Assembly (NCBI GenBank): GCA_963790205.1
Contig: CAWBNQ010000003.1
Span: 608,785-672,784 of the forward strand
Reading direction: 5' to 3'
Length of the DNA: 64,000 nucleotides
Source: Nitrospirota bacterium
GTDB lineage: Bacteria; Nitrospirota; UBA9217
Made by a program: the position numbers and the translations under genes
Notes under the pieces: model-generated
What the model was told of the DNA's origin: nothing
Databases searched by the model: none
What the model saw: only the letters and a program-made list of their open reading frames with translations
Shown: piece after piece, positions 1-64,000 of the stretch
Layout of the letters: every line of letters begins with the position of its first letter
Position numbering within the stretch: the first letter of the stretch is position 1

Positions 1-348
1 CTCATGCTGTTGCTCGGCCTGCTCCAGCTTGTCAGCGCCAGACCGGCATCGTCCCTGCTCACGGCAAAGGAGGACCACCGTGCCACCATCGATTTTTTCT
101 GTCACGTCAGCGCGGTGAACATACTCGGGACGTTTGACCCGGCCATGGATCCGAGATTCTGCGGGCAGGATCGAACGGATCCGGGCCCTCCGGATGCAAT
201 GAATGAGAACACGTATGCAAGCGTTTTCCATCGGCTCAAGCCGGGAATCGTCCTCGTTCCACGGATGAACCGGACCCCGAAACCGAAAAGCGTGTATCGG
301 TTTTTTGCAAGGGCGCCCGGCACCGGGAATTGTTGTGAAGTGTGATAC

Positions 349-377
349 TTGAGTAGTTTCATTAAATGGTTTATAAT
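349..377 (+). promoter_or_regulatory. Sigma70-like promoter: TTGAGT, 17-nt spacer, TATAAT, upstream of the MFS gene. An AGGAG RBS at about 394-398 precedes the ATG at 411.
   Basis: Read directly: -35/-10 hexamers with 17-nt spacing in an AT-rich leader. Confidence 0.4.
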
Positions 378-410
378 ATTAGTATATTTAAGAGAGGAGA
401 TGTTGCTATT

Positions 411-1925
411 ATGAAGAAGTTTTTGCAGTTTCCCCATCCGTTTTTTTCCGCACGCCCAACGTGGAAGTGGTTTATTTTGATCAACGTTCTTATCGGCGCG
501 ACCATGTCGGCCTTGGACGTCAGCATTGTCAACGTTGCCATGCCGACCCTGAAGAGTGAGTTCGGGGTTTCCATGTCCCTTATCGAGTGGGTGGCAATGT
601 CGTACATGCTCACGTTGACCATTTTTCTTCCCTTTTTCGGAAGACTCGCCGACATGTTCGGCAGGTCCAGGCTCTACAATGCCGGTTTTGTCGTGTTCAC
701 CGTAGGGTCGCTGTTCTGCGGCATGTCGACGTCCGCTGTGATGCTCATTGCCGCACGCGTCATCCAGGCAGTCGGCGCAGGGCTCCTGCAGGCGAACTCC
801 GTTGCGCTGATCACGCAGGCCTTCCCGGGGAACGAGCGGGGCAAGGCCATCGGCATACAGGGCGCTGTCCAGGCGATTGCCATGGCCGTTGGTCCTTTCG
901 TAGGAGGCGTGTTGATCGCCACGATCGGCTGGCGTTCCGTGTTTTATATCAATATTCCGATCGGCATTGTCGGCACGATCGCTGCCTTGTATATTCTGCC
1001 GCCCAATGAAAAATCGGGGAAAAAGGAGTCAATCGACTACCTCGGCACGGTGTTTTTCGCTTCGGGTCTTGCATTTCTCGTCCTGGCGTTCAATGAAGTA
1101 GTCAATCTTGGATGGGGTTCGATGACCATCATGGTTTACTTCTTTAATGCCTGTATCCTGCTCGGCTTGTTCGTGCTTACGGAACTCCGTGTCAAGCATC
1201 CGTTGATCGATTTGAAACTGTTCAAGAACAGCACGTTCCTGATCGGCAACCTGACCGGCATGATGTCCTATTATGTACTTTTTGCCGTCCTGTTCCTGAT
1301 GCCGTTTTACCTTGAGAAGGTGCTCAACTACAGCCCTGCGCTTACGGGCAGCCTGCTCACCCCTATTCCTCTCGCCATGGCGATCGTTGCGCCCTTCTCT
1401 GGCCATATTTCTGACAAGTACGGTGCGAGGATCATGACGGCGAGCGGGATGTTCGTGGCCGCGCTCGCCTGTTTTTCCCTCATGTTCCTGGGAGCTCAGG
1501 CACACCTGCCGCTGCTGATCGGTGAACTAATACTGCTGGGCATCGGCATGGGCATGTTCACTCCGCCGAACAACAGCGCAATCATGGGATCCGCTCCCAG
1601 AGAAAAACTCGGGCTGGCCGGCGGCGTTTTGAATATGATGAGGTCCCTTGGCCTGATCTTCGGTGTGGACATCTCCGGCTTGATCTTCACCAAACTGGAA
1701 CACAGATATCTTGCTGATAAGGGGTATGGGGATGTTCGGCACGTCTTCAGCAACAACGCCATCCCGCTTGACATGAAAGACCACGCTTTTATGAGGGGCT
1801 TTATCGTTGTGATGGGCGTGCTTTTGGTCCTGAATGTGGTTGCCGCAGTGCTTTCAACCGCCAAGAAGGAAGCCAAGGTGGACGCCGAAGCAGCGGAGGC
1901 AGCCAAAGAATTCGCGGAAGTCTAG
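411..1925 (+). CDS. MFS transporter, DHA2 (EmrB/QacA-like) drug:H+ antiporter family.
   Basis: About 14 hydrophobic segments. MFS signature region (GRLADMFGRSRL) after TM2. RBS-supported internal ATG in ORF 366..1925. Confidence 0.8.
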   Translation: MKKFLQFPHPFFSARPTWKWFILINVLIGATMSALDVSIVNVAMPTLKSEFGVSMSLIEWVAMSYMLTLTIFLPFFGRLADMFGRSRLYNAGFVVFTVGSLFCGMSTSAVMLIAARVIQAVGAGLLQANSVALITQAFPGNERGKAIGIQGAVQAIAMAVGPFVGGVLIATIGWRSVFYINIPIGIVGTIAALYILPPNEKSGKKESIDYLGTVFFASGLAFLVLAFNEVVNLGWGSMTIMVYFFNACILLGLFVLTELRVKHPLIDLKLFKNSTFLIGNLTGMMSYYVLFAVLFLMPFYLEKVLNYSPALTGSLLTPIPLAMAIVAPFSGHISDKYGARIMTASGMFVAALACFSLMFLGAQAHLPLLIGELILLGIGMGMFTPPNNSAIMGSAPREKLGLAGGVLNMMRSLGLIFGVDISGLIFTKLEHRYLADKGYGDVRHVFSNNAIPLDMKDHAFMRGFIVVMGVLLVLNVVAAVLSTAKKEAKVDAEAAEAAKEFAEV

Positions 1926-1954
1926 TCGTTCAGTATATATGTGGCATGTGGACC

Positions 1955-1992
1955 TGCCCCCGGAGCTTAGAAAAATCCGGGGGCGGGTTTTT
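1955..1992 (+). terminator. Rho-independent terminator: GC stem CCCCCGGA/TCCGGGGG followed by a T-run.
   Basis: Hairpin plus TTTTT immediately downstream of the MFS stop. Confidence 0.5.
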
Positions 1993-2063
1993 CATGCGCT
2001 CTACGCTGAACTGCGCGTTCTAGAAACGACTTCTTTTTCCACGGAGCTTTTTATCGTACTATC

Positions 2064-2597
2064 ATGAAATGCTCAACGGTACAGATTTCTGCGTCTTGTA
2101 TCAGTCAACTCGATGACAGCCGGATTGCGGTTACCGTCCCTAAAGAGGATATTCGGCGGATCAAGTTGGCCTATGATCCGGAATCACGCCACCCCTTTCT
2201 GCGGTTTCTCGCCGGCTTCGGTCTGGTCGTCGCCGGTCTCATTATGATCATTGCGGATTACATCATAGTGGAAGTTGGCATATTCCGCATTCATATAGCA
2301 TCCCATACGTTCAGCATTCCTGTCGCCACGATAAGCCTGTGGCTCGGGGTCGGCGCAGGTTTGTGGATCTTGATCGGGGTCTTTCGGGGCAGATACAATC
2401 TGTTGATCAACACCGGACAGGGATTCCGCAAAATATTCTTTGCGGCGTCGACTGATATCAGGGAAATCCAACGCTTCGTCGGGAGAGCGAACCGGGAATT
2501 GGGATATGACATTGATATGTCCATTATGGACACCATGTATATAGCACCTGCCCCCGCTGACGATCGAACAGACAGTAAATCCCCTGACGTAATCTGA
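2064..2597 (+). CDS. Hypothetical membrane protein.
   Basis: ORF with two hydrophobic segments. No recognisable family. Confidence 0.35.
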   Translation: MKCSTVQISASCISQLDDSRIAVTVPKEDIRRIKLAYDPESRHPFLRFLAGFGLVVAGLIMIIADYIIVEVGIFRIHIASHTFSIPVATISLWLGVGAGLWILIGVFRGRYNLLINTGQGFRKIFFAASTDIREIQRFVGRANRELGYDIDMSIMDTMYIAPAPADDRTDSKSPDVI

Positions 2598-2789
2598 TCC
2601 GTCCAGCCCTTCAAGGTCGCGCTCAACTCCTTCAAAAAAAATCCTCCTGACCGGGCATCTTCATTGTTTTCTCCATTGACGGATTCAACGAAACGCGGGA
2701 CTCTTGCGGTCAGAGTTCCGAAAGCGGAGTGACGACCCGCATGTTACCGCTGGCAATGAGGTGACGTAATAGAGTATAATAAGCACTAG

Positions 2790-4187
2790 ATGAAGATAGA
2801 ACGCAAACTCATACTCTCGAACATCATCAACGGCGCCTTCATCATCCTGATCGGCTTTTTCGCCTTTCAGAACCTGAACCTCGTGCTGACCAAGCTCAGG
2901 TTCGTGGAGATCGCAGACGACCTGAACGCCTCCTTTCTCGAGATGAGGCTTTCGGAAAAGAACTATTTTCTCTACAAGGACAAACAGGCCCTCGTTCAGA
3001 TCCAAAGCAATCTCGAGAAGACCATGGAAACCATCGAGGGCGTGCGCGGCGACATCACACGGGCCATCGGAGAAACGGACCTCAAGGACCTCGTTGCGCA
3101 CCTTCAGGCTTATGCAGCGGTCGTGGAAGAGGCCCGGACCGGCAGCCCCGCTGACGCGAAACTGGAGGCGCAGCTCAGGGCCGAAGGGAAGGGACTGAAG
3201 GAATTTTCCGATTCCATCACGCACCTGGAGCGGAAACGCGTCAACGATATCATCCTGAGCTCGAAATGGATCCTGATCTTTTCCTTCTGGGTCATTCTGG
3301 CTTCCGCGCTCTTTATCGGGCACTTTATCTCTCAGAAGATACTCAGGTCTCTGCGGGAGATCGAGAAGCTGACCAAGTCCATCGCGGAGGGAAATTTCCA
3401 CCGGATAGAGGGCTTTCGGTCGAACGATGAGCTCGGCGCCGTCATCACGGCGATCAACTCCATGTCCGAGGAACTGGGTCTTCGCGAGGAGGAGCTCATC
3501 CAGTCCAAAAAGCTCGCCTCCCTCGGCATTCTTACCGCGGGCGTGGCACATGAGCTCACCAATCCCCTCAATAATATTTCCATGATCGCCCAGACCTATG
3601 CGGAACTGTACCGGAACCTCGGCGAGCAGGACCGGATAGAGTTCATGCAGAAGGTCGAGGGGGAGACGGAGCGGATCCGGCAGATCGTCAAGAACCTGCT
3701 GGACTTTTCCAAGCCGAAAGACGCACAGCCGGTGGAGGCGGATATCAACGCCGTTATCCAGAAGACGCTCACCCTCGTCCAGAACATGATCGACGTATCG
3801 AACATCGAGACCACGGTGCATCTGGGCGACGGGCTGCCGCACGTTTTCATCGATGAGCACCAGATGCAGCAGGTGCTGGTGAACCTCGTAACGAACGCCG
3901 TCCAGGCCACGGCAGCCGGAGGCAGGATCGTCATCTCGTCGAGGCCGGGGAAGAACAACGGATCCGTCGAGATCAGCGTGGCGGACACGGGTAAGGGCAT
4001 CCCGCCCGAGTTTTTGCCCCATATCTTCGATCCCTTTTTCAGCACCAAGGGCGACGGGGGAACGGGCCTCGGACTTTCCGTAAGCTACGGCATCATTAAG
4101 AACCATCACGGCGAGATCAGGGTTGAGAGCAAGGTGGGGGTGGGGACGACCTTCACCATCCAACTGCCGCGCCATGTTATTAAGTAA
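2790..4187 (+). CDS. Sensor histidine kinase (TM, HAMP, HisKA, HATPase_c).
   Basis: H-box AHELTNPLN and G-boxes GTGLGLSVSYGIIKNHHGEIRVES. N-terminal TM segments and a HAMP-like linker. Confidence 0.85.
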   Translation: MKIERKLILSNIINGAFIILIGFFAFQNLNLVLTKLRFVEIADDLNASFLEMRLSEKNYFLYKDKQALVQIQSNLEKTMETIEGVRGDITRAIGETDLKDLVAHLQAYAAVVEEARTGSPADAKLEAQLRAEGKGLKEFSDSITHLERKRVNDIILSSKWILIFSFWVILASALFIGHFISQKILRSLREIEKLTKSIAEGNFHRIEGFRSNDELGAVITAINSMSEELGLREEELIQSKKLASLGILTAGVAHELTNPLNNISMIAQTYAELYRNLGEQDRIEFMQKVEGETERIRQIVKNLLDFSKPKDAQPVEADINAVIQKTLTLVQNMIDVSNIETTVHLGDGLPHVFIDEHQMQQVLVNLVTNAVQATAAGGRIVISSRPGKNNGSVEISVADTGKGIPPEFLPHIFDPFFSTKGDGGTGLGLSVSYGIIKNHHGEIRVESKVGVGTTFTIQLPRHVIK

Positions 4188-4395
4188 GCGCCGGAGCTCA
4201 AGCACCACGCCACGAATAAGCTCCAAACGCCAAGAACTAAATTCGGAACGTGTTGGACATTGGCGCTTAAAATTTGGATAGTAGGCGGTATTTGTTGTTT
4301 GTAATTTGAGATACGCACGTTCTCGTGGCGCCGCGATGATTGCGGGATCCGAAAAAACAGAAATAAATCAACAACACACTGCAAGGAGAAAAAAT

Positions 4396-4767
4396 ATGGC
4401 AACGAGCAGGATCATGGTAATAGACGACGAAAAGATCGTGGGCGACATGGCGAAGCTGTCGCTCGAGCAGGACGGCTACGCAGTCGAGACCTTTCTGAAC
4501 GCCGAGCCTGCGCTCAAGCGGCTGCAGGAGGAACAGTTCGACGTCGTGGTGACCGACTACAAGATGAAGGGCATCGATGGGATGGAGGTGTTGAAGACCG
4601 TCAAAGAGCATTATCCGAAGACCCAGGTCATCATGATCACAGCCTTCGCCAACCTCGACGCCGCCATCGAGGCGCTCCGGCGGGACGTGCACGACTTTTT
4701 CCCCAAGCCGGTCAAGATTAAGGAACTGAAGGCGTCCATCAAGCGGGCGCTGGAAAAACAGGCGTGA
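4396..4767 (+). CDS. Stand-alone response-regulator receiver (CheY-like REC domain).
   Basis: IMVIDDE...D...K receiver motifs. RBS AAGGAGA before the ATG at 4396. No output domain. Confidence 0.8.
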   Translation: MATSRIMVIDDEKIVGDMAKLSLEQDGYAVETFLNAEPALKRLQEEQFDVVVTDYKMKGIDGMEVLKTVKEHYPKTQVIMITAFANLDAAIEALRRDVHDFFPKPVKIKELKASIKRALEKQA

Positions 4768-4927
4768 TGAGGGAATGATAAATCCCAAACAGCAAATCAT
4801 AGATTACAAATCTTTTCTAATTTTCAGGAGCATAATGGCCAAAGCCTTTTAAATTTGGATCTTGGCGCTTATTTGATATTTGGCGCATGCGATTCGGGCA
4901 TTTTCGATTGTCCACAGGAATGCATAG

Positions 4928-7501
4928 ATGAAGCGATTAGCCGCAAAAATTCGTTCACTGCTCCGGGTCATCGCGCTCCGGCGCCGCAACCGGGGGTCCT
5001 TCGAGCGGCTGTTCAACGGCTTCCGCGATGTGCTGGACCGGAACAACCGGTCACTTGAGATCATCACGGACATGGGCGATACGCTGGGCGGGGACTACCT
5101 GTTCGACATCCAGTACGTCAGGCGCTCCTATGCCGAGCTGTACGCGGCCATGGACGGATCACTCACCAGTTTCAACAATCTCACGCAGAACAGATACCCG
5201 AAACTCCATGACGTATTCTCGGCCATAGACGGCCAGATCAGACGCATGATCGACGAGTCCACGCCGGTGTCCGACGCGCTCATCATGTTCTACGAGGAGG
5301 TCACCGCAGACATGGCAGTGGCCGTCGGGGGCAAGAACGGCAATCTCGCCGAGATAAGGAATACCGTAAAGCTCAACGTCCCGGACGGCTACGCCGTAAC
5401 AACCCGGGCCTTCGACGTTTTCCTCCGTCACAACCATATTCTGGAAAAGATACAGCTGCCTGATGACAACGCTCCTGTTTCCGATGCGATGATCCACGAA
5501 ATGCGAGAACTGGTCCTGCACGGGACCATGCCTCCCGAACTCAGCCGGGCCATGGAGAAGGCCGTCAAGAGGATCAAATCCCGATGCGGCGCGGACTGCA
5601 CCCTGGCCGTACGGAGCAGCGCCGGCGAGGAAGACGGGGACTTTTCTTTTGCCGGACAGTTTGAAACAATCCTGAACGTTCCCGCTGATCCGGCGGCAAT
5701 CGGGAAGGCGTACCGGAAGGTGGTCGCGAGCCTCTTTTCCGAAAAAGCGCGGGCCTATCAATCGCGGCTGGGCCTTGATGTCCGGGGCATGAAAATGGCC
5801 GTGGCCTGCGTGGTGATGGTGGACGCAGCGGCGAGCGGGGTACTGTACTCGGTTGATCCCCAGGGAAACCGCGAGACCATGGTCATCAACGCCGCCTGGG
5901 GACTGGGAACGGCGATTGCCGAGGGGCAGACGGACGCCGATTTTTACCGGATAAAGAAAACCGGCCCCCTTGAAATCGTCGAAACGCGGACAGGCGCAAA
6001 GGACACCATGGTCGTATCACGCTCGAGCGGCGGGGTGGCGTCCGTTGCGACCCCCGAGCAAAAGAAAAAAGAGCCGAGCCTTACGCGGGCTCAGGCCCAG
6101 GAGCTAGCCCGGATGGCGCTCCTGCTTGAGAAGCATTTCAAGAGGCCGCAGGACATCGAGTGGGCGATAGACCAGAAAGGGAAAATCTTCATCCTCCAGT
6201 CTCGGCCGCTCAGGATGCACGAGGACAACGCGGGTGATACAACCGCGGCCCCCGCGATGCCTGATGCGAAGGTCATTGCCAGGAACAGGGGCGTCGTCGT
6301 GCAGAAAGGCGCGGCAGCGGGCCGGGCCTTTATTCTGAAAAACGATCGCGATCTTGATTCAATCCCGCGCGGGGCCATCCTCGTTGCGCACCGTGACTCG
6401 TCCCATTTTGTCCGTGTGATGACGACGGTATCCGCGATCATCACGGACATTGGAACGCCCACGAGCCATATGGCGGCCCTGTGCCGGGAATTCAGGATCC
6501 CCACTGCCGTGAACGCCGGCAACGCGACGCAAATGCTCAGCCAGGGGCAGGAGGTCACCGTCCAGGTCGAGAGCGACGGCGCAACATTCTACGACGGGCT
6601 GATCAGGCAGATCGTGGATCAGGCGGAGAATGACTCTGCGAAGATGGAGGACCTCTTCGAGTTCCGCAGGAAACGGTATCTTCTTCGCTACATTGCGCCG
6701 TTGAACCTCGTCGATCCCTTGAAGAACGAGTTTACGCCGCAAGCCTGCAGGACCATGCACGATATCCTGCGTTTCATCCATGAGAAGTCCGTTGCCGAGT
6801 TGATCGAAAACGCCGAGAAGGTCAGGACCGGCGCTGTTAAACTGGACCTGCCGATCCCCGCAGGGATCATGCTCATCGATATCGGCGGGGGACTGGACAA
6901 CCCGGAAGGGCGGGGCCATGTTGCGCCGGAACAGGTAACCTCATTACCGCTCCGGGCGATCATTACCGGAATGACCAGGCCCGGGGTCTGGCGCTCCGAC
7001 GCGGTGCCGCTCAGGGTCAATGACTTTATGGCGAGCATGTTGCGTGTGCCGGACATCACCACCGACGCGGGCGGCCGCGTGGAGCAGAACATGGCGGTTA
7101 TCTCGCGGGAATACGCGAACATCAACCTCAAGTTCGGCTACCATTTCATCATCCTGGACTGCTTTTGCAGCGAGAACACGAGGAACAACCACATCTATTT
7201 CCGCTTCGCCGGCGGCGCCACGGACATGACCAAGCGGTCCCGGCGGCTGCAGCTCATCGCCGCGATCCTCGAAGAGTACGGGTTCAACATCAAGACCAAA
7301 GGGGACTTGATCGTGGCCCGGCTGGCGAACATCCGGCAGCAGGAAGCAGAGGACCTCCTCGACCATATCGGCAGGCTCTTTTCCTACACCCGGCAGCTCG
7401 ATGCCGTGCTCAACGATGACCTCTCGGTCGAACGCTACGCGCGTTGCTTCCTTGAAGGGAATTACGAACTGGCAGCGTCCGGGGAGAGTTCTAAAAAATA
7501 G
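4928..7501 (+). CDS. PEP-utilizing enzyme family protein (PpsA-like pyruvate,water dikinase homolog).
   Basis: N-terminal PPDK_N-type nucleotide-binding domain and a central PEP-utilizing mobile His domain (GVVVQKGAAAGRAFIL...TSHMAALCREFRIPTAV). The C-terminal about 350 aa is atypical. Confidence 0.65.
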   Translation: MKRLAAKIRSLLRVIALRRRNRGSFERLFNGFRDVLDRNNRSLEIITDMGDTLGGDYLFDIQYVRRSYAELYAAMDGSLTSFNNLTQNRYPKLHDVFSAIDGQIRRMIDESTPVSDALIMFYEEVTADMAVAVGGKNGNLAEIRNTVKLNVPDGYAVTTRAFDVFLRHNHILEKIQLPDDNAPVSDAMIHEMRELVLHGTMPPELSRAMEKAVKRIKSRCGADCTLAVRSSAGEEDGDFSFAGQFETILNVPADPAAIGKAYRKVVASLFSEKARAYQSRLGLDVRGMKMAVACVVMVDAAASGVLYSVDPQGNRETMVINAAWGLGTAIAEGQTDADFYRIKKTGPLEIVETRTGAKDTMVVSRSSGGVASVATPEQKKKEPSLTRAQAQELARMALLLEKHFKRPQDIEWAIDQKGKIFILQSRPLRMHEDNAGDTTAAPAMPDAKVIARNRGVVVQKGAAAGRAFILKNDRDLDSIPRGAILVAHRDSSHFVRVMTTVSAIITDIGTPTSHMAALCREFRIPTAVNAGNATQMLSQGQEVTVQVESDGATFYDGLIRQIVDQAENDSAKMEDLFEFRRKRYLLRYIAPLNLVDPLKNEFTPQACRTMHDILRFIHEKSVAELIENAEKVRTGAVKLDLPIPAGIMLIDIGGGLDNPEGRGHVAPEQVTSLPLRAIITGMTRPGVWRSDAVPLRVNDFMASMLRVPDITTDAGGRVEQNMAVISREYANINLKFGYHFIILDCFCSENTRNNHIYFRFAGGATDMTKRSRRLQLIAAILEEYGFNIKTKGDLIVARLANIRQQEAEDLLDHIGRLFSYTRQLDAVLNDDLSVERYARCFLEGNYELAASGESSKK

Positions 7502-7570
7502 TATTTCCCGAGTTACTCCATACATCAGGGTGCGCAGGATTCCCGGGGCAAGGGGCGCGCTATCGGAGAG

Positions 7571-7891
7571 GTGACGGAAATGGCCGCAGGAAACAACGAC
7601 AAAAAAAACATATCGAAACATATCCTGCCGGCGTCTTCAAATCTTCTCGGGTTATGCTTTTTGATCCTGACGCTCAAGAAGCTCTGGAGGGGCAACAGCG
7701 TGGTTCAGTTCATGGACAAGCTGGATGCAGTAGCGATCCTCATTTTTCTTGCCGCCAGTTTCCTGTCGTACGCATCCATGCGCGTGACACGGCGGGGAGA
7801 TCTGTACGAAAAGGTTGCAGATGCCGTCTTCCTTGCCGGTTTGCTCTTGCTGTCGCTCATAGCGGTCGTGACGGCTTTTGAACTTGCATAG
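7571..7891 (+). CDS. Hypothetical small membrane protein.
   Basis: Three predicted TM helices. No family match recognised. Confidence 0.3.
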   Translation: MTEMAAGNNDKKNISKHILPASSNLLGLCFLILTLKKLWRGNSVVQFMDKLDAVAILIFLAASFLSYASMRVTRRGDLYEKVADAVFLAGLLLLSLIAVVTAFELA

Positions 7892-7925
7892 CAGCCCGCA
7901 TTGTTGCCTGCATGGCAGGGCTGTC

Positions 7926-8948
7926 TCATGCTTTTACGCGGTCCGACCTCTTCCCATCATACGGCAATTCTATCGTCATCGCGGTTCCCTCCCCCCTCAT
8001 GCTGTTAACGCGGATTTTTCCCCCGTGCCCCTCGACGACCTTTTTCGCGATGGACATGCCGAGGCCCGTCCCGTCCCGCTTCTTCGTGTAAAAAGGGACG
8101 AATAAATTTTCGAGGGTTTCTTTTTCCATACCGGGACCCTGGTCCAGAATCCTGATCCTCAGACTGCTGCCGCCCGCCTCCAGGGCGATGGAAACGCGCT
8201 GCTCCTTGCCCGAGGCTTCGATGGCATTGGTGATGAGATTCATCAAAGCCCTCTCCATGTGAAAACTGTCTATGCCTTTATTCAGGGGAACAGAGGGCAG
8301 ATCGATTGACAGAACCACGCCTTTCTGCTCTGCCTTTATCCTGCACGAGTCGCACGCATGCGTTATAATGTTCCGCATATCTTCTTGTTTCAGCTCCCAC
8401 CGCGTAGGCCGGGCGAAATCAAGTACGTCATGCACGATTTTCTCCATCTGGGTAGCAGAATTAATGATCACCTGCGCCTCGGCCTCGGCCTTTCCCTTTC
8501 CTTCCTTGATGCGTTCCGCGAACCCCAATATCGCAAAAAGCGGATTTTTCAAATCATGGGCGATGACTGCGGCCACCCGGCCGATCGCGGAAAGGTATTG
8601 TTCTTTTTCCAATTGTTCCTGTTGTTTTCTTTCCCGATCGACGAGGTATCCGGCGATGATCGCGAACAGGCCCTGCAGCAGGAGCGGCAGCAATCGGTTC
8701 GTCTCATTGAGAAGCGAGCCAGGCCAGGTCATGATCACGTAAGGAAGATAGAGGACAAAGACCAGCAGATATGACAGCAGGGCGCCAAGAAGGCCGTATG
8801 CAAGCGCGCCGAGAAGCACCGGTATATAATATAATTCCCGGTAGATATTGTGCAAGGCGTGGCCCTCGCCGATAGACGCGTAGTGCACGTAGGTGATGAA
8901 CAGGGTAAGAGCGACGATAACAATTCCGCTGTATCTCCTCAGGCGCAT
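7926..8948 (-). CDS. Membrane sensor histidine kinase.
   Basis: N-terminal TM helices, H-box AHDLKNPL and HATPase G-boxes GTGLGMSIAKKVVEGHGGKIRVNS. Confidence 0.8.
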   Translation of the reverse strand: MRLRRYSGIVIVALTLFITYVHYASIGEGHALHNIYRELYYIPVLLGALAYGLLGALLSYLLVFVLYLPYVIMTWPGSLLNETNRLLPLLLQGLFAIIAGYLVDRERKQQEQLEKEQYLSAIGRVAAVIAHDLKNPLFAILGFAERIKEGKGKAEAEAQVIINSATQMEKIVHDVLDFARPTRWELKQEDMRNIITHACDSCRIKAEQKGVVLSIDLPSVPLNKGIDSFHMERALMNLITNAIEASGKEQRVSIALEAGGSSLRIRILDQGPGMEKETLENLFVPFYTKKRDGTGLGMSIAKKVVEGHGGKIRVNSMRGEGTAMTIELPYDGKRSDRVKA

Positions 8949-9047
8949 GCGTTTCTCCTCGTTCGAAAATAACGACGCTCATCCGATGGATATATTCTCT
9001 ACCCGAATAATCAGGAGTGCAGGACCGTGTCCGTGGACGAGGAGCTC

Positions 9048-9671
9048 TTAACGCATCCGGCCGGCATCGGCGCGCGCAGCGGAGGCGTCCTGGGGCCAGG
9101 GAGACTCTCCTTCTATCTTTGCAAGAGCACGCCACAATATGTTCTGAAGGTCGTCGCCCGTTTTGTTCCCCAGGAATGTCGCCGTCAGGGTCTCGCGCAG
9201 CGTAAGCATGAGCGGGTCCGTCTTGAGGAACGACAGAAATATCCGCAGGCGCGCTTCTCCGGTGCCGATCTTCGACGCCGTCTTCAGGCTCCCGTTGTTC
9301 CCGTAGTATTGCTGCAGGTAGATCAAAAACCACAGCTGGGACATATCGTAAAAAAATTCGAGCGCGGGATAGTGGCTGTACAGCCGCCTGATTTCCTCTT
9401 CCAGCGACACGCGGTTGGTCGGGACGTCGGGAAAAACGGCGACCAGCAGCCCTTCCGCAAAATCCTCGTAGAAGAAAAAGGAGCCTGAAAACTGCCGGTT
9501 CCCGCAGCGGGGGCAGGTAATGACATTGAAGGTCCATTCTTTCAGCAATACCTTCACCTGCGGTGACCGGGAAATGTCGACCCACGTGGCGATCGTGGCC
9601 TGAAAATCATTCTTGCAGCGAGCACACTGGAAGGTCTCAGTATTGTATGCTTCAGCTTGAAAAGTCAGCAT
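9048..9671 (-). CDS. CpXC domain-containing protein.
   Basis: Paired CxxC motifs (CARCKND ... CPRCGN) in the arrangement typical of the CpXC family. Internal ATG chosen. Confidence 0.45.
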   Translation of the reverse strand: MLTFQAEAYNTETFQCARCKNDFQATIATWVDISRSPQVKVLLKEWTFNVITCPRCGNRQFSGSFFFYEDFAEGLLVAVFPDVPTNRVSLEEEIRRLYSHYPALEFFYDMSQLWFLIYLQQYYGNNGSLKTASKIGTGEARLRIFLSFLKTDPLMLTLRETLTATFLGNKTGDDLQNILWRALAKIEGESPWPQDASAARADAGRMR

Positions 9672-9864
9672 CTGTTCACCCCTATAAATTTTATCGTGAA
9701 TGATCGCCGAAGACAGGGCAGAAACAGGCCGGAACCGACGCACCGGCTTTCCCGGGGCGGGCAATCACCCGTGTGTGCACATGGCACATATGGCCGGAGT
9801 GTGGAAGTCGGGCGCTGAGTGCACTGTCTGTTCGGAAAAAACGTGAAACAGAATATCGGGGTGA

Positions 9865-10140
9865 CTACGCGGGAGGGGCGCGGCTTTCTGTGGCTGAGGG
9901 AAGAGCTTTCGGCAGATTATACGAGATCCCCGGAGATACAGATGTTTCTACCTGGCGAACATCGTGGCAAATCACATAATGTGCGTTTGTTGCGGTGAAG
10001 AGCTGGTCATAGGCATTACAGAAGGGGCAGTCCTTGCGAAGCGTCTCGTTATCAATCGGACAATAAGCCGGTACAAGGGCGAGTATGAAGAGAATCGCTA
10101 CAAAAAGAAGCGCAATCCTCTTCTGCATGGTTCCAGTCAT
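9865..10140 (-). CDS. Hypothetical small secreted protein.
   Basis: Signal-peptide-like N-terminus (MQKRIALLFVAILFILALVPAYC) with several Cys. Confidence 0.3.
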   Translation of the reverse strand: MTGTMQKRIALLFVAILFILALVPAYCPIDNETLRKDCPFCNAYDQLFTATNAHYVICHDVRQVETSVSPGISYNLPKALPSATESRAPPA

Positions 10141-10476
10141 GTGTGAATTATACAGAGGGGAAACTTCAGAGTCAAGGTTCTTTTGAGCCCGGAAACGCCT
10201 GAACAAAAGGAAGCGCGGTCTCGACATCAGGCAGAGGGGGCCGATCGTCGCCGCCTGGCGAACATCCGGCAGGCGGACGCGGGACACCTCCTCGGCCGGA
10301 CCGGGAGGCCGTTTTTCAACACGCGGCAATTGGCGCCATGCTCAACCATGCCGTGCGGCCACGCGGTGCGGCGGTCGTTTCTTGACGGGGATTATGTACT
10401 TGCGGAGACCGGGGGAAGGGATAACGATAACACACGGGTGAGCCCCGCTATGCGGGACTCGTACCCGCAGGTTGAA

Positions 10477-11547
10477 CTACTGGTCACTTTTTTTATGATG
10501 TTTCATTGCAGTCTTGACGAACTGTCCGAATTTTCTGTCCTTTCTACGCTTTTCAACGTAGGACAGCTCGTTGTATTCAGATTCCTTCATCAGCTTCAAA
10601 AAGCTCTGATATCGATCCGCTTGTAATGTGCCATTGTCAATTGCGTTTAGGAGTGCGCAACCGACTTCCTTGGTATGAGTGCAATTGGCAAAACGACAGG
10701 TTTTTGAAAGGCTCCAAATATCAACGAAGCTTTCTTCAAGACCCGAACTGGCGCCGATATTCCCCAGTTCCCTCATTCCAGGGGTGTCGATCAGCATTGC
10801 CCCTTGATCGAGGACGATCAGTTGGCGCTGCGCCGTCGTGTGTTTGCCCTTCCCGTCGCTTGCACGGACTGTGTTTGTCTCAAATAAATCGCGGCCTATA
10901 ATATGGTTCAAGAGCGTTGTTTTGCCTACTCCGGAAGATCCAACGAGACAATACGTTTTGCCCGGCTCCAGTAATTGACGCACGTGATCCAATCCGAAGC
11001 CGGTCACGTTGCTGAGCGGAAGGACTTTGCATTGGATGTTAGCTTGACGTACTTCCGATATTCTTTGCTCCAGCTTCTCGGGGCTGACCAGATCGCTTTT
11101 TGTCAAGAGGAGGGTCGGTTCAACGTGCCCTTCGTTTACCATCACAAGGTAGCGCTCCAGCCTGCGCAGATTGAAATCGAAATCACAGGCTTGCACGATC
11201 AAGGCGGAATCTATGTTGACCGCGATCATCTGGTAGTCTATTTTTTTACCAGGGGCTTTTCTCCGTAAAAAAGATTTGCGGGGGAGAAGACCATGGATGA
11301 TGGCAAAGGTATCATCGTTGTGAAACTGGACAAGTGCCCAATCACCTACCGAAGGAAGATCTATGCTCGACTCAACTGAGTAAATAAAATTTCCTGCTAA
11401 TTCGGCAAACACTTCGCTCTTATTATTTCTTATAAGGTAGCTGTCCTTATGGACCGCAGTCACGCGAGCCACGGTGCAGTCTGGTCTCAGCGCCTCCGAT
11501 CTTTTGTCTTCAAACCACTGATCAAATCCGAGCGTTATAAGTTCCAT
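10477..11547 (-). CDS. rsgA: Ribosome small-subunit-dependent GTPase A.
   Basis: Circularly permuted GTPase motifs: DTPGMRE, P-loop GSSGVGKTTLLN and a C-terminal Zn-finger CRFANCTH. Confidence 0.9.
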   Translation of the reverse strand: MELITLGFDQWFEDKRSEALRPDCTVARVTAVHKDSYLIRNNKSEVFAELAGNFIYSVESSIDLPSVGDWALVQFHNDDTFAIIHGLLPRKSFLRRKAPGKKIDYQMIAVNIDSALIVQACDFDFNLRRLERYLVMVNEGHVEPTLLLTKSDLVSPEKLEQRISEVRQANIQCKVLPLSNVTGFGLDHVRQLLEPGKTYCLVGSSGVGKTTLLNHIIGRDLFETNTVRASDGKGKHTTAQRQLIVLDQGAMLIDTPGMRELGNIGASSGLEESFVDIWSLSKTCRFANCTHTKEVGCALLNAIDNGTLQADRYQSFLKLMKESEYNELSYVEKRRKDRKFGQFVKTAMKHHKKSDQ

Positions 11548-11551
11548 ATTA

Positions 11552-11604
11552 AGTTAACGAGTTCACGCGCCGCGAAGCAGTCGGCGTGGAACGACAGGTT
11601 ATGC
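11552..11604 (-). other. attC site (distal-most, abutting the chromosomal rsgA).
   Basis: AGTTAAC ... internal imperfect palindrome ... GTTATGC, ending at the stop of the last cassette ORF. Confidence 0.5.
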
Positions 11605-12236
11605 TATTTGCTCTTGGGCGCGAATATCTCGTTTACTTGAGCACGTAACTTCTCACCATGCTGTCCAGGGTTCCTAGTGTATGTATAAGATGTAATCAAT
11701 TGCTTGTTGTGCAGTACGTATATGACTGGTATAGAATTGTCGTAATAGCGAACGCCGAACTTTGTAAATAATTCGTCAGCTCGCTCTCGTGTCTGTTTTC
11801 CGCATTCAACAATCAGAATACTCATTTTTTTTGGATCAGGAGAACCAGAAGGTGTTAGGGCGTCCCTTTCTTCAAGTCTTCGTACATCCTTGAGATAGCC
11901 CTCAAGAACGCCGGCAGGCGTTAGATTATTGCGTTTCTTGGCAGGGAACCAAGTTGGACCACTATGCCGGCCGGAATTCTTAAGGTTATTTTCATCATAA
12001 GAATCTACAAGGCACAATATGACGATTTCTGCGGAATCAAGTTGGTTTAGTACGCTTTCCCACGATACTATGGAAACCGGCCAATAAGTGTTCCCCTCAT
12101 TCGAATCATGACTCGGTTTTGCACAAGCAGAAAGAAAAACGAATGCGATTACAGCAATGATTTTGACAAATTTCATTAATATCCTCCCCGTGCTCTTAAT
12201 GGGGAATTGCGACGACGGAGGTGATTTTATATGCAT
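11604..12236 (-). CDS. Cassette-encoded lipoprotein, hypothetical.
   Basis: Lipobox LSAC after a signal peptide (probable start MKFVK about 12176). Low GC. Confidence 0.45.
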   Translation of the reverse strand: MHIKSPPSSQFPIKSTGRILMKFVKIIAVIAFVFLSACAKPSHDSNEGNTYWPVSIVSWESVLNQLDSAEIVILCLVDSYDENNLKNSGRHSGPTWFPAKKRNNLTPAGVLEGYLKDVRRLEERDALTPSGSPDPKKMSILIVECGKQTRERADELFTKFGVRYYDNSIPVIYVLHNKQLITSYTYTRNPGQHGEKLRAQVNEIFAPKSK

Positions 12237-12817
12237 TTTGCCTTTTTCTTTACAGCAACAATATAGTCTTCATAGCTGTCGAACCCAGTAGGCAAATTAA
12301 TTTTCATATTCGGATTTTGTTTCCGAAATGTCTGGTAATCTGTCAAACTTTGATCATAATGCTTACATGCCTCGTTTTCATCTCCAATATACGATAAATA
12401 TGTGTTGCCCATAACGAGATCAATATTGGTTAATGCATCATACTTGGCATTTTTAACAAGGATCTCTTTTGCCATCTGAAAATATTCAATCGACTTTTTG
12501 TATCGTACGTCAAAGTTTATCGACTTGTCGAGGAAACCATTTTTTCGATAATGCGGTTCCCATCGGTCTACAGTCGGAGACTCCAAGAAGAAAGCATATT
12601 GCCGATACGTCTCAGCAAGCCCAAGTTCGTCATTCTTACTCTGATATATGTCTCTCGCCTCTAGAATCAAACGTTCCGCCGGTAAAGGACGATTTTGTTT
12701 TTCATATAAATTGTGAGCCCAACCAAGTTTTTCTCTAGGGTCACTTGTTACAGGTACCCCCATCGCTGCACATCCCGTAAGTGTTGCGACTATCAAAGCT
12801 ATGGCAAAGCGATGCAT
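12227..12817 (-). CDS. Cassette-encoded lipoprotein, hypothetical.
   Basis: Signal peptide plus lipobox LTGC. No known domain. Confidence 0.45.
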   Translation of the reverse strand: MHRFAIALIVATLTGCAAMGVPVTSDPREKLGWAHNLYEKQNRPLPAERLILEARDIYQSKNDELGLAETYRQYAFFLESPTVDRWEPHYRKNGFLDKSINFDVRYKKSIEYFQMAKEILVKNAKYDALTNIDLVMGNTYLSYIGDENEACKHYDQSLTDYQTFRKQNPNMKINLPTGFDSYEDYIVAVKKKAKCI

Positions 12818-12837
12818 AAATCGTCTTTCCTCCTTCT

Positions 12838-12894
12838 GGATAACACGCGGCTGACGCGCCGCACGGCGCGTCGCAGTCGAGCCGCAGGTTGGTA
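12838..12894 (-). other. attC site.
   Basis: GGATAAC ... GACGCGCCG/CGGCGCGTC stem ... GTTGGTA, 8 nt before the antitoxin stop. Shares the core GCGCGTCGC(T/A)GTCGAG with other attCs. Confidence 0.7.
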
Positions 12895-12901
12895 TCCCGA
12901 A

Positions 12902-13213
12902 TCAGCTGTGAGATGCTGCTGCATGCAGTTTCAAGCCGAGCGCATCCATGACCTTGAGGATGGTATCGAAACCGGGACTGCGTTCGCCGGAGAGCGCTTT
13001 ATAGAGACTTTCGCGTGATAAACCGGAGTCACGCGCGACCTGCGCCATCCCTTTTGCACGGGCAATATCGCCCAGTGCCTTGGCAATGAATGCAGCATCG
13101 CCGTTGGCCTCCTCAAAACATGCCTCAAGATATGCGGCCATTTCCTCCGGGGTGCGAAGATGTTCGGCAACATCGTACCGTGTTGTTTTGGTTTTGGCTT
13201 TTGTCTGGCTCAT
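12902..13213 (-). CDS. Addiction-module antidote protein (HigA-like HTH antitoxin).
   Basis: Resembles the 'probable addiction module antidote protein' family (TIGR02684-like). It lies downstream of, and 9 nt from, the toxin gene. Confidence 0.7.
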   Translation of the reverse strand: MSQTKAKTKTTRYDVAEHLRTPEEMAAYLEACFEEANGDAAFIAKALGDIARAKGMAQVARDSGLSRESLYKALSGERSPGFDTILKVMDALGLKLHAAASHS

Positions 13214-13222
13214 AATGCCCTC

Positions 13223-13513
13223 CTACAGATTGTGTGCGAGGCGTAACGCTGTCTTGATATCAGCGGCCTGAGTGCGTTTATCTCCACCGGCCAGCAAAAT
13301 TATCAATGTACGGCCTCGCATCGTGTAATACACCCGGTATCCGGGACCATAGTCGATTCGCAGTTCCGAGACACCCTCACCGACTGGCTTAACGTCACCA
13401 GGATTCCCCGTGGCTAAGCGTTCGACGCGAGCCTGCACGCGGGCGCGTGCATGAATGTCGCGCAGGCCATCAAGCCACTTAGCATATGTATCAGTTTTTC
13501 GGATTTCGAGCAT
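13223..13513 (-). CDS. Addiction-module killer protein (RelE/ParE-superfamily, HigB-like toxin).
   Basis: 96 aa. Resembles the 'putative addiction module killer protein' family (TIGR02683-like). Toxin-first (HigBA) order. Confidence 0.7.
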   Translation of the reverse strand: MLEIRKTDTYAKWLDGLRDIHARARVQARVERLATGNPGDVKPVGEGVSELRIDYGPGYRVYYTMRGRTLIILLAGGDKRTQAADIKTALRLAHNL

Positions 13514-13520
13514 GAATGTA

Positions 13521-13538
13521 TTGTAGCCTTATGGCTAC
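13521..13538. promoter_or_regulatory. Perfect palindrome TGTAGCCttaTGGCTACA just upstream of the toxin start: candidate TA operator.
   Basis: A 7-bp inverted repeat with a 3-nt spacer, immediately 5' of the toxin start codon. Confidence 0.4.
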
Positions 13539-13840
13539 ACATTGTCAATATTTTTCAATTAGGTTAATGTGCAACGTTATCAAAAGACAGGCAGGATAAT
13601 GAAGGCAGTGAATGACGTAAAGGACACAACGAATATCCAGAACCAGATTCCTATTTTCCCATCTTTACGTCGCGTGATCGCGATATAGTCAAAGATATTC
13701 TATAAAACTAGCAAAGTAATTGCTCTTCCCTGTCTCATTTCGAGCAATAGTCGAAATTCGCATGGCTGAGATTCCGGCAGCAATGGCGGAGAGCCATTTT
13801 ATGATTTGAATGAGAATCATGATGTTTTAGACTAATGCGG

Positions 13841-13936
13841 GGCTGAGCCATGACCCCTTGGGGTCATTGGTCTCCAGCTCCTGGTTCTCCCGGCGCGTTT
13901 TTCGCGCTGGGAAGGAGCGCATGGCTCAGCCCCGCA
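13841..13936. repeat. Long structured palindrome: 19-bp perfect inverted repeat AATGCGGGGCTGAGCCATG around a nested imperfect palindrome.
   Basis: Read directly. No ORF. It lies between the TA cassette and the next attC. Confidence 0.5.
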
Positions 13937-13957
13937 TTCTCGCGGCGCGAAGCGCCG

Positions 13958-14016
13958 GGAGAACGCGGCGCTGACGCGCCGACCTTGGCGCGTCGCTGTC
14001 GAGCGCCAGGTTAATC
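13958..14016 (-). other. attC site.
   Basis: GGAGAAC ... GACGCGCCG ... GGCGCGTCGCTGTCGAGCGCCAG ... GTTAATC. The TAA stop of the upstream cassette ORF lies inside the core. Confidence 0.7.
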
Positions 14017-14490
14017 ATTGTTCTTTTGTTCTGTGTTTAGTTCATCAAGTTCTTTTCGGCTGAGCGTAAACGACATAAATAAAAACAGAAAGCTGATAAT
14101 GAAATAAGCGGTATATTCTGCAAGCACGGAAAAGGAGTGCATCCATTTCCAAAATCCCATACCAATGGGGATTGAAATAGGTCCGAGCCATTTCGGGATA
14201 GGAATACTTTTCAGCTTTGATCTGAATTTCCAAATTACGAGCCATATTGGACAGACAGCTAACAAGTCGAAGAAAATGATTTTATTAAGGGTTATCAAGT
14301 CTAGCTCTTTTTCTGTCTTTGCCATGAATAAAAGGGCAATGAAAACGAGAGCAGATGCATATTGTGAACGTGACTTAAAAGGTCTTTTACTGAATTTGCG
14401 AAGGGCCAATACGAGTGTAACGGCAAATGCTATACACGCAATGGAAACGAGAAGAATATAAAGGTAGAATTTGTCCGTACTCATTTCCAT
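14011..14490 (-). CDS. Cassette-encoded small membrane protein, hypothetical.
   Basis: Four or five hydrophobic helices. AT-rich. Confidence 0.35.
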   Translation of the reverse strand: MEMSTDKFYLYILLVSIACIAFAVTLVLALRKFSKRPFKSRSQYASALVFIALLFMAKTEKELDLITLNKIIFFDLLAVCPIWLVIWKFRSKLKSIPIPKWLGPISIPIGMGFWKWMHSFSVLAEYTAYFIISFLFLFMSFTLSRKELDELNTEQKNND

Positions 14491-14521
14491 TTGTCACCAA
14501 ACCATGATCAAATTATTTCCC

Positions 14522-14581
14522 GATTAACACGCGCCTGACGCGCCGCCTTCGGGCGCGTCGCTGTCGAGGCGCTTGTTAGGC
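14522..14581 (-). other. attC site (best-formed).
   Basis: GATTAAC-ACGCGCC ... GGCGCTT-GTTAGGC are near-perfect reverse complements, with central GACGCGCCGCCTTCGGGCGCGTC. It lies 33 nt before the SIR2 gene stop. Confidence 0.8.
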
Positions 14582-14614
14582 TACCTTTCCTCTTGTCATG
14601 TTCGAACTAGATGT

Positions 14615-15748
14615 CTAGTGGGCTTTTTTGATAGCTACGTATTCTTCGAGCGTTTTGTAGTATTTCAGATCATGGCCACGGAATATGCTAGCATAACGTT
14701 TCTTCAGTTGGGAGCCCCGCTTGCAAGCAGCTGGATTCACCACGTCGATTTCAATCTTTGTAAATTTTGGCTGTGGTCGCATTTCTTCAACAAGATAATT
14801 AATTTGCCGAAAGAGCCATTCAGCGTAGCAGTCAGTGGAGGGAAAAGAATAACCTATAAAGACAAGTCTCCTGCTTTGCTGAAGTTTTCGCCTAGCGATT
14901 TTCCACTGGCGGTTGTAAAGACTGTTCTGATGAATTTCAATTTTTTCTGACACAGGAGGGATGATGTTTATCTCCATTACGGAATTGCAAGACTTACACT
15001 TAGGATAATCAGCAAGTGTTATTTCCGCGATGTTTCCTTTTTTACTTCTTATAAATGTGTTTGTCTTCTTTGATTTGCATTTATCGTTTCTGCATGTTGC
15101 CCAGTTTAATGACCCATGAAGCTTCAAATAAACAGGGGCAGAATAGTAGGTTGTTATCCGGTTGTGACCTGTTATTAGTGCGACATAATTCTTAAAATGT
15201 GCTTTGTCATGTTTTTCAAGTGTAACATCTGCTATTGTGTCCCAATTGAACGAAACCACAGTGTCGAGATCAGACAAATCTCCGAACAGCCTTTCTAAAT
15301 ATCCACAGTATTGTCCGTAAGACCGCATGGTAAGCATCAATGTGATGAATCGCACAAGACTTCTTTTCGCTTCAAGGAAGACTTTTTGGTACGCACTGCC
15401 TTTAGGGTACATCTTTGTCCCAATGTCGAAATGAGTAAAAACACTTTCAATGTTCAAACCTTTCCAAGTGCTACCATCATAAAAAGAGCGCGTGTCGTCT
15501 AGTTTGTATGTTTGGTGCAAAAGAAGATTGAGCCCTTCATGTGTAGCTCCAAGCAAATTTAAGAAATTGGTACCCGTTGCGCCGTATTCTTTGTCGGAAA
15601 CCAATATGTCATAAAAGAAATTATCACCAGAAGGCATTCGCCGATCTCGAAGCCAGTCGTCCGATTCCGGCAGCCGTTTAGCTCCAATTGATGCACCGGC
15701 ACCGAGTATATACATCGTTCCGCGATCGTCATTATCTATAGCCATCAA
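14615..15748 (-). CDS. SIR2-like (SIR2_2/DHS-like NAD-binding) domain protein with a C-terminal Cys4 zinc ribbon.
   Basis: N-terminal MYILGAGASIGA, characteristic of the SIR2_2 family. C-terminal CRNDKC...CKSC. Cassette location. Confidence 0.6.
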   Translation of the reverse strand: MMAIDNDDRGTMYILGAGASIGAKRLPESDDWLRDRRMPSGDNFFYDILVSDKEYGATGTNFLNLLGATHEGLNLLLHQTYKLDDTRSFYDGSTWKGLNIESVFTHFDIGTKMYPKGSAYQKVFLEAKRSLVRFITLMLTMRSYGQYCGYLERLFGDLSDLDTVVSFNWDTIADVTLEKHDKAHFKNYVALITGHNRITTYYSAPVYLKLHGSLNWATCRNDKCKSKKTNTFIRSKKGNIAEITLADYPKCKSCNSVMEINIIPPVSEKIEIHQNSLYNRQWKIARRKLQQSRRLVFIGYSFPSTDCYAEWLFRQINYLVEEMRPQPKFTKIEIDVVNPAACKRGSQLKKRYASIFRGHDLKYYKTLEEYVAIKKAH

Positions 15749-15788
15749 TTCTCACGTATTTCCTTTCGCGACCCTCTCGACGCGACTG

Positions 15789-16529
15789 TTAGTCGGCAGA
15801 GTCGATCTTTATAGCTTCTTCAACTCGTCGGCACAACAAACTGGAAAGAACGAGGTATTGGGCTGCAACGTTCTGAGTTGGATTAATAGTAAGAGTATGT
15901 GCTTTCGGATTTCTTACTCCCTGATATACGCCTTGAAGAATCTGGATAAACCCCTTCTGATCGTTACAACCGGACTCTGTTTCCAAAGATGAAAGGACAA
16001 GAACTGGTCTTTGCAAGGAAAATGTTGCGGCAACAAGTTCGGGACCATCCTTGTCAATTCCTGTGCGTTCTCGAATAAAATCAAAAACTGTAACAATGGA
16101 ATTTAAAACAGCATCCCTAAAACGACCAGCTCTGAAGTGGGCATATGAAGCCGCAGTTACTCTCGGATGTAGAAGGTCTAGGATTGAATAGCTAAGGTCA
16201 GAGTAGGGTTGTGATGAAAAATAGTCATCTATTGCATCCTCTAGTTGTGTTATTAGCTCTAGGATGCTCCAATGCGAACCCCTTTCGTCAGCAGCGATAT
16301 GATGTAAAATATCCTTAATTTTAGAACTATCAAGTCCTTTTGGCCAAATACGCTCAAGATCTCCAAGTGACCGCACCAATAGGCTTGTAAGTGAGCCGGT
16401 CGCATAGCCTTCGCCCTCATTGAACTTCGCATCCATAATTTCTCGTGTGGTTGCTTGGATGGCCCGAAGTGATCTGTTTATTGCTATGTATTTTTCTATC
16501 ATATATTTCCCTTGGCGACAGGCTGTCAC
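15789..16529 (-). CDS. Hypothetical protein, possibly Hypoth_Ymh/Abi-like (C-terminal RNPKAH motif).
   Basis: 246 aa. The C-terminal GVRNPKAHTL resembles the conserved motif of the TIGR02391 family. Weak. Confidence 0.3.
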   Translation of the reverse strand: MTACRQGKYMIEKYIAINRSLRAIQATTREIMDAKFNEGEGYATGSLTSLLVRSLGDLERIWPKGLDSSKIKDILHHIAADERGSHWSILELITQLEDAIDDYFSSQPYSDLSYSILDLLHPRVTAASYAHFRAGRFRDAVLNSIVTVFDFIRERTGIDKDGPELVAATFSLQRPVLVLSSLETESGCNDQKGFIQILQGVYQGVRNPKAHTLTINPTQNVAAQYLVLSSLLCRRVEEAIKIDSAD

Positions 16530-16576
16530 ATAAAATGTACTTAATGTATATATGCCTCTACATATGATGTGATTTA

Positions 16577-17416
16577 TTAGCGCGCATCTTGGCTTGGTTC
16601 CGGGTTATCGATTTGTTCAACTGTGACGGTTGCAGCTATAGCGTTCCATGCATCAAGCATCCAATGTGGTAATTGGTCATGTCGTTTTACCGATACTCGC
16701 GCATTTGCGTATGGCATGTGAGGTAAGAGGACGGTTCTAACAATGAGAGTGTCTGGATTGACTTGAATTGGGGCGATGAGATCAGGTGACTGGGTGATGT
16801 TTTCTCGACTCTGCATATAGAGTGGCACAAGGTAGTTCATTCGCCCGTAATACCAGTACGGAAGTTGCAAGCCTCGATTAATTGACCACTGAATAGCCCC
16901 AGATACAGCGCACATCTGCGAAACCGGGGGCGTTTGTCCTAAAAAAGGTACGCGATCTGAATTGTCTCTGAGTATGTGGTCATGAAGCATGACGATCTCA
17001 GCTCCGCATGGCAACGCTGGCGCTGCTGGTAAATCAGGCGGCGTTGGTAGTGCACCGGCAGAGATATCGGAGCCGACGTGAACGCAGTAAAGAGGCCCAC
17101 GCCCTGCATTGGTGTTCCTCTCAAATACCATGTAAATTGGCGTCCCGTATCGCGTCTGTAAGTGTCCGGCGGTGACGAATAATTGGTTACTACTGGTGGT
17201 GTATCGATCTTGCTCGATGCTCCAAGCGATATGGACAGCAAGATATTTCTCAAGAACGTAGTTGTCGTTTCCCCAATTTTCAGAGAGGGCTGTACTGCTA
17301 AGCGATGAAAAGATGCGTTGCGGGATTTGGGCAAGGCGTCGCAATCGAACTACCACTTCGTTTGTGAATGGATCTCCTAATGCGGCCGATAGTTCTTCTT
17401 TCGTGAATGACATCAA
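16577..17416 (-). CDS. Hypothetical cassette protein.
   Basis: 279-aa ORF with a TTG/ATG start. No recognised domain. Confidence 0.35.
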   Translation of the reverse strand: MMSFTKEELSAALGDPFTNEVVVRLRRLAQIPQRIFSSLSSTALSENWGNDNYVLEKYLAVHIAWSIEQDRYTTSSNQLFVTAGHLQTRYGTPIYMVFERNTNAGRGPLYCVHVGSDISAGALPTPPDLPAAPALPCGAEIVMLHDHILRDNSDRVPFLGQTPPVSQMCAVSGAIQWSINRGLQLPYWYYGRMNYLVPLYMQSRENITQSPDLIAPIQVNPDTLIVRTVLLPHMPYANARVSVKRHDQLPHWMLDAWNAIAATVTVEQIDNPEPSQDAR

Positions 17417-17466
17417 GCCTCCTTGGAACTAACATGTTATTGACTATAAGGACCAGGTTTATGATA

Positions 17467-17829
17467 TCAATAACCTTCTGACTCCCCGTTTATGATAAGC
17501 CGTTCCAATTCAGTTCCCTTGATTTTGCCGTATTGAATATGCCAGGCGCGTGTTTTTGGATCCCATTTCCCTTGCGCCGCTTTGGCCTTCTCCCGCAAAA
17601 CTGTATCATTATATGCAATGCGCACAGGCACTCGAGTGTTGTCCTCGAATCGGCGTACAGCAGGCGCCCAGGTTTTCTTCTCAATGATCAGTTCTGCGGT
17701 CTTCAGCCGGGTGCGGCTCACCTTGTCGTAACGGTAGCGTACGCAGAGGAGCGCCGCGCCGTATTTGGCAACCAGGCTTTTTGTCCCTTTTTGCCCCGGT
17801 TTCAGCTTGATGGTCGTAATGATTGGCAT
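17467..17829 (-). CDS. Hypothetical protein, first cassette next to attI.
   Basis: 120-aa basic protein. No recognised domain. Confidence 0.35.
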   Translation of the reverse strand: MPIITTIKLKPGQKGTKSLVAKYGAALLCVRYRYDKVSRTRLKTAELIIEKKTWAPAVRRFEDNTRVPVRIAYNDTVLREKAKAAQGKWDPKTRAWHIQYGKIKGTELERLIINGESEGY

Positions 17830-17839
17830 CGCATCCCCC

Positions 17840-17930
17840 TCAAGGGTATAACATGGAAAAGCCTACTATAAATATCCACTAATTGCAAGAATTTCAATGG
17901 GGTATCGCGGGGTATTGAGGCCGGGGTATT
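17840..17930. promoter_or_regulatory. Putative attI region: GGGTATAAC core-like site plus three GGGGTAT(T/C)G direct repeats abutting the intI start. Pc is expected here.
   Basis: Direct repeats at about 17899, 17909 and 17923. It lies between the first cassette ORF start and intI. Confidence 0.35.
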
Positions 17931-19378
17931 GCTAATTCGATATATTCCCGGTATGCCATCCTGTATGGAACCCATCCCCCCGGATACCCTTGCTCGCTTT
18001 AACAACTTCATGAAACGGCATAATGTCGCCCCTCTTTGCCGGTCCGATTACCGGAAGTGGCTCCGCTATTTTCTCGACTTTCGCGCCAAATATTCTCTGC
18101 CCGACCCTCATACCGATCAAGTGAAGCTGTTTGCGGAAAAGTTGCGGTCGAAGAATCAAACCACGGCGCAGGTAAAACAGGCGACTGATGCGATCTCGCT
18201 TTATTTCTCTCTCCAGCCTGAAATTGAAATTGTCTCTACGACGGGGCTCATGCGGCGTCAGGACCGGACGGAGGAACAACGTCTGTCGGAACGGCGCTCT
18301 TCCCCGGAGCAGTCTCCTGAGTTGGTCCGTGAGCCTCCCGGACTTTTGCAGGCCCAGCCTCCCGTCAGATCAGGCAGGCGGTATGACGAATGGCGTTGCC
18401 TCAGAAAAACCGCGTCACCTGCGTGGGACGGGGTGATCGGAAAGCTGGCCGAGGAAATAAAGGTCCGGCACTATTCCCGCAAAACACTCAAACACTATGC
18501 TGATTGGATCAGAAAATTTCAGAATTACCTGAAAGACAAAACACCCGGGGATCTGTCCTCGCAGGATGTCAAAGAGTATCTCACTCATCTGGCCGTCTAA
18601 GGAAGACGTCTCTTCAAGCCACCAGAATCTCGCATTCAATTCTCTGCTGTTTCTGTACAGGCACATCCTGAAGAAGGACTTTGGAGATCATAAAGATGTC
18701 CCGCGCGCGAAGACCTCGAACTATATCCCTGCGGTTCTTTCCCGCAAGGAGATCGATTCGGTTCTGGTTCATCTCAGACATCCCTTCAGGCTTGTGGCCC
18801 AGCTCCAGTATGGCTGCGGGCTGCGCATTTCCGAGGGCTGCCAGCTGCGCGTCAAGGATTTTGACTTCGATACGGGTCTCCTTAGGGTGCGGGGAAAGGG
18901 CGACAAAGTACGGACCGTGCCGCTGCCGAAAACGCTCCTCACGGAACTTCATGCCCAGTTGGAGCACGTGAAAAAACTGCATGAGGAGGATCTCACAGCG
19001 GGTTTCTCCGGGGTCTTTCTCGACGATCAACTTGAAAAGAAGTATCCGCGGGCCGCGAAGGAGTTTGTCTGGCAATGGTTTTTCCCGCAGGAGTCGCTGA
19101 CTTTCATCGCTCAAACGAAAGAATCGCGGTGCTATCATGTGCATGATTCGCGGATGCAGGAAGCTTTCGGCGAAGCGGTGCGCAAGGCGAAACTCACAAA
19201 GCGCGTCACCTCCCACACCTTCCGCCATTCCTATGCAACCGCAATGCTGCAGGCCGGTTACGATCTCCGCACGATTCAGACGCTCCTTGGCCACGCGGAC
19301 GTCAGGACCACGATGATCTATCTGCACTGCCTCCCGCCAAAACCCGGGAAAGAGGTAAAAAGCCCGTTGGATTTCTGA
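17929..19378 (+). pseudogene. intI: Integron integrase IntI, split into two ORFs by a +1 frameshift at about 18590. It carries an about 150-aa N-terminal extension.
   Basis: The IntI-specific patch is present: LEKKYPRAAKEFVWQWFFPQ ... HDSRMQEAFGEAVRKA. Catalytic RxxR, HxxR and Y are present: HTFRHSYATAMLQAGYDLRTIQTLLGHADVRTTMIYLHCL. ORFs 17929..18600 and 18566..19378 are in different frames. Confidence 0.85.
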
Positions 19379-19444
19379 GGCCAGGATCGACTGTTAAGTT
19401 TTTCTTTGCCTTCTTGCCCTTCTCGCGGTAAAATCCTTCTGCAT

Positions 19445-20188
19445 ATGGACATCATCATCGCTCACAATTTGAAAAAGGACTACAACGGCCTTCGGGCCGT
19501 GGACAACATCGATTTTGCGATCAGGCAGGGCGAGTGCTTCGGTTTCCTCGGCCCCAACGGCGCGGGAAAGACCACGGTCATGCGCATCATCTCCTGCTTC
19601 ATGCCGCCCACGGCAGGGACGGTGACGGTCTTCGGGATGGATGTCGTGGACCGGCCGAGCGCGATCAAGTCCCGCATCGGCGTCATGCCGCAGGACATCA
19701 ATCTCGACCCCGATCTTTCCGTGACCGAGAACCTCAGGGTCTATGCCCGGTACTTCGACATCCGGAAAAAGGACGCGCTCAGGCTCAGCCGGGCGCTCCT
19801 CGAGTTCGTCGAACTCACCGACAAGGGGGCCGCCGAGATCGACCAGCTTTCGGGCGGGATGAAGCACCGCCTCCTGCTCGCGCGCGCGCTCGTGAACAAC
19901 CCGGAGATCCTGGTCCTCGACGAGCCCACGACCGGGCTGGACCCGCACAGCAGGCGGGCGGTCTGGGAAAAGCTCAACCACTTGAAATCAAAAAATACCA
20001 CGCTTCTCCTCACGACGCACTACATGGAAGAGGCGGAGAAGCTGTGCGACCGGGTGGCGATCATGGATTCGGGCAGGATCGTGACCGTTGATTCTCCCCG
20101 GCATCTTACGGAGGAACACGGCGGGAACCTTGAGGACGTCTACCTTCAAGCTCACGGGGAGGAGCCTTGCAGATTAAGCGCGCGATGA
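19445..20188 (+). CDS. ABC transporter ATP-binding protein.
   Basis: Walker A GPNGAGKTT, signature LSGGMKHRL and Walker B ILVLDEPT. Confidence 0.9.
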   Translation: MDIIIAHNLKKDYNGLRAVDNIDFAIRQGECFGFLGPNGAGKTTVMRIISCFMPPTAGTVTVFGMDVVDRPSAIKSRIGVMPQDINLDPDLSVTENLRVYARYFDIRKKDALRLSRALLEFVELTDKGAAEIDQLSGGMKHRLLLARALVNNPEILVLDEPTTGLDPHSRRAVWEKLNHLKSKNTTLLLTTHYMEEAEKLCDRVAIMDSGRIVTVDSPRHLTEEHGGNLEDVYLQAHGEEPCRLSAR

Positions 20189-20923
20189 GGGTCTGGCAGC
20201 GTCACTGGACGGTGTACACCAAGCTCTACAAGACGAGCTTTGCGCTCAACTTCGCCGAACCGGCGCTGTACCTCGTGGCCATGGGTCTGGGGCTCGGCGC
20301 CTTCGTGAAGGACATCCACGGCGTGCCGTATATCAAGTACATCGCGCCCGGCATCATCGCCTCCTCGTCGGTCTTCGCCGCGGTGTACGAGTGCACCTAC
20401 GGCACGTACATCCGGATGACCTTCCAGAAGACCTTCGACGCCATCCTCGCGACGCCGGTGAACCTCGACGATCTTGTGGCGGGCGAGCTCATCTGGGGCG
20501 CGACCAAGAGCGTGATCTTCGGGATCACGATCATGATCGTCGTGGCCCTCTTCGGGCTCGTGGATTCGCCCTTGATCCTCCTCGCCATCCCTTTCATCTT
20601 CCTGGGCGGGCCTGATCTTTGCCGAGCTTTCGCTTGTCTTCTGCGCGCTCGTGCCGGGCATCGACTTTTTCAGCTATTTCTACACGCTCTTCATGACGCC
20701 GCTGTTTTTGTTTTCGGGAATATTTTTCCCCCTCGACGCCATGCCTCCCATCGTTGCCCGCCTGGCGTTCTTTACGCCGCTCTATCACCTCGTGAACGTG
20801 TGCCGCGCTTTTTCAGCAGGGACCGTCTCCGGGGCGGGCGTGGACATCCTCTGGATCGTGCTGATTGTTCTCATCCTGGCGCCCTTTCCCTTCAGGCTCA
20901 TGAGAAAGAGGATCATCGTTTGA
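20167..20923 (+). CDS. ABC-2 type transporter permease, frameshifted at about 20610 (extra C in GGGCGGGCC).
   Basis: The N-terminal part is in frame 1. The C-terminal part (PGIDFFSYFYTLFMTPLFLFSGIFFPL) is in ORF 20651..20923, frame 2. The continuous 612-aa track ORF is an artefact. Confidence 0.7.
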
Positions 20924-21015
20924 CGGGTCTTTGTTCCGTACTCCGGTGCGGCGCTGAAGCAGGAAATTCAGAATGCGCGATATCATATCAGGAAGGGTCT
21001 GGTATAATTGATACT

Positions 21016-22005
21016 ATGAATTTTTCCATAAAAATAACGGGCGAGGAAAATTGTGCCGGCTTGAAACAGAACTCGTTCAAAGACACTATTCAGGCTGCCG
21101 GGCACGGACAGCTTCAAGCGCGGAACATTTCGGTGCTGCAGGTCAACATGGGCTACCGATGCAATATGGCGTGCAGGCATTGTCATGTTGCCGCCGGTCC
21201 GGTCCGGACCGAGGTCATGGAGCGGAGGACCGTTGACGCGGTGCTCTCCGCATTGCTCCGGAACCCCATCGGGACCCTGGACATCACCGGAGGGGCGCCG
21301 GAGCTGAATCCTTTTTTCCGCACCCTTGTAAGAGAGGCGCGAAAGGCGGGCAAGCGGGTCATCTGCCGCACGAACCTCACGATATTCTCGGAGCAGGGCA
21401 TGAAAGATCTCCCGGAGTTTTACGGCGAACAGGGTGTGGAGCTTATCGCCTCGCTTCCCTGCTATCTCGAAGAGAACGTCGCCGCAGTGCGGGGGAACGA
21501 CGCATTCCAAAAGAGCATCGCCGCGCTCCGCACATTGAACGGCCTCGGGTTCGGCGATGGACCGGAAGGGAGGCCCTTGAGCCTTGTGTACAATCCCGGA
21601 GGCGCTTTTCTTCCTCCTTCTCAATGCGCGCTCGAAGCGGATTACAAGCGGGAGCTCAGGGACCGCTACGGCGTTTTCTTTACGCGGCTCTACGCATTTA
21701 CGAACATGCCCATCGGCCGCTTCCGCGATTCCCTGGTCGCATCGGGAACATTCGACCGGTATCGCGACATGCTGGCTTCTGCTTTCAACCCGCAAACCCT
21801 CGACAACATCATGTGCCGTGGCCTCGTGAGCGTGGGATGGGACGGCAGACTTTTCGACTGCGACTTCAACCAGGTCCTCGGCCTGGGCGTGGCTGCCGAC
21901 ATTCCTCAACATATTCAGAATTTCGATTACGACGCCCTTGCCCACAGGCGCATAACCGTGGACGATCACTGCTTCGGCTGCACGGCAGGGCAGGGGTCCA
22001 CGTGA
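21016..22005 (+). CDS. Radical SAM/Cys-rich domain protein, ArsS-like (arsenosugar biosynthesis family).
   Basis: CNMACRHCH radical-SAM motif and C-terminal DDHCFGCTAGQGS, typical of the TIGR04167/ArsS family. Confidence 0.6.
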   Translation: MNFSIKITGEENCAGLKQNSFKDTIQAAGHGQLQARNISVLQVNMGYRCNMACRHCHVAAGPVRTEVMERRTVDAVLSALLRNPIGTLDITGGAPELNPFFRTLVREARKAGKRVICRTNLTIFSEQGMKDLPEFYGEQGVELIASLPCYLEENVAAVRGNDAFQKSIAALRTLNGLGFGDGPEGRPLSLVYNPGGAFLPPSQCALEADYKRELRDRYGVFFTRLYAFTNMPIGRFRDSLVASGTFDRYRDMLASAFNPQTLDNIMCRGLVSVGWDGRLFDCDFNQVLGLGVAADIPQHIQNFDYDALAHRRITVDDHCFGCTAGQGST

Positions 22006-22085
22006 GTGGGCGCCGTTGCCTAGCAGGCGGTCGCCTGCTGACAGAAGACCTCAATAAAAAACAGTGATCGGCCGAAGGGGAAAAC

Positions 22086-22703
22086 ATGACAACGACGAAG
22101 ATCACGACGTTGTTCCTGGACATCGGAGGCGTTCTGCTCACGAACGGCTGGGGCAGGGCCTCACGAAAGTCCGCGGCCGAGAGTTTTAAGCTTGATTTTG
22201 CCGAAATGGACGAGCGGCACCACCTGACCTTCGATACCTACGAGTCGGGCAAGCTGGGCCTCGACGAGTACCTCGACCGCGTGGTCTTTCATGAAGCCCG
22301 GCCGTTCTCGCGCGAGGCGTTCAAAACGTTCATGTACGACCAGTCCCAACCCTATCCCGAGATGATCGCTCTGATCAAAAATATTAAGGCGCAACACGGA
22401 TTGAAGATCGTTGCCGTGAACAACGAAGGCCGCGAGCTTACCACCCACCGCATTCGGAAATTTGCACTCGATACGTTCATCGATTTTTTCGTGTCATCCT
22501 GTTTTACCCACCTCCGCAAGCCCGACGCTGATATCTACCGCATGGCCCTCGACATTGCCCACGCGCCGGTGGGACGAACGCTCTCTATCGATGACCGCCT
22601 CCTGTTCGTGGAAGTGGCGCGGGGGCTCGGCATAGAGAGCATCCATCACAAGGCCTTCGAAACGACAAGGACGGCGCTGGAAACATACGGACTGTCCGTG
22701 TGA
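22086..22703 (+). CDS. HAD-superfamily hydrolase (subfamily IA-like).
   Basis: FLDIGGVL motif I and downstream HAD motifs. Confidence 0.6.
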   Translation: MTTTKITTLFLDIGGVLLTNGWGRASRKSAAESFKLDFAEMDERHHLTFDTYESGKLGLDEYLDRVVFHEARPFSREAFKTFMYDQSQPYPEMIALIKNIKAQHGLKIVAVNNEGRELTTHRIRKFALDTFIDFFVSSCFTHLRKPDADIYRMALDIAHAPVGRTLSIDDRLLFVEVARGLGIESIHHKAFETTRTALETYGLSV

Positions 22704-22906
22704 ACCGTTCTGTTCCCTCGGCCCGTCGCAGTGCTGTTTTGGAGGTCCAGAAATGAGGGAATGCGAGCAGGGCCACAATTCGAGGTTCGCCTTCCACTGG
22801 CTGGGACCCGACCTCTGGGAAGGGCAGGATTACGAGGTTGCGGTTGCCGATTGACCCGGTTGCAGGCTGACCAAAAAACCGGCATGTTCTTGGAAAGGAA
22901 CCCCCC

Positions 22907-24433
22907 ATGGATCAAGGACCTTTCATCCTGCCCCAAGACGAGAGCAACGAGCGCCTCGTCAGAAACGTTCATCCCCTGGACTGGAAGAACCCCGAGCCCG
23001 CTTCCCGCTACAATCTCGTCGTGCTGGGCGCAGGCACGGCAGGGTTGGTCGCTGCTGCGGGCGCGGCGGGTTTGGGCGCGAAGGTCGCGCTTGTTGAGCG
23101 CAATCTTCTGGGCGGCGACTGTCTTAATGTCGGCTGCGTGCCCTCCAAGGGGATCATCAGATCGGGCCGCGCGGCATACGATGTGAAAAAAGCGGTCGAA
23201 TTCGGGGTCAACGGCGGACCGGAAGTTTCCATTGATTTCGGCAAAGCCATGGAGCGAATGCGCCGCATCAGGGCCGGGATCAGCAAACACGACTCTGTCG
23301 AGCGGTTCAGCAACGAGCTGGGAGTGGACGTGTTTCTGGGCGACGGCAGGTTTATCGGGCGGGACGCGATCGAAGTCGGAGGCAAGCGGCTCCGCTTCAG
23401 GAAGGCGGCGATCTGTACGGGAGCGCGCGCCGCTGCGACCTCCCTCCCGGGGATCGAGGAGACAGGGTATCTGACGAATGAAAACGTCTTTTGGCTCACG
23501 GAACTCCCCAAAAGATTGATCGTCATCGGCGGCGGCCCCATCGGCTGCGAGTTGTCCCAGGCCTTTGCGCGGCTGGGGAGCCGGGTCACGCTCCTGCACG
23601 CTCACGGCCATATCCTGCCGCGGGAAGATGCCGATGCCGCTGAGGTTGTCCAGAGGTCGCTCCTTCGCGACGGCGTCAAACTCTTTCTCAACGTGAAGAT
23701 CGTTCAGGCTGTCCGGCGTGGCTTCGAAAAGATCGTCATCGTGGAACGGAATGGAAAGAAGGAGGAGATGGCCGCTGACGAGATCCTGATCGGCATCGGC
23801 CGTGCCCCGAATGTGGAGGGCCTGGCCCTGGAAACTGCGGGTGTTGAGTACGATAAACAGGAAGGAGTCAAGGTCAACGCGCGTCTCCAGACATCCAACC
23901 CCGACGTATACGCTGCCGGCGACATCTGTTTTCCCTACCAGTTCACCCATACGGCCGACGCCATGGCGCGGATCGTGATCGCAAACGCGCTCTTCATGGC
24001 CAGGCAAAAGACCTCAAGGCTCGTTATTCCCTGGTGCACCTACACCGACCCCGAGGTTGCCCACGTGGGGATGTATGAAAAAGAAGCAGGGGACAAAGGC
24101 ATCGATGTGCTCACCCTAACCATACCGCTCATTGACGTGGACCGGGCGCTTCTGGACGGCGAGACGGAAGGGTTCGCGCGGGTGCACCTGAAAAAGGGGA
24201 GCGACAGGATACTGGGCGCCACGGTCGTCGCGCGCCACGCAGGGGAGATGATCAGCGAACTATCGCTCGCCATGACCGCCGGCCTTGGCCTGTCCGCCGT
24301 CGGCAAGACCATCCATCCCTATCCGACCCAGGCTGAGGTGATCAAAAAACTGGCCGATGCCTATACCAGGACGCGACTCACGGCGTTCATCAAGAAAGCG
24401 TTTGCCGCCTGGCTGGAGTGGCAGAGGCGATAA
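22907..24433 (+). CDS. Class I pyridine nucleotide-disulfide oxidoreductase (dihydrolipoamide dehydrogenase or mercuric reductase family).
   Basis: FAD GxGxxG VVLGAGTAG. Redox-active CLNVGCVPSK. NAD-binding and dimerisation domains. Confidence 0.8.
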   Translation: MDQGPFILPQDESNERLVRNVHPLDWKNPEPASRYNLVVLGAGTAGLVAAAGAAGLGAKVALVERNLLGGDCLNVGCVPSKGIIRSGRAAYDVKKAVEFGVNGGPEVSIDFGKAMERMRRIRAGISKHDSVERFSNELGVDVFLGDGRFIGRDAIEVGGKRLRFRKAAICTGARAAATSLPGIEETGYLTNENVFWLTELPKRLIVIGGGPIGCELSQAFARLGSRVTLLHAHGHILPREDADAAEVVQRSLLRDGVKLFLNVKIVQAVRRGFEKIVIVERNGKKEEMAADEILIGIGRAPNVEGLALETAGVEYDKQEGVKVNARLQTSNPDVYAAGDICFPYQFTHTADAMARIVIANALFMARQKTSRLVIPWCTYTDPEVAHVGMYEKEAGDKGIDVLTLTIPLIDVDRALLDGETEGFARVHLKKGSDRILGATVVARHAGEMISELSLAMTAGLGLSAVGKTIHPYPTQAEVIKKLADAYTRTRLTAFIKKAFAAWLEWQRR

Positions 24434-24585
24434 GCCCCCCATACCCTAAAAATGTTTTGCACGGGGAGGTCCGATAAGCTATACTTTACACTATCCGGGT
24501 CATGGTCTCTTTATTCTGCACAAAAGTTACGTCTCTTGAACAATCAAGATTATATCCGGAAATCGTTGGTAAGGAATGATGGTTA

Positions 24586-25047
24586 TTGGGGAGCGCAGCC
24601 ATGGATGCCCCATTCGCGTGTTTCAACAGGAAAAGCCTCGAAACGATCTTGCCGCACAGGGGGGCGGCCCTCAGAAAAATTGACGGTGTTTTTTACAGTT
24701 CCAGCGCACCTGATAGGATGACGGGGCTCAAGGAAATCCGTGAGAACGACCCGGATCTTGAAGGTCATTTCCCCGGGGCCCCCACCTATCCCGGATACGC
24801 CCAGGACGAATTTGTTTGTCTCGTTGCGGCGGCGCTCATTCCAATGGCGGTCGAAGATTTAAAGCGCGGTCCCCGGGTCGTCCAGAAGATCGCGCGGTAT
24901 AAGAAAAATGCCGCGCCCGGGGACACTCTGGTTGCCGAGGTGAAGCTCCACGGAAGGCGGAACAAATTTTTTATTTTTTCCGCTGAAATTAAAAATCAGA
25001 ACAACGAGCCTGTTGCTGAGTACGAAAAAATCATCGGCGCGGCATGA
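24586..25047 (+). CDS. FabA/FabZ-like beta-hydroxyacyl-ACP dehydratase (hotdog fold).
   Basis: ILPHRGAALRKIDGV ... EGHFPGAPTYPG, the typical FabZ catalytic-His context. Confidence 0.65.
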   Translation: MGSAAMDAPFACFNRKSLETILPHRGAALRKIDGVFYSSSAPDRMTGLKEIRENDPDLEGHFPGAPTYPGYAQDEFVCLVAAALIPMAVEDLKRGPRVVQKIARYKKNAAPGDTLVAEVKLHGRRNKFFIFSAEIKNQNNEPVAEYEKIIGAA

Positions 25048-25349
25048 TGATGCATCGCCTTGTGATCAAGCAGGCGATGATATCCGTGTTTCACGCGCGC
25101 GCCTTCATGAACTGTAGCGGGGTTCGGTATGGATAGAAGATCAAGCCGGGAACGAAGGATATTCAATGATCCGGGCTTCCGTGGCCCTGAACGAAGAAGA
25201 GGAAAAGACCGAAGGTCGGGGAAAGACCGCAGAGTGTATAGAAAAATTATTCGTATGTTATACGGCCCCACGGACATCATCCCGTAATATCAGCAGCAAT
25301 GCAGAACAGGCTGGCCGCGAGTGCCGTCCTTAGCTTCTTTCCCGTTCCG

Positions 25350-26219
25350 CTACTTCTTCTCGCTCAGGAGCTTATACACAGCCGAGAAATCCTGTTCCCC
25401 CAGCCCTTTCCTGACGGCCAAGGAATAGATTTCCTTCACGACATTTGCCGCCGGCATGGCCACCCCTGCCTCGTAGGCGGTCTCTGCGATGAGCTGCATG
25501 TCTTTATGCATCCACCGGAGCGGAAACTCGGTCTCAAAATCTTCTGATTCCAGCTTTCCCCGTTTCATGGATAAAAACGGCGCTGCGACCGGGGAGCCCA
25601 GGAGCGTGTTGAACAACAGGTCTTTGGGTATGCCGAGCGACTCGCCAAGCACGACGGCCTCGGAGAATGCGACCATGGCCTGTGCCACGACAAGGTTGTT
25701 CACCAGCTTCATCGCTGTTCCCATGCCGTGGCCGCCGATATGGTACACGGCCTTGCCCATGGCTTCCAGAAACGGCCGCGACTCGTCCACATCCGCTTTG
25801 TCTCCCCCGACGTAGAACACGAGCTGCGCCTGCTCAGCCGGGCCCTTTGATCCGGCGACGGGCGCGTCGAGAAACCTGACCTTGCGCTGTTTCGCTTCAC
25901 CTGCCATCAGCTTGGAAAAGGAAGGGTTGACCGTGCTGCAGTCGATCCAGAGCGAGTTGTCCGCAAGGCGGTTCAAAAACCCGTATTTACCGATGAGCGC
26001 CGTTTCGGCGACGGCGTCGGGTTTGGCAAGCATGGTGAAGATGACGGTCACCTGTTTGGCCGCGTCCGCGGGCGTCGGAGCCCAGACCGCGCCGGCGGCG
26101 ATGAGCGGATCGGCCTTCTGCCTCGTCCTGTTATACACGACAAGCTCGTGGCCTTTCTTCAGGAGATTCGCCGCCATGCGGCTGCCCATAATCCCCAGTC
26201 CGATGAATCCGATCTTCAT
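25350..26219 (-). CDS. NAD(P)-dependent oxidoreductase, 3-hydroxyisobutyrate dehydrogenase (HIBADH) family.
   Basis: N-terminal MKIGFIGLGIMGSRMAANL Rossmann motif. Family-typical length. Confidence 0.8.
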   Translation of the reverse strand: MKIGFIGLGIMGSRMAANLLKKGHELVVYNRTRQKADPLIAAGAVWAPTPADAAKQVTVIFTMLAKPDAVAETALIGKYGFLNRLADNSLWIDCSTVNPSFSKLMAGEAKQRKVRFLDAPVAGSKGPAEQAQLVFYVGGDKADVDESRPFLEAMGKAVYHIGGHGMGTAMKLVNNLVVAQAMVAFSEAVVLGESLGIPKDLLFNTLLGSPVAAPFLSMKRGKLESEDFETEFPLRWMHKDMQLIAETAYEAGVAMPAANVVKEIYSLAVRKGLGEQDFSAVYKLLSEKK

Positions 26220-26276
26220 GCGTCCTCCTTGGTCGTGTTCATTCACGGACCTTCGCCGGTGCGTGCTCTTCCAGGA

Positions 26277-27920
26277 TCACCGCTGCTGCGGCCCTTCTTG
26301 CCGCTCTTCGCGATTTTGTTTCTGCTGTTTCTGCTGTTTCTGCTGCTTCTGAGGCGTCGCCGGGCGCCTGTTTATTTCCCGCGGCTCCTTCATCTTTCTG
26401 ACCGGCAGGTTCTCCGGCTGCTGCTGCCTGAACACCGACGATTCACGTTCCTTAACCACCCTGCGCTCCTGTTTCATCTCTTCCGGATTGGTGTTCCTGA
26501 CCCGTGCCGGCGGAAGCTGCCGCTCAGGCGTCCGCTGCGTCGCACGCGGAGGACGTTCTTCCCTTTCCGGCCTCACGGCAGGCGGGGTCGCCGGGGTTAT
26601 GCGCCGCGTTTCGGGAGCTTCCGACCGTATCCGTTCAGGGACGCGCTGCTTCATCTGTTCCCGTTCTGCCCGCGGCACAAGGACGATCGGCTGCTTCGGC
26701 TTCGCCCGGGGAGGGACGATGGCTATGTTCCTGATATCCTGTTCTCTCTGCTGTCTCGTCTCAAGGAAAGGGTTCTCCTTTATCTTCACCCGTTCATGCC
26801 TGCCTGTCCCAAAGGCCTCCCGCTGCACCACGGTCACCGAGTTGTTGACCCGTGCGTTGACGTAGGTACGATTGACGAATACCGTATTGACATTGACGTT
26901 GGTGATGTCCACGCTCCCGGGCCCGTAATAGCCGTACCCGTAATAGACCTCCCCGGGAGCGAGCGGCACCCACGCCACGTAGGTCGGCGTCACGACCCAG
27001 CCCACATAGCCCGGCCCCCAGAAGGCGGCGCCCCTTGCCGGCGGCACCCAACACCAGCCGCGGCCTCCTATGAATACCCAGCGGCCGTAATGGCAGGGCG
27101 CCCAGCCCCAGGGATCATAGTCGATCCAGACAGAGATTCCCCTGATCCAGACCCAGCTGCCGTAGCTGTAAGGCGCCCAGCCCGCAGGCACCGCGGTGGG
27201 GGCCCAGACATAGCCGTAGTCGCCCGTATAGCCCCACTGGCCGTTCCGGTCGAAATCGGACGAGTATTCATGGAGCTCATCGGGAAGATAACGGGAACTC
27301 TCTCCCCAGGCCGTGAGCTGCCGGTCCCGGTCCGCGTTCCAGCGTTCCCATTCGTCTGGCGAACCGATGGGCGCGATCTCGGCATTGCTCTCACTTCGGA
27401 TCGTCAGGGTGTTCCCCGCGTTCACGCGCGTGGCGCCCGCCCTGCTCTCGGCATAGACGTAACCCTTGAGCACCGAGACCTCGGTTGCGCCGTCAAGGTC
27501 GGAGACGTCGATCATCATGATGGAATTATCGTAACTGCGGAGAGACGACAGCGGGGTATCGACCTGGACGGTCTCGATCCCGCCGCGCCGGTTATTGATG
27601 TAGATATGGCCCTGGTCGAGATAGAACTGCGCGGATTCGTGGCTTATGGTCAGAAGGTCCAGTGCCGTATTTCCATCACCCCGGACATAAACGCCCCCTT
27701 CGATCTGAAGCTCGGCCTTGCTTTCTTCGGAGACCCACAGCCGGTCGCCCTCATTGAGCGGCAGGTTGATGGCAGCATCCGTCCAATCCGTGGTGTCCTT
27801 GATGAGCGTCTGTACGTCGCCGTCGATCAGGCTCAATCGTACGAGCCCGAGGTCGTCGGCAAATACCAGCCCCGGAAGCAGCATAACGCCGAGCAGCATC
27901 GCATATCTTATCCATCGCAT
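26277..27920 (-). CDS. Secreted FecR-domain protein with a low-complexity basic C-terminus.
   Basis: Signal peptide. FecR-like block (LIDGDV...GDRLWVSEESKAELQIEGG). W/G/Y-rich middle region. RE-rich tail ending in (QKQ)n. Confidence 0.5.
   Translation of the reverse strand: MRWIRYAMLLGVMLLPGLVFADDLGLVRLSLIDGDVQTLIKDTTDWTDAAINLPLNEGDRLWVSEESKAELQIEGGVYVRGDGNTALDLLTISHESAQFYLDQGHIYINNRRGGIETVQVDTPLSSLRSYDNSIMMIDVSDLDGATEVSVLKGYVYAESRAGATRVNAGNTLTIRSESNAEIAPIGSPDEWERWNADRDRQLTAWGESSRYLPDELHEYSSDFDRNGQWGYTGDYGYVWAPTAVPAGWAPYSYGSWVWIRGISVWIDYDPWGWAPCHYGRWVFIGGRGWCWVPPARGAAFWGPGYVGWVVTPTYVAWVPLAPGEVYYGYGYYGPGSVDITNVNVNTVFVNRTYVNARVNNSVTVVQREAFGTGRHERVKIKENPFLETRQQREQDIRNIAIVPPRAKPKQPIVLVPRAEREQMKQRVPERIRSEAPETRRITPATPPAVRPEREERPPRATQRTPERQLPPARVRNTNPEEMKQERRVVKERESSVFRQQQPENLPVRKMKEPREINRRPATPQKQQKQQKQQKQNREERQEGPQQR
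26310..26345. repeat. 9-bp tandem repeat (TTCTGCTGT x about 4) inside the CDS, encoding (QKQ)n.
   Basis: Read directly. Confidence 0.6.
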
Positions 27921-28133
27921 GGGAAAAGCCTCCTGTACGTTCGTAGGGCGTGATTATATAGGAATAGAGACACCAGTGCCACTGTTTAGGTTTAATTTTA
28001 TTGTACCTCAGGGAAGAGGTCAATAAATAATTATTTTTTATTTCTTTCATCGACACCCGTTACGCTGTGGTCTTCTCTGAAAAGGAGAGGACAGGCGCTT
28101 GACAATGCTCTCGATATGAGCAAAAATGAGAAT

Positions 28134-28763
28134 ATGAAGCCGGCTTTGCCATACCGACTGACGCTCATTGTCCTGTGCCTGGCCCTTTCTTCCTGCGCCC
28201 CGGTGTTGAGCAGGGCCATCATGCGGGAGGGGGAGCGCGAGGTGTCTTTCGATGCGCTCCGGGAAAGCCCCGGCAGCTACGCGGGGAAGCTCTATATCCT
28301 CGGGGGGATCATTGTGAAAACGAAATTCACCGAAGCGGGATCTCAGATCGAGGCACTGCACGTGCCGGTGGACGGCCGGGGGTACTTCCGGGAACAGGGC
28401 CGCTCCGAAGGGCGTTTCCTTGCGTTCCTGCCCAGGGACAAAAAGGCGCTTGATCCGGTGGTGTTTCGCCGGGGGAGAAGGGTCACGCTCGCGGGTGTGT
28501 TCACGGCAACGAGGCAAGGCAGGATCGACGAGATGGAGTACACCTACCCCGTTTTCGAGATCAAGCAGATCTATCTCTGGCCGAGGGAGCGGCACTATGC
28601 CGCTCCGCCCTACTATTACGATCCCTGGTTCTACCCCTGGCCGTATTACTACTGGGAGCCATGGTGGAGCTTTTATTATTATTCCGCGCCCGTACCGTCG
28701 CCGATGGTTCCCCGCCGGCTTCCCTCGGCGCAGCCGCCGCCGCACCCGCGGAACGAACGGTAA
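28134..28763 (+). CDS. Slp-family outer-membrane lipoprotein with a Y/W/P-rich C-terminal tail.
   Basis: Lipobox LSSCAP and an Slp-like core (GKLYILGGIIVK ... VTLAGVF). The tail is YYYDPWFYPWPYYYWEPWWSFYYY. Confidence 0.55.
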   Translation: MKPALPYRLTLIVLCLALSSCAPVLSRAIMREGEREVSFDALRESPGSYAGKLYILGGIIVKTKFTEAGSQIEALHVPVDGRGYFREQGRSEGRFLAFLPRDKKALDPVVFRRGRRVTLAGVFTATRQGRIDEMEYTYPVFEIKQIYLWPRERHYAAPPYYYDPWFYPWPYYYWEPWWSFYYYSAPVPSPMVPRRLPSAQPPPHPRNER

Positions 28764-28813
28764 GGGAACACGAGCGAAAGTGAGGACCGCAAGCAGCACG
28801 AAGGAGGCAGAGT

Positions 28814-29659
28814 ATGAAAAGATTCCTGTTGTCGTTTTTTGTCCTGGCCGTCGGTCAGTGGGTTTTCGTTCAGAGCGGTTTGAGCGCCGAAAGCATGGTC
28901 CTGAGGGTCAGCGACGGTAAAATCATCACGTTCGCCGGAATGATCGCCGACGTAAAAAAGGCCGATTTTGTTTTTATCGGCGAGGTGCACGATATCAGGG
29001 AACACCACCGCGACGAGCTTGCCATTATCAGGGCCGTTCATGAATCGGACGCAAAGACGGCCGTGGGTCTCGAGATGTTCCGGGCGGACAGCCAGGGCGT
29101 GCTGAATTCGTGGGTGAGGGGGAAACTGTCCCTGAAGCAGTTTTTACCGGCGTACTATGATAACTGGAAAGAGCCCTGGCTTTTGTATCGCGATATATTC
29201 CAGTACGCGCGGGACCACGAAATTCCTCTTCTCGGTCTCAACGTTCCCGACCGGATTGCCGAAAAAGTGGCGCGCGAGGGTTTTGCCTCCCTTACGCAGG
29301 CAGAAAGAAGACAGCTGCCCCCCGGCATCAGCTGCAATGTGGACCCGACGTACATGGAGTTCATCCGGAGGGCCTATGCCGGACATGCCGCGCATGACCG
29401 CGCTTTCGTGAATTTTTGCGAGGCCCAGATGGTCTGGGACAAGGCCATGGCCTGGCACCTGATAGAGTATGTGAAGAAGAAACCGGGCAGGACCGTCGTG
29501 GTCCTTGCGGGGGTCGGCCATGCGTGGAAGCGGGGGATCCCCGAGCACGTCGGCACGGACTCGAAGTACACCTACCGGGTCGTCTTGCCGCTCATCCCGG
29601 ACCAGATCGACCGGGAAACCGTGACGACGAACGATGCGGATTACGTGCTGCTCGATTAG
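28814..29659 (+). CDS. ChaN-family (Tiki/TraB-like) iron/heme-associated lipoprotein.
   Basis: Signal peptide and the FIGEVHDIREHHRDELAII motif, characteristic of ChaN. Confidence 0.6.
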   Translation: MKRFLLSFFVLAVGQWVFVQSGLSAESMVLRVSDGKIITFAGMIADVKKADFVFIGEVHDIREHHRDELAIIRAVHESDAKTAVGLEMFRADSQGVLNSWVRGKLSLKQFLPAYYDNWKEPWLLYRDIFQYARDHEIPLLGLNVPDRIAEKVAREGFASLTQAERRQLPPGISCNVDPTYMEFIRRAYAGHAAHDRAFVNFCEAQMVWDKAMAWHLIEYVKKKPGRTVVVLAGVGHAWKRGIPEHVGTDSKYTYRVVLPLIPDQIDRETVTTNDADYVLLD

Positions 29660-29767
29660 TCCGGGAATCCCGGTCCGCAGGTTTCTCGGGGGAGCAAGAT
29701 ATGAGAGCAGTTGTCGGTTTTTTCTGACCGCGCCTTTGGAGTTCCCGGCACTGCTTTCGAGCTGATA

Positions 29768-30052
29768 TTATTTGATCTTTTTTATAAACTCATCGATCGG
29801 CAGGGCGGGGAGGGTGACGAGGTGCACCGAGCCCCGTGAGCCGAGCTCTACGGACATTTTCATGACCGTTTCATTGTCAGGCGCCTCGACAAGGTTCAGG
29901 AAATCGTATTGTCCGAGCAGTGCGTACTGCTTCTGGATCTTGACGCCCATGGTTTCGACCTCCCTGTTCACCTCGAGAATCCTTTCCGGTTTCTGCTTGA
30001 TCGTTCTTCGTCCTTCGTCCGTCAGATTGCTCAGGATCACATAGTATGGCAT
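29768..30052 (-). CDS. GYD domain-containing protein.
   Basis: 94 aa with the MPYYVILSNLTDEGRRTIKQKPER pattern typical of the GYD family. Confidence 0.65.
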   Translation of the reverse strand: MPYYVILSNLTDEGRRTIKQKPERILEVNREVETMGVKIQKQYALLGQYDFLNLVEAPDNETVMKMSVELGSRGSVHLVTLPALPIDEFIKKIK

Positions 30053-30156
30053 GGCGTTTCCTCCTTTCCGGTTATGCGGCCGGGTTTTATGATTTTTGGA
30101 ACGACTTTATTAATTATAGCTTTATTTCCAACCCTCCGCGTGATACAGTATGCCCT

Positions 30157-31140
30157 ATGAAAAGTCTCCGGTATGCGACGCTTGCCGTTCTTGTTCTCTC
30201 TGTTCCCGTATTTTTCCTGCCCTGTTCTTCTTTCGCGTTTTCCTTCGAGGGGCCCTTGCAGGTGAAGAACCAATTCCCGATCTTCCTGCCCGTTGACCAG
30301 CCGTACCTGGAGCAGGCATCAACGGAGAGCTCTTTGTCCCTGAGCCTTTCCCATTCCAGTGTTTATGTGGTGAAGGATTCGGCGCAATGGAGCGCGCACC
30401 TTGATATAGAACTGACCGAGCTCGATATCCGTTATAAGAAGGACCTCCCCGGGCTGTTCGAAATCGGCGTTGACGTTCCCCTGGTGCGGGCCACGGCCGG
30501 GTTCATGGACCGGCCGCTTGCGTGGTATCATCGGACCTTCGGTTTCGGGGACTACGGGAGAAGCGCGCGTCCGAATAATGATTTTTTATATGACATAAAA
30601 AAGGACGGCGCTCCCGTTATCGAGGGGGATAACGACAGGGTCGGCTTCGGCGACGTGAGGCTGACGTTGAAGAAGAAGATCATGGGGACCGATCCCGTCC
30701 TCAGCGTCCTGGCCGATCTGGAACTGCCGACCGGAAACGCGCGCGTGGGCTATGGGAACGGCAGCGTCGACACCGGCGTCGCGGTGCTCCTGGACAAGGA
30801 CCTCGGGGCAGAGACGAAGCTTTACGCCAATCTCGGCGCGGTGTTTCCCGGCGACCTGAAGGCGTTTCAGGACATTGGGCTGAATAATTTTTATTACGCG
30901 GGCGCCGGCATCGAGGCCCTGGCCTGGCCGCGCGTGGGCCTGCTGGCCCAGCTCATGGTCCAGACATCGCCGTACCCGCATACCGGCATTTCGCAGATCG
31001 ACGGTACGGGCATGCTTCTCGTGCTCGGGGGCAGATATTACGCGGACAGCGGCAGTTTCGAGTTTTCGCTGACCGAGGACCCGAATACGACCGGCGCGCC
31101 GGATTTCATCCTGAACGGTACGTACAAAAAAAGGTTCTGA
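30157..31140 (+). CDS. Putative outer-membrane beta-barrel protein (DUF3187-like).
   Basis: Signal peptide, alternating amphipathic strands and a C-terminal aromatic residue (F). Confidence 0.4.
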   Translation: MKSLRYATLAVLVLSVPVFFLPCSSFAFSFEGPLQVKNQFPIFLPVDQPYLEQASTESSLSLSLSHSSVYVVKDSAQWSAHLDIELTELDIRYKKDLPGLFEIGVDVPLVRATAGFMDRPLAWYHRTFGFGDYGRSARPNNDFLYDIKKDGAPVIEGDNDRVGFGDVRLTLKKKIMGTDPVLSVLADLELPTGNARVGYGNGSVDTGVAVLLDKDLGAETKLYANLGAVFPGDLKAFQDIGLNNFYYAGAGIEALAWPRVGLLAQLMVQTSPYPHTGISQIDGTGMLLVLGGRYYADSGSFEFSLTEDPNTTGAPDFILNGTYKKRF

Positions 31141-31253
31141 TGGCATGAGGACGCATACCCTGCTCTGCGATTGACAGCCAGGACGTGAAGTTTTACAATA
31201 AAGACTGAAGCATCACGGTCCGAACACTATTCTGAACAGTTAGAGGTGCAGCC

Positions 31254-33173
31254 ATGAAGCAGGCGGTCATGAAACTGGTCTGGCTCCTGATATCGCTGGT
31301 TGCCGCACTATCGATCGCCATCGTCACCGGAATATTCAATCCCGGCGAGAAGGTGAACGCGCTCTGGCTCATAACGGCGGCCGCGTGTTTCTATGTGATC
31401 ACGTATCGCTTCTACGCATCGTTTCTCGCGGCAAAGGTCCTGTCGCTCGATCCGGGTCTCTCGACGCCCGCCCACAATCTCAAGGACGGGGTGGACTATC
31501 ACCCGACGAACCGCTGGGTGCTCTTCGGCCACCACTTCGCCGCCATCGCCGGCGCCGGCCCGCTTATCGGGCCGATGCTTGCGGCCCAGTTCGGCTATCT
31601 GCCGGGCTTTCTCTGGATCCTGATCGGCGCGGCGCTCGGCGGGGCCGTGCACGACATGGTGATCCTCGCCGCATCGGTCAGGAGGCAGGGGCGCTCGCTG
31701 GCCCGGATCGCACAGGACGAGATCGGCCCCGTGGGCGGCCTGGCGGCCTCGTTCGCCATCCTCTTCATCATCATCGTAGCGCTCGCCGGGCTCGGCCTCG
31801 CCGTGGTGAACGCGCTTACCAAAAGCCCGTGGGGCACGTTCACCATCGCGGTCACGATTCCGATCGCGCTCTTTATGGGGCTCTACCTGTACCGCATCAG
31901 GCCGGGCAGGGTGGGCGAGGTGAGCGCCATCGGGTTCGTCCTGCTCTTGGCCGCGGTCGTCATCGGCCGCTTCATTCCCGGCTCGTTCCTCGAACCGCTC
32001 TTCAGCCTTACGAAAAACCAGCTCGTGGTGTCCATCGCGGTGTACGGTTTCATCGCCTCGGTGCTGCCGGTCTGGATGCTGCTCTGTCCGCGCGACTACC
32101 TGTCCACCTATATGAAGATCGGCACGGTCATGCTCCTCGCCGTCGGGGTGGTCTTCATCGCCCCGGTCCTCCAGATGCCGGCGGTCACGCGGTTCGTTCA
32201 CGGCGGAGGGCCGGTCATCCCCGGCAGGCTCTTCCCCTTCATGTTCATCACGATCGCCTGCGGCGCCATATCCGGCTTCCACGCCCTGATCTCCTCCGGC
32301 ACCACGCCGAAGATGATCATGTCCGAACGCGACATCCGCGTCATCGGCTTCGGCGCCATGCTGACGGAAGGCTTCGTGGCCATGATGGCGCTCATCGCGG
32401 CAACGGTGCTCATCCCGGGAGACTATTTCGCGATCAACAGCACGCTGTCGTCCGATGCGCTTGCCGCTCTCGGTTTTCCCGCAGGCAGGGTCGCGGAGCT
32501 CTCCGCCATGGTCGGGACCAATGTCGCGGGCAGGCCCGGCGGCGCGGTCTCGCTCGCCGTGGGCATGGCCTCGATCCTCTCCGGCATCCCGGGCATGAAG
32601 GAGCTCATGGCGTACTGGTACAACTTCGCGCTCATGTTCGAGGCGCTCTTTATCCTCACGACGGTCGACACCGGCACGCGCGTTGCGCGCTTCCTCCTGC
32701 AGGAACTCGGGAGCCGCGTGTATGCGCCCCTCGGCCGCCAGCGGTGGATGCCGGGCATCATCGCGACGAGCCTTCTCGTCGTGGCTGCCTGGGCGTATCT
32801 CATCCACTCGGGGAGCATTTCCACGATCTGGCCCATGTTCGGCGTGTCGAACCAGCTCCTCTCCGCCATCGCCTTCGGCGTGGGCACGACGGTCATCATC
32901 AAGTCCGGCAAGGCGAAATACGCCTGGACCACCTTTATCCCCATGGTCTTCATGTTCGCCACCACGCTCACGGCCTCCTGGGAACTCATCGGGATGTTCA
33001 GGGACAAGACGGCGAAGGCCGCGAACGCCGCCGAAGCGTTCAGCTTCACGGCCGATGCGTTCCTCGTGTTCCTGATGGCGGCCCTCGCCGTCATTTCACT
33101 CGCAGACATGCTCCATACGTGGTACGGATATCTCTCATCGACCCGGAAAGCGTCCGCGGGCCGGGCCCTCTGA
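31254..33173 (+). CDS. cstA: Carbon starvation protein A (CstA-family peptide/pyruvate transporter).
   Basis: 639 aa with multiple TM helices. CstA signature HHFAAIAGAGPLIGPMLAAQFGYLPG. Confidence 0.9.
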   Translation: MKQAVMKLVWLLISLVAALSIAIVTGIFNPGEKVNALWLITAAACFYVITYRFYASFLAAKVLSLDPGLSTPAHNLKDGVDYHPTNRWVLFGHHFAAIAGAGPLIGPMLAAQFGYLPGFLWILIGAALGGAVHDMVILAASVRRQGRSLARIAQDEIGPVGGLAASFAILFIIIVALAGLGLAVVNALTKSPWGTFTIAVTIPIALFMGLYLYRIRPGRVGEVSAIGFVLLLAAVVIGRFIPGSFLEPLFSLTKNQLVVSIAVYGFIASVLPVWMLLCPRDYLSTYMKIGTVMLLAVGVVFIAPVLQMPAVTRFVHGGGPVIPGRLFPFMFITIACGAISGFHALISSGTTPKMIMSERDIRVIGFGAMLTEGFVAMMALIAATVLIPGDYFAINSTLSSDALAALGFPAGRVAELSAMVGTNVAGRPGGAVSLAVGMASILSGIPGMKELMAYWYNFALMFEALFILTTVDTGTRVARFLLQELGSRVYAPLGRQRWMPGIIATSLLVVAAWAYLIHSGSISTIWPMFGVSNQLLSAIAFGVGTTVIIKSGKAKYAWTTFIPMVFMFATTLTASWELIGMFRDKTAKAANAAEAFSFTADAFLVFLMAALAVISLADMLHTWYGYLSSTRKASAGRAL

Positions 33174-33523
33174 CGGACGTGCCGGGCAATTTTTGTTTTT
33201 TCTTGATTTCATCGCGCCAGTATGTTATAGAATGATCAGGAGCGCTCATGGGTGAGCGCAGCAGGTGGAAGCATGAAGCCGGCAACGGAAAAAAAGAGGA
33301 AACAGCGGCCATCCGCCGCGATGACGCTGAAGCCCCCCTGCGGCACGCTGTCGTATCTCGCCGAATGCCGCGGCGCCCCGCAGAAAGCCGAAACGTTCCG
33401 GGGACAGGGGCCGGCGGTGGACTTCATGAACAGGACCGTGAGAAAATATGCCGCCGAGAGATGAAGCTGACGGTTTTTTTGTCCTCCGGCCCTCCCGCCG
33501 CATGAAGAGGGAAGGAGCGCGTC

Positions 33524-33712
33524 GTGTGTGATCTCAAGGCCTATGTAAGAAAAAACGAAAAGGAAGAACTGTTTCTCGAATCAGTCAATCTGGTGCGCGC
33601 CGAGGGTGAAGAAGTGATCGTGAGGAACCTTTTCGGAGAGGAAAAACGCGTTCGCGGCGCGCTGAAAGAGGTCTCGCTCGCGAGGAACCGTATCCTCGTG
33701 GAGCAGGCCTGA
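33524..33712 (+). CDS. CooT-like small protein (possible nickel-binding CooT family).
   Basis: 62 aa starting MC, with a CooT-like beta pattern (VIVRNLFGEEKRV...KEVSL). Confidence 0.4.
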   Translation: MCDLKAYVRKNEKEELFLESVNLVRAEGEEVIVRNLFGEEKRVRGALKEVSLARNRILVEQA

Positions 33713-33728
33713 GGGGTCTGTACCTGAT

Positions 33729-34055
33729 ATGCATATCGTATCCGTGGCATCCATTGTTTTTGTCCTGAATCTTCCCTTCGGCTACTGGCGGTCCAATGTG
33801 AGGAAGTTCTCGCGCCCCTGGTTCCTCTCGGTGCACGCGCCCGTGCCCGTGGTGATAGCCCTGCGCGTGCTTTCCGGCCTGGGCTGGCAATTGATCACCT
33901 TCCCGATCATGCTCGGGGCATTTTTCGGCGGGCAATTCGCCGGCGGCGGGCTCCATCGTTTGCTCAGCAACCGGCCCGGGTCTCCGGTCAGTTCCTGTCT
34001 GGTCCGGGACCTTATGGGCAGTAAGCCAAAAGGCCCGGGAGCCGGTCCGGAGTAA
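33729..34055 (+). CDS. Hypothetical membrane protein.
   Basis: Three TM segments. Confidence 0.3.
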   Translation: MHIVSVASIVFVLNLPFGYWRSNVRKFSRPWFLSVHAPVPVVIALRVLSGLGWQLITFPIMLGAFFGGQFAGGGLHRLLSNRPGSPVSSCLVRDLMGSKPKGPGAGPE

Positions 34056-34472
34056 ACGGGAGGACGGATTCCGCTGTCTATTATTTTCTTACCTTCGAAA
34101 CCCTCATCTCATTCTTGCGCTTGATCCTGTTTTTCGATGCTCGTTGACAACCAGTGCGGATACGTAGATCAGCCGGATCCGGGAGCAGGATGGCGAAGCT
34201 GCAAAAGCAGGCAACCATGGCCGCCATGCGGAGCGGCAGGTCCTGCGGGGCCTGCCACAACGGGCAAAAGGCTTTCTCTGGAGAAGCGAACTATAACCGG
34301 TGCCATGGATAAAAGACCGGGTAGTACGGCTTGGACGGCTCTCAGTTAATCGGGAGACGGCCTGTGCGCGACATTCAACCGCACAAGGGGCCCACGAACG
34401 CGGAAAAGCCGCGATCGGGACGGTCAATCTTGACGGCACAAAAAGACATTGGCAGGGTGACGGCCTCGTCTT

Positions 34473-34856
34473 ATGCAGGACCATGAAATGAAAGCCATGC
34501 TCATCGAGTACATGGGCAAGGGTTTCCTCGACAACATTATTGCGCTGTTCAGGCAGGACCGCTCGCTTTTCCGGTTCGTCGCCGATATGCTTGTTGACGA
34601 GAATCTGCGGGTAAGGCTCGGGACCGTCGCCCTGGTCGAAGAGCTGGCCGCGGAACGCGGAAGCGGGCTCCGGGCGGCAGTGCCGGGGCTCATAGAACTT
34701 TTAAAACACGACAATCCTACCATCCGGGGAGACGCGGCCTCGGTGCTCGGGACCATCAAAGACCGGTCCGTGCGCGCGGCGCTCGAGGCCTGTTTGCAGG
34801 ACAGCCATCCCGGCGTGCGCGAAGCGGCGCGCGATGCGCTCGCGGACATTGGCTGA
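34473..34856 (+). CDS. HEAT/PBS-lyase repeat protein.
   Basis: Repeated LxxLLxDxNxxVRxxAAxALGxIG motifs. Confidence 0.55.
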   Translation: MQDHEMKAMLIEYMGKGFLDNIIALFRQDRSLFRFVADMLVDENLRVRLGTVALVEELAAERGSGLRAAVPGLIELLKHDNPTIRGDAASVLGTIKDRSVRAALEACLQDSHPGVREAARDALADIG

Positions 34857-34884
34857 AGGGAGAGAGCGAAGGCTGTGCGTTACG

Positions 34885-35115
34885 TTAAGGCGCCCTCATG
34901 TTCCTCACTTTGTCGGCAACGAGGACGCCGAAGAGAAAAAGCGTGCCGGTAATGCCGATGAGGGTCAGGAGAAAATAAAACGCTTTCTTCGGCCGTGAAT
35001 AATTTGTTTTTCTGATCGAGCGAAAATAGACCAGGAAGCTGAAGCCCAGCCCGAAGAGGAAACCGACCTGTTCTATCATGCGGCCATCATATCCCACCAC
35101 GTGCCTGCCTGTCAA
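34885..35115 (-). CDS. Small membrane protein, hypothetical.
   Basis: 76 aa with two TM helices. Confidence 0.3.
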   Translation of the reverse strand: MTGRHVVGYDGRMIEQVGFLFGLGFSFLVYFRSIRKTNYSRPKKAFYFLLTLIGITGTLFLFGVLVADKVRNMRAP

Positions 35116-35190
35116 CCCGGCAGCGCTGCCGGACGTTATCAGGATTATTTATTTGACACTAGGCCGGTCCTCAATTAATATTCATTTATC

Positions 35191-35502
35191 ATGACGCATG
35201 ATCGCGATGATGCCGATGATGAGGGCTGGGAGTACGGCGATATCTGGAAGCGGGGTTCTCCTGACGAGAAAACTCCCGAGGAAAATATTGACTACGTCGA
35301 GATCTTGCGCGGCGACACGGGCCGAGGGTATGACGATTCCGTCATGATCGACCTCTTGGGGTACCTGGGGTCAAGGGGGCTCCGCGCAACTTATGATTCC
35401 TTCTCCCTGGGGGCGGAAGTCGGCGCAATGAAGACGTATGTGCTCAAGGTAGAATCGGGAAAAGAGGATGAGGCGCTCGCGTATTTGAAAGAAAAGAGGT
35501 AG
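35191..35502 (+). CDS. Hypothetical acidic protein.
   Basis: ORF only. Confidence 0.3.
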   Translation: MTHDRDDADDEGWEYGDIWKRGSPDEKTPEENIDYVEILRGDTGRGYDDSVMIDLLGYLGSRGLRATYDSFSLGAEVGAMKTYVLKVESGKEDEALAYLKEKR

Positions 35503-35571
35503 GGTAGAATTGGAACGGGCAGGTATGATGCCCGCCCCTCCCTTGTAATTTATCTGATAAAGGAGCGGAAC

Positions 35572-36045
35572 ATGGCGGAAGAACAGGAAGTCAAGGCATT
35601 AGACGAATCGCTCGAAGGGTACAAGTCGAAGATCCAGCAGGTGAACAAAGCGACGCTCACCTGGGACAAGGACCTTATCTTCATCGGTCGCACGGCCCGC
35701 GGCTACGAGGTAGAGTACGACGCGCAGCAGCAGTGGGGCTGCTCGCCGACGGAGACGCTTCTCCTGAGCGTGGCGGGGTGCATGGGGATCGATATGGTAT
35801 CGTTCCTTAAAAAGATGAAATGTGAAATCAAGGCATATAAGATGGACATTGTAGGCGAGAGGAACCCGACGCCACCCCAGTATTACACCGCCATCGAAAT
35901 GATCATTTCCGTCACGGGCACGGAGTTAACCGCCAAAAAAATCGAGCGGGCGATCTCGCTTTCTCACGATAAGTATTGTTCCGTATATCACTCGCTCAGA
36001 AAAGACATGAAGGTCAAAGTGGATTATACGTTCGAGAACGTGTAA
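35572..36045 (+). CDS. OsmC/Ohr-family peroxiredoxin-like protein.
   Basis: Conserved Cys pair (GCSPTE ... VAGCMGID) at OsmC spacing. Confidence 0.7.
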   Translation: MAEEQEVKALDESLEGYKSKIQQVNKATLTWDKDLIFIGRTARGYEVEYDAQQQWGCSPTETLLLSVAGCMGIDMVSFLKKMKCEIKAYKMDIVGERNPTPPQYYTAIEMIISVTGTELTAKKIERAISLSHDKYCSVYHSLRKDMKVKVDYTFENV

Positions 36046-36123
36046 CGCCTGCGCGTAATGACGGCATAAAAGACTTTTTATGAGACCGTCAAGTTTTCAA
36101 TTTACAATTTCCACTGATCCCGT

Positions 36124-37257
36124 ATGCCTATGGCCACCGTGCGGCTCCTGAGAAACGGCATTGAAGCCTTCCCCGCGATGTTCGAAGCCATTGACCGTGC
36201 GCAGTCATCCGTCGCTGTCGAGATGTATACCGTGGCCGATGACGAGACGGCGCGGGAATTCCGCGCCCGCCTGGTGAAGGCGGCGGGACGGGGAGTGCGC
36301 GTTATGGTCCTTGTGGACGCCTGGGGTTCGTGGGACCTGCCGGACTCGTTCTGGGATGTACTCCGCATCGCCGGCGGCATGGTACGCTGGTTCCATCCGA
36401 TTGCCCGGGGACTACTCCCGTTCCGCAATCACCGGAAGCTGCTGCTCGTTGACGACCGCACTGCCTACATCGGCGGGATGAACATCGCGGACGAATATTA
36501 CCGCGGAGCGGGCGGGTTGGCTCCCTGGCGGGACAACGTCCTCGAGATCTCGGGGATGGAGGTCGCAAGGCTCAGGCGGTCATTCAAGAGGATGTGGGCT
36601 AGGGCGGATGCGCCGTTCCGCAGGCTTTTTCTCCGCTTGCGCCGGTTGCGCGTCGCCCGCCGCATTGATCACGACGCCCTGCGGTTCCTTGAAAACGGGC
36701 CTGAGGACCCAATGAGGCCGGTGCGCAGGGCCTACCGGCAGTTGGTCCAAAGCGCGGCGAGGAGCATCGACCTCGCCATGGGCTACTTCTATCCCCATGG
36801 AAGGATGATGCGGATCCTTAAGCGCGCGGTGAAGCGCGGAGTGCGAGTACGTCTCCTGTTCCCGCAGAAAACCGATGTGCCGATAGCGCGTTGGGCGGCA
36901 CGGGGGCTCTACGGCAGACTGCTGCGCGCCGGCATCGAGGTCTGGGAATACCTGCCGACGATGATGCACGCCAAGCTCGCGATCGCGGACGATACGGTGA
37001 TTGCCGGGTCCGCGAACCTGGATATCCGGAGCGGCAGCATCAACTATGAGCTGGTGGCGGTCGTGACCGACCCGTTGCTGGCGGCGAGGGCGCGGTCGGA
37101 TTTCGAGGATGACCTCAAACAGGCGGTGCGGATACGCTTTGAAGACTGGAGAAAGCGGCCGCTGATCCAGAAACTCAAGGAACGCTTCAGCTACTGCCTG
37201 CTCGCACGAGCTGACATATTTTTTGCCCGGGCAGGGCTGACCAGAAAAATGCGGTAA
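36124..37257 (+). CDS. Phospholipase D-family protein (cardiolipin synthase ClsB-like).
   Basis: Two HKD motifs: HRKLLLVDD and HAKLAIADD. Confidence 0.8.
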   Translation: MPMATVRLLRNGIEAFPAMFEAIDRAQSSVAVEMYTVADDETAREFRARLVKAAGRGVRVMVLVDAWGSWDLPDSFWDVLRIAGGMVRWFHPIARGLLPFRNHRKLLLVDDRTAYIGGMNIADEYYRGAGGLAPWRDNVLEISGMEVARLRRSFKRMWARADAPFRRLFLRLRRLRVARRIDHDALRFLENGPEDPMRPVRRAYRQLVQSAARSIDLAMGYFYPHGRMMRILKRAVKRGVRVRLLFPQKTDVPIARWAARGLYGRLLRAGIEVWEYLPTMMHAKLAIADDTVIAGSANLDIRSGSINYELVAVVTDPLLAARARSDFEDDLKQAVRIRFEDWRKRPLIQKLKERFSYCLLARADIFFARAGLTRKMR

Positions 37258-37450
37258 CCTGCCGCAACGCAGAATGCATTATCCGCCCCGAAGCCTTTTC
37301 GTTGTTGCAAACGACCCTCTGTCGTCGTATACTGTTCAATAGAAAAATAAATCGATTACCTCAACCGTTCAGAAGGACGAATGACGTTCGTGCGCGAGTT
37401 TCATGATGTGGTTCTCTGCGTGGTGTATGGAGGATTAAACGGAGGTTGTT

Positions 37451-37756
37451 ATGATGGATACGGCAAATTGGAAGGTTACCGAGGCCCCGACCTGCCCGCA
37501 CTGCAACGCGGTCATGGAGCAGATGGATTCGCGCTACCTGGACTGGGAATCACCCTACCTCTGGGTTTGCTACAATAACGAATGCAAGCTGTTCAAAAAG
37601 GGCTGGGAACACATGATGGAGACCGTCGGCCAGCTCGTGTCCTACCGGTTCATGATCCATCCCCAGAACGGGGAAAAGGGGGTGATCCCGTCCTTCAGCA
37701 AGGATTACCTTGAGAAGAGCGGGAAGCCGAGGAACCCGAACTACGATGAAGAGTAA
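37451..37756 (+). CDS. Hypothetical protein with a CxxC...CxxC zinc-ribbon-like motif.
   Basis: CPHC ... CYNNEC. Confidence 0.3.
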   Translation: MMDTANWKVTEAPTCPHCNAVMEQMDSRYLDWESPYLWVCYNNECKLFKKGWEHMMETVGQLVSYRFMIHPQNGEKGVIPSFSKDYLEKSGKPRNPNYDEE

Positions 37757-37777
37757 ACCGGGGAGACCTTAATTATT

Positions 37778-37809
37778 CCGGGGATGCGAACACATTCCCG
37801 GTTTTTTTT
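37778..37809 (+). terminator. Rho-independent terminator: CCGGGGA/TCCCGG stem followed by T8.
   Basis: Read directly. It lies between convergent genes. Confidence 0.55.
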
Positions 37810-37874
37810 GGTAAAACAGATGAGTAAAATAGCATTGGGATCCCTGGGGAGTGACGTGCTGCAGGCTCTTGTTT

Positions 37875-38714
37875 TTATGCCAGACTGTCGACTCCCGGCA
37901 GGATGTTGAATTTCTTTATTTCTTCGAGTGAGAAGATCGGCCCTTCTTCGCAGATGAGTTTCCCGCCGCAGTAACAGTGCCCGCATTTTCCCACGCCGCA
38001 TTTCATATGTGCCTCAAGGGTCGTTATGATCCGGTCATCGGGCATGCCCATGAGCGACAGGTCGCGCATGGCGGCCTGGATCATGACGTGCGGCCCGCAG
38101 AGGTAAGCGGTGCAGTTCTTGAAGTCAACGCGCGCTTTCCCGAGGTGCTCGGTGACGAGCCCGGTGCAGCCCTTCCACGCCTCGATGTCACACCGGTCCA
38201 CCGTCATGACCACGTTCACGCCCTGGTCCATCCATGAAGCGACCTCATCCATGAACAGGACTTCCGACGGGTTCCGGGACCCGTAGACCACGGCCACGGT
38301 CCCGTTCCCGCCGGACCGGGTCCGGGCATCCACGAGCTGGTGGATCAGCGGCCTCAGGGGCACGATGCCGATGCCGCCGCAGATGAAGAGGATGTCCCGG
38401 TGCCCGTTGACGGGGAATGGCCTGCCGTAGGGGCCGCGGACCAGGATGTCGTCGCCGGCCTTCAGCGAGTTCACCGCCGCGGAAACGTGGCCCACGGTCC
38501 GTACGCAGATCTCGAGGTCGCGGCTCACGCCGGGCGTCGACGTTATGGAGATCGGGACCTCGCCGGCCCCGAGCACCGAGACCATGACGAACTGGCCGGC
38601 CTGGTACGTGAAGCCTTCCGGCAGGACGATGGAATACAGTTTTACGTCCTTCGCGAGCTCCCTGACGTCCCGGATGATCGTAGTGATGGGCAGGTATATG
38701 TTTTTAGTTGTCAT
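37875..38714 (-). CDS. FAD/NAD(P)-binding oxidoreductase with a C-terminal [2Fe-2S] cluster (AsrB / sulfhydrogenase-gamma / PyrK-like).
   Basis: Ferredoxin-reductase-type FAD and NAD folds. C-terminal CGVGKCGHCYC cluster motif. Confidence 0.7.
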   Translation of the reverse strand: MTTKNIYLPITTIIRDVRELAKDVKLYSIVLPEGFTYQAGQFVMVSVLGAGEVPISITSTPGVSRDLEICVRTVGHVSAAVNSLKAGDDILVRGPYGRPFPVNGHRDILFICGGIGIVPLRPLIHQLVDARTRSGGNGTVAVVYGSRNPSEVLFMDEVASWMDQGVNVVMTVDRCDIEAWKGCTGLVTEHLGKARVDFKNCTAYLCGPHVMIQAAMRDLSLMGMPDDRIITTLEAHMKCGVGKCGHCYCGGKLICEEGPIFSLEEIKKFNILPGVDSLA

Positions 38715-38797
38715 GATCCTTTTTTATCGTTGATACGGTAGGGGCGACCCGATGTGGTCGTCGCCCTTTTCTGAAGGCCAGCCACGCGGGGCTGCCC

Positions 38798-39835
38798 CTA
38801 CGTTTTCTCTTCTGCCTGGTCCGAGCCCTTGATCCTGAGCGCCACGGTAGCCATGTCGATCTTGCCGGGGCATGACACGGCGCAGCGTCCGCAGCCTACA
38901 CACCCGAAAGCGCCGAACTGCTCGGGCCAGTGAATGAGTTTGTGATGGAACCAGCGCTTGGTGCGGACCATCTTGTTCTTAGCGGGCACAACGCCGCCGG
39001 CCATGCGCGTGAAGCCCTTGAACATGCAGGTGTCCCAGATACGCATCCGTTTCCCGGAGTCCGGAGAAAGGGGACGGTCGAGGACGTTAAAGCAGGTGCA
39101 GACCGGGCAATTATACACGCAGCCGCCGCACTCGAAGCAGCGGTCGGCCACCCATTCCCAGAGAGAGTCCTTTACGGCGCCGGAGAGGATGCGTTTCCGC
39201 ACCTGTTCAAGGTTGACCCGTTTTTCGAAACGGCTCTGCGATGCCAGCCGCGTCTCGTACAGATCTTCGGCGTCGGCAGGTCCGGGCTCCGTGAAAATAT
39301 GGGAATAATCCCTGATCAGGGCAGCGCCGGTTTCCGTCCCCGTTTCGACCAGGAAGCGGTCTCCGAGGTCGGTCAGTTGCAGGTCGAACCCGGTTTTGAG
39401 GAACGGGCCCGTGCCCAGACCGAGGCAGAAGCACGTGGGGTCGGGCTGGTTGCAGGCAAGGGCGATCATGGCCGTGTTTTTGCGCCGTGACTCGTAATAA
39501 GCGTCTTTGTTGTTCCCCAGGTAGAACCGGTCCAGGATCGCGACAGCCGAGAGATCGCAGGGCCTGATGCCGAAGAGAACGCGCGGCTTTTTATTGAATG
39601 CTTCTTCGATGCCCTCTTCGGACCAGCAAAAGAGCTGCTCCATCTGCGGGAGAAGAAATTCCTTGGGCGACGGCATGAGGGCCGGGCCGTCGAGCGCCGT
39701 CTCGTGCATGCGCGTGAGCTCGGTGAGCACGATGTCGCCGCTCACATCGCGCATGGGCGCAATGAGCTCGTGGGACGTTTTCAGCTGCCGGAGCCAGAAA
39801 GAGAGGTGGTTCTTATTGAGGATGTAAGTGTCCAA
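38798..39835 (-). CDS. 4Fe-4S dicluster protein (AsrA / sulfhydrogenase-beta-like electron-transfer subunit).
   Basis: CFECGGCVYNCPVC and CVGCGRCAVSCP ferredoxin motifs. About 345 aa, as for AsrA/HydB. Confidence 0.65.
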   Translation of the reverse strand: MDTYILNKNHLSFWLRQLKTSHELIAPMRDVSGDIVLTELTRMHETALDGPALMPSPKEFLLPQMEQLFCWSEEGIEEAFNKKPRVLFGIRPCDLSAVAILDRFYLGNNKDAYYESRRKNTAMIALACNQPDPTCFCLGLGTGPFLKTGFDLQLTDLGDRFLVETGTETGAALIRDYSHIFTEPGPADAEDLYETRLASQSRFEKRVNLEQVRKRILSGAVKDSLWEWVADRCFECGGCVYNCPVCTCFNVLDRPLSPDSGKRMRIWDTCMFKGFTRMAGGVVPAKNKMVRTKRWFHHKLIHWPEQFGAFGCVGCGRCAVSCPGKIDMATVALRIKGSDQAEEKT

Positions 39836-39836
39836 T

Positions 39837-41966
39837 TCAACGCTCCATCTCTTCAGGCGGAATATACAATTCCAGCCCGATCTTCATGCCTTCCTTGTAG
39901 GTGATCCTCGGCGCCTGTCTCGTTCCGGGCTTCCGCTTCACGGGTTCGATCGCCACGGCACAGACCTTGAACTCGGGGATCTTGGCGTTCGGGTCAACGG
40001 CATTGATCGTGAGCAGGTTCGCAGCGGCCTCCCGGAAATGAAAAGGCAGGAAAACGATGCCTTCCGGCACAACGCCGGTAATGTTCGCCTTCACCTCGAT
40101 GCTGCCTCTTCGCGATCTGATGCGCACGGGTTCTCCCGAGCGGATCCCGAGCCTTCCCGCATCCGCGGGGTTGATCTCGACGAGGCATTCCGGCTCCTCG
40201 CGCTCGAGCGTTGCGGTCCGGCGGCACATGGTCCCCGTATGATAGTGGAAGTAACTCCGGCCCGTCGTCAGGATAAAAGGATAGTCGCTGTCCGTGGGCT
40301 CCGCAGGCGGAATGAACTCCACGGGTATGAAAGCGCCCATGCCGCGGGCGAATTTTTTACGGTGCAGGTACGGCGTGCCCGGATGGTCCATGCCCGGGCA
40401 GGGCCACTGGAGCCCGAAATTCGCGTCGAGCCGGTGGTGGAGCACGCCGCCGTAGGAGGGCGTCAGGATGGCTATCTCTTCCATGATCTCGTGCGAAGCG
40501 CGGTAATCCATGGGATAGCCCATGAGCTTGGACAGCCCGCAGATGATCTCGTAATCGGGCCTGGCCTCGCCGGGAGGCGGCACGGCGCGCCGGATCTTCT
40601 GCACCCGCCGCTCGGTGTTCGTATAGGTCCCGTCCTTTTCCGCGAAGCTTGCCGCGGGCAAGATCACCTGGGCGAACTCCGCGGTGTCTGTCGGGAATAT
40701 GTCCTGGACCGCGAGGAACTCGAGCCTGGAAAGCGCATCTTTCACATGGGCCGTGTCGGGGTCCGAGATCACGGGGTTCTCTCCCATGATGTACATCGCC
40801 CGTATCTTTCCGTTGAGGATGCCGTCGATCATCTCGGTGACCGTGAGTCCTGGCGTATCCGGCATGGGGCGCGACCAGGCCAGCTCGAACTTTTTTCTCA
40901 TCGCGGGATCAGCGACCTTCTGGTAGCCCGAGTAAACATCGGGAAGGGCGCCCACATCGCAGGCCCCCTGCACGTTGTTCTGGCCGCGGAGCGGGTTCAG
41001 GCCCGTCATGGGCTGGCCGATATGGGCCGTGAGCATCACGAGGTTGGCGCAGGAACGCACGTTGTCAACGCCGGTGATATGCTGGGTGATCCCCATGGAA
41101 TAGAAGAGCATGGAGCGTTTTTCAGACGCATAGAGCCGGGCCGCCTTGCGGATGTCCCCCGCAGGCACCGAGGTTATCTGTTCCGCAATGTCGGGTGTAT
41201 AGGTCATGACGCGCTGTTCGAAGTCGTCGAAGTTTTCGGTGCGCTGACGTATAAAGGAGACGTCCACGAGCCCCTCGGTAATAATCACGTGCATCATGGC
41301 GTTCAGGAGCGCCACGTCCGTGCCGCTCTTGTGTCTCAGGTGGAGGCGGGCGAACCGGGCGATCTGCGTGCGCCGCGGGTCGGCAACGATCAATGTCGCG
41401 CCGCGGTCCCTTGCCTCAAGCATGTGCATGCCGATCATGGGATGCTGTTCCGTGGTGTTCGAGCCGATCACGAAGATGACGCGGGCGTCCCTGATCTCAT
41501 CGATGGAGTTGGTCATGGCGCCGGAGCCGAAGGCCGCGGCCAGGCCGCCCACGGTGGAGGAGTGGCAGAGCCGGGCACAGTGGTCGACGTTGTTCGTGCC
41601 CACGACGGCGCGGGCGAACTTCATGAGCACGAAGTTCTCCTCGTTCGTGCACTTGGCGGAGCCCAGGATGCCGATAGCGTCCGGGCCGTATTTATTCTTT
41701 ATCTCCGTAAGCCTTGCAGCGGTCGCTCCGAGCGCCTCGTCCCAGGTCGCGTGCCGGAAAGCGCCGCCATCGCGCATGAGCGGAAACTGCAAACGGTCGG
41801 GGTGCTGCACGAACTCGTGGCAGTTCCAGCCCTTGACGCAGAGCGTGCCGTGATTGACGGGATGCTTCCTGTTCGGCGATACGCCGGTGATGAGGTTCTG
41901 TTCTACGTGAAGGTAGAGCCCGCAGCCGCAGCCGCAGTAGGGGCAGGTTGTAGAAACTTTTTCCAT
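39837..41966 (-). CDS. fdhA: Formate dehydrogenase catalytic (alpha) subunit, molybdopterin oxidoreductase, Cys-type (FdhF/FdhA-like).
   Basis: N-terminal CPYCGCGC [4Fe-4S]. The FdhF-type active site has Cys in place of SeCys (RLCHSST). Molybdopterin and C-terminal beta-barrel domains. Confidence 0.8.
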   Translation of the reverse strand: MEKVSTTCPYCGCGCGLYLHVEQNLITGVSPNRKHPVNHGTLCVKGWNCHEFVQHPDRLQFPLMRDGGAFRHATWDEALGATAARLTEIKNKYGPDAIGILGSAKCTNEENFVLMKFARAVVGTNNVDHCARLCHSSTVGGLAAAFGSGAMTNSIDEIRDARVIFVIGSNTTEQHPMIGMHMLEARDRGATLIVADPRRTQIARFARLHLRHKSGTDVALLNAMMHVIITEGLVDVSFIRQRTENFDDFEQRVMTYTPDIAEQITSVPAGDIRKAARLYASEKRSMLFYSMGITQHITGVDNVRSCANLVMLTAHIGQPMTGLNPLRGQNNVQGACDVGALPDVYSGYQKVADPAMRKKFELAWSRPMPDTPGLTVTEMIDGILNGKIRAMYIMGENPVISDPDTAHVKDALSRLEFLAVQDIFPTDTAEFAQVILPAASFAEKDGTYTNTERRVQKIRRAVPPPGEARPDYEIICGLSKLMGYPMDYRASHEIMEEIAILTPSYGGVLHHRLDANFGLQWPCPGMDHPGTPYLHRKKFARGMGAFIPVEFIPPAEPTDSDYPFILTTGRSYFHYHTGTMCRRTATLEREEPECLVEINPADAGRLGIRSGEPVRIRSRRGSIEVKANITGVVPEGIVFLPFHFREAAANLLTINAVDPNAKIPEFKVCAVAIEPVKRKPGTRQAPRITYKEGMKIGLELYIPPEEMER

Positions 41967-42148
41967 AACACTTTATTATAACACCTCGTCCGAAAAAAAA
42001 GCAAAGAAAAGAGGACTCTTTTGGGGCAGAATGAGCAGTCCTTCGCGCTGCGTTTGTTTCACAAGATTGCAACTGAGACGTGGGTCGTTTTCGGGGGACT
42101 TTTTTCGATGTTTAGTTTTCTTCCCTCGTGGAAACGAAGCGGACTGCT

Positions 42149-43609
42149 TCATTTTCCACTTGCAGGCGGTCTGTGAGCGGATTTGCGCGACTCCAGCCCC
42201 TTGACCTCGCCGACACGGTGGATCTTCATCATGTTCGTGCTGCCGGCCACGCCCACGGGGACGCCGGCGGTAATCACGATGAGGTCGTGCTGTTGCGCGA
42301 GATTTCGAAAGATCATGGCGCGCTCTACGCTCGCGATCATGTCGTCGGTAGTGCGCTTGGTCTTGAGGAGGATGGGGGTCACGCCCCAGTAGAGAGACAT
42401 CTTTCTGGCCACCAGATCGAACGGCGTCGGCGCAATGATGCCCATCCTGGGGCGATGCTTCGAAACCAGGAGCGCGGTGGAGCCGGACTGGGTGAAGGTC
42501 ACGATCGCCTGCGCCTGCTGTTCCTCCGCCGCGCGGCAGGCGGCATGGGCCACGCTCTCGTCCGGGCCGGAGATATGGACATCGGGCGGCCAGGGGTTCA
42601 AGGACGTTTCGGTCTGCACGGCGAACCTCGCCATTACCTCAACGGCCTGGACCGGGTAGTTTCCCATCGCGGTCTCGCCTGAAAGCATGACACAGTCCGT
42701 GCCGTCCAGGATGGCGTTTGCCACGTCCGAGGCCTCTGCGCGCGTGGGCTGGGGGTTCTCGATCATGCTTTCGAGCATCTGCGTGGCCGTGATCACCGGT
42801 TTTTCCGCCCAATGGCAGGCTTCAATTATTTTTTTCTGGAGCATCGGCACCTGTTCGGGCGACATCTCCACGCCCAAGTCGCCCCGCGCCACCATGATCC
42901 CGTCGGCCGCCTCAATGATCTCAGCGAGATTGTGGATTGCCTCGGGTTTTTCAATCTTTGCGATGATCGGGATGTCAGCGCCGTGAGCTTTCAGGAACAG
43001 ACGCGTTGCGATGATGTCTTTGGCCGTGCGCACGAACGAGAGCGCGATATAGTCCACGCCCCGGGCGATGCCGAAACGGAGGTCCGACTTGTCCTTGGGA
43101 GAGAGCGACGAAAGCGAAAGGAGCGCGCCGGGCAGGTTCACTCCTTTGTGGCTTTTGAGAACGCCTCCGCGGACCACCTTGCATGCCAGGCCGGCGGCGC
43201 TTTTTTTCACGACTTTCAGTTCAAGCCTGCCGTCGTCCAGAAGCATTGCTGCGCCGATTTTCAGGTCTTTTTTCAGACGAGGATAGGTCACGGAGATGAC
43301 ACGGTTCGTCCCTATGATCTTCTTCGTCGTCACGGTCACGGCATCTCCGCGCCGCAGGGTCACCGCGTCATTCTGCATGACGCCGACGCGCAGCTTCGGA
43401 CCCTGGAGGTCCTGGATGATGGCGATCTGTTTTCCCGCCTTTTCAGCCTCCTGTCGGAGGAGCCTGATGCGCTTCGTGTGGTCGTTCCAATCGCCGTGAG
43501 AGAAGTTCAGCCTCGCCGCGTCCATGCCCGCGCGGATGAGTTTTGCGATGACGGCGGGTGAGCTTGATGCCGGGCCGATGGTGGCGATGATCTTGGTGCG
43601 TTTGTGCAT
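42149..43609 (-). CDS. pyk: Pyruvate kinase.
   Basis: IIATIGPAS ... NFSHG ... MVARGDLG signatures and a C-terminal regulatory domain. Confidence 0.9.
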   Translation of the reverse strand: MHKRTKIIATIGPASSSPAVIAKLIRAGMDAARLNFSHGDWNDHTKRIRLLRQEAEKAGKQIAIIQDLQGPKLRVGVMQNDAVTLRRGDAVTVTTKKIIGTNRVISVTYPRLKKDLKIGAAMLLDDGRLELKVVKKSAAGLACKVVRGGVLKSHKGVNLPGALLSLSSLSPKDKSDLRFGIARGVDYIALSFVRTAKDIIATRLFLKAHGADIPIIAKIEKPEAIHNLAEIIEAADGIMVARGDLGVEMSPEQVPMLQKKIIEACHWAEKPVITATQMLESMIENPQPTRAEASDVANAILDGTDCVMLSGETAMGNYPVQAVEVMARFAVQTETSLNPWPPDVHISGPDESVAHAACRAAEEQQAQAIVTFTQSGSTALLVSKHRPRMGIIAPTPFDLVARKMSLYWGVTPILLKTKRTTDDMIASVERAMIFRNLAQQHDLIVITAGVPVGVAGSTNMMKIHRVGEVKGLESRKSAHRPPASGK

Positions 43610-44095
43610 GGTTTTTATTATAGCCTATCACACATGAATGTGCAGAAAAATCCAGAAGAAAAAAGCTTTTTTGCCACGAATGAGCACGGATAGATCCGGA
43701 TAAATGAGCGGGCAATAGGTTTTTACCGGCATTACGTTCCGCATTCCGCCTGCGCCCAGCGTTTACGAGTGCCTGGCGTAGTCTGCTCTTGCGAAACCGC
43801 GGCCATAAACGAGTGCAGGGTGAAGTCCGCATTCCGCATTTGCCTACGGTTCTATCTTCACCAGCTCATACTTCTTCGATCCGAGCCCCAGTCGCTCCGC
43901 CTCGTCGATCTGGAGCTGCATGGGCCGGGGATTGAGCTTGAACATGATGTCGTCGCCGGGCTTTATGCCCGCTTCTTCTAAAAAAAGCAGTATGGGGCCG
44001 ATGTATGCCGCGTCTGAAATATGGTCCTATGACTATTTTTTTAAGCGAGATTGAATCAACGGCCGGTTCGGCATTCTTGGTTCAACCATGCCGCA

Positions 44096-44527
44096 TTAAT
44101 GAGACGGTTTACTATCCTGCTTCGAAATATAAACAAGAAACATTCGCGCGTCGCGCAAGTCCGGGTCTAATTGGAGCGCGATCTCGAACTGCTGACGCGC
44201 CCTGTTTATTTCACCCATACTGACATACGATATGCCGAGGCTCTCATGTGCTTTTGCCAGGCCGGGTTCCACTTGGGTTGCGAGCAGGTATTGTTCGAAG
44301 GCCTTGCGCGGAAGACGGTTCGTATCATAGGCCCTCCCTAAATTATGATGGACCCGTCCCTTGTTCGGGCTTTTTGCGGCTGCATCCTCCAATAAAGCGA
44401 TATCATTTTGCCAGACGGCATTCCTCGCATAGGTGCTCCCCGCCAGGACAACAACGGCAAGCGTCAGCAAAAACAACCTGCCGCTGTTCAATATTTTCCG
44501 CATCCTCATCCCGACCGCGCTCACCAT
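44096..44527 (-). CDS. Tetratricopeptide-repeat protein (secreted or membrane-anchored).
   Basis: Signal-anchor followed by three TPR units. Confidence 0.55.
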   Translation of the reverse strand: MVSAVGMRMRKILNSGRLFLLTLAVVVLAGSTYARNAVWQNDIALLEDAAAKSPNKGRVHHNLGRAYDTNRLPRKAFEQYLLATQVEPGLAKAHESLGISYVSMGEINRARQQFEIALQLDPDLRDARMFLVYISKQDSKPSH

Positions 44528-44827
44528 GGCCCCTTACAATGTTCCGTCGACAATGCCTAACGCCGCGGTTTTTCCGGATAACAGGCTGCTTTCCCGCGAA
44601 GCACGTTCTTCTGCTGCGGCAAGGGCGTCTTGTTCCCCTACGCCGCGAGAGAGAGGGAGGTTCCTGGAATGCCACGGGGAATCGATGTCCCGCCCCACGG
44701 GCTCCGGCGATGCCGCAGACGGTCCCTGCGGACCCGCCTCCGATCGAACCCCGGACAACCGCTGAAGCATGTCCGACAGGAGGCCCTGAGCTGCCTTATT
44801 TGCACGCATGAACGGTTGTTTCCGTAC

Positions 44828-45697
44828 TTAGTACATCGGGTGGCACGCGACACAGATCGCGGGAAGGCGAAGTTTGTTCTTGCTGTCCGCTCCCTTTGCG
44901 GCTGCCTCACGCTGGATGACTCCCTGCTGGTGCGGATTGTGGCAGGTGGAACAGGTGATGCGCCCTCTCGGGATGAGGGGGAGGATGACCATGTCACGCT
45001 CTTCGGCTTGATGCATGCTGTTGAGCATCTCCGCAGAGGGCCTTACCAGAAAATGGGTGCTGAAGAACGGGTCAGGCATGGGCGGATGACAGCGCCAGCA
45101 GAGAAATCCGATGTCGGCCCTGAATTTCACGCTATCCGTATAATCTTTTTCCGGGTCAGGCATCTGTGAATGACACAGGAGACATACCGGTTTGCCGTTG
45201 ACCTCTCTGAAATTATTTTTATCGTCCAGCATCAGGTGAGGATTGATTCCTGCGTACCGTTCGCCCGAGTGGCACCGAAAGCAGATCTGCCGGCGATCCT
45301 TGGTATAGGGTCCGCCCCGCAATAGTTTCGGGGTCCCTTCCTTTCCGGGCCCGCCGTGAATCTCATGGCAGGTCAGGCACCTCACCTTGCCTTCGAATAA
45401 GGGGAAGGGGAACCCGGCAGTGACGGCTGGAGTAAAATCGACAGGATGATGGTTTTCTTGGTAGTCATGACAGTTGAGACAGGAGGTGGAGGGCTCGACG
45501 CCCGGGGCGAAGAGCGCTCCGCCCGGTTGGGGTTTTGCCGTTGCATGACACGCCACACAGAGCGTGTGCGGATTTTTGTACGCAGGGACGGAATAGACGG
45601 AATAGCCGGTATTTTGCGGCGTGATCAGCGCTTGCAGGCTGCAGGATGACGCCAGGATTGCCGTGGACAACACAAAGCATTTAACGAAAAAGCGCAT
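44828..45697 (-). CDS. Octaheme c-type cytochrome.
   Basis: Signal peptide and eight CxxCH motifs. Confidence 0.85.
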   Translation of the reverse strand: MRFFVKCFVLSTAILASSCSLQALITPQNTGYSVYSVPAYKNPHTLCVACHATAKPQPGGALFAPGVEPSTSCLNCHDYQENHHPVDFTPAVTAGFPFPLFEGKVRCLTCHEIHGGPGKEGTPKLLRGGPYTKDRRQICFRCHSGERYAGINPHLMLDDKNNFREVNGKPVCLLCHSQMPDPEKDYTDSVKFRADIGFLCWRCHPPMPDPFFSTHFLVRPSAEMLNSMHQAEERDMVILPLIPRGRITCSTCHNPHQQGVIQREAAAKGADSKNKLRLPAICVACHPMY

Positions 45698-45836
45698 TTA
45701 AAATAATAACACAAGCGGCCGAATAAGTAAACACCCTGTTCCTTTTTTTGGCGCCGGATTTATCGGGTCAGCCACCCGCGGTGCTGACGCGATTCCGCTA
45801 TCCGTGCGGGTGCATTGTTCAACCCTATGCAGTCTG

Positions 45837-46664
45837 TTATACCTTCAGGCTTTCCTTATACACATCTTTTTTAGGCAGGCCGAGCTCTTCCGCGGCGGCA
45901 GCGATGGCTTCTTTCTTGCTCAGGCCGCGATGCAGCATGAGGTTTTTGAGGAATTCCGCAGTGTCGATGTCCTGCTTAAGCGGCTCCGCTGATGCCCCGT
46001 GCACGATGACCGTGAATTCTCCTTTTATCGTTCCGTGCTGCAACCGGCTCAGAAGCTCGGAAAGTGTTCCCCGGATCGTTTCTTCATGGATCTTGGTCAG
46101 CTCCCGGGTAACGACCGCCCGCCGATCGCCGAAGACTTCGAGCAGGTCCTCGACGGTCCCGATGATCTTATGCGGGGCTTCGTAGAAGATGATCGTGCGT
46201 TCTTCTTTGACAAGCTCCCGGAGACGTTTAAGCCGGGCCATACGCTTTGCCGGGAGAAAGCCTTCGAATACAAAGCGGTCCGTGGGAAGGCCGGAGATCG
46301 AAAGCGCCGCAATGGCCGCTGTAGCGCCGGGGATGGGGACCACGGGGATTTTCTGGTCTACGGCCAGGTTGATCAGGAAGTAACCGGGATCGGAGATGCC
46401 GGGAGTGCCTGCATCGGAAACGAGAGCGAGGTTCTTGCCTTCGAGGAGCCGTGCCGCGAGGACCGGGGCTTTCTCTTCTTTGTTATGGTCGTGATAGCTC
46501 GTGAGCTGCGTTTCTATTTGATAGCGGTCGAGCAAATGCCTCGTATGGCGCGTGTCCTCGGCCGCGATCAAGTCGACTTCCTTGAGCACGCGGACCGCCC
46601 GGAGAGTGATGTCCTCGAGGTTCCCGATGGGGGTGGCGACTATGTAGAGTATTCCTGATTGCAT
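45837..46664 (-). CDS. rsmI: 16S rRNA (cytidine1402-2'-O)-methyltransferase.
   Basis: GILYIVATPIGNLEDITLRA ... tetrapyrrole-methylase fold. Confidence 0.85.
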   Translation of the reverse strand: MQSGILYIVATPIGNLEDITLRAVRVLKEVDLIAAEDTRHTRHLLDRYQIETQLTSYHDHNKEEKAPVLAARLLEGKNLALVSDAGTPGISDPGYFLINLAVDQKIPVVPIPGATAAIAALSISGLPTDRFVFEGFLPAKRMARLKRLRELVKEERTIIFYEAPHKIIGTVEDLLEVFGDRRAVVTRELTKIHEETIRGTLSELLSRLQHGTIKGEFTVIVHGASAEPLKQDIDTAEFLKNLMLHRGLSKKEAIAAAAEELGLPKKDVYKESLKV

Positions 46665-46677
46665 AAAGTCAAAGGCG

Positions 46678-46810
46678 GTTTCTCGCAAAGCTCGCAAAGG
46701 GCGCCAAGGAAACCAAAAACAAGAACAAGGATTTGTCTTTCAAACAAATCTTAATTCAGGTTTAATTCTTAGCTTTTCTTTGCGCCCTTTGCGAGCTTTG
46801 CGAGAAACAG
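46678..46810. repeat. Inverted-repeat element copy 1: 21-bp perfect terminal inverted repeat TCTCGCAAAGCTCGCAAAGGG / CCCTTTGCGAGCTTTGCGAGA around an AT-rich core of about 60 bp.
   Basis: Read directly. Intergenic between rsmI and nadE. Confidence 0.7.
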
Positions 46811-46857
46811 ATCTGATCTTTTGCTGTTTCTTTATTATCTTCTCGCGAGAAATAGTC

Positions 46858-48582
46858 TTAATAGCTTTTGTACCTGTTCGTGATCGGGAACCTTCTATCT
46901 TTCCCCAGTCCCCTTGGCGTGATCTTGACCCCGGGAGGGGCCTGGCGGCGTTTGTACTCGCTGGAATCCACGAGCCGGATCACGCGCTCCACGGTCTTCC
47001 GGTCGAAGCCCATCCTGATCATCTCGTCGAATTCCCTGTCGTCCTCGACATAGGCCTTGAGGATCGGGTCGAGCACCTCGTACTCGGGCAGGGAATCGCT
47101 GTCCTTCTGGTTCGGACGGAGCTCCGCGGTCGGCGCCTTCACGAGGACGCGTTTCGGAATGACGGTCCTGCCCGCAAGGCGGTTGACGCACCTGCAGATG
47201 TCATAGACCAGGGTCTTGGGAACGTCCTTGATCACGGCAAAGCCCCCGGCCATGTCGCCGTAGAGCGTGGCATAGCCCGTGGACATCTCGCTCTTGTTGC
47301 CGGTGGTGAGCACGAGCCAGCCGAACTTGTTCGAGAGCGCCATGAGAATATTGCCCCTGATCCGCGCCTGCAGGTTCTCTTCGGTCACGTCCTGCTTCGT
47401 GTGCGAAAATATGCCGCGCAGGGTGTTGAGAAAGGCATTGAAGGGCTGGTGGATGGGGATGCTGAACATCTTAATGCCGAGAGTCCGCGCGAGCTCGGTC
47501 GCGTCCTCGCAGCTTTCGTCGGAGCTGAACTCCGACGGCATGAACACGCCGTGGACGTTTTCCCTGCCGATGGCCGCCACGGCGACGGCGGCAACGAGGG
47601 ACGAGTCGATCCCGCCCGAAAGGCCGATGACCACGGACCTGAACCCGGTCTTTTTCATGTAATCCCGCGTCCCGAGGACGAGCGCGCGGTATACTTCTTC
47701 GCACAGCCTGTAGGGCCGCGCGATGCGTGCGGGAGGCAGCGGTTTTTTCCTCGCACCCGGCTTGTCCGAAATGACGACGGAATCGATCGTATCCCGGTGT
47801 TCGTCGAGGATCAGCTCTGACGTCGTGTCCGCGCCGCGGCGGGGCGGGCCGGGAAGTTTTATGTCGTAGGAGATAAGCTCTTCCTCGAACTGCTTTCCGG
47901 CCGCGAGCAGATTCCCCTTCGGGTCCAGGATCATGCTGTGGCCGTCGAAGACCAGCTCGTCCTGCCCGCCGACGGTGTTCGTGTACACGATGAAGACGTT
48001 GTTCTCTTTCGCGCGGAGGGCGAGCATCCGCCGGCGTTCTTTGCCTTTCCCCTTATGATAGGGCGAGGCGTTCACGGCTATGATGATCTCGGCGCCTGCC
48101 AGGGCCTGGGTACGGGCGGGACCGTCGGCGTACCAGATGTCCTCGCAAATGTTGACGCCGATATTCACGCCCTTGACCGTGATGACGGGGAAGCGCTTCC
48201 CCGGCTTGAAGTAGCGGTATTCATCGAACACGCCGTAGTTCGGGAGCAGCATCTTGTGATAGACATGGACGAGCTTGCCGTTGCTCATGATCGCCGCGGC
48301 GTCATAGATGTGGTCGTTCGAGTCCACGTATCCGACGATCGCCGTGATGCCGCGCGTCGCTCTCGTGATCTCCCTGAGCGTGCGCAGGTTGTCCTTCACG
48401 AATTGCGGCTTGAGAATGAGGTCTTCGGGCGGATAGCCGGTGACGGCGAGCTCGGTGAAGGCGACGATATCGGCGCCCTGCTTCTTCGCGCGATCGATAT
48501 ACTCGATGATCTTGTCCCGGTTGCCCTTGAGGTCGCCCACAGTGGGGTTTATCTGGGCCATGGCGATGCGGAGTGTTCTCAT
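46858..48582 (-). CDS. nadE: Glutamine-dependent NAD+ synthetase (nitrilase-like domain plus PP-loop domain).
   Basis: 574 aa. N-terminal CN-hydrolase (MAQINPTVGDL ... E ... K ... C) and C-terminal SGGIDSS PP-loop. Confidence 0.9.
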   Translation of the reverse strand: MRTLRIAMAQINPTVGDLKGNRDKIIEYIDRAKKQGADIVAFTELAVTGYPPEDLILKPQFVKDNLRTLREITRATRGITAIVGYVDSNDHIYDAAAIMSNGKLVHVYHKMLLPNYGVFDEYRYFKPGKRFPVITVKGVNIGVNICEDIWYADGPARTQALAGAEIIIAVNASPYHKGKGKERRRMLALRAKENNVFIVYTNTVGGQDELVFDGHSMILDPKGNLLAAGKQFEEELISYDIKLPGPPRRGADTTSELILDEHRDTIDSVVISDKPGARKKPLPPARIARPYRLCEEVYRALVLGTRDYMKKTGFRSVVIGLSGGIDSSLVAAVAVAAIGRENVHGVFMPSEFSSDESCEDATELARTLGIKMFSIPIHQPFNAFLNTLRGIFSHTKQDVTEENLQARIRGNILMALSNKFGWLVLTTGNKSEMSTGYATLYGDMAGGFAVIKDVPKTLVYDICRCVNRLAGRTVIPKRVLVKAPTAELRPNQKDSDSLPEYEVLDPILKAYVEDDREFDEMIRMGFDRKTVERVIRLVDSSEYKRRQAPPGVKITPRGLGKDRRFPITNRYKSY

Positions 48583-48628
48583 AAGGTTCTCACTAAGATA
48601 ATTATAAAATCAACAAATGCTGGAAGCA

Positions 48629-49115
48629 GGTTTCTCGCAAAGCTCGCAAAGGGCGCAAAGGGAGGCATAAGTCCAAGTTAAAATCAAAGGCCATTCGCGA
48701 TACGGGTAATGCCATCCTTCATCAGTTCGACATTGAAATTGACAAGCAAACCCAGCTTCTTTTTAGAGAGCTTCAGGTAAGTCAATAATTGCTTCTTGTG
48801 AACCGGAATGACGTTTTCGATAGATTTTAATTCTATAATAACTTTGTCATCTACCATAACATCAGCTCTGGATCCGATGTCCATCGTGATTTCATCATAC
48901 ACAACAGGGACGTCTACCTGGTTGGTAGCCTTGATGCCAAGTTTTTTAAGCTCATAAACGAGTGCAGCTTCATAAACAGACTCCAAAAGGCCAGGGCCGA
49001 GGGTCCTGTGAATTTTCACACACAGGTCAACAACAATTTTGGCTATTTCGTTTTCCGACAATACTATCGCTCCTCAGCCTTCCTTTGCGTCCTTAGCGAG
49101 CTTTGCGAGAAAAAT
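48629..49115. repeat. Inverted-repeat element copy 2, carrying a GxxExxY gene.
   Basis: The same 21-bp terminal inverted repeats as copy 1, at 48629-48665 and 49082-49115. Confidence 0.7.
48684..49061 (-). CDS. GxxExxY-family protein.
   Basis: 125 aa: LGPGLLESVYEAAL ... the family motif. This family is classically encoded in 23S rRNA intervening sequences. Confidence 0.75.
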   Translation of the reverse strand: MSENEIAKIVVDLCVKIHRTLGPGLLESVYEAALVYELKKLGIKATNQVDVPVVYDEITMDIGSRADVMVDDKVIIELKSIENVIPVHKKQLLTYLKLSKKKLGLLVNFNVELMKDGITRIANGL

Positions 49116-50270
49116 GACTCTTCGCTTCTTCTATCACGTCCTTGAGCGGCACCTGTTTCTCCTCCGCGAGCCGTCTACAATCCTCATACTCCGGCGTGGC
49201 TGTCAGCACTTCCTCTCCACGCCTGCTTATCTTTACCCGGATCTTACCATATGTTGTATCGACTTCCTCGATCTCACGCGTCAGTTTCTTTCTGTCCACT
49301 TCCCGGATACGGACGCCGATGCTCGTGGTCTCTCGGAAGATGGTGTCGAGCATCGCTTCGGTTTTGGTCTTATCCGTGAGCACCGAGAGCAGGATTGCGG
49401 GCCTTCCTTTTTTCATGATGATCGGCGTAAGATACGCGTCCTGCGCCCCCTGCTTCATGAAGTTTCTCGATGAGGTAATCATAGACCTGCGGGTTCATAT
49501 CGTCAATGTTTGTTTCGATGACGATCGAGGTGTCCTCTTCATAGGCGGCGGCCGGTTCTCCGATCATGAGCCTCAGGACGTTCGGCTGGTCCGGAATTTC
49601 CCTGCCTCCCGCCCCATGCGCTATGCGGCTTAACCTCATGTGGGGCAGGGGGCCGAACGATGAAGCCAGTGTGCTCAGGAGAACGGCCCCGGTCGGCGTG
49701 GTGAGTTCGAAGGGGATCGAAGAGCCGTACGAGGGAATACCCTTGAGCAGCTCGGCCGTGGCAGGGGCGGGGACGGGCAGGGTCCCGTGGGCGGTCTTGA
49801 TCGTACCCGACCCCACGTTCACCGGCGAGCCGACAATGGCTGTGACATCGAGCAGCTCAAGGCCGATGACTGACCCGACGATATCCACGATCGCATCCAC
49901 AGCGCCTACCTCGTGAAAGTGGACCTTGTCAGGCGTTGTGCCATGGACCCTGGCCTCCGCTTCTGCCAGCCGATCGAAAATAGTGATGCTTTTCTGCTTG
50001 AACGGACGAAGAGAGGGTAGATGCTTCGATCAACTTTTTTATATCCGCAAGATGGCGGGCAGGCTGCTCCTTCTCATCGAGGCAGACATGCACCTTGGTT
50101 GCCGGGATGCCGGAACGCATCACCTTCAAGGCCGTGATCTCATATCCCGGCAAATTCAGCTTCTCCAGCTCCGCACGCAGGATTTCGATGGCCACACCCG
50201 CGTCCACGAGCGCACCCAGGGTCATGTCGCCGGATATGCCGGAAAAACAGTCGAAGTAAGCAAGGGTCAT
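49093..50270 (-). CDS. larC: Nickel-pincer cofactor biosynthesis protein LarC (DUF111), split into three ORFs by two frameshifts.
   Basis: N-terminal MTLAYFDCFSGISGDMTLGAL. ORFs 49929..50270, 49370..49900 and 49093..49482 are co-linear LarC pieces in different frames. Confidence 0.7.
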
Positions 50271-50290
50271 AGTTTAAACCAAAATCGAAG

Positions 50291-50458
50291 GCTTGTCTCT
50301 CGCAAAGCTCGCAAAGAGAGGCATTTAAACAAGTAAAGCAAATTTAAGTTTTGTCTTAAAACCAAGAAAAACTAAGACTACTGCTTGCTTTTGGTTTTAA
50401 ACGAAAAAAGATTCTGACTCAAGATCCCCTTTGCGACCTTTGCGCCTTTGCGAGAAAA
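50291..50458. repeat. Inverted-repeat element copy 3.
   Basis: TCTCTCGCAAAGCTCGCAAAGAGAGG ... CCTTTGCGCCTTTGCGAGAAAA termini around an AT-rich core. Intergenic between larC and larB. Confidence 0.65.
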
Positions 50459-50470
50459 AAGGTCTTAGGC

Positions 50471-51223
50471 TTATTCTCCAAGAATATTTATCCTGTGCGC
50501 CAGCACTCCGGCCCCGAAGCCGTTGTCGATGTTCATCACGGCAATGCCCGCGGCGCAGGAGTTGAGCATGGTGAGCAGCGGGGCCAGCCCCTGGAACCCC
50601 GCGCCGTAACCCACGCTGGTTGGCACGGCGATCACGGGCTTGTCCACGAGTCCGCCCACGACCGAGGGGAGCGCGCCGTCCATGCCCGCGACAACGACGA
50701 TCACCCGCGCCGCGTCGAGGACCTCCCGCTTGCTCAAGACGCGGTGGATGCCGGCCACGCCCACGTCGTACACGGTCTGCACCGTGCTGCCGAGCATATC
50801 CGCCGTGACCGCAGCCTCCTCGGCAACGGGAATGTCCGATGTGCCCGCGGTCAGGACAAGGACCATGCCATTGGTGAGAGTTTTTCTTTTATTCTGAATC
50901 ACGATGGAGCGGGAGGCCTTGTGGTAGAGGGCGCGGCGGTCGAGCTTTTTGACCGCCTTATAAACCTGCTCGTCCGCCCGGGTAGCGAGGACATCGCTCT
51001 TATTGGCCAGCATGCGCTGCGCGATGCCGACGACCTGATCGATTGTCTTTCCCTCGCAGTAAATGACCTCGGGCATCCCGTGGCGCAGATGACGATGGTG
51101 GTCGATGTGCGCATAAACGATGTCTTCGAAGGGCAGGTGCTTGAGCCGGTTGAGCGCGGCCTCGACATCGGTCTTGCCGTCGCGGACGCTTTGAAGAAGT
51201 TTGGTGAGGTCTGATTTATTCAT
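50471..51223 (-). CDS. larB: Nickel-pincer cofactor biosynthesis protein LarB (PurE-like carboxylase/hydrolase).
   Basis: PurE-like fold (TAGTSDIPVAEEA ... VAGMDGALPSVVGGL) with a LarB-specific N-terminal domain. Confidence 0.7.
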   Translation of the reverse strand: MNKSDLTKLLQSVRDGKTDVEAALNRLKHLPFEDIVYAHIDHHRHLRHGMPEVIYCEGKTIDQVVGIAQRMLANKSDVLATRADEQVYKAVKKLDRRALYHKASRSIVIQNKRKTLTNGMVLVLTAGTSDIPVAEEAAVTADMLGSTVQTVYDVGVAGIHRVLSKREVLDAARVIVVVAGMDGALPSVVGGLVDKPVIAVPTSVGYGAGFQGLAPLLTMLNSCAAGIAVMNIDNGFGAGVLAHRINILGE

Positions 51224-51246
51224 AGGGGCTATTTATCCACGGATTA

Positions 51247-51318
51247 CGCAGATTTCACAGATTAAATCAAGGCCGGAATTCGTTGTCTTAAAATCTGTGG
51301 CCATCTGCGAAATCTGCG
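51247..51318. other. Long imperfect hairpin (CGCAGATTTCACAGATT ... AATCTGTGGCCATCTGCGAAATCTGCG) between the gpsA stop and the larB start.
   Basis: Read directly. Followed by CATTCSG heptad tandem repeats at 51345-51375. Confidence 0.5.
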
Positions 51319-51373
51319 GATAGATCGGTTTAATGTCTTTTCTGAATGTCGCATTCGGCATTCCGCATTCGAA

Positions 51374-52379
51374 TCATTCTTCTTTCAACTCTCTGGACAT
51401 AAGGTCTCTTACCGCCCGTTTCGGGTCCTTGCCCTCGTACAGGATCAGATAGACCTCATCCACGACCGGCATGTCGACGTTGAACTTTCTGGCCAGGTCC
51501 CGGGCCGCCCGGGCCGTCTTCACGCCTTCGGCCACGGTCTTGACGCCCTTCATGATATCGTCCAGCTTTTCACCCTTGCCGAGCCGCACGCCGAGCGTCC
51601 GGTTGCGCGACAAACCTCCCGTGCACGTGAGCACCAGATCGCCCATGCCGGCGAGACCGGAAAAGGTCTCGAGGTTGCCGCCCATGGCGACGCCGAGGCG
51701 GGCCATTTCTGCTAAGCCCCGCGTGAGCAGGGCCGCGGCGGTGTTGTAGCCGTAGCCCATGCCTTCGAGCACGCCGGCCGCGATGGCGACGACGTTCTTG
51801 AGCGAGCCGGCAAGCTCCACGCCGATGACATCGGGATTGGTATAAATGCGGAAATAGGCGTTGCTGAAGATTTCCTGCGCTTTCCTGCCGAGAGCGGGGT
51901 CGTACGAAGCGAGAGAGACCGCGGTGGGCATCTTTTGCGCCACTTCTTTGGCGAAGCTCGGGCCGGAGAGGAAGCAGAGCCGGTTATGATACTCGTTTCG
52001 GCAGGATGTCCCTGAACACTTCCGAGAGCGGCATAAGCGTGTCGATCTCGATTCCTTTCGAGGCGCTCACGAGGACCGTATCGTCCGACAGAAACGGCGC
52101 GAATTGTCCGGACACGGCGCGCACGGTGTGGGAGGGGACAACGGAAAGGATCACAGCCCTGCCCGCGACGGCCGCTTCCATCGAAGCGGTCACCTTGATC
52201 GAGGCGGGCAGGGTGAACCCGGGCAAATAGACCCGGTTCTCCCGGGTGCGCGACGTCTCCTCGGCCAGGTCCTTCTCGTACATCCAGAGGGTGACGTCGT
52301 GCCCCTTGTCCGCGAGCAGCATGGAAAGGGCCGTGCCCCATGCGCCTGCGCCGATTACCCCGATTCTCTCAGTCATCAT
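51374..52379 (-). CDS. gpsA: Glycerol-3-phosphate dehydrogenase [NAD(P)+], split by a frameshift near 51950-51985.
   Basis: N-terminal IGVIGAGAWGTALS Rossmann motif (ORF 51984..52379) and C-terminal GpsA domain (ORF 51374..51943) in different frames. Confidence 0.8.
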
Positions 52380-52496
52380 GGGCCATTATAAGGGTAATGA
52401 GATTGCCTGTCAAAAGGTTTATGGGGAAGGACAGGGAGAAGAACCTCCACTCTTCGGAAAAGGGGCAGTTTCAGGCTTTCGCCCGCGATCATTTGC

Positions 52497-52558
52497 AATG
52501 GGGCGGATGCGCGGATGAGCCGCGTGTTTTTCGCGGCGGTCTCGATCCGCTCGTTATG

Positions 52559-52559
<1 letters not shown>
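52497..52559 (-). other. attC site (terminal, next to gpsA).
   Basis: GCGGATGAGCCGCG ... CGGCGGTCTCGATCCGCTC-GTTATGC, ending at the stop of the RibD_C-like ORF. Confidence 0.5.
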
Positions 52560-53107
<548 letters not shown>

Positions 53108-53136
53108 TACGTAAGAGTACCTCTAATCATAGGTCA

Positions 53137-53195
53137 GCCTAACACGGTGTTGAGGGGCGGTGATTTTCCCGCCCCTCTCGGACACCAAGTTATAT
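53137..53195 (-). other. attC site.
   Basis: GCCTAAC-ACGGTGTTGAGGGGCGG ... CCGCCCCTCTCGGACACC-AA-GTTATAT. The TAA stop of the upstream ORF is embedded. Imperfect stem with extrahelical bases. Confidence 0.75.
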
Positions 53196-53768
53196 CACAC
53201 TCACGAGTAAACGTAATATCCAATAAAGTGTGAATGACGCACCAATGAAAATTAATGTCCAAATTAAAGCGATAAGCCATTTTGATAATTGTACCGTTGG
53301 AATGACGGTGATAATTTTAGCCAAACCATCATCAGACTTTGCATAAGCATTGATTTTATCCCAAGTTGTAGGAGGAAAATATAAATATGAAATGGTAATT
53401 TGTTCTTTCGGAACTAAAACAGGTATAAGTAATTCTCCAGAACCATCATCGTTACGCTCAACGGAATATTTGATCTTTGGGAAAACGGTGATATTAGGTG
53501 GTAAATAATTATGTCCAACTCTGACGTTGTGGGCTGATTTATTCCCGGCATTGCGAAGGATAATGCTATGAGTAAAGACGACGGTCTTTTGAGCATCTTG
53601 AAGAGTAAAAGAAGATATATGGCCTATATAGGAAACGAGTTTTGATCGTGTTTCTGTGTAGTATTTAATAATTGTTCCGAGGAGGAGCGTAATGATTGGA
53701 GAGAGTAATTTAAGAATTTGTTCGGTTGTCATAGAACCTCCCTTATCGTGTCCGCAATGTGGGTCCAT
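53190..53768 (-). CDS. Hypothetical membrane protein (cassette).
   Basis: N- and C-terminal TM helices. AT-rich. Confidence 0.35.
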   Translation of the reverse strand: MDPHCGHDKGGSMTTEQILKLLSPIITLLLGTIIKYYTETRSKLVSYIGHISSFTLQDAQKTVVFTHSIILRNAGNKSAHNVRVGHNYLPPNITVFPKIKYSVERNDDGSGELLIPVLVPKEQITISYLYFPPTTWDKINAYAKSDDGLAKIITVIPTVQLSKWLIALIWTLIFIGASFTLYWILRLLVSVI

Positions 53769-53860
53769 TGTTATGCAAAAAGAAGTAATTTCAAATGACC
53801 CTAATGTAAAAACAACAGATTGCGAATGCCAAAAATGCGGCTGGTCACAATATCACTCAC

Positions 53861-53913
53861 ATATAACGCGCCGGTCACGCGCCGCTTTTTAGCGCGTCGC
53901 TGTGGACCGGCAG
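53861..53913 (-). other. 5' portion of an attC site interrupted by the group II intron.
   Basis: ATATAAC-GCGCCGG ... GCGCGTCGCTGTGGACCGGCAGG matches the attC family consensus up to the core. The intron sequence begins in place of the TT(RRRY) core. Confidence 0.6.
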
Positions 53914-55866
53914 GTGTACGCTCGGCACGGGCGTGAGCTAATGGGGTGCAAGTCCTCTGTACGAGAACCAGAGTAGCACAAGTACCAGCCCAAGGCAAGG
54001 GCGGAAGGGCGACCGACCGTCTGAAGGAAGCCTAACGGCAAACGTGCGAGCCGACGGACAGAAACCGCATACAAGGCTTAGCCCTCGGGTGAGTCAGCAC
54101 CACATGACGAAGCCCACTGGTTCAGGGGATAGGGTAAATGCGGCGGTTGCGCACGGACAGTTCACGTTCTTATCCGGGGAGATCTGCGCGACATGCGATA
54201 GGATCGTCATGAGAGAATCCGGGACGGGTCAACCCGGCAAGCAAGGCCCCGGCGTATCAGCGGCTGTCGCCTGATACGAGTCCCGCTTTCGGGAGATACG
54301 AATCAGACAGCATCTCATGCCGAACCCCTGTAGCGCCTTCTTTGGAAACAGAGACGGTGAGCGCGCAGAAGTCAGCAGACGGCATAGTAGTCCCGGACTA
54401 CTCGGGACGAAGGCCAGAACGCGGAAAGGAGGAAGGGCAATCCATAAGCTCTGGGACGGTGATGAGTCCGACACGGATGAGCCGATCCGGGCGCGTTATG
54501 GAGAGACAGCCCACTCGAATGACCACAGTGGAAGACGTTGTAGGCAGTGAGAACATGCAGCAGGCATGGCAGCGGGTCAAGGCGAACAAGGGAGCAGCCG
54601 GCATCGACGACATGTCGATTACGGACTATCCCGAATTCGCCAGGACCAACTGGCCAAGAATCAAAGCCTCCTTGCTGGACGGGACGTATGATCCCACTCC
54701 GGTCAAGAGGGTCGAGATTCCGAAGGACAACGGGGGTACGAGGCTTCTCGGCATCCCCACGGTCTCCGATCGCGTTATTCAGCAAGCGATCACCCAGGTG
54801 CTTGTCCCGATCTTCGATCCCCACTTCTCCGAATCGAGCTATGGGTACAGGCCGGGCCGCTCGGCGCATCAGGCTGTAAAGAAGGTGGTTGAGTTGATCA
54901 ACCAAGGATACCGCTACGCCGTTGACATCGATCTTGCGAAGTTCTTCGATAACGTCAATTGGGACGTGTTGATGAGCCGGGTCGGTAGACGCGTCACGGA
55001 CAAGGGCATCCTCAAACTGATCGGCAAATACCTTCGGGCCGGAGTCGTCGTAAACGGCAGGCTTACCCAGACCACCAAAGGAGTGCCGCAGGGCGGGCCG
55101 CTTTCGCCGTTCCTGTCGAACATTCTTCTGGATGATCTCGACAAAGAGTTGGAGAAACGGGGGCATCAGTTCTGCCGGTACGCCGACGACCTTATCATTC
55201 TGGTAAAGTCAAAGCGTGCCGGAGAGCGGGTGATGAAGAGCGTCACCACCTTCCTTGAAAAGAACCTCAAGGTGCAGGTGAACAGGGACAAGAGCAAGGT
55301 GGGAAGCGCGGAGTCCAGCATCTTCCTCAGCTTCACGTTCCATCTCAAGAGGCCCACTGTCTCCCGGAAGGCGTTCACGAACTTCAAGAATGAACTCAAG
55401 GACCTTACGGGCCGCAGCTGGGGTGTATCCATGAAGCACCGATACGATAAAATCCGGACCTACTTACAGGGCTGGATGAACTATTTCGGAATCGGTATGC
55501 GGTACAACGATGCGGTCGAACTGGATCAGCGGCTCCGAAGACGCATTCGGATGTGCTATTGGAAACAGTGGCGCACGACGAGAAAGCGCGTCGGGGAGCT
55601 GATGAAACGCGGGGTGAGTGAACATCGCGCAGTATCGGTCGGCATGAGCAGGAAGAGCTACTGGCATCTTGCTAAGAACGAAGCCATCAATGTCGGCCTG
55701 TCCAATGCCTATCTCAAGGAACAGGGGCTTACCTCGATCAGAACACTGTGGATCAAGATTCACCATCCGGCTACGGCCCGATAGTTTTCTGCGAATCGCC
55801 TAGTGCGGACCCGCATGCTAGGTGGTGTGGGGGCTGGGGGCTAAACACCCCCGGCTACCCGATTAA
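53914..55866 (+). mobile_element. Group II intron (attC-associated, class C-like), antisense to the cassette genes.
   Basis: A structured 5' region of about 430 nt with no ORF. The RT/maturase ORF lies in the domain IV position. DV/DVI-like hairpins at about 55805-55860, ending about 8 nt before the next cassette ORF stop. Confidence 0.7.
54342..55784 (+). CDS. Group II intron reverse transcriptase/maturase (RT domains 0-7 plus X; no En domain).
   Basis: The YADD motif (FCRYADDLIILV), RT blocks (PQGGPLSPFLSNILLDDLD) and a maturase/X region. The probable real start is an internal Met near 54500. Confidence 0.9.
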   Translation: METETVSAQKSADGIVVPDYSGRRPERGKEEGQSISSGTVMSPTRMSRSGRVMERQPTRMTTVEDVVGSENMQQAWQRVKANKGAAGIDDMSITDYPEFARTNWPRIKASLLDGTYDPTPVKRVEIPKDNGGTRLLGIPTVSDRVIQQAITQVLVPIFDPHFSESSYGYRPGRSAHQAVKKVVELINQGYRYAVDIDLAKFFDNVNWDVLMSRVGRRVTDKGILKLIGKYLRAGVVVNGRLTQTTKGVPQGGPLSPFLSNILLDDLDKELEKRGHQFCRYADDLIILVKSKRAGERVMKSVTTFLEKNLKVQVNRDKSKVGSAESSIFLSFTFHLKRPTVSRKAFTNFKNELKDLTGRSWGVSMKHRYDKIRTYLQGWMNYFGIGMRYNDAVELDQRLRRRIRMCYWKQWRTTRKRVGELMKRGVSEHRAVSVGMSRKSYWHLAKNEAINVGLSNAYLKEQGLTSIRTLWIKIHHPATAR

Positions 55867-55873
55867 AATATGC

Positions 55874-56767
55874 TCATTTAGATTTCCAACTTATGCGGCG
55901 CAATAGGACGCCATCGTCAAGAGCGATAAGGTGATAAATATCTCCCTCTGAATCCACTGCAAATCTTTCATCGAAATTGCCCCGATATCTAATTTGAATT
56001 GGCTTTTCAATTTTCTTGGATTGCACATCACCATTAATTTGGTATTGTATCTTTATGTTTTTGTCCTTATTTTCGATTTGTACAGTTGTCGTTATTGCAT
56101 AATTATTCTTTCGAGAGTTATTAGATTTGATGCGATAAAAAGTCCCTTCTTTGTCATACCAAGAGAAATGATCATGATTTGGATTCTTTACATATTTAAG
56201 GAAATTTCCATCAAAATCATAAACTGCTGACTTTCCCGATCCTCCAATAACACAAGTAACATGGCCCATCTGTTCATCGCTGCTTATCTCAGAAAAATAC
56301 TCTTCTGTCTTCGGGTTAAGCTGCTGAGCGCCAAATTTATTTAATATCTTGCCACCGGAGGATATTTTGTAAATATCGTCATTCAGCATATTATAATAAG
56401 GTGGCTTTGCTATGAGGGCGAAGAAGTTGTCATTCAAAATAGCGAATCGACCAGCAAGTCCTTGTTTGATCCAATCGAAACCGAGAGGGATCTTTCTAAT
56501 GAACTTACCGTTTAAGTCGAAGACTTGAATTCGGTTATTCATAGAATCGAAAATATAAATATGACTTTTGTAAAGTTGAAAGTCTAGCGAATAGCCCAGT
56601 TCCGTTTTGCCAAGAGTTTCTCTACCAAATTCGCCGTCTTTGTCGCCCCAATTACCAACGATTAATATGTTGTCACTGATATTAGGGCCGCAAAATGCGG
56701 GCGAGGTATATAAACTGCAAAAAAGAACGATGATCATGACGTATTTCAGAACTTTCATGAATACCAC
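55874..56767 (-). CDS. Secreted protein with NHL-repeat-like beta-propeller motifs (cassette).
   Basis: Signal peptide. IYIFDSMNNRIQVFDLNGKF-type repeats. Confidence 0.4.
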   Translation of the reverse strand: MVFMKVLKYVMIIVLFCSLYTSPAFCGPNISDNILIVGNWGDKDGEFGRETLGKTELGYSLDFQLYKSHIYIFDSMNNRIQVFDLNGKFIRKIPLGFDWIKQGLAGRFAILNDNFFALIAKPPYYNMLNDDIYKISSGGKILNKFGAQQLNPKTEEYFSEISSDEQMGHVTCVIGGSGKSAVYDFDGNFLKYVKNPNHDHFSWYDKEGTFYRIKSNNSRKNNYAITTTVQIENKDKNIKIQYQINGDVQSKKIEKPIQIRYRGNFDERFAVDSEGDIYHLIALDDGVLLRRISWKSK

Positions 56768-56787
56768 CTTTGATGAGCTTTTATTCG

Positions 56788-56847
56788 GATTAACGCGCGG
56801 GTGAGACGCGCGTATTTTGCGCGTCGTTCTCGACCCGCAGGTTGGGT
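56788..56847 (-). other. attC site.
   Basis: GATTAAC-GCGCGGG ... GACGCGCGT...GCGCGTCG ... CCCGCAG-GTTGGGT. It abuts the TGA stop of ORF 56847..57677. Confidence 0.75.
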
Positions 56848-57677
56848 CATTTGTCGAGTTTCGTTCCGCTCAACCCGTCCTGCGAACTCTTTTTAAAGAT
56901 ATTCATCATTTGCTCGATCATGCCCTTATTATTTTTTGCTTCAACAGTCATAAACTTATATGCCTCGTTTTCTGGATGAATGCTTGTGGAAATTAGCAGT
57001 TCGCTATTACTCTGTGTCAGTTCAGGTGAAAGTTTGAAAAATACTCTGTTCGGATGGCGTCGTTTATCTAACGAAAGAGTTATGCTAATGTTTGGAAATT
57101 GAAGCACCCAGCCATTGACACTTTGGCCGTCTCTTGCGGTATCCATCGGCTTTATTTTCTTTCTATAAGGCAGAAAGAAGGCACTATGCAGCGGGTCTGT
57201 CAGAAAAAAGACAAAAACATCTATATAATCAACAGCGCCACCATTATACAAGTCATTTCTTATTTTTTGCTCATAAAAACTACCGACGGAGAGTGATCGC
57301 ACCTCAAGTTGCTTTGATACACTGACACGCCACAAGACAGATGCAAAGAACTTTCTTAGTTTTGTTTTGTCGATATCGTTGAACACACATAGTTTCGTAT
57401 CTTTAGCGTCCGGGTGTGATACTCGGTCAAAGAGGCCTTGCTTGTCTCTCAATACTTGAATTGCATAAGCATCGAGTGGTTCAAAAATACCATGTTCGCA
57501 ATCCGGACACACAATTTTGTCATCGTAGATTGCTTTCTGTAATCGACGCCCTCTTTCACCCGATGAGTCATAGGTTTCAACCTTTCCCTTAGTTTCAATG
57601 TTACTAAAAAAACCAATGGAGAAGATATGAGCCTTAGCCATTTTATCTTTCTCATTTGTGCACAAGAGACACTTCAT
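56847..57677 (-). CDS. Hypothetical protein with N-terminal CxxC...CxxC/His zinc-finger (possible HNH-like).
   Basis: MKCLLC ... AKAHIFS ... VCPDCEHG. No confident family. Confidence 0.3.
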   Translation of the reverse strand: MKCLLCTNEKDKMAKAHIFSIGFFSNIETKGKVETYDSSGERGRRLQKAIYDDKIVCPDCEHGIFEPLDAYAIQVLRDKQGLFDRVSHPDAKDTKLCVFNDIDKTKLRKFFASVLWRVSVSKQLEVRSLSVGSFYEQKIRNDLYNGGAVDYIDVFVFFLTDPLHSAFFLPYRKKIKPMDTARDGQSVNGWVLQFPNISITLSLDKRRHPNRVFFKLSPELTQSNSELLISTSIHPENEAYKFMTVEAKNNKGMIEQMMNIFKKSSQDGLSGTKLDK

Positions 57678-57681
57678 TTTT

Positions 57682-58164
57682 TTACTGAGGGTTGTATCCT
57701 TTTAAATAATTAGTAACCGCCACATAATTATCCATCCACATCATAGCAAACTGAACAAGTGTCATGGGATTCGGCTCGTCAATACCAATTTGAGTTAACC
57801 ATGCTTTGGCCCAATGAATTCCATTGCCCGAATTCCTCGACTTTAACAACTCGGACACCTGGTCCATTGTCGCTTTTACTTCAATGACAAAAGGATAGCC
57901 CTCCACTATATCGGGAGAGAAGACTATCTTTTCAAGGAACTCCCTAACGTGCCGAAAGTTTGCATTTTTATCTTCTAAAGCAAGAAGTGCCAATAAGACC
58001 AGTGCCAATTTATGAAGCACAACCTTATCTTCAAAAGACGGAGAGAGTACCCAATTTGTATTCAACTTGAACCGAGAGTTTATATCTTTGTTCATGATAA
58101 AGTCGGAGAGAAGTACATCCGCCAAAATATTAGGTTTTATTTTTTTCTTACCGATGTCAAACAT
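57682..58164 (-). CDS. Hypothetical protein (same cassette as 56847..57677; 4-nt gap).
   Basis: 160-aa ORF. No recognised domain. Confidence 0.3.
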   Translation of the reverse strand: MFDIGKKKIKPNILADVLLSDFIMNKDINSRFKLNTNWVLSPSFEDKVVLHKLALVLLALLALEDKNANFRHVREFLEKIVFSPDIVEGYPFVIEVKATMDQVSELLKSRNSGNGIHWAKAWLTQIGIDEPNPMTLVQFAMMWMDNYVAVTNYLKGYNPQ

Positions 58165-58214
58165 AACGTATTTTATGATACCTTTTTTATTATTTGGCTT
58201 AGTCCAATGTTAAG

Positions 58215-58247
58215 GCTTCTTTCTGAACGCTTTATTCAGAAAGAAGC
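58215..58247. repeat. Perfect 13-bp inverted repeat GCTTCTTTCTGAA(n7)TTCAGAAAGAAGC, followed by GTTGGAC.
   Basis: Read directly. Possible degenerate attC or terminator at the cassette-cluster edge. Confidence 0.4.
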
Positions 58248-58479
58248 TGGTTGGACAAAGCCGTTGCGCGCCACGTCGCTATGGGATTTCGAATAATTTT
58301 TCAGTTTAAAGCGAAGTCCGCGGAAACGACATTGGCAGGGGCGTGAGACTTGTTCGGATGAAAAGCGGCGATTCCGGACTGCTCCGCAAGCCCCTTTCGT
58401 AAATGACTATACAGGAAAAAGAGCTTTTGGGCAATAGCGTCTCGTTGCGAAAGACATGGCTGTTTTCGGGGAGTGGGAG

Positions 58480-58700
58480 CAGCGCTCTATTGTTGAAGTG
58501 TGCGGTAATCATATCTTCGGCGGTCCTTTGCAGCGCGCAGGCTGGATGATTTCGACGGTGCGCATGGCGCGTTCGCCGCAGGCCGGATACTTGCCGACGT
58601 CGATGCCGGTGAGCCGGAGCAACGTCTTCTGCCACGTTTCCGTATTCTTTTTGGGTTGCTTCGGGACGCAGACGAGCAGTTCCCGCGCCCGGTCGAGTTT
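58480..58700 (-). pseudogene. Possible C-terminal remnant of an IS91-family (Y2 HUH) transposase.
   Basis: The minus-strand frame reads ...LHLCRREKLDRARELLVCVPKQPKKNTETWQKTLLRLTGIDVGKYPACGERAMRTVEII. The CxxCGxxM-R-x-I/V-E tail resembles IS91 TnpA C-termini. No start codon. Confidence 0.25.
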
Positions 58701-58739
58701 CTCCCTGCGGCAGAGGTGAAGAGCCCGCTTGATTTTTAA

Positions 58740-59261
58740 TCACTCCTTCAAAAACTTCTCCACCTTGTTCGCCCACACCTCATACCCCTTGCCGCTCAAA
58801 TGCACGCCGTCGTCCTGGAGATAGTCGCCGATCGGGTTTCCCTTTGAATCGACAAAAAGGCCGTAGACGTCAAGATATTCGGCGCCATGCTCGCGCGCTA
58901 TTTCAGCAAGATGACGGTTGGTGTCCTTGATGACGTTGTTACTGACCCATGACAGGTCAACGGGCAGGATGCTTTGGACCACGACCGTGGCTTTCTTGTA
59001 CCACGTGGTCAGGTTTCGCACGATCTCGCGGTAGCTGTCCGTGATGAAGTACTGCTCCATGGCGATATCATTGATGCCGGTCATGAGGAAAATAGTGTCG
59101 GGGTTATCGAGCTGCGAACGGATCCCGTCCCTGCGCGCAAGCAAGCCTTCGACCGGCTCGCCCGAGATGCCGAGGTTGGTCACGGTGTAATCGGGAAAGC
59201 GCCGCTGCCAGTCGAACCACTCGGTCAGGGAATCGCCTATGAAGACGAGATGTTTTTTCAT
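58740..59261 (-). CDS. SGNH/GDSL hydrolase-family protein.
   Basis: Block I FIGDSLT and downstream SGNH blocks (GINDI, DGVHLS). Confidence 0.75.
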   Translation of the reverse strand: MKKHLVFIGDSLTEWFDWQRRFPDYTVTNLGISGEPVEGLLARRDGIRSQLDNPDTIFLMTGINDIAMEQYFITDSYREIVRNLTTWYKKATVVVQSILPVDLSWVSNNVIKDTNRHLAEIAREHGAEYLDVYGLFVDSKGNPIGDYLQDDGVHLSGKGYEVWANKVEKFLKE

Positions 59262-59403
59262 AGGGCAGGATCTGCCAGAGAGCGCAGAGAGGACTGAAGG
59301 GTTGTTGTCATTATTCCGGGGTATTCTGTCTCAAGATTGCTTCTTTCAGCATCATTACCGAAGGCACGTTCGCGAGCCGCCCGGACTCGTCCCGGTACAT
59401 CCT

Positions 59404-59628
59404 TCAGGTGACGCCGGGCGCATTGCCGCCTTCGAAGGCGTCCTTCCCGTTTATCCAGACGGTGGGGGAGCCTTTGATCCCGAGGCTGACCGCATCGTCG
59501 TAATACACGGTCCGGTAGTTGACCTCGGTCTCGACATGCAGTTCCGCAAGCGCTTTTTCGATGTTCTCGCGGAGCTCGTAATAGGAACCGCATTGCTCGG
59601 ACGTGAATATGTCGATCTTTAAAGACAT
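59404..59628 (-). CDS. Thioredoxin-fold small protein (MTH895/ArsE-like family).
   Basis: 74 aa starting MSLKIDIFTSEQCGSY ... GSPTVWINGK, a Trx-like beta-alpha-beta pattern. Confidence 0.45.
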   Translation of the reverse strand: MSLKIDIFTSEQCGSYYELRENIEKALAELHVETEVNYRTVYYDDAVSLGIKGSPTVWINGKDAFEGGNAPGVT

Positions 59629-59705
59629 AACTCAGGGAAAGGCTAAGGTTAAGGCTGAGTAAGCCCGAACTCAACCTCAACCTTGCTTCCTCAACCTTAA
59701 GACGT

Positions 59706-59936
59706 TCATCCCACATGAATGATCGTGACCGGGCAGGAGTCGGAGGCCTCCTTCACCTTGTCCAGGAGCTCCGCCGGCGCTTCGCCCGTTGCGGGATCGC
59801 CCCCGACGCGATACTTCGTTGTCACTTCACTCCAGCTGTCGTTCGGATTCTGCTGGAAGAACTCGGGGCAGACGGTCCAGCATGATTCGCAGCTGATGCA
59901 TTCTTCCCTGGTGATCGTTACTTTTGTTTTTGCCAT
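59706..59936 (-). CDS. Ferredoxin (single [4Fe-4S]/[3Fe-4S] cluster type).
   Basis: CISCESC ... CP motif in a 77-aa protein. Confidence 0.7.
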   Translation of the reverse strand: MAKTKVTITREECISCESCWTVCPEFFQQNPNDSWSEVTTKYRVGGDPATGEAPAELLDKVKEASDSCPVTIIHVG

Positions 59937-60010
59937 GAGTACACCTCTCTTCAGTTGAATTTTTATGAAATAAAACCGCGATAGCACAATGGATTGTCCG
60001 GCTGTCAGGA

Positions 60011-60334
60011 TTAAACGAGTCTTTTTCTCTCCAGAACATCGTCTGCCCAGGAGAGCGCGGCCGAGACGGAGGGAAAACCGATCGTACTCGTGAGGAGAAT
60101 GACGGCGTGGCGTATTTCCTCGGGCTTGGCGCCGGCCGCGACGGCCCGCCGCGTGTGCGAGTGGACCGAACCTTCGGAATGGACCGCTGCGGCAGCGGCG
60201 AGCTGGACCAGCTCTGAAGTCTTTTTATTCAGCGGTCCGGCTGTCTTGGCCGCCTTGCCGAGGTTTTCCACTGCTTTCATAAGACCTTTGTACCGTTTCT
60301 GGATGCCGGTGTACTGGTTGGGCAGCTTGGGCAT
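60011..60334 (-). CDS. Carboxymuconolactone decarboxylase-family (AhpD-like) protein.
   Basis: CMD-family helical signature around HSEGSVHSHTRRAVAAGAKPEEI. Confidence 0.6.
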   Translation of the reverse strand: MPKLPNQYTGIQKRYKGLMKAVENLGKAAKTAGPLNKKTSELVQLAAAAAVHSEGSVHSHTRRAVAAGAKPEEIRHAVILLTSTIGFPSVSAALSWADDVLERKRLV

Positions 60335-60399
60335 GGGATTTCTCCTCTCGCATTCATACCGGGGTCGTCTCCCGCCTTCGGAGTTATTTTTTCAAGTGT

Positions 60400-61353
60400 A
60401 TGCAAAAAGCCGGGAATAGTCAAGTGAATGCGGCGTTTGACTCGCCGGGGGATCTATGCTACGTTTTTATCATGCAGAGCGCAGAATATCTCCGGCAGGT
60501 GGTGACCGTACTTTCAGGGGAGATCGGGGTCCGCACCTACCGGGACATGGACCGGCTCCAACGAACGGCGGAATATATCTCCGGGCAATTCAAGGCTTCC
60601 GGCTACGAGGTTTCAAGACAGCCTTTTCTCTTCCGGGGCAACACGTACCATAACGTCATCGCGGAGCTCACGGGCGGGGCTTCCCCGGAAAAAATCCTCA
60701 TCGTCGGGGCGCATTACGACACGGTTCGCACCACCTCCGGAGCGGACGACAATGCAAGCGGCGTGGCCGGCCTGCTCGACCTGGCGAGGACGCTTCGGGG
60801 GAAGAAGTTGTCGAAGACCGTACGGTTCGTTGCCTTTGCCCTTGAAGAGTCGCCGGTCTACCGCTCCCGGAACATGGGGAGCTATCACTATGCGCGGAGC
60901 TTGAAGGAAAAAAAGGAACAGGTCCTGGGCATGGTCTGCCTCGAGATGATCGGCTTCTTCTGCGACCGCGACGGCTCTCAGCATTATCCGCTCCCGTTTT
61001 TTAAATTACGATATCCTTCGCAGGGGAACTTCATCTCCCTGGTCGGCAACCTGCGCTCCCGGGCCTTTACGAAAAGGATGGCCGCGGGTTTTCGCAAGGC
61101 CGTCGATCTTCCTCTCGTCACGTTGAACGCGCCGGCGATCGTCGTGGGCATCGACTTTTCCGACCACTGGTCGTTCAACAAGTTCGGGTATGACGCGCTC
61201 ATGGTCACGGACACGGCTTTCTATCGCAACCCTCACTATCATGCGCCGACGGACCTGCCTGAGACGCTCGATTACGGACGGATGGCCAAGGTGGTCGAGG
61301 GGCTCACCGCGGCAGTGGGGGAATGGGGAGGGAGCGACGGAGGCGGGGCATGA
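60400..61353 (+). CDS. M28-family zinc aminopeptidase.
   Basis: HYDTV ... GADDNASGVAGLLDLAR ... EE ... H metal-ligand pattern. Confidence 0.8.
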   Translation: MQKAGNSQVNAAFDSPGDLCYVFIMQSAEYLRQVVTVLSGEIGVRTYRDMDRLQRTAEYISGQFKASGYEVSRQPFLFRGNTYHNVIAELTGGASPEKILIVGAHYDTVRTTSGADDNASGVAGLLDLARTLRGKKLSKTVRFVAFALEESPVYRSRNMGSYHYARSLKEKKEQVLGMVCLEMIGFFCDRDGSQHYPLPFFKLRYPSQGNFISLVGNLRSRAFTKRMAAGFRKAVDLPLVTLNAPAIVVGIDFSDHWSFNKFGYDALMVTDTAFYRNPHYHAPTDLPETLDYGRMAKVVEGLTAAVGEWGGSDGGGA

Positions 61354-61450
61354 GAGATGAAAAGAAGCGGGAACACCCGGGGAATATTGACAATCCCGTC
61401 GTTTCCGTGTATTTTTAAGGCAGGCGCATTGTTATTATAAGGAGGATGGC

Positions 61451-61696
61451 GTGAAGAAAGCATGTTTACTACTGGCATTGTTTTTCCTGTTTTCATCGGC
61501 AGCGGTTTTTGCCGACGAAGAGAAGGAATCGGCAAAGGAAGGATTCAAGGAAGTCCAGAGTGGAATGAAAAAAGTGGCCAAGGCTGTTGATAAGAAGGCC
61601 AAGCAAGGCGCAAAAAAGATCGACAAGACCGCCAAGAAGACCTGGAAACAGATCGGACACGACATTCATCATCAGGATCAGGCCGGCAAGGACTGA
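61451..61696 (+). CDS. Small secreted Lys-rich protein, hypothetical.
   Basis: Signal peptide followed by KK-rich repeats. Confidence 0.35.
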   Translation: MKKACLLLALFFLFSSAAVFADEEKESAKEGFKEVQSGMKKVAKAVDKKAKQGAKKIDKTAKKTWKQIGHDIHHQDQAGKD

Positions 61697-61816
61697 CGCC
61701 CCAAGGACTTTCCGGGATGACCACGTCCGGCCTTCCCTTTCCGGTTCCTCGAAAACTCCATTGACATTCCTGCCGCTCCCCTATATTCTATTTCGGTCAG
61801 TCGATACCTTCAGAGT

Positions 61817-64000
61817 GTGAGGCACGGCATGATCCTGACCAGGATTCAAGAAACGGCAGCGCGGCATCCCGACGACACAGCCGTCCAAATGAAGTCTGAC
61901 AACGCGTACCGGCAATACACCTATCGGGACCTGGTGCAGGGCACGGCGTCCGTTGCCCGCTCCCTCTCGGAGGGGGGGATCGGGAAGGGCGACCGCGTGG
62001 CCCTTCTTTCCGAGAACCGTCCCGAATGGATCTTCGCCTATCTCTCGACGGTCTCGCTCGGGGCGGTCATCGTTCCGCTCGACGCGCAGTTCACTGACAA
62101 GGAGGTGGCGCTCCTTCTTGCAAACTCCGGGGCAAAGGCGGTCTTCGTGTCCGCGGCAGGCAGGCCGAAGCTTCCCCCGACCAATCGCTCATGATACTTT
62201 CCTTTGACGCCGGGGAAGGTCTTTCTTTCCCGGAGATGCTCACGGCCCATCTTGACGCAGAAATACCTCCCGCGCCTTCGCCCGGCGATACGGCCGCGCT
62301 TCTCTACACCTCGGGCACGACCGGCGACCCCAAAGGGGTGATGCTTTCCCACGGAAACCTGGCATCGAACCGCGAAAGCGTTATCCGGCTGAACCTGATC
62401 GGTCACGGGGACAACCTTCTCTGTCTTCTCCCGCTGCACCATACCTATCCCGCCATCGCCTGTATCTTCTACGCTCTCGCCGTCGGCGCGAAGGTGACGA
62501 TCCTGAACAGCCTGAAGGGCCCCGATATCCTCGCGTGCATGAAGGAGACGAACGTGAGCGTCATGCTCGGCGTGCCGCAGTTGTTCGCCGGCCTGCGCCG
62601 CGCCATCTTTGACGAAATACGGAAAAAACCTGTTGTCGTGCGGCTGCTCGTAAAAATTCTTCTCAGCATGAACGGCCTGTTCAGGAAGACCGCGAACGTG
62701 AATGTGGGTAAGGCGCTCTTCGGCAAGGTGCACGCCCGGTTCGGGCCCGGGTTCAGGCTTTTTGCGAGCGGCGGGGCGCGGCTCGATCCCGACGTGTACA
62801 CCGACATGACCAGGCTCGGGTTCACCATCATCGAAGGGTACGGCCTGACCGAGACCTCGCCGGTCTGCACCTTCAACCCCGTTTCGAAGCAGAAGCCGGG
62901 CTCGATCGGCATCCCGGTCCCCGGCGTCGAGGTCAGGATCGCGAACCCCGATGAGCACGGCCAGGGAGAGCTCGCGGTGCGCGGACCGAACGTGATGCTC
63001 GGTTATTACAAAAAACCCGCGGGAAACCGCCGAAGTGCTGAAGGACGGCTGGTTCTATACCGGCGACCTGGGGTTCCGGGACAAGGACGGGTACTTTTTC
63101 ATCACCGGCAGGTCCAAGGAGATGATCGTGCTCCCTACGGGGAAGAAGATATTTCCCGAGGAGCTCGAGAAGTTCTACAAACAGATCCCCGCGATCAAGG
63201 AAATTTGCCTCATTCAGGGCGAGCGCGGGCTTGAGGCGGCCGTGGTCCCCGATTTCGATTATCTCCGGAAGATGAACCTTTCAAATTCGCGCGAGACCAT
63301 CGCGTTCGAGATCGAAGACCTCGCCAAAGACCTGCCGCCCTACAAACGGATCTCGGGCCTCAAGATATTCAAGGAGTCCCTGCCCGTAACGCGTCTGGGC
63401 AAGCTCAAGAGGAGCCTGGTAAAAGACCTGTATGAAAAGGGCGGCGAACGGGCGGAGAAAGCGGTGGAGGAAATCGACGGCAACCTGCTTGCGGACCCGG
63501 TTGCGAAGAAGCTGCTCGCGTGCCTTGAACCCTTTTCCGCAAAAAAGAACATCGTGCCCGACGACAACCTGGAACTCGACCTCGGGCTCGATTCGCTTTC
63601 GAGGGTGGAGCTGGTCGTGAGCCTCGAAAAGACCCTGGGCCTCAGCCTGCCGGAGTCCTTCGGCTCCGAGATCTTTACGGTAAAAGACGCGGTGCTGAAG
63701 CTCCGGGAGCTGATCGCTTCGGGACCGGTGAAGGCCGGCGAGCAGGTGCGGCTGACCTGGGCCGAGATCCTCGTTCAGGAGCCTTCCGACGGGGTGCAAC
63801 AAACGCTCAGCCTCGAATCGGGCCTGCTCTGCAGCATCGGCAAGTATCTCCTCAAAGGGTTTCTCAAGGTATTTTTCAAGGTCTACAACCGCCTTTCAAT
63901 ACGCGGCCTCGAGAACCTCCCGAAAAGAGGGCCCTATATTATCGCGCCGAACCATTTGAGCCTTGCCGATGCTCCGGCTGTCATGGCTTCGGTCACCTGG
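61817..64000 (+). CDS. Tri-domain fusion: long-chain fatty-acid-CoA ligase (AMP-binding), acyl carrier protein, and PlsC-type acyltransferase. It has two frameshifts and continues past the window end.
   Basis: AMP-binding motifs: LLYTSGTTGDPKGV, GYGLTE and GWFYTGD. PP-binding site LGLDSLSRVEL. Acyltransferase NHxxxxD motif IIAPNHLSLAD. Frame changes near 62190 (C5 run) and near 63012 (A6 run). Confidence 0.75.

Follow-up and report, generated by a model that had tools for sequence, protein, structure and literature searches.

Why should several palindromic elements occupy the gaps of one housekeeping operon, and why does one of them enclose a gene of the GxxExxY family? The initial annotation of the window (the whole 64-kb stretch of DNA analysed here) had reported three inverted-repeat elements in the gaps of larB-larC-nadE-rsmI, one with such a gene. 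Exact mapping and folding showed that these elements are real, and profile matches confirmed larB, larC, nadE and rsmI as co-directional neighbours, all on the minus strand. The features of the locus are the following.

45837..52379, minus strand: host operon gpsA-larB-larC-[GxxExxY]-nadE-rsmI (profile matches and open reading frames)
45837-46664, minus strand: rsmI
46678..46808, no strand: E1, gene-less hairpin of 131 nt in the nadE-rsmI gap
46858-48582, minus strand: nadE
48631..49112, minus strand: E2, element between larC and nadE whose arms enclose the GxxExxY reading frame
48684..49061, minus strand: GxxExxY gene inside E2, 125 aa, TTG start, PD-(D/E)XK nuclease fold (TIGR04256, PF13366)
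49093..49112, minus strand: 3' end of larC running into the 5' arm of E2 (sequence and relatives)
49093-50270, minus strand: larC, in three frames
50294..50461, no strand: E3, gene-less hairpin of 168 nt in the larB-larC gap, a copy in part decayed
50471-51223, minus strand: larB
51234..51322, no strand: E4, hairpin of 89 nt between gpsA and larB, from another heptamer family (words CGCAGAT/CACAGAT at period 9)
51350..51372, no strand: solo (GAATGCG)x3 array (gene-strand reading, from the sequence) directly after the gpsA stop
51374-52379, minus strand: gpsA
52385..52413, minus strand: consensus sigma-70 promoter TTGACA-17-TATAAT upstream of gpsA (promoter/terminator scan)

The terminus TCTCGCAAAGCTCGCAAAGGG occurs exactly at 46681-46701(+), 46785-46805(-) and 48633-48653(+), with two mismatches at 49090-49110(-) and with one at 50298-50318(+); allowing up to three mismatches, the window gave six matches and 100 shuffles gave none. 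Perfect 21-bp termini, as originally described, are therefore found at both ends of E1 alone, while E2 and E3 show mismatches and a register variant. The paired arms also extend beyond 21 bp. Those of E1 (46678-46717 and 46769-46808) measure 40 nt, are 90% complementary and stand 51 nt apart, and those of E2 (48631-48666 and 49077-49112) measure 36 nt, are 92% complementary and stand 410 nt apart. The arms turned out to be tandem arrays of the heptamer CGCAAAG with a period of about 9, a structure that had escaped the initial annotation, as had E4 and the solo array. Each E1 arm consists of three CGCAAAG words at period 9 behind a TCTC terminus, around an AT-rich 51-nt loop. E3 has arms at about 50294-50322 and at 50424-50461, the latter (3') arm being the register variant TCTCGCAAAG-G-CGCAAAG-GT-CGCAAAG. 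Across the 64-kb window, heptamer arrays are confined to the gpsA-rsmI operon and cluster around its single GxxExxY gene.

Folding predictions separate the elements. E1 folds at -73.3 kcal/mol (z -12.2) with 27 consecutive pairs inside a longer stem, the E2 arms form a stem of about 33 bp that encloses the reading frame (z -5.7), and E4 reaches -36.5 kcal/mol (z -6.8). E3 folds weakly (z -2.6). No Rfam model matched at its gathering score, the best being sub-threshold plant pre-miRNA models (42 bits vs 90).

The sigma-70 promoter before gpsA is, judging from its sequence, the likely start of a transcript carrying all four hairpins. The scan that located it returned no terminator-like site at any of them, and the stems are not followed by the T-runs that an intrinsic terminator (GC-rich stem plus U-run) would have. 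The larC stop codon TAA arises from the arm variant CGCTAAG. In relatives the larC frame continues through the arm and ends 4-14 nt inside the GxxExxY gene; in L130 its stop and the GxxExxY start share the sequence ATGA. More generally, the upstream neighbour is co-directional with the GxxExxY gene in 55 of 64 loci, at a median gap of about 80 nt. Given stems of 27-33 bp and no terminator signature, it is plausible from sequence that RNase III cleaves the co-transcribed stems and fragments the operon mRNA. Such stems in housekeeping operons would imply an extra layer of operon mRNA processing in these uncultured lineages.

These properties recall the intervening sequences (IVSs) of 23S rRNA, of which the Coxiella burnetii example is 428 nt long, with a 28-bp terminal stem, tandem GACAGAT heptamers, a small ORF and excision by RNase III (PMC4990558). 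Both E2 and the IVSs span about 430-480 nt, end in inverted repeats of 28-36 nt that form a long stem, have heptamers in the arm region (GACAGAT in Coxiella, CGCAAAG and CRCAGAT in the window), and hold one small ORF in the loop of an element lying inside a transcription unit. The long enclosing stem of an IVS is likewise present in the window, with arms of 36-40 nt, 90-92% complementary and z-scores from -5.7 to -12.2. One could then regard the elements as RNA modules whose stems are cut by RNase III, so that the polycistronic mRNA is fragmented and the GxxExxY message excised; that either array polarity yields the same duplex would fit such a structure-based function. We consider this explanation unlikely, although it deserves some weight. 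The window contains no rRNA genes, its elements lying between protein-coding genes, and none of 209 loci carrying the arms or the GxxExxY gene showed 16S or 23S similarity. The IVS papers found (PMC4990558, PMC10053308) describe the IVS ORF as S23p, a four-helix bundle that one of them equates with Pfam PF05635, and not PF13366, so that the description of 23S IVSs as the classical home of GxxExxY genes found no support; many copies of the window family are, moreover, gene-less. What survives of the proposed IVS-like modules is the resemblance in architecture. Pure structure also leaves unexplained the conservation of the heptamers across phyla, their co-variation with the protein, and the gain and loss of elements among close relatives.

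The enclosed protein itself is well defined. It matches TIGR04256 with 138.4 bits (cut-off 35, E 1.3e-40, residues 6-121) and PF13366 (PDDEXK_3) with 133.4 bits (cut-off 22, E 6e-39), with no other Pfam match, and shows the signature motif G24-L-L-E27-S-V-Y30. The catalytic residues E27, D67 and E77-x-K79, together with Q91xxxY95, are invariant or nearly so across 32 diverse homologues, and the AF2 model (pLDDT 95.6) predicts a fold similar to Cas4, lambda-exo and Hjc. Comparison of the genes at the larC/nadE junction gave dN of 0.07-0.22 with saturated dS (dN/dS below about 0.1), which indicates that the protein is under purifying selection. Judged by its intact catalytic residues, low dN/dS and confident model, it is a functional protein. 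The gene has a GC content of 0.42, compared with 0.61 in nadE, and is always AT-richer than its host; the pattern of protein similarity disagrees with that of the neighbouring genes. The family comprises 18,404 clusters at 50% identity (E <= 0.001, PF13366/TIGR04256), and for PF13366/TIGR04256 we found no assigned function, no solved structure and few papers that name it.

In at least five diverged lineages of Nitrospirota the gene-bearing element occupies the identical larC/nadE junction, which is filled as in the window in the relatives L116, L121, L122-129 and L130. The closest relative of the window, L219 (NadE 93%), has a clean empty E2 site and no E1, and L220 and L221 retain arm scars alone at this junction. 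E1 is present in L116 and L130, while L121 keeps just its 3' arms around an insertion. The larB-larC gap, where E3 lies, also holds a hairpin in L130 and L219, and that of L219 is 86% identical to E1 over 114 nt. At the E4 position, L219 has a collapsed version and L130 none (a 27-nt gap). In L220, the orthologous gaps are occupied by hairpins of other word families. Elements thus come and go in intergenic gaps, where they are also copied and replaced by others. The initial annotation had named absence of the repeats elsewhere, and their conservation in relatives as parts of terminators, as what would speak against it; the empty site in L219 and the arm scars in L220 and L221 show that they are not conserved terminators, and the 19-mer terminus recurs in at least 114 public genome stretches, against about 4 expected.

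Where arms do persist they are strikingly stable, with orthologous arms 85% identical against 33-50% at fourfold sites and 50-59% in E1 loops, synonymous sites being saturated. The arms are therefore kept, either by selection or by homogenisation. Conservation so far above neutral sites, in the gaps of a housekeeping operon, might suggest hairpins selected by the host as mRNA stabilisers, attenuators or protein-binding sites, free of mobility and of any link to the nuclease, REP-type hairpins being known stabilisers of the mRNA upstream of them. We regard this as very unlikely: L219 lacks E1 and E2, unrelated word families fill the same gaps in other relatives, the same arms adjoin unrelated genes in many genomes and phyla, and a U-tract or terminator signature is missing from the four hairpins. 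At the E2 site divergence changes stepwise, from 83% to 91.5%. Comparing the filled junction of the window with the empty one of L219, a possible CATTT duplication can be seen between much-diverged flanks. This is the sole candidate for a target duplication, and exact element ends could not be defined.

Among the matches listed, the 19-mer hosts include Nitrospirota, Opitutales, Ignavibacteria, Bacteroidota, WOR-3 and Zavarzinella, and single metagenome-assembled genomes carry it in many stretches, with lower bounds of 12 for MHDY01, 8 for CAWIIS01 as well as CBDBFA01, and 7 for JAGVOT01. About 50 of the matches listed are clean hairpins, mostly of 100-135 nt, and most copies enclose no gene. 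The Nitrospirota copies have in common their loop and, outside the arms, about 75 nt of flanking sequence, and the E3 loop aligns with this shared loop.

Approaching the family from the gene gave a complementary picture. Of 73 diverse GxxExxY loci, 64 (88%) have heptamer arrays no more than 150 nt from the gene, compared with 36 of 1524 background windows (2.4%), and inverted repeats flank the gene at 51 of 69. The pattern holds on a replicon of a Bernardetia isolate, where the word is CACAGAG, and distant paralogues have words of their own, such as CGCGAAT at the second copy of L130 and, likewise, others on viral contigs. Heptamer type tracks protein similarity (p 0.0005), in an effect that is modest (58.1% vs 54.6% identity) and confounded by shared ancestry. 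When loci were picked by arm sequence alone, GxxExxY was the sole gene enclosed by paired CGCAAAG-type arms, among few gene-sized intervals. As far as these sequence comparisons go, the association of arrays and gene could reflect co-inheritance alone. This near-universal link to one DNA or RNA structure offers a first bench-testable role for a very large family, and an annotation rule for intergenic repeats that are perhaps now miscalled as spurious short ORFs, of which we saw instances here.

The initial annotation had alternatively proposed a MITE-like mobile family with occasional GxxExxY cargo. E1, E3 and E4 do have the size and architecture of MITEs, being small, with inverted-repeat arms and no transposase gene, and the family is multicopy, spread over several phyla and polymorphic for presence, E1 and E2 being missing in L219. 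"Occasional", by contrast, understates a single gene that is systematically linked to the arms. In an ordinary MITE family, a classical transposase encoded at an unlinked site would move the hairpins, which would descend from an insertion sequence as non-autonomous forms, with GxxExxY as passenger, and the AT-richness of the gene relative to its host is what mobile DNA would show. We find this quite unlikely. With arrays at 88% of the diverse GxxExxY loci, the link is too regular for a mere passenger, and strong purifying selection acts on the gene, which several lineages keep at one fixed junction. The few paired-arm units enclosing a gene-sized interval had no transposase gene between or beside the arms, no parent insertion sequence with the same termini and a transposase was found among arm-bearing loci, and no target-site duplication was evident around dispersed copies. 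Plasmids and viral contigs, finally, rarely carry GxxExxY, with 6 of 72,556 plasmid records and 7 viral loci.

Small inverted-repeat elements that sit between genes and are co-transcribed with their neighbours are familiar from Correia/NEMIS, ERIC and other bacterial MITEs, and the window elements share these traits. The folded transcript of Correia elements is cleaved by RNase III; these elements duplicate a defined TA target and have no gene linked to them, whereas the window family yielded no firm target duplication and is systematically accompanied by a nuclease gene.

The explanation that we favour, with slightly better than even confidence, is that E1-E4 are widespread palindromic intergenic repeats functionally coupled to the GxxExxY nuclease by a mechanism of the REPIN/RAYT type. 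REPIN/RAYT systems consist of REP doublets and a REP-associated tyrosine transposase (PMC3116915, PMC5581495, bioRxiv 10.1101/2021.07.10.451892). The parallels are extensive: hairpin repeats about 100 nt long, each a pair of inverted arms, in many intergenic copies; a small enzyme gene flanked by arms that are also dispersed without it (E2 versus E1 and E3; 64 of 73 loci); an enzyme gene that is long-lived at one locus under purifying selection; and a repeat sequence that varies with the enzyme lineage. The window has one GxxExxY copy, and its junction is constant in at least five lineages, yet empty or scarred in three closer relatives. The systems differ in the enzyme, which here is a 125-aa PD-(D/E)XK nuclease (PF13366) and not a Y1 HUH (IS200/IS605-like) transposase, and in the arms, which are tandem heptamer arrays instead of a single REP palindrome. 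Here, too, the word is common to several phyla, and the gene has a patchy distribution in close relatives and a foreign base composition. Its AT-richness and its discordance with neighbouring genes mean that strict vertical inheritance of the RAYT kind does not hold. Two further points weigh against the favoured reading: the arrays flank the gene in two opposite, clade-specific polarities, for which a simple model of terminal inverted repeats gives no reason, and PD-(D/E)XK nucleases as small as this one are not known to work as transposases on their own.

E1-E3 are built on arrays of the 7-nt word CGCAAAG with a period of about 9 and a TCTC terminus, and E4 comes from a sister family; E2 would represent the gene-bearing master form, with E1 and E3 as gene-less derivatives. 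By analogy with REPIN/RAYT, the heptamer arrays would be the target of the nuclease, which probably meets them as hairpins or cruciforms extruded from the DNA, and by cutting them it would cause the hairpins to be copied, excised or maintained. The gene itself would not leave its locus, and would depend for its expression on read-through from the host gene upstream and on translational coupling to it. Lying inside a transcription unit, each element would also be transcribed as a stem of about 20-33 bp, an RNase III-type substrate, which may segment or stabilise the operon mRNA as a by-product of this design. Should the nuclease indeed spread or maintain these hairpins, symbioses of the REPIN/RAYT kind would extend beyond HUH transposases and Proteobacteria.

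A broader proposal is possible, though we hold it with more doubt than belief: GxxExxY (PF13366) might constitute a second, independently evolved class of hairpin-specific repeat keepers, PD-(D/E)XK counterparts of RAYTs that both generate and maintain populations of heptamer palindromes in operons across many bacterial phyla, each lineage reading its own 7-nt word, and ORF-bearing 23S IVSs might be an rRNA-resident branch with other cargo. The resemblance to those IVSs opens a way into the old question of their origin.

BIMEs, the mosaic REP clusters of enterobacteria, provide a last point of comparison. They differ from the window family in sequence, in architecture (heptamer arrays here) and in the linked protein. 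Like them, the arms of this family can be multiplied in tandem with alternating orientation within one gap, as in L123/L126, L040 and L109; in L123/L126 it is the 3' arms that are multiplied.

The genes of the region (gpsA-larB-larC-ORF-nadE-rsmI) lie on the minus strand throughout, and the four gaps from gpsA to rsmI hold the hairpin elements E1 to E4, only E2 bearing a gene:

51374-52379, minus strand: gpsA (NCBIfam)
51350-51372: solo (GAATGCG)x3 array
51234-51322: E4, gap gpsA-larB; RNA fold -36.5 kcal/mol, z -6.8
50471-51223, minus strand: larB (NCBIfam)
50294-50461: E3, gap larB-larC; RNA fold -50.6 kcal/mol, z -2.6
49093-50270, minus strand: larC (NCBIfam)
48631-49112: E2, gap larC-nadE, encloses the GxxExxY ORF; RNA fold -163.5 kcal/mol, z -5.7; arms pair over ~33 bp
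48684-49061, minus strand: GxxExxY ORF, 125 aa (NCBIfam, TIGR04256)
46858-48582, minus strand: nadE (NCBIfam)
46678-46808: E1, gap nadE-rsmI; RNA fold -73.3 kcal/mol, z -12.2
45837-46664, minus strand: rsmI (NCBIfam)

The arms are tandem arrays of a heptamer word, laid out as TCTC-CGCAAAG-nn-CGCAAAG-nn-CGCAAAG, and E4 has the same construction as E1-E3 with the words CGCAGAT/CACAGAT instead. Within the 64-kb window the arrays are confined to the operon's four consecutive gaps, and the window contains a single GxxExxY gene. The 21-mer repeats reported in the initial annotation are borne out, with six matches at ≤3 mismatches against none in shuffles, but the actual arms are longer (36-40 nt). 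The termini, described there as perfect, are so at both ends in E1 only; those of E2 and E3 contain mismatches, with a register shift in E3 as well. E1-E3 had been correctly listed, but the E4 hairpin and the solo array had gone unnoticed.

With a consensus sigma-70 promoter (TTGACA-17-TATAAT) immediately 5' of gpsA and, in a scan of the window, no terminator-like site overlapping any hairpin, transcription of the whole gpsA-to-rsmI block as one unit would be the simplest reading. The latter result also led us to reject the hairpins as terminators. As a separate observation, two genes of the block have broken frames in the window: larC has three (50270-49929, 49900-49370 and 49482-49093, minus strand) and gpsA two (52379-51984 and 51943-51374, minus strand). 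In relatives, larC is one ORF of 386-403 aa and gpsA one ORF of 333 aa. These breaks are likely indel errors of long-read assembly, the alternative being pseudogenes; a lone programmed larC1/larC2 frameshift would leave larC's first break unaccounted for.

The enclosed ORF matches TIGR04256 with an E-value of 1.3e-40, and also PF13366, and belongs to a very large family, of 18,404 clusters at 50% identity. Across 32 diverse members, the PD-(D/E)XK core (E27, D67, E77-x-K79) and a QxxxY motif are invariant or nearly so. The AlphaFold model of the window protein is confident (pLDDT 95.6), and the nearest solved folds in a search with this model are Cas4 SSO0001, the CinB nuclease, lambda exonuclease and Hjc, all of them weak matches (E ~0.01); no sequence homologue was found among PDB structures. 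Assignment as a defence-system gene was rejected, since PADLOC yields just a weak Cas4 similarity (E ~1e-3).

The hairpins form a multicopy class of palindromic repeats with word-array arms. A scan of one-genome-per-species contigs with the 19-mer TCTCGCAAAGCTCGCAAAG returned at least 114 stretches, where chance would give ~4 (estimated as 596 Gb x 2 / 4^19). Among the matches listed, Nitrospirota account for about half, the other hosts being Opitutales, Ignavibacteria/Chlorobi, Bacteroidota, WOR-3, Desulfobacterota and Planctomycetota, the last including an isolate, Zavarzinella formosa DSM 19928, whose locus L028 has the CGCAAAG hairpin. About 50 of the matches listed are clean, gene-less hairpins, mostly of 100-135 nt, and just one of the listed stretches (L100) carries a GxxExxY gene; chance hits within coding sequence, such as L015 and L041, are few. 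The dispersed Nitrospirota copies have in common their loop and ~75 nt of flanking sequence beyond the arms (CCTAACCCGGACAAGCCGGAACTAAAGGCGTC and AATATTCTTGCCATTTTGGGTAGATTTTAATTCGTAACTTACTAA on opposite sides; L026, L044, L071, L075, L078, L112 and others), and are therefore copies of one another. Since the flanks are conserved while the core is found in both orientations relative to them, the repeated unit spans ~185 nt. Outside Nitrospirota the arm word is unchanged and the loops differ, and some elements (L066, L027) have further word families nested within them. We also considered elements with large cargo, in which arms lie 1.8-2.8 kb apart; these enclose only ordinary host genes, leuC for example, so that such pairs represent neighbouring elements and not cargo. 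Around the gene-less hairpins, a crude gene caller placed 15 between co-directional, 3 between convergent and 3 between divergent neighbours, which is no clear departure from expectation.

A nuclease gene that is intact and under selection systematically accompanies this repeat class. We sampled 80 diverse metagenomic GxxExxY loci, whose proteins are 48-62% identical to that of the window and whose hosts span a GC content of 0.31-0.72. Flanking inverted repeats scored above every shuffle in 51/69 loci, and heptamer arrays were found ≤150 nt from the gene in 64/73, against 36/1524 background windows. CGCAAAG is the word at 32 loci, others being CGCAGAG, CGCCAAG, CACAAAG and CACGAAG, among further variants. 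Proteins are more similar within same-word loci (58.1% vs 54.6% identity, permutation p 0.0005), and distant paralogues have other words: CGCGAAT in the second copy of L130, CAGATT in L208, TTCATTTG in L215 and CACAGAG in Bernardetia. The L130 paralogue (7263-7745, 133 aa), directly after rsmI, has a CGCGAAT-type array on its 5' side and, on its 3' side, a weakly folding hairpin (z -2.2) with the same word in its 3' arm; it is an independent instance of a GxxExxY gene combined with word arrays, here built on another word.

Arrays flank the gene more commonly as TCTC(CGCAAAG)n-gene-(CTTTGCG)nGAGA. The reversed polarity, (CTTTGCG)nGAGA-gene-TCTC(CGCAAAG)n, is found in ~12/73 loci (L131, L146, L178, L200 and others) and is not accounted for by a simple terminal-inverted-repeat model; its proteins form a clade (62.6% vs 55.0% identity, p < 0.0005). 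Some GxxExxY genes are placed between two complete hairpins. On an IMG/VR contig (L211, ~2001-2375), tandem hairpins flank the gene and their arms pair CGCAGAT with ATCAGCG, so that an A-A mismatch falls systematically at the centre of each heptamer. In 55/64 loci the next gene upstream reads in the same direction as GxxExxY, the median gap being ~80 nt, and in 59/61 GxxExxY has a lower GC content than its flanks. GxxExxY is scarce on plasmids (6 records) and viral contigs (7 loci).

The elements are embedded in operons and turn over between relatives. A gene-bearing element occupies the identical larC/nadE junction in the window, L116, L121, L122-129 and L130, among which NadE is just 70-77% identical. 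Across these lineages, GxxExxY proteins share 70-89% identity, with dN of 0.07-0.22 and saturated dS. The arms are 85% identical, far above fourfold-degenerate sites (33-50%) and E1 loops (50-59%), so they are either constrained or homogenised continually. In relatives the larC frame continues across the 5' arm and past the GxxExxY start, giving an overlap of 4-14 nt, and in L130 the larC stop and the GxxExxY start have ATGA in common; this suggests translational coupling from larC to GxxExxY. In the window the larC stop codon comes from the arm variant CGCTAAG.

E2 is missing from the window's closest relatives, whose junctions read as follows:

L219, NadE 93% identical to the window: larC stop, 8 nt, nadE start
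L220, NadE 86% identical to the window: degenerate solo arm (TCACGCAAAGACTCAAAGG)
L221, NadE 77% identical to the window: possible scar

The five filled loci could be taken as simple vertical inheritance of E2, but the empty site of L219 and the scarred, or possibly scarred, sites of L220 and L221 speak against it. A recent exchange of the cassette between L116 and the window lineage finds no support at the nucleotide level: the cassette is 77% identical against 72-75% for the flanks, though the protein reaches 89%. Nucleotide identity between the window and L219 is 83.1% upstream of the E2 site and 91.5% downstream, the step falling exactly there; LarB is normally the more conserved as a protein, yet the step runs the other way, and a recombination breakpoint at the E2 site likely lies behind it.

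The other gaps vary too. E1 is not in L219, where another palindrome fills the gap; both L219 and L130 have E3, and E4 is collapsed in L219 and missing from L130. In L220 the larB-larC (4677-4812) and nadE-rsmI (7712-7860) gaps contain AT-rich tandem words of the CAAAT/ATTTG and GATTT/AAATC types in putative hairpins, which suggests that word families replace one another at the same gaps. In the GWC2_57_13 lineage (L123 4370-4780, L126 3240-3890), the gaps between GxxExxY and nadE and between nadE and rsmI have expanded to 390-630 nt by tandem multiplication of the 3' arms (~50-nt units) and by nested CGCAGAG and CGCGAAG/CGCCAAG hairpins. The window's E1 aligns with the hairpin in the larB-larC gap of L219 at 86% identity over 114 nt that include the loop, which fits copying of hairpins between gaps. 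The initial annotation had set its elements against conserved terminators; the orthologous gaps include insert-free sites, and the differences among relatives mean that elements are gained, lost, copied and replaced and are not conserved terminators.

The initial annotation also suggested that the elements could be modules like 23S intervening sequences (IVSs). The IVS of Coxiella is 428 nt long, with a 28-bp terminal stem cleaved by RNase III and 2-3 tandem heptamers GACAGAT adjoining the start of its S23p ORF (PMC4990558), an anatomy strikingly close to that of E2 and of E4's CRCAGAT arms. The likeness ends at two defining features, as the elements lie outside rRNA and their ORF is GxxExxY, not S23p. 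An Rfam scan of the window found no rRNA, and blastn with E. coli queries found no 16S/23S similarity across 209 fetched loci. MAGs are often without rRNA operons, so rRNA-free loci are a weak negative for the hairpins; for the 80+ GxxExxY loci, the search is a fair test. With 0/209 loci near rRNA and S23p as the IVS ORF (PMC4990558), the initial annotation's view of 23S IVSs as the classical place for GxxExxY genes found no support.

We place the finding among populations of palindromic repeats that have an enzyme gene of their own, flanked by the repeats. By analogy with RAYT and its REPINs (PMC3116915, PMC5581495, 10.1101/2021.07.10.451892), the nuclease most likely reads the word arrays, probably as extruded hairpin or cruciform DNA, and its action would most likely propagate or maintain the hairpins. 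Transcribed stems of roughly 20-33 bp would be RNase III-type substrates; they may divide the operon mRNA into segments or make it more stable, and may also gate how the enclosed ORF is translated. No description of the association of the hairpins with GxxExxY was found in the searchable literature, and no Rfam family matched the hairpins at gathering or E-value threshold. At relaxed thresholds E1 (46676-46810) scores 42 bits to the plant pre-miRNA model RF03940, whose gathering score is 90, a resemblance that reflects just its long perfect hairpin.

The window contains further repeats and structured RNA. Two interleaved, GC-rich inverted repeats in non-coding sequence at 13834-13973 (a perfect 19-nt pair, 13834-13852/13920-13938, and a 22-nt pair, 13875-13896/13952-13973) bear no relation to the heptamer hairpins. 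At 26316-26351, three perfect tandem copies of the nonamer TGTTTCTGC and a degenerate fourth unit lie within overlapping long ORFs and are probably a coding repeat. Group II intron RNA domains at 54003-54415 (plus strand; RF02001, 128 bits; RF01998, 74 bits) are overlapped by a 480-aa ORF (54342-55784, plus strand), presumed to be the intron-encoded protein.

Follow-up and report, generated by a model that had tools for sequence, protein, structure and literature searches.

Group IIC-attC introns are known from the integrons of resistance plasmids, among them the Kl.pn.I3-type intron behind blaIMP-4 (L081), the intron of a P. putida class 1 integron (L082), and S.ma.I2/E.c.I7. These introns share one architecture, being antisense to the cassettes, directly after a cassette stop codon, and inserted at (T/G)(T/G)GT/T of the attC bottom strand. 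The target has been described as the attC bottom strand at R'', with the consensus TTGT/T (PMC7923331). Chromosomal IIC-attC introns are also on record, G.s.I1 of Geobacter sulfurreducens among them; environmental bacteria carry these in integron or CALIN arrays (PMC3001079). GsI-IIC of Geobacillus stearothermophilus and the Brevibacillus IIC introns also have a class C reverse transcriptase (RT) without an En domain and a stem-loop upstream, but they start with GUGCG, and what precedes them is an intrinsic terminator, a GC-rich hairpin with a T-run, in place of an attC. Published IIC-attC examples come mostly from Proteobacteria.

The 64-kb stretch of DNA analysed here as a whole (the window) adds a new, intact-looking IIC-attC intron whose lineage abounds in metagenome genomes of the Nitrospirota type. 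It is an ordinary member of the family already described. Judged from sequence, the element belongs, with a probability of about 90%, to the attC-targeting lineage of class C group II introns, and is complete in length and probably active. It shares with the plasmid integron introns the 5' end GUACGCCC..., the 3' end ...CUACCCGAU, an En-less RT-X protein, and the position of the EBS1 loop. It differs from them in RT sequence (only 54-56% identity), in having EBS1 ACC and target GGT/T where theirs are ACA and TGT/T, and in a weaker -10 element of the candidate P1out and a P2out region that is not conserved. Unlike the introns of mobile class 1 integrons, it is probably chromosomal, in a Nitrospirota host, and the array around it is distant from intI.

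Introns in metagenome-assembled genomes of Nitrospirota/Thermodesulfovibrionales (L001, L030, L055, L005; proteins P0001-P0018) have the same ends and occupy the same attC family. Their RTs are 80% (L005) to 92% (L001) identical to that of the window intron, with ~90% for the metagenome proteins listed (P0001-P0018), and over their full length the nucleotide sequences are 82-94% identical. The attC sites that they occupy and the cassettes beside them are different ones, and one of these introns (L030) has the ACA/TGT pairing. The presence of copies 82-94% identical (L055, L030, L001, L005) in different attCs indicates recent mobility.

Boundaries of the intron and its attC site

Both ends of the intron are fixed by homology that stops exactly there, in more than 30 homologous copies with unrelated flanks. 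One of these copies (L030) aligned to intron positions 1-1948 with 89% identity, and GTACG is the 5' start in thirty homologous copies, the known integron-borne ones included. A preliminary description had placed a group II intron within an attC, antisense to the cassettes, and this was borne out: the intron is on the plus strand, and the neighbouring cassette ORFs (52559-53107, 53190-53768, 55874-56767, 56847-57677, and 57682-58164) are all on the minus strand. The extent then given, 53861-55873, does contain the intron but also takes in the attC flanks. In the GTGTACG proposed as the 5' end, the leading GT represents the last two exon bases and belongs to IBS1, the true start being GUACG. 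The distance from the intron 3' end to the cassette stop codon, formerly put at 8 nt, is 10 nt. The non-coding 5' part of ~430 nt is correct for an ORF starting at TTG 54342 (~426 nt) and too short for one starting at ATG 54519 (~600 nt). What had been called half an attC upstream of the intron is the whole hairpin (R', L', loop, and L'') with the first two R'' bases, the sequence beyond the intron being TAAAAT.... The class assignment itself was sound: the intron has entered the attC bottom strand between GT and T of R'' and runs antisense to the cassettes, in agreement with the published definition (PMC7923331, PMC3001079).

Table 1. Features of the intron, its target site and the adjoining cassettes (positions in the window).
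Feature	Position	Strand	Details
Next cassette ORF downstream in cassette direction	53190-53768	-	192 aa, no Pfam match
attC bottom strand, 5' exon / stem-loop target	53861-53915	+	R' (ATATAAC), L'/L'' hairpin, GT of R''
IBS1	53913-53915	+	GGT; 5' exon, immediately before intron
Group IIC-attC intron, complete	53916-55863	+	1948 nt, 5' GUACG ... CCCGAU 3'
Candidate P1out-like outward promoter	53970-53998	-	TTGCCT-N17-TACTCT; intron positions 55-83, complementary strand
Domain I core	54003-54168	+	Rfam group-II-D1D4-3, 128.1 bits, gathering score 32, E = 5e-26
EBS1	54099-54101	+	5'-ACC-3' in 8-nt terminal loop GCACCACA; partner IBS1 5'-GGU-3'
DII/DIII to DIV base	54334-54415	+	Rfam group-II-D1D4-1, 74.1 bits, gathering score 35, E = 2e-11
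Intron-encoded protein	54519-55784	+	RT (YADD) + X/maturase, no En; likeliest start ATG 54519, 421 aa
Domain V	55795-55826	+	CGC catalytic triad, G.U wobble; Rfam Intron_gpII match
Domain VI	55828-55861	+	Unpaired, bulged A at 55857, presumed branch point
3' exon, rest of attC R''	55864-55873	+	T AAAAT...; IBS3 = T at 55864
Cassette ORF with interrupted attC	55874-56767	-	297 aa, weak beta-propeller DUF5128 match
Intact sister attC, unoccupied potential target	56788-56849	+	...GCAGGT/TGGGTCA

The L'/L'' hairpin of the interrupted attC is imperfect, with bulged bases on its 3' arm; from this asymmetry and the minus-strand orientation of the cassettes, the plus strand corresponds to the attC bottom strand. 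The preliminary description had proposed joining the flanks and folding them, and the rebuilt attC does fold (-17.7 kcal/mol), the R box being AAC/GTT, the spacers 2 nt long and the stem bulged, the same architecture as in the intact neighbour sites. The R-box pairing carries a 3-nt bulge beyond AAC/GTT. Insertion has produced no target duplication, and the flanks rejoin to a normal attC. With the intact attC at 56791-56842 the interrupted site shares 75% identity. Nine copies of this attC family were located in the window with an nhmmer profile built from four attCs, while a strict scan for AAC...GTT hairpins detected only 2. Of 18 related loci put to the same strict test, only 7 gave an R-box hairpin, which is taken as a limit of the test and not as evidence against an attC context.

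Ribozyme domains, encoded protein and EBS1 pairing

Domain I and the segment from DII/DIII to the base of DIV score well above the Rfam gathering scores (Table 1). Domains V and VI were missed by the whole-window Rfam search at gathering thresholds and recovered by a local E-value search, in which they scored 39.8 bits against Intron_gpII, 0.2 under the gathering score of 40 (E = 9e-6). The preliminary description had listed DV/DVI-like hairpins, and these were modelled at 55795-55861 with a CGC triad and a bulged A, and covary across the family: in an RNAalifold consensus of 23 copies, compensatory double changes affect 13 of the 26 DV and DVI pairs. A CGC triad in DV, instead of AGC, marks class C. 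The Rfam alignment sets the intron's AUCGCC opposite GAGCCG of the model, and U is the partner of the central G in 21 of the 23 copies.

The RT/maturase with YADD and domain X and without En, as reported earlier, was likewise recovered. Its only Pfam matches are RVT_1 (1.4e-42) and GIIM (5.5e-15), and the YADD motif stands in the context FCRYADDLII. In-frame starts upstream of the likeliest one lie at 54462 (440 aa) and at TTG 54342 (480 aa, the longest ORF); 421 aa is the length of most homologues, and the alignment of the GsI-IIC RT begins at query residue 21 of the 440-aa form. The C-terminus extends ~60 residues past the GIIM (X) match and has the same end point as the GsI-IIC RT.

Class C introns have a short EBS1-IBS1 pairing (3-4 bp) and an upstream stem-loop where IBS2 would be. 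In the present family the EBS1 columns covary with exon positions -1, -2, and -3, with Watson-Crick pairs in 28, 29, and 25 of 30 copies, respectively. Among these copies the EBS1/IBS1 pairings are ACC/GGT, ACA/TGT, CAA/TTG, and ATG/CAT; the EBS1 loop shows no covariation with exon positions -4 to -6 in the 30 copies. A T follows the intron in every homologous copy, usually with purines behind it. The site occupied in the window is GCAGGT/TAAAAT (AGGT/T), so that IBS1 is the variant GGT and not TGT. ACC/GGT occurs in the window intron and two relatives (L001, L055), whereas most copies have ACA/TGT. As GGT/T is carried by six of the nine attCs in the window, the predicted ACC EBS1, which is not the usual ACA of the family, fits the variant of most host attCs, so that further attCs of the genome may serve as targets. 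Beyond the textbook case, the locus offers natural covariation of a 3-nt EBS1 with an attC R'' variant. ACC/GGT and ACA/TGT constitute natural specificity variants with which the reading of attC by class C introns could be tested, and which could show whether these introns track the attC dialect of the host integron.

An old insertion that has lost splicing and movement is an unlikely explanation. In its favor, the intron is single-copy in the 64-kb window, where a second copy or fragment was not found, five other GGT/T attCs are unoccupied, and the 5' end GUACG deviates from GUGYG. However, GUACG is common to the whole clade, the ORF is undamaged and retains YADD and X, the ribozyme elements all score well, and EBS1 is perfectly complementary to the intron's own IBS1. 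Near-identical copies also occupy other attCs in related genomes.

The cassette array and the proposed arrival of the intron

The only IntI homologue in the window (17929-19378) is split by a frameshift and lies ~34 kb from the array, and to the right of the array are ORFs for a GDSL lipase and an M28 peptidase. The intron-bearing array is therefore a CALIN and not a complete integron, no intI adjoining the cassettes. For annotation, the intron accounts for a 1.9-kb high-GC block within the low-GC cassette array.

By the established biology of IIC introns, the intron would have entered an integron attC on its bottom strand by retrohoming. For this, the intron RNA would assemble with the En-less RT/maturase into an RNP recognizing the folded single-stranded attC hairpin, which would stand in for IBS2. 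The RNP would read three bases through EBS1-IBS1 (ACC to GGT) and, as IBS3, the T that opens the 3' exon. Reverse splicing would then take place between GT and T of R'', with host replication priming cDNA synthesis.

Being antisense to the cassettes, the intron would not be spliceable from cassette transcripts. With its R'' box split, the interrupted attC has probably lost its capacity to recombine, and the cassettes on either side are probably joined into a single unit. Transcription reaching the downstream cassette 53190-53768 from the upstream side would need to pass through the antisense intron, which probably attenuates the read-through. A weak outward promoter might partly compensate for this. 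The candidate, TTGCCT-N17-TACTCT, occupies the place homologous to P1out; its counterpart in the aligned intron of the P. putida integron (L082) is TTGCCA-N17-TCTAAT. These P. putida hexamers appear among the published P1out examples, together with TTGCCG-N16-TACCCT of G.s.I1 (PMC3001079), a weak P1out which, compared by its published description, resembles the candidate of the window. In a sigma-70 consensus scan of the intron no outward promoter passed, the candidate falling below threshold, and the total count was no higher than in shuffles.

The position of the intron, exactly between a stop codon 10 nt away and the attC hairpin, is the geometry predicted by the model of Leon and Roy (PMC7923331, PMC3001079), under which recombining intron copies would have joined the beta-propeller gene 55874-56767 to an unrelated attC. 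The R'' remnant TAAAAT, which pairs with R' only via a bulge, could be read in the same way. The same geometry would result, though, if the intron had simply inserted into the attC of a cassette already present, and the joined flanks give a normal R'' (GTTAAAA, near GTTRRRY) with a neighbour-like fold. The window holds no second intron copy or fragment, the cassette is low-GC like its neighbours, and a search of metagenome contigs found no homologous gene in another context. An exact search of metagenome contigs for the empty site GACCGGCAGGTTAAAATATGC returned 0 matches, and relatives of the cassette protein were absent from the metagenome contigs searched, so that neither a true empty site nor another copy of this cassette came to light. 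Cassette genesis is a hypothesis of the literature that nothing at this locus supports, and a snapshot of it here is highly improbable. Equally hard to credit is the combined proposal that the intron marks a cassette under assembly, with an attC of the host's own family and an ACC EBS1 retuned to the host attC variant. The odds are about even for a weaker version of it, in which only the retuning of EBS1 to the host attC variant is real.

Placement of the reverse transcriptase

The IIC-attC lineage has been described as a monophyletic part of class C that includes the integron-borne introns (PMC3001079). The assignment to the attC-targeting lineage is reinforced by the RT tree, a simple neighbour-joining (NJ) tree with 200 bootstraps and few curated references. 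It places the RT inside a 25-taxon clade together with those of the blaIMP-4 IncN plasmid (L081) and the P. putida class 1 integron (L082), the sequence-based support for membership in the IIC-attC clade being moderate (74% bootstrap). GsI-IIC groups with the Brevibacillus introns in a clade apart (100%). Introns outside the IIC-attC clade with recovered 5' ends start with GUGCG after a hairpin, in most cases with a T-run next, the exception being one GUACG intron (L037).

That exception lies behind a terminator, and IIC introns generally insert after stem-loops, so the element might be a terminator-targeting class C intron that landed behind a hairpin by chance, outside the attC-specialised lineage. 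The RT identity to GsI-IIC, 48% (48-51% with the Brevibacillus introns included), is also little below the 54-56% to the integron-borne introns. This origin is very doubtful, because the hairpin, a member of the nine-copy attC family flanking minus-strand cassettes, lacks a T-run, the insertion falls at GT/T of R'', and the RT clusters with those of integron introns in the tree. Moreover, the 5' 50 nt and 3' 75 nt of the intron are 84-85% identical to L081 and L082, while GsI-like loci have no match at the 5' end and at most a weak, short one at the 3' end (E ~3e-4). Seven related loci adjoin intI, with IntI homologues 1-3 kb downstream on the same strand.

RTs of retrons and DGRs have no maturase domain and occur with msr-msd or with template/variable repeats. 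A retron, DGR or other non-intron origin of the RT, to which nothing but the presence of an RT domain points, is ruled out for practical purposes by the GIIM maturase domain, the ribozyme domains flanking the ORF and the scores of retron or Drt RTs (1e-8 or worse, against 1e-127 for intron RTs). The class C placement that the preliminary description had left for phylogenetic checking was obtained, the RT grouping with the integron-borne introns of plasmids and not with retron/DGR RTs. Its best PDB matches are GsI-IIC (3e-127) and the E. rectale IIC intron (6e-109), with LtrA of class IIA at 4e-40.

Boundaries and parts of the intron

The boundaries were set with 80 loci encoding RT relatives, from species-representative genomes, and two plasmid loci. 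Homology starts at an identical base in about 30 of the fetched loci, every copy opening with GTACGCC... after a T (G in a few), mostly within (T/G)(T/G)GT. At the 3' end it stops after ...CTACCCGAT, and the following base is always T, then mostly purines. One locus (L030) aligns with positions 1-1948 of the window intron at 89% identity between completely different flanks. The ends shared by these copies therefore place the intron at 53916-55863 and replace the limits of the preliminary description (53861-55873), whose GTGTACG start consists of exon GT and intron GUACG. Since GUACG instead of GUGYG is common to the whole clade of the window intron, known integron-borne introns included, it is no defect of this copy. 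Nor is it exclusive to the attC clade, because L037 (1998-2040), a class C intron placed with GsI-IIC by the tree, starts with GUACG behind a hairpin and a T-run terminator.

All parts of a bacterial group II intron are present on the plus strand of this interval. In Pfam, the intron-encoded protein (IEP) matches two families and no others, RVT_1 (1.4e-42) and GIIM, the group II maturase domain (5.5e-15). It has no En domain and carries YADD, as had been read from the sequence. Most homologues are 421 aa long, which corresponds to a start at ATG 54519. The DV and DVI hairpins proposed earlier can be modelled: when the 3'-terminal 78 nt of 23 copies are folded to a consensus, 13 of the 26 pairs show compensatory double changes. 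The DV triad is CGC, the class C form of the catalytic triad, with U opposite the middle G, and an A bulges from DVI at 55857. With every element intact, it is improbable that the locus is a dead relic.

Features of the intron, the attC sites and selected cassettes
Feature	Position	Strand	Remarks
Complete group II intron	53916-55863	+	1948 nt; ends set by homologous copies
Domain I core, Rfam group-II-D1D4-3	54003-54168	+	128 bits, above gathering score
DII/DIII-DIV junction, Rfam group-II-D1D4-1	54334-54415	+	74 bits, above gathering score
ORF in DIV	TTG 54342, ATG 54462 or ATG 54519, to 55784	+	Candidate starts
DV/DVI, Rfam Intron_gpII	55794-55863	+	Local search, 39.8 bits vs gathering score 40, E = 9e-6
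DV	55795-55826	+	Consensus fold, 23 copies
DVI	55828-55861	+	Consensus fold, 23 copies
Candidate outward promoter TTGCCT-N17-TACTCT	53998 to 53970	-	Aligns with P1out hexamers of P. putida intron
attCs, first group (five)	10427, 11556, 12839, 13959, 14522	same orientation	Profile search
attCs, second group (four)	52508, 53140, 53862 (interrupted), 56788	same orientation	Profile search
First-array cassette, weak SIR2_2 match	14615-15748	-
First-array cassette, Hypoth_Ymh domain	15789-16529	-
First-array cassette, DUF3825	16577-17416	-

The interrupted attC and its recognition

With a profile made from four sites, the window yielded nine attCs, which share one orientation. Immediately 5' of the intron, 53861-53915 shares 75% identity with 56791-56842, a site between two minus-strand ORFs that continues ...GCAGGTTGGGTCA. 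When the intron flanks are joined (...GACCGGCAGGT/TAAAATATGC), they fold as single-stranded DNA at -17.7 kcal/mol: the R box is AAC/GTT, the spacers measure 2 nt, and the 3' arm of the stem carries single-base bulges. The same architecture is found in the intact sites 56786-56852 and 14520-14585. The upstream sequence belongs to an attC, as first described, but as the whole hairpin rather than the 5' half of the site. The extrahelical bases of an attC are located on the R''/L'' arm. Because the bulges lie on the 3' arm and all cassette ORFs are on the minus strand, the plus strand is taken to be the attC bottom strand. The intron thus lies in this strand, antisense to the cassettes as proposed, and separates GT from T in the R'' box; ORF 55874-56767 has its stop codon 10 nt, rather than about 8, from the 3' end of the intron. 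This insertion fits the published definition of IIC-attC introns, with the consensus TTGT/T (PMC7923331; PMC3001079).

For target recognition, an alignment of the 5'-terminal 480 nt from 30 copies was searched for complementarity to the final bases of the exon. The three adjacent columns 54099-54101 (ACC) sit in a DI hairpin, within its 8-nt loop GCACCACA, and form Watson-Crick pairs with exon position -1 in 28 of the 30 copies, position -2 in 29 and position -3 in 25; nothing comparable was found in this alignment for positions -4 to -6. The covarying pairs are ACA/TGT in most copies, ACC/GGT in the window and two other loci (L055, L001), CAA/TTG in L010 and L053, and ATG/CAT in L033 and L052. 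This covariation identifies the EBS1-IBS1 pairing, of 3 bp as expected of class C. In all copies the 3' exon opens with T, which leaves EBS3 no covariation. Six of the nine attCs of the window carry GGT/T, and the intron thus fits the attC dialect of its host rather than the general TGT/T. Natural EBS1/attC covariation and a Nitrospirota host range represent a modest gain over known cases.

Lineage, relatives and mobility

Among solved proteins, the class C RTs are closest to the IEP (GsI-IIC, 3e-127; the E. rectale IIC RT, 6e-109), ahead of LtrA (IIA, 4e-40), in line with the expected RT placement. A retron or DGR is refuted by the presence of GIIM and by matches to retron or Drt RTs of 1e-8 or worse. 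The nearest relatives on plasmids, with 53-57% identity, carry a group II RT annotation and lie within class 1 integron arrays. The first, on an IncN plasmid (L081), follows blaIMP-4, a context in which the intron carries the literature name Kl.pn.I3; two belong to P. putida (L082), where they follow fosE and aadA1 and adjoin intI1. Each of the three runs antisense to its cassettes.

A neighbour-joining tree was built from 42 RTs (411 columns, 200 bootstraps), the GsI-IIC, E. rectale and LtrA sequences being transcribed from alignments. The window RT falls with those of L081 and L082 in a 25-taxon clade with 74% support, and GsI-IIC and Brevibacillus introns form a 100% group inside a separate 15-taxon clade (64%). 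In seven loci of the window's clade (L001, L006, L007, L008, L009, L017, L059), an IntI homologue lies 1-3 kb downstream on the strand of the intron. Among introns outside this clade with a recoverable 5' end, five (L025, L027, L029, L036, L041) begin with GUGCG downstream of a hairpin; in four of these five a T-run follows the hairpin, as it does in an intrinsic terminator. A class C intron of another kind is unlikely, as target, tree and neighbours speak against it. Apart from its boundaries, the interpretation as a IIC-attC intron was correct: the phylogeny supports this lineage moderately, and target, orientation and RNA signature agree with it. The locus is a further member of the IIC-attC introns already described.

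The closest copies occur in Nitrospirota MAGs, with 88-92% protein and up to 94% nucleotide identity. One of these MAGs (L055, 2280-3290) shares with the window (12841-13849) a 1-kb cassette with its attC at 94% identity, yet its copy of the 5' half of the intron, also 94% identical, lies about 170 nt beyond that cassette in a different attC. This comparison points to recent movement of the intron among attCs of the window's family. In two Thermodesulfovibrionales/Nitrospirae MAG contigs, DV/DVI ends occur within a few kb of one another (L032, 360-437, 1855-1933 and 3452-3524; L075, 49-127 and 3067-3145), which suggests repeated or truncated insertions in one array.

Mechanism, consequences and the two arrays

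Ribozyme and IEP are intact, EBS1 matches IBS1, the insertion is clean and leaves the attC sequence preserved, the orientation is antisense, and related copies occupy other attCs. From class C biology (PMC3001079, PMC7923331), the intron would recognise the folded single-stranded attC bottom strand and reverse splice at GT/T, and, as the En domain is missing, cDNA synthesis would be primed by replication. The intron would not be spliced from cassette transcripts, read-through into the cassette 53190-53768 is probably attenuated, and the split R box has probably lost recombination. The candidate outward promoter resembles the weak, experimentally mapped P1out of G.s.I1, one of the outward promoters described for IIC-attC introns (PMC3001079). 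It is below the promoter scan threshold, and the P2out region shows no conservation in the window intron. The geometry would also fit an intermediate of cassette genesis, but plain insertion explains it equally well and no second intron copy was found in the window. Searches of metagenome contigs for the empty site and for relatives of the cassette protein gave no comparison locus, and such an intermediate is very improbable.

The window has a single IntI homologue (17929-19378, plus strand), 43% identical to IntI1, with Phage_int_SAM_4 and Phage_integrase domains and a long N-terminal extension. It is broken into two frames near 18598 (stop 18598-20) and is probably a pseudogene or a sequencing frameshift. 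It adjoins and faces the first array, of low-GC, minus-strand cassettes, at about 11.5-17.9 kb (attCs 11556, 12839, 13959 and 14522), whose SIR2_2, Hypoth_Ymh and DUF3825 cassettes may be defence-type cargo. The second array, with attCs, minus-strand cassettes and the intron, occupies 52.5-58.3 kb between a probable gpsA (51984-52379) and GDSL-lipase and M28-peptidase genes. Given these flanks and its distance of about 34 kb from intI, it is a CALIN, an attC cluster without adjoining intI. The intron, at 58% GC, matches its host in base composition, and the surrounding cassettes have about 38-43% GC. Cumulative GC skew climbs over most of the window (1-64000), the plus strand being G-rich; this skew might place the attC bottom strands, together with the sense strand of the intron, on the lagging-strand template, where attC folding and En-less insertion would be expected.

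The leftmost cassette of the second array (52559-53107) encodes a RibD_C-domain protein and is GC-rich, unlike the other cassettes. At the upstream end of this array, a perfect 13-bp hairpin (58195-58262, plus strand; GCTTCTTTCTGAA...TTCAGAAAGAAGC, then TGGT/TGGAC) may be a divergent attC or a boundary site. Just upstream of the intron and on its strand, a small ORF (53692-53892, 66 aa) terminates inside the attC loop and contains a zinc-ribbon-like motif, CPQC...CECQKC, with a sub-threshold Pfam match (Zn_ribbon_ACC, 2.4e-4). If this ORF is real, its transcription would run into the intron.

Follow-up and report, generated by a model that had tools for sequence, protein, structure and literature searches.

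The analysed DNA (hereafter the window) is a 64,000-nucleotide stretch of an uncultured Nitrospirota genome (assembly GCA_963790205.1, contig CAWBNQ010000003.1, positions 608,785 to 672,784 of the forward strand). At its 3' end lies the partial coding sequence of a large protein with ligase, carrier and acyltransferase regions, preceded by a small gene and by candidate expression signals. The features, with residue numbers referring to the repaired translation, are as follows.

61451..61696, + strand: small lysine-rich protein of 81 aa with a signal-peptide-like N-terminus; a conserved upstream neighbour, listed as context and not as part of the enzyme.
61761..61789, + strand: candidate sigma-70-like promoter (TTGACA, 17-nt spacer, TATTCT), ~40 nt 5' of the start codon; a consensus match only.
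61819..61822, + strand: candidate ribosome-binding site GAGG, read directly from the sequence.
61829..64000, + strand: tri-domain protein, partial coding sequence, 724 of ~870 codons; the frame is right only after addition of one C at 62174 and removal of the C at 63020, and the repaired translation is stop-free.
61847..63009, + strand: AMP-binding (ANL) N-terminal domain, residues 7-394; PF00501, E 4e-85, profile positions 2-384 of 384 (full model).
62174..62178, + strand: frameshift site 1, C5 against C6 in close relatives, one base missing; the reference contigs L001, L087 and L088 all show CTTCCCCCCGAC.
63020, + strand: frameshift site 2, an extra C within CCCG[C]GGGAAACC, adjoining an A6 run; the base is absent in L001, L087 and L088, and its removal gives GYYKKPGETAEVLKDGWFYTGD.
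63119..63439, + strand: AMP-binding C-terminal subdomain, residues 431-537; AMP-binding_C_3 (PF23562), E 1.7e-4, 22.4 bits against a cut-off of 20.8.
63548..63658, + strand: acyl carrier (phosphopantetheine attachment) domain, residues 574-610; PP-binding (PF00550), E 1.3e-7, 32.2 bits against a cut-off of 20.8.
63740..63892, + strand: linker with a conserved Trp (LTWAEIL), invariant in the alignment, and a long amphipathic helix (KYLLKGFLKVFFKVY) before the acyltransferase core.
63893..64000, + strand: start of the PlsC/LPLAT acyltransferase domain, residues 689-724; PF01553 match at residues 689-719, profile positions 2-32 of 132; the domain continues beyond the window.

The preliminary description of this DNA had begun the gene at GTG 61817. 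The start is likely to be ATG 61829 instead, because all orthologues begin with MILT and because the GAGG sequence lies 7 nt upstream; the repaired translation aligns gap-free to these orthologues. The promoter candidate agrees with the consensus at 10 of 12 positions, and a stretch of 700 nt contains two sites of this kind, with 0.2 expected from shuffled sequences. At orthologous loci a gene of 77-89 aa occupies the position of the small upstream protein, for which no family match was found. As had been noted earlier, the gene runs past the window: the frame is open to 64000 and the acyltransferase domain is cut by the window end. Exact searches for the final 44 nt of the window among JGI metagenome contigs and for its M28 peptidase gave no match, and orthologues stand in here for the part of the gene beyond the window.

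Along the gene the reading frame passes from 2 to 1 and back to 2, and the unrepaired sequence stops at 62192-62194. Site 1 falls inside the AMP-binding domain, and site 2 just 3' of that domain match and before the GWFYTGD motif. The earlier count of two homopolymer frameshifts was correct in number; the homopolymer label suits site 1 (C5 versus C6) but not site 2, where an extra C interrupts a G run. Repair of site 2 by deleting one A of the A6 run, which gives KNPRETAEV, was rejected in favour of deleting C 63020, because the latter result matches all three reference contigs. Two of these, L087 and L088, are short-read contigs from the same population with 98-99% nucleotide identity to the window over 58748-63127. 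Both read uninterrupted through the two sites (433 codons), and at site 2 their peptide is identical to the repaired one. Relative to them, the gene carries two indels and seven substitutions, six synonymous and one non-synonymous. The third contig, L001 (91% nucleotide identity), reveals both same indels. Elsewhere in the window, gpsA and an integrase gene are likewise frameshifted, each split within a single Pfam domain. These were the only additional cases confirmed, as a Pfam scan of ten further overlapping same-strand ORF pairs or pieces in the window gave no split domains or no matches. A contig of >1 Mb, in keeping with a long-read assembly, is listed as carrying the 81-aa upstream protein as well. 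Given the intact L087 and L088, the nearly exclusively synonymous differences and the frameshifts in gpsA and the integrase, the sequence comparisons indicate that both 1-nt indels are almost certainly consensus errors of a long-read assembly and not biology.

A true pseudogene, in which both indels are real mutations and the gene is inactive in this strain, is by contrast very improbable. The premature stop in the sequence as written would fit such a gene, as would the fact that both coding-region indels relative to the short-read contigs fall here, with none in the five neighbouring genes of the 4.4-kb overlap. However, the ratio of six synonymous to one non-synonymous substitution over the 433 codons gives no sign of relaxed selection, the essential gpsA is also frameshifted, three further indels lie in nearby intergenic DNA, and the source is apparently a contig of >1 Mb, typical of long-read assemblies. 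Hence, apparent pseudogenes and split genes in this window are not to be taken as biology.

The preliminary description had also raised the prospect that the acyltransferase is a separate downstream gene, joined to the ligase only in appearance by the frameshifts. We give this reading practically no weight, as it is already refuted by the sequence itself. From 63021 to 64000 one unbroken frame runs through carrier, linker and HX4D motif, with no stop, frame change or start signal between the carrier and acyltransferase parts. Both shifts lie upstream, inside the ligase and not between domains, so the fusion is not a frameshift artefact; it is also a single ORF in other genomes, as described below.

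The domain content was determined by a Pfam scan of the repaired 724-aa translation, which returned AMP-binding, AMP-binding_C_3, PP-binding and the start of Acyltransferase (PF01553), in this order. The motifs quoted earlier for the protein are all present, in the order given: LLYTSGTTGDPKGV in the frame mod3=1, followed by GWFYTGD, LGLDSLSRVEL and NHLSLAD in the frame mod3=2. Assignment to the ANL superfamily was based on a full-length domain match together with motifs A3 ((T/S)SG(T/S)TGxPKG), A5 (GYGxTE), A7 (YxTGD) and A8 (GRxK(D/E)) and the A10 lysine. The protein belongs to this superfamily (PF00501): the AMP-binding domain contains YTSGTTGDPKGV and GYGLTE, FYTGD is present, the hinge GRSKE lies just 5' of the C-terminal subdomain, and the lysine motif LGK (in RLGK) lies inside it, all of them invariant in the family alignment. 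For PF00550, a four-helix carrier domain defined by a conserved (D)S(L) serine where helix 2 begins, membership follows from the sequence, and phosphopantetheinylation is predicted at Ser589, the serine of the DSL motif within LGLDSLSRVEL (codon 63593-63595). A profile of this domain matches type II FAS acyl carrier proteins (E 1e-10 to 1e-14). The linker helix corresponds to a helix at residues 667-686 in the AlphaFold model of the full-length orthologue P0001, and by analogy with the N-terminal helices of PlsC it may be a membrane-binding element.

Only the first ~35 residues of the acyltransferase domain are inside the window, where the PF01553 match scores 17.8 bits against a cut-off of 23; the missing remainder is ~150 residues. 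The catalytic HX4D motif is nevertheless within the sequenced part, in NHLSLAD at 63950-63970, with His709 encoded at 63953-63955 and Asp714 at 63968-63970. Orthologues with 69-90% identity have the whole domain (PF01553, E 1e-24), including VIPVDM, FPEGSRSRDG and IPVVPV; a complete domain of this family is expected to have an acceptor-binding, an EGTR-like and a hydrophobic-Pro block after HX4D. Divergent members show no variation in the adenylation motifs, the D-S-L serine, N-H-x4-D or FPEG-R, and the constancy of D-S-L extends to the ElbD type. Among solved structures, the ligase comes closest to acyl-CoA ligases and adenylation-carrier didomains. The AlphaFold model of P0001 is of moderate quality (pLDDT 75, pTM 0.55) with unreliable domain docking, and a Foldseek search with it against the PDB gave only ANL enzymes and A-PCP modules, with no acyltransferase matches.

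The order of ligase, carrier and PlsC-type acyltransferase in one polypeptide, claimed from the window sequence, is borne out by the motifs, the Pfam domains and the relatives of the protein. A search for orthologues with the same domain order yielded >120 uninterrupted proteins of 865-878 aa with PF00501, PF00550 and PF01553, and in 48 of 50 more distant loci the gene is a single ORF of 890-990 aa. The carrier-linker-acyltransferase module was matched by 257 clusters (50% identity) at E<=1e-10, and relatives of it occur in at least 559 species-representative genomes, the holders including Nitrospirota, Methylomirabilota, Omnitrophota and Aquificaceae. As a genome feature the gene is ordinary, with hundreds of orthologous proteins in the databases. 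Among uncultured anaerobes (Nitrospirota, NC10, Omnitrophota, Thermodesulfobacteriota) the ACS-ACP-acyltransferase family has a very wide distribution, and a homologue is also present in the cultivable Nitrospira japonica. The protein is a new member of this known, widespread and biochemically uncharacterised family. Orthologues are publicly annotated as 'AMP-binding protein' or 'long-chain acyl-CoA synthetase', and a cluster look-up gave generic names only.

The preliminary description called the protein Aas-like and permuted. It resembles Aas of E. coli and the MFS-fused Aas-type proteins (NF005959, NF006386, NF005291) in uniting an ANL fatty-acid ligase with a PlsC-type acyltransferase on a single chain, and the expected chemistry, from fatty acid through an acyl-carrier thioester to a lysophospholipid, is shared. 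Of the two epithets, the permutation is backed by the NF006386 profile, whose segments are matched in reversed sequence order: the acyltransferase of P0001 (residues 669-845) aligns with profile positions 408-587 and the ligase of the window protein (310-428) with 901-1040. The acyltransferase also has NF006386 as its best NCBIfam match (99 bits), above the generic AGPAT model TIGR00530 (65 bits). Membership of the Aas family, in contrast, did not hold. We defined it by a score above the equivalog cut-off and an acyltransferase N-terminal to the ligase, without a fused carrier. Full-length P0001 scores 256 bits against 1221 for NF006386 and 170 against 1349 for NF005291, and its C-terminal part 31.6 bits against 886 for NF005959. 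In the window family the ligase comes first and the acyltransferase last, and the carrier is fused in cis, whereas Aas recruits free ACP. No gene for an LplT-type transporter was detected beside the window gene.

Two further groups of proteins share parts of this architecture. The acyltransferase core is homologous to PlsC: the profile of the C-terminal module matches Thermotoga maritima PlsC (PDB 5KYM) over residues 55-241 (E 1.2e-24), with HX4D and FPEGTRS aligned. It differs in forming the C-terminal part of an 870-aa protein, where PlsC stands alone with ~250 aa, in scoring 64.7 against the TIGR00530 cut-off of 102.95, and in having VIPVDM as its second motif in place of an Arg-containing block. 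A ligase followed directly by a phosphopantetheinyl carrier is likewise found in NRPS A-PCP didomains and FAAL-ACP modules, and the P0001 model aligns with McyG A-PCP (4R0M) and NRPS modules. However, the carrier described here is closest to FAS-type ACPs, and its downstream partner is a lipid acyltransferase rather than a condensation or ketosynthase domain. No FAAL, an enzyme type whose specific insertion and blocked CoA pocket restrict it to the loading of carrier proteins, was among the top ligase matches, the closest being fatty acyl-CoA ligases. Fusions of FAAL-like domains with lysophospholipid acyltransferases receive a passing mention in PMC8460268.

In the mechanism considered most likely, the ligase would convert a free fatty acid and ATP to acyl-AMP and then load the acyl moiety onto the phosphopantetheine thiol of the carrier within the same polypeptide. 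This carrier would swing the acyl moiety into the acyltransferase, which would esterify a lysophospholipid or glycerol-phosphate acceptor at the membrane. Self-loading followed by lysophospholipid acylation, that is, Aas-type fatty-acid salvage and phospholipid re-acylation with permuted domains and a built-in carrier, is the likely function judging from the sequence. Taken together, we put a probability of roughly 0.6 on the reading that the region holds, from its 5' end, five-sixths of an intact gene for a ~870-aa protein with three colinear domains, in which the ligase charges its own carrier for PlsC-type lipid acylation and the indels are consensus errors.

Since the ligase is closest to CoA ligases, it could release acyl-CoA instead of loading the carrier; alternatively, carrier and acyltransferase might make a non-phospholipid product (ornithine-lipid-like or an N-acyl lipid). 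In NCBIfam and the PDB the ligase indeed matches CoA ligases best, in keeping with the public annotation as 'long-chain acyl-CoA synthetase', and the acyltransferase has a weak match to the lyso-ornithine lipid O-acyltransferase OlsA (E 9e-6). Acyl-ACP synthetases likewise resemble CoA ligases, so the similarity of the ligase does not discriminate between the two. An acyl-CoA synthetase with another product is decidedly unlikely: even very divergent members keep the carrier serine unchanged between the ligase and acyltransferase domains, which argues that the carrier is an obligatory intermediate, and the Aas-type and PlsC matches are far stronger than that to OlsA.

The closest described architecture is that of ElbD (MXAN_1528), the ether lipid biosynthesis multidomain enzyme of Myxococcus xanthus (Lorenzen et al. 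2014, as cited in PMC9131029). According to the account of that work in PMC9131029, in vitro assays confirmed its ACS and ACP activities and detected no acyltransferase activity. Anaerobes and extremophiles from other phyla are noted in the same account as having ElbD-like homologues without a fatty-acyl reductase (FAR) domain, an architecture on record since 2014. Residues 6-875 of P0001 are colinear with residues 562-1436 of P0226 (34% identity, E 1e-158), a protein with FAR, ACS, ACP and AT domains that is ElbD-type by domain content only and stands in here for the M. xanthus ElbD sequence itself. The window family thus has the same colinear ACS - ACP - AGPAT-like module, and neither group varies in the DSL serine of the carrier, in HX4D or in FPEG-R. 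P0226 has its FAR at residues 15-531, whereas the window protein and P0001 begin at the ligase, without an N-terminal fatty-acyl reductase (NAD_binding_4 and Sterile). On these sequence comparisons, the protein is a FAR-less form of the myxobacterial ElbD family, matching the "ElbD-like homologues lacking the FAR domain". Relatives of the module come in FAR-containing, FAR-less, multi-ACP and ACP-AT-only forms.

The ElbD relationship raises the question of an ether-lipid role, in which the enzyme would serve alkyl-glycerol ether lipid synthesis with a reductase supplied by a separate gene and the acyltransferase performing a GNPAT/AGPAT-like step. The colinearity with the ACS-ACP-AT part of an ElbD-type protein would be consistent with this, M. 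xanthus depends on ElbD for its alkyl and vinyl ether lipids (PMC9131029, PMC13012113), and in Poribacteria and Acidobacteria ElbD is reported to be split between its reductase and ligase parts (preprint 10.64898/2026.06.23.733905). A HAD hydrolase (ElbB family) adjoins the gene in 13 of 50 distant loci, the only loci with such a neighbour. In the close clade, however, the elbB, elbC and elbE neighbourhood is absent: neither elb operon context (elbB HAD phosphohydrolase, elbE NAD-dependent epimerase) nor a reductase was found adjoining the gene at these loci, and a patatin-like phospholipase and a UbiA prenyltransferase follow instead. Moreover, ElbD homologues are a poor predictor of ether lipids, as Pontiella has a homologue and lacks these lipids (PMC11868695). 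Together with the missing FAR domain and the best scores of the acyltransferase against Aas-type models, this makes an ether-lipid role unlikely. A reading of the downstream UbiA as an ether-lipid (DGGGPS-like) prenyltransferase was rejected because its matches are UbiA- and MqnP-type quinone prenyltransferases. It is a quinone-type enzyme, unrelated to acyl lipids.

The close-clade neighbours are CMD, an M28 peptidase, the small protein, patatin and UbiA. Of 29 close-clade loci, 20 have the patatin-like phospholipase directly downstream; a GDSL lipase lies on the upstream side. The patatin/GDSL/UbiA neighbourhood is restricted to one clade (>=60% identity) and absent in all 50 of the more distant loci; because it is lost outside the close clade, we downgraded it as functional evidence, and it may be inherited synteny and not functional coupling.

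Returning to fatty-acid salvage as the preferred function, we tentatively extend it to the FAR-less ElbD homologues at large. These could be self-contained salvage enzymes that turn free fatty acids into membrane ester phospholipids within one polypeptide, without CoA or free ACP; each would in effect be a permuted Aas whose carrier is tethered. In the Nitrospirota clade with the adjacent patatin-like phospholipase, they might form a bacterial Lands-type cycle of deacylation and reacylation. Environmental surveys that rely on BLAST to ElbD at present score the family as an 'ether lipid gene', and the salvage reading, if true, explains why 'ElbD homologues' fail to predict ether lipids in such surveys. 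Once shown, the product of the reductase-less form would sharpen lipid-biomarker inferences and define a CoA-independent route of fatty-acid incorporation.

The tri-domain gene at the 3′ end of the window is covered by a protein-like frame at 61817–64000 (+) in three pieces, with mod3=2 to ~62178, mod3=1 to ~63020 and mod3=2 to the window end, which when joined give a 724-residue translation with zero stops. The preliminary description had read these as a ligase, a carrier and an acyltransferase from four peptide strings, all of which were found in the window sequence in the order claimed, and Pfam run on the repaired translation returned the same order:

Residues 7–394, AMP-binding (E 4e-85, whole model covered)
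Residues 431–537, AMP-binding_C_3
Residues 574–610, PP-binding (E 1.3e-7)
Residues 689–719, start of Acyltransferase PF01553 (the model's first 31 positions, then window end)

The gene overruns the window, as had been claimed; the last match stops where the window ends. The start proposed there, GTG 61817, gives way to ATG 61829 as the most likely start codon, because every orthologue starts with MILT and because of two upstream elements:

61761–61789 (+), promoter-like site TTGACA-17-TATTCT (consensus match)
7 nt upstream of ATG 61829 (+), GAGG in the sequence

Invariance of residues was judged in ten very divergent carrier–acyltransferase modules or in 51 close orthologues. On this basis the adenylation motifs YTSGTTGDPKGV, GYGLTE, YTGD, GRSKE and LGK were invariant, as was FPEG-R, which was seen in orthologues. 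The two sites singled out earlier for checking, the serine of the carrier D-S-L motif (Ser589, 63593–63595) and the acyltransferase N-H-x4-D motif (His709 and Asp714, 63953–63970), were both in place and likewise invariant. In the module profile's match to T. maritima PlsC (5KYM; E 1.2e-24), HX4D and FPEGTRS were aligned; the profile also matched type II FAS acyl carrier proteins (E 1e-10 to 1e-14). The AlphaFold model of P0001, a full-length orthologue, was of moderate quality (pLDDT 75, pTM 0.55), and its structure matches were acyl-CoA ligases and adenylation–carrier didomains.

The ligase–carrier–acyltransferase fusion is real. The possibility that the frameshifts had created it and that the acyltransferase is a separate downstream gene is refuted, because the ligase domain contains both shifts, 63021–64000 holds carrier, linker and HX4D motif in a single unbroken frame, and orthologues are fused. 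More than 120 orthologues of the same order (69–90% identity) are single proteins of 865–878 aa with PF00501, PF00550 and PF01553, and in 48 of 50 distant loci a single ORF of 890–990 aa encodes it. When 1.84 billion cluster representatives were searched with the carrier–linker–acyltransferase start only, 1098 matched (257 with E ≤ 1e-10), many of them 865–930 aa long and aligned at about 550–750. A relative of the module is encoded by at least 559 species-representative genomes, from Nitrospirota (including Nitrospira japonica and Thermodesulfovibrionales), Methylomirabilota, Omnitrophota, Aquificaceae and Thermodesulfobacteriota among others.

The frameshifts themselves are almost certainly assembly noise. 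Relative to L001, an Illumina-assembled contig that is 91% identical, the gene has exactly two non-triplet indels and one in-frame codon indel. Stronger evidence came from L087 and L088, short-read Logan contigs found via a look-up of the window's 81-aa upstream protein, which are 98–99% identical to 58748–63127 and in each of which the gene is open for 433 codons across both sites. The indels and other broken genes are:

62174–62178 (+), frameshift site 1, C5 in the window, C6 in L001
63020 (+), frameshift site 2, extra C in the window, CCCG[C]GGGAAACC, relative to L001
59682, 61364 and 61367, 1-nt indels relative to L087/L088, all intergenic
51377–52385 (−), gpsA (NAD-dependent glycerol-3-phosphate dehydrogenase), 1-nt frameshift near 52000
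17872–19375 (+), tyrosine integrase, frameshifted near 18560–18597

A true, strain-specific pseudogene could be suspected from the fact that both coding indels of the 4.4-kb overlap sit in the tri-domain gene alone, but it is very unlikely: besides the same two indels, L087/L088 differ from the window within the gene by seven substitutions, six of them synonymous. This pattern points to purifying selection on the gene and to two base-calling errors in it, not to a decaying pseudogene. The split gpsA (N-terminal domain profile positions 2–125 and 126–156 on two overlapping ORFs) and the split integrase, each broken inside one Pfam domain, fit assembly indel error, as do the three intergenic indels, which are either more consensus errors or strain differences. 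A further fit is that the 81-aa protein is also recorded on a contig longer than 1 Mb, probably the long-read assembly from which the window comes. In two near-identical related Nitrospirota contigs, the GDSL lipase gene is a single 176-aa call in L004 and a pair of fragments (132 + 49 aa) in the long-read-style L003, which suggests a like error in related public long-read MAGs.

Elsewhere, the window contains the following:

54003–55781 (+), group II intron (Rfam RF02001, 54003–54168 (+), 128 bits; RF01998, 54334–54415 (+), 74 bits) with an intron-encoded ORF at 54213–55781 (+) bearing RVT_1 and a GIIM maturase domain
10000–19375, low-GC block (GC 0.42–0.49) with DUF3825, Hypoth_Ymh and small toxin-antitoxin-like ORFs, bordered by the integrase
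55877–58209 (−), second low-GC block (GC 0.39) with three ORFs that abut in different frames; one weak beta-propeller match
19379–22002 (+) and 36118–37254 (+), a 623-aa radical SAM/DUF3641 ORF overlapped by an ABC ATPase ORF, and elsewhere a PLD-type (cardiolipin-synthase-like) gene
22068–22700, HAD hydrolase

The first block is probably an integrated mobile island. The second, possibly an insertion, breaks synteny with related genomes directly 5′ of the GDSL lipase and may hold more frameshifts. No tRNA genes were found in the 64-kb window.

The observation of a tri-domain protein was thus confirmed, and its interpretation as a permuted Aas was largely right. The acyltransferase has its best NCBIfam match in the acyltransferase segment of the Aas-type NF006386 (99 bits; the generic AGPAT model gave 65 bits, under its own cut-off), and the ligase aligns to that model's C-terminal part, so that the order is reversed relative to Aas. 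As a resemblance the comparison is fair, but membership of the Aas family is ruled out, as total NCBIfam scores are far under the equivalog cut-offs.

The protein is also related to ElbD-type proteins. One representative match, P0226 (1442 aa), has the ElbD architecture, with NAD_binding_4 and Sterile (fatty-acyl reductase), AMP-binding, PP-binding and Acyltransferase in order, and P0001 is colinear with its residues 562–1436 (34% identity, E 1e-158). Further variants contain more than one carrier domain (two or three) or carrier and acyltransferase alone. As summarized in PMC9131029, citing Lorenzen et al. 2014, M. xanthus ElbD comprises FAR1-like, ACS, ACP and AGPAT-like domains; assays in vitro bore out the ACS and ACP activities, whereas acyltransferase activity was not detected. 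The same account describes ElbD-like homologues of other phyla as nearly all without the FAR domain and unstudied. The window gene, whose domain series starts at AMP-binding, is one of these FAR-less homologues.

Among close-clade loci (≥60% identity) the tri-domain gene is preceded, in order, by GDSL lipase, CMD, M28 peptidase (many loci) and, kept throughout directly before it, a secreted-looking protein of 77–89 aa; it is followed by a patatin-like phospholipase (20 of 29 loci) and then a UbiA-family prenyltransferase. In the window the small protein is:

61451–61696 (+), 81 aa, lysine-rich, N-terminus resembling a signal peptide, no family match

The UbiA neighbour is of the quinone (UbiA/MqnP) type and probably unrelated. 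The patatin and GDSL genes are consistent with a phospholipid turnover theme, although this is weak evidence because none of the synteny occurs in the 50 more distant loci. There, a HAD hydrolase (ElbB's family) adjoins the gene in 13 of 50.

The family of the tri-domain protein is large, previously noticed and uncharacterised, and the protein is a routine member, for which sequence establishes the three domains, their order and the catalytic residues. An ElbD-like ether-lipid role, with the reductase supplied by a separate gene, is rather unlikely, and formation of acyl-CoA or some other acylated product is quite improbable. From the families involved and the in vitro data on ElbD, we infer instead that the enzyme would activate a fatty acid with ATP to acyl-AMP, load the acyl group onto its own phosphopantetheine arm and pass it, at the membrane, to a lysophospholipid or glycerol-phosphate acceptor.
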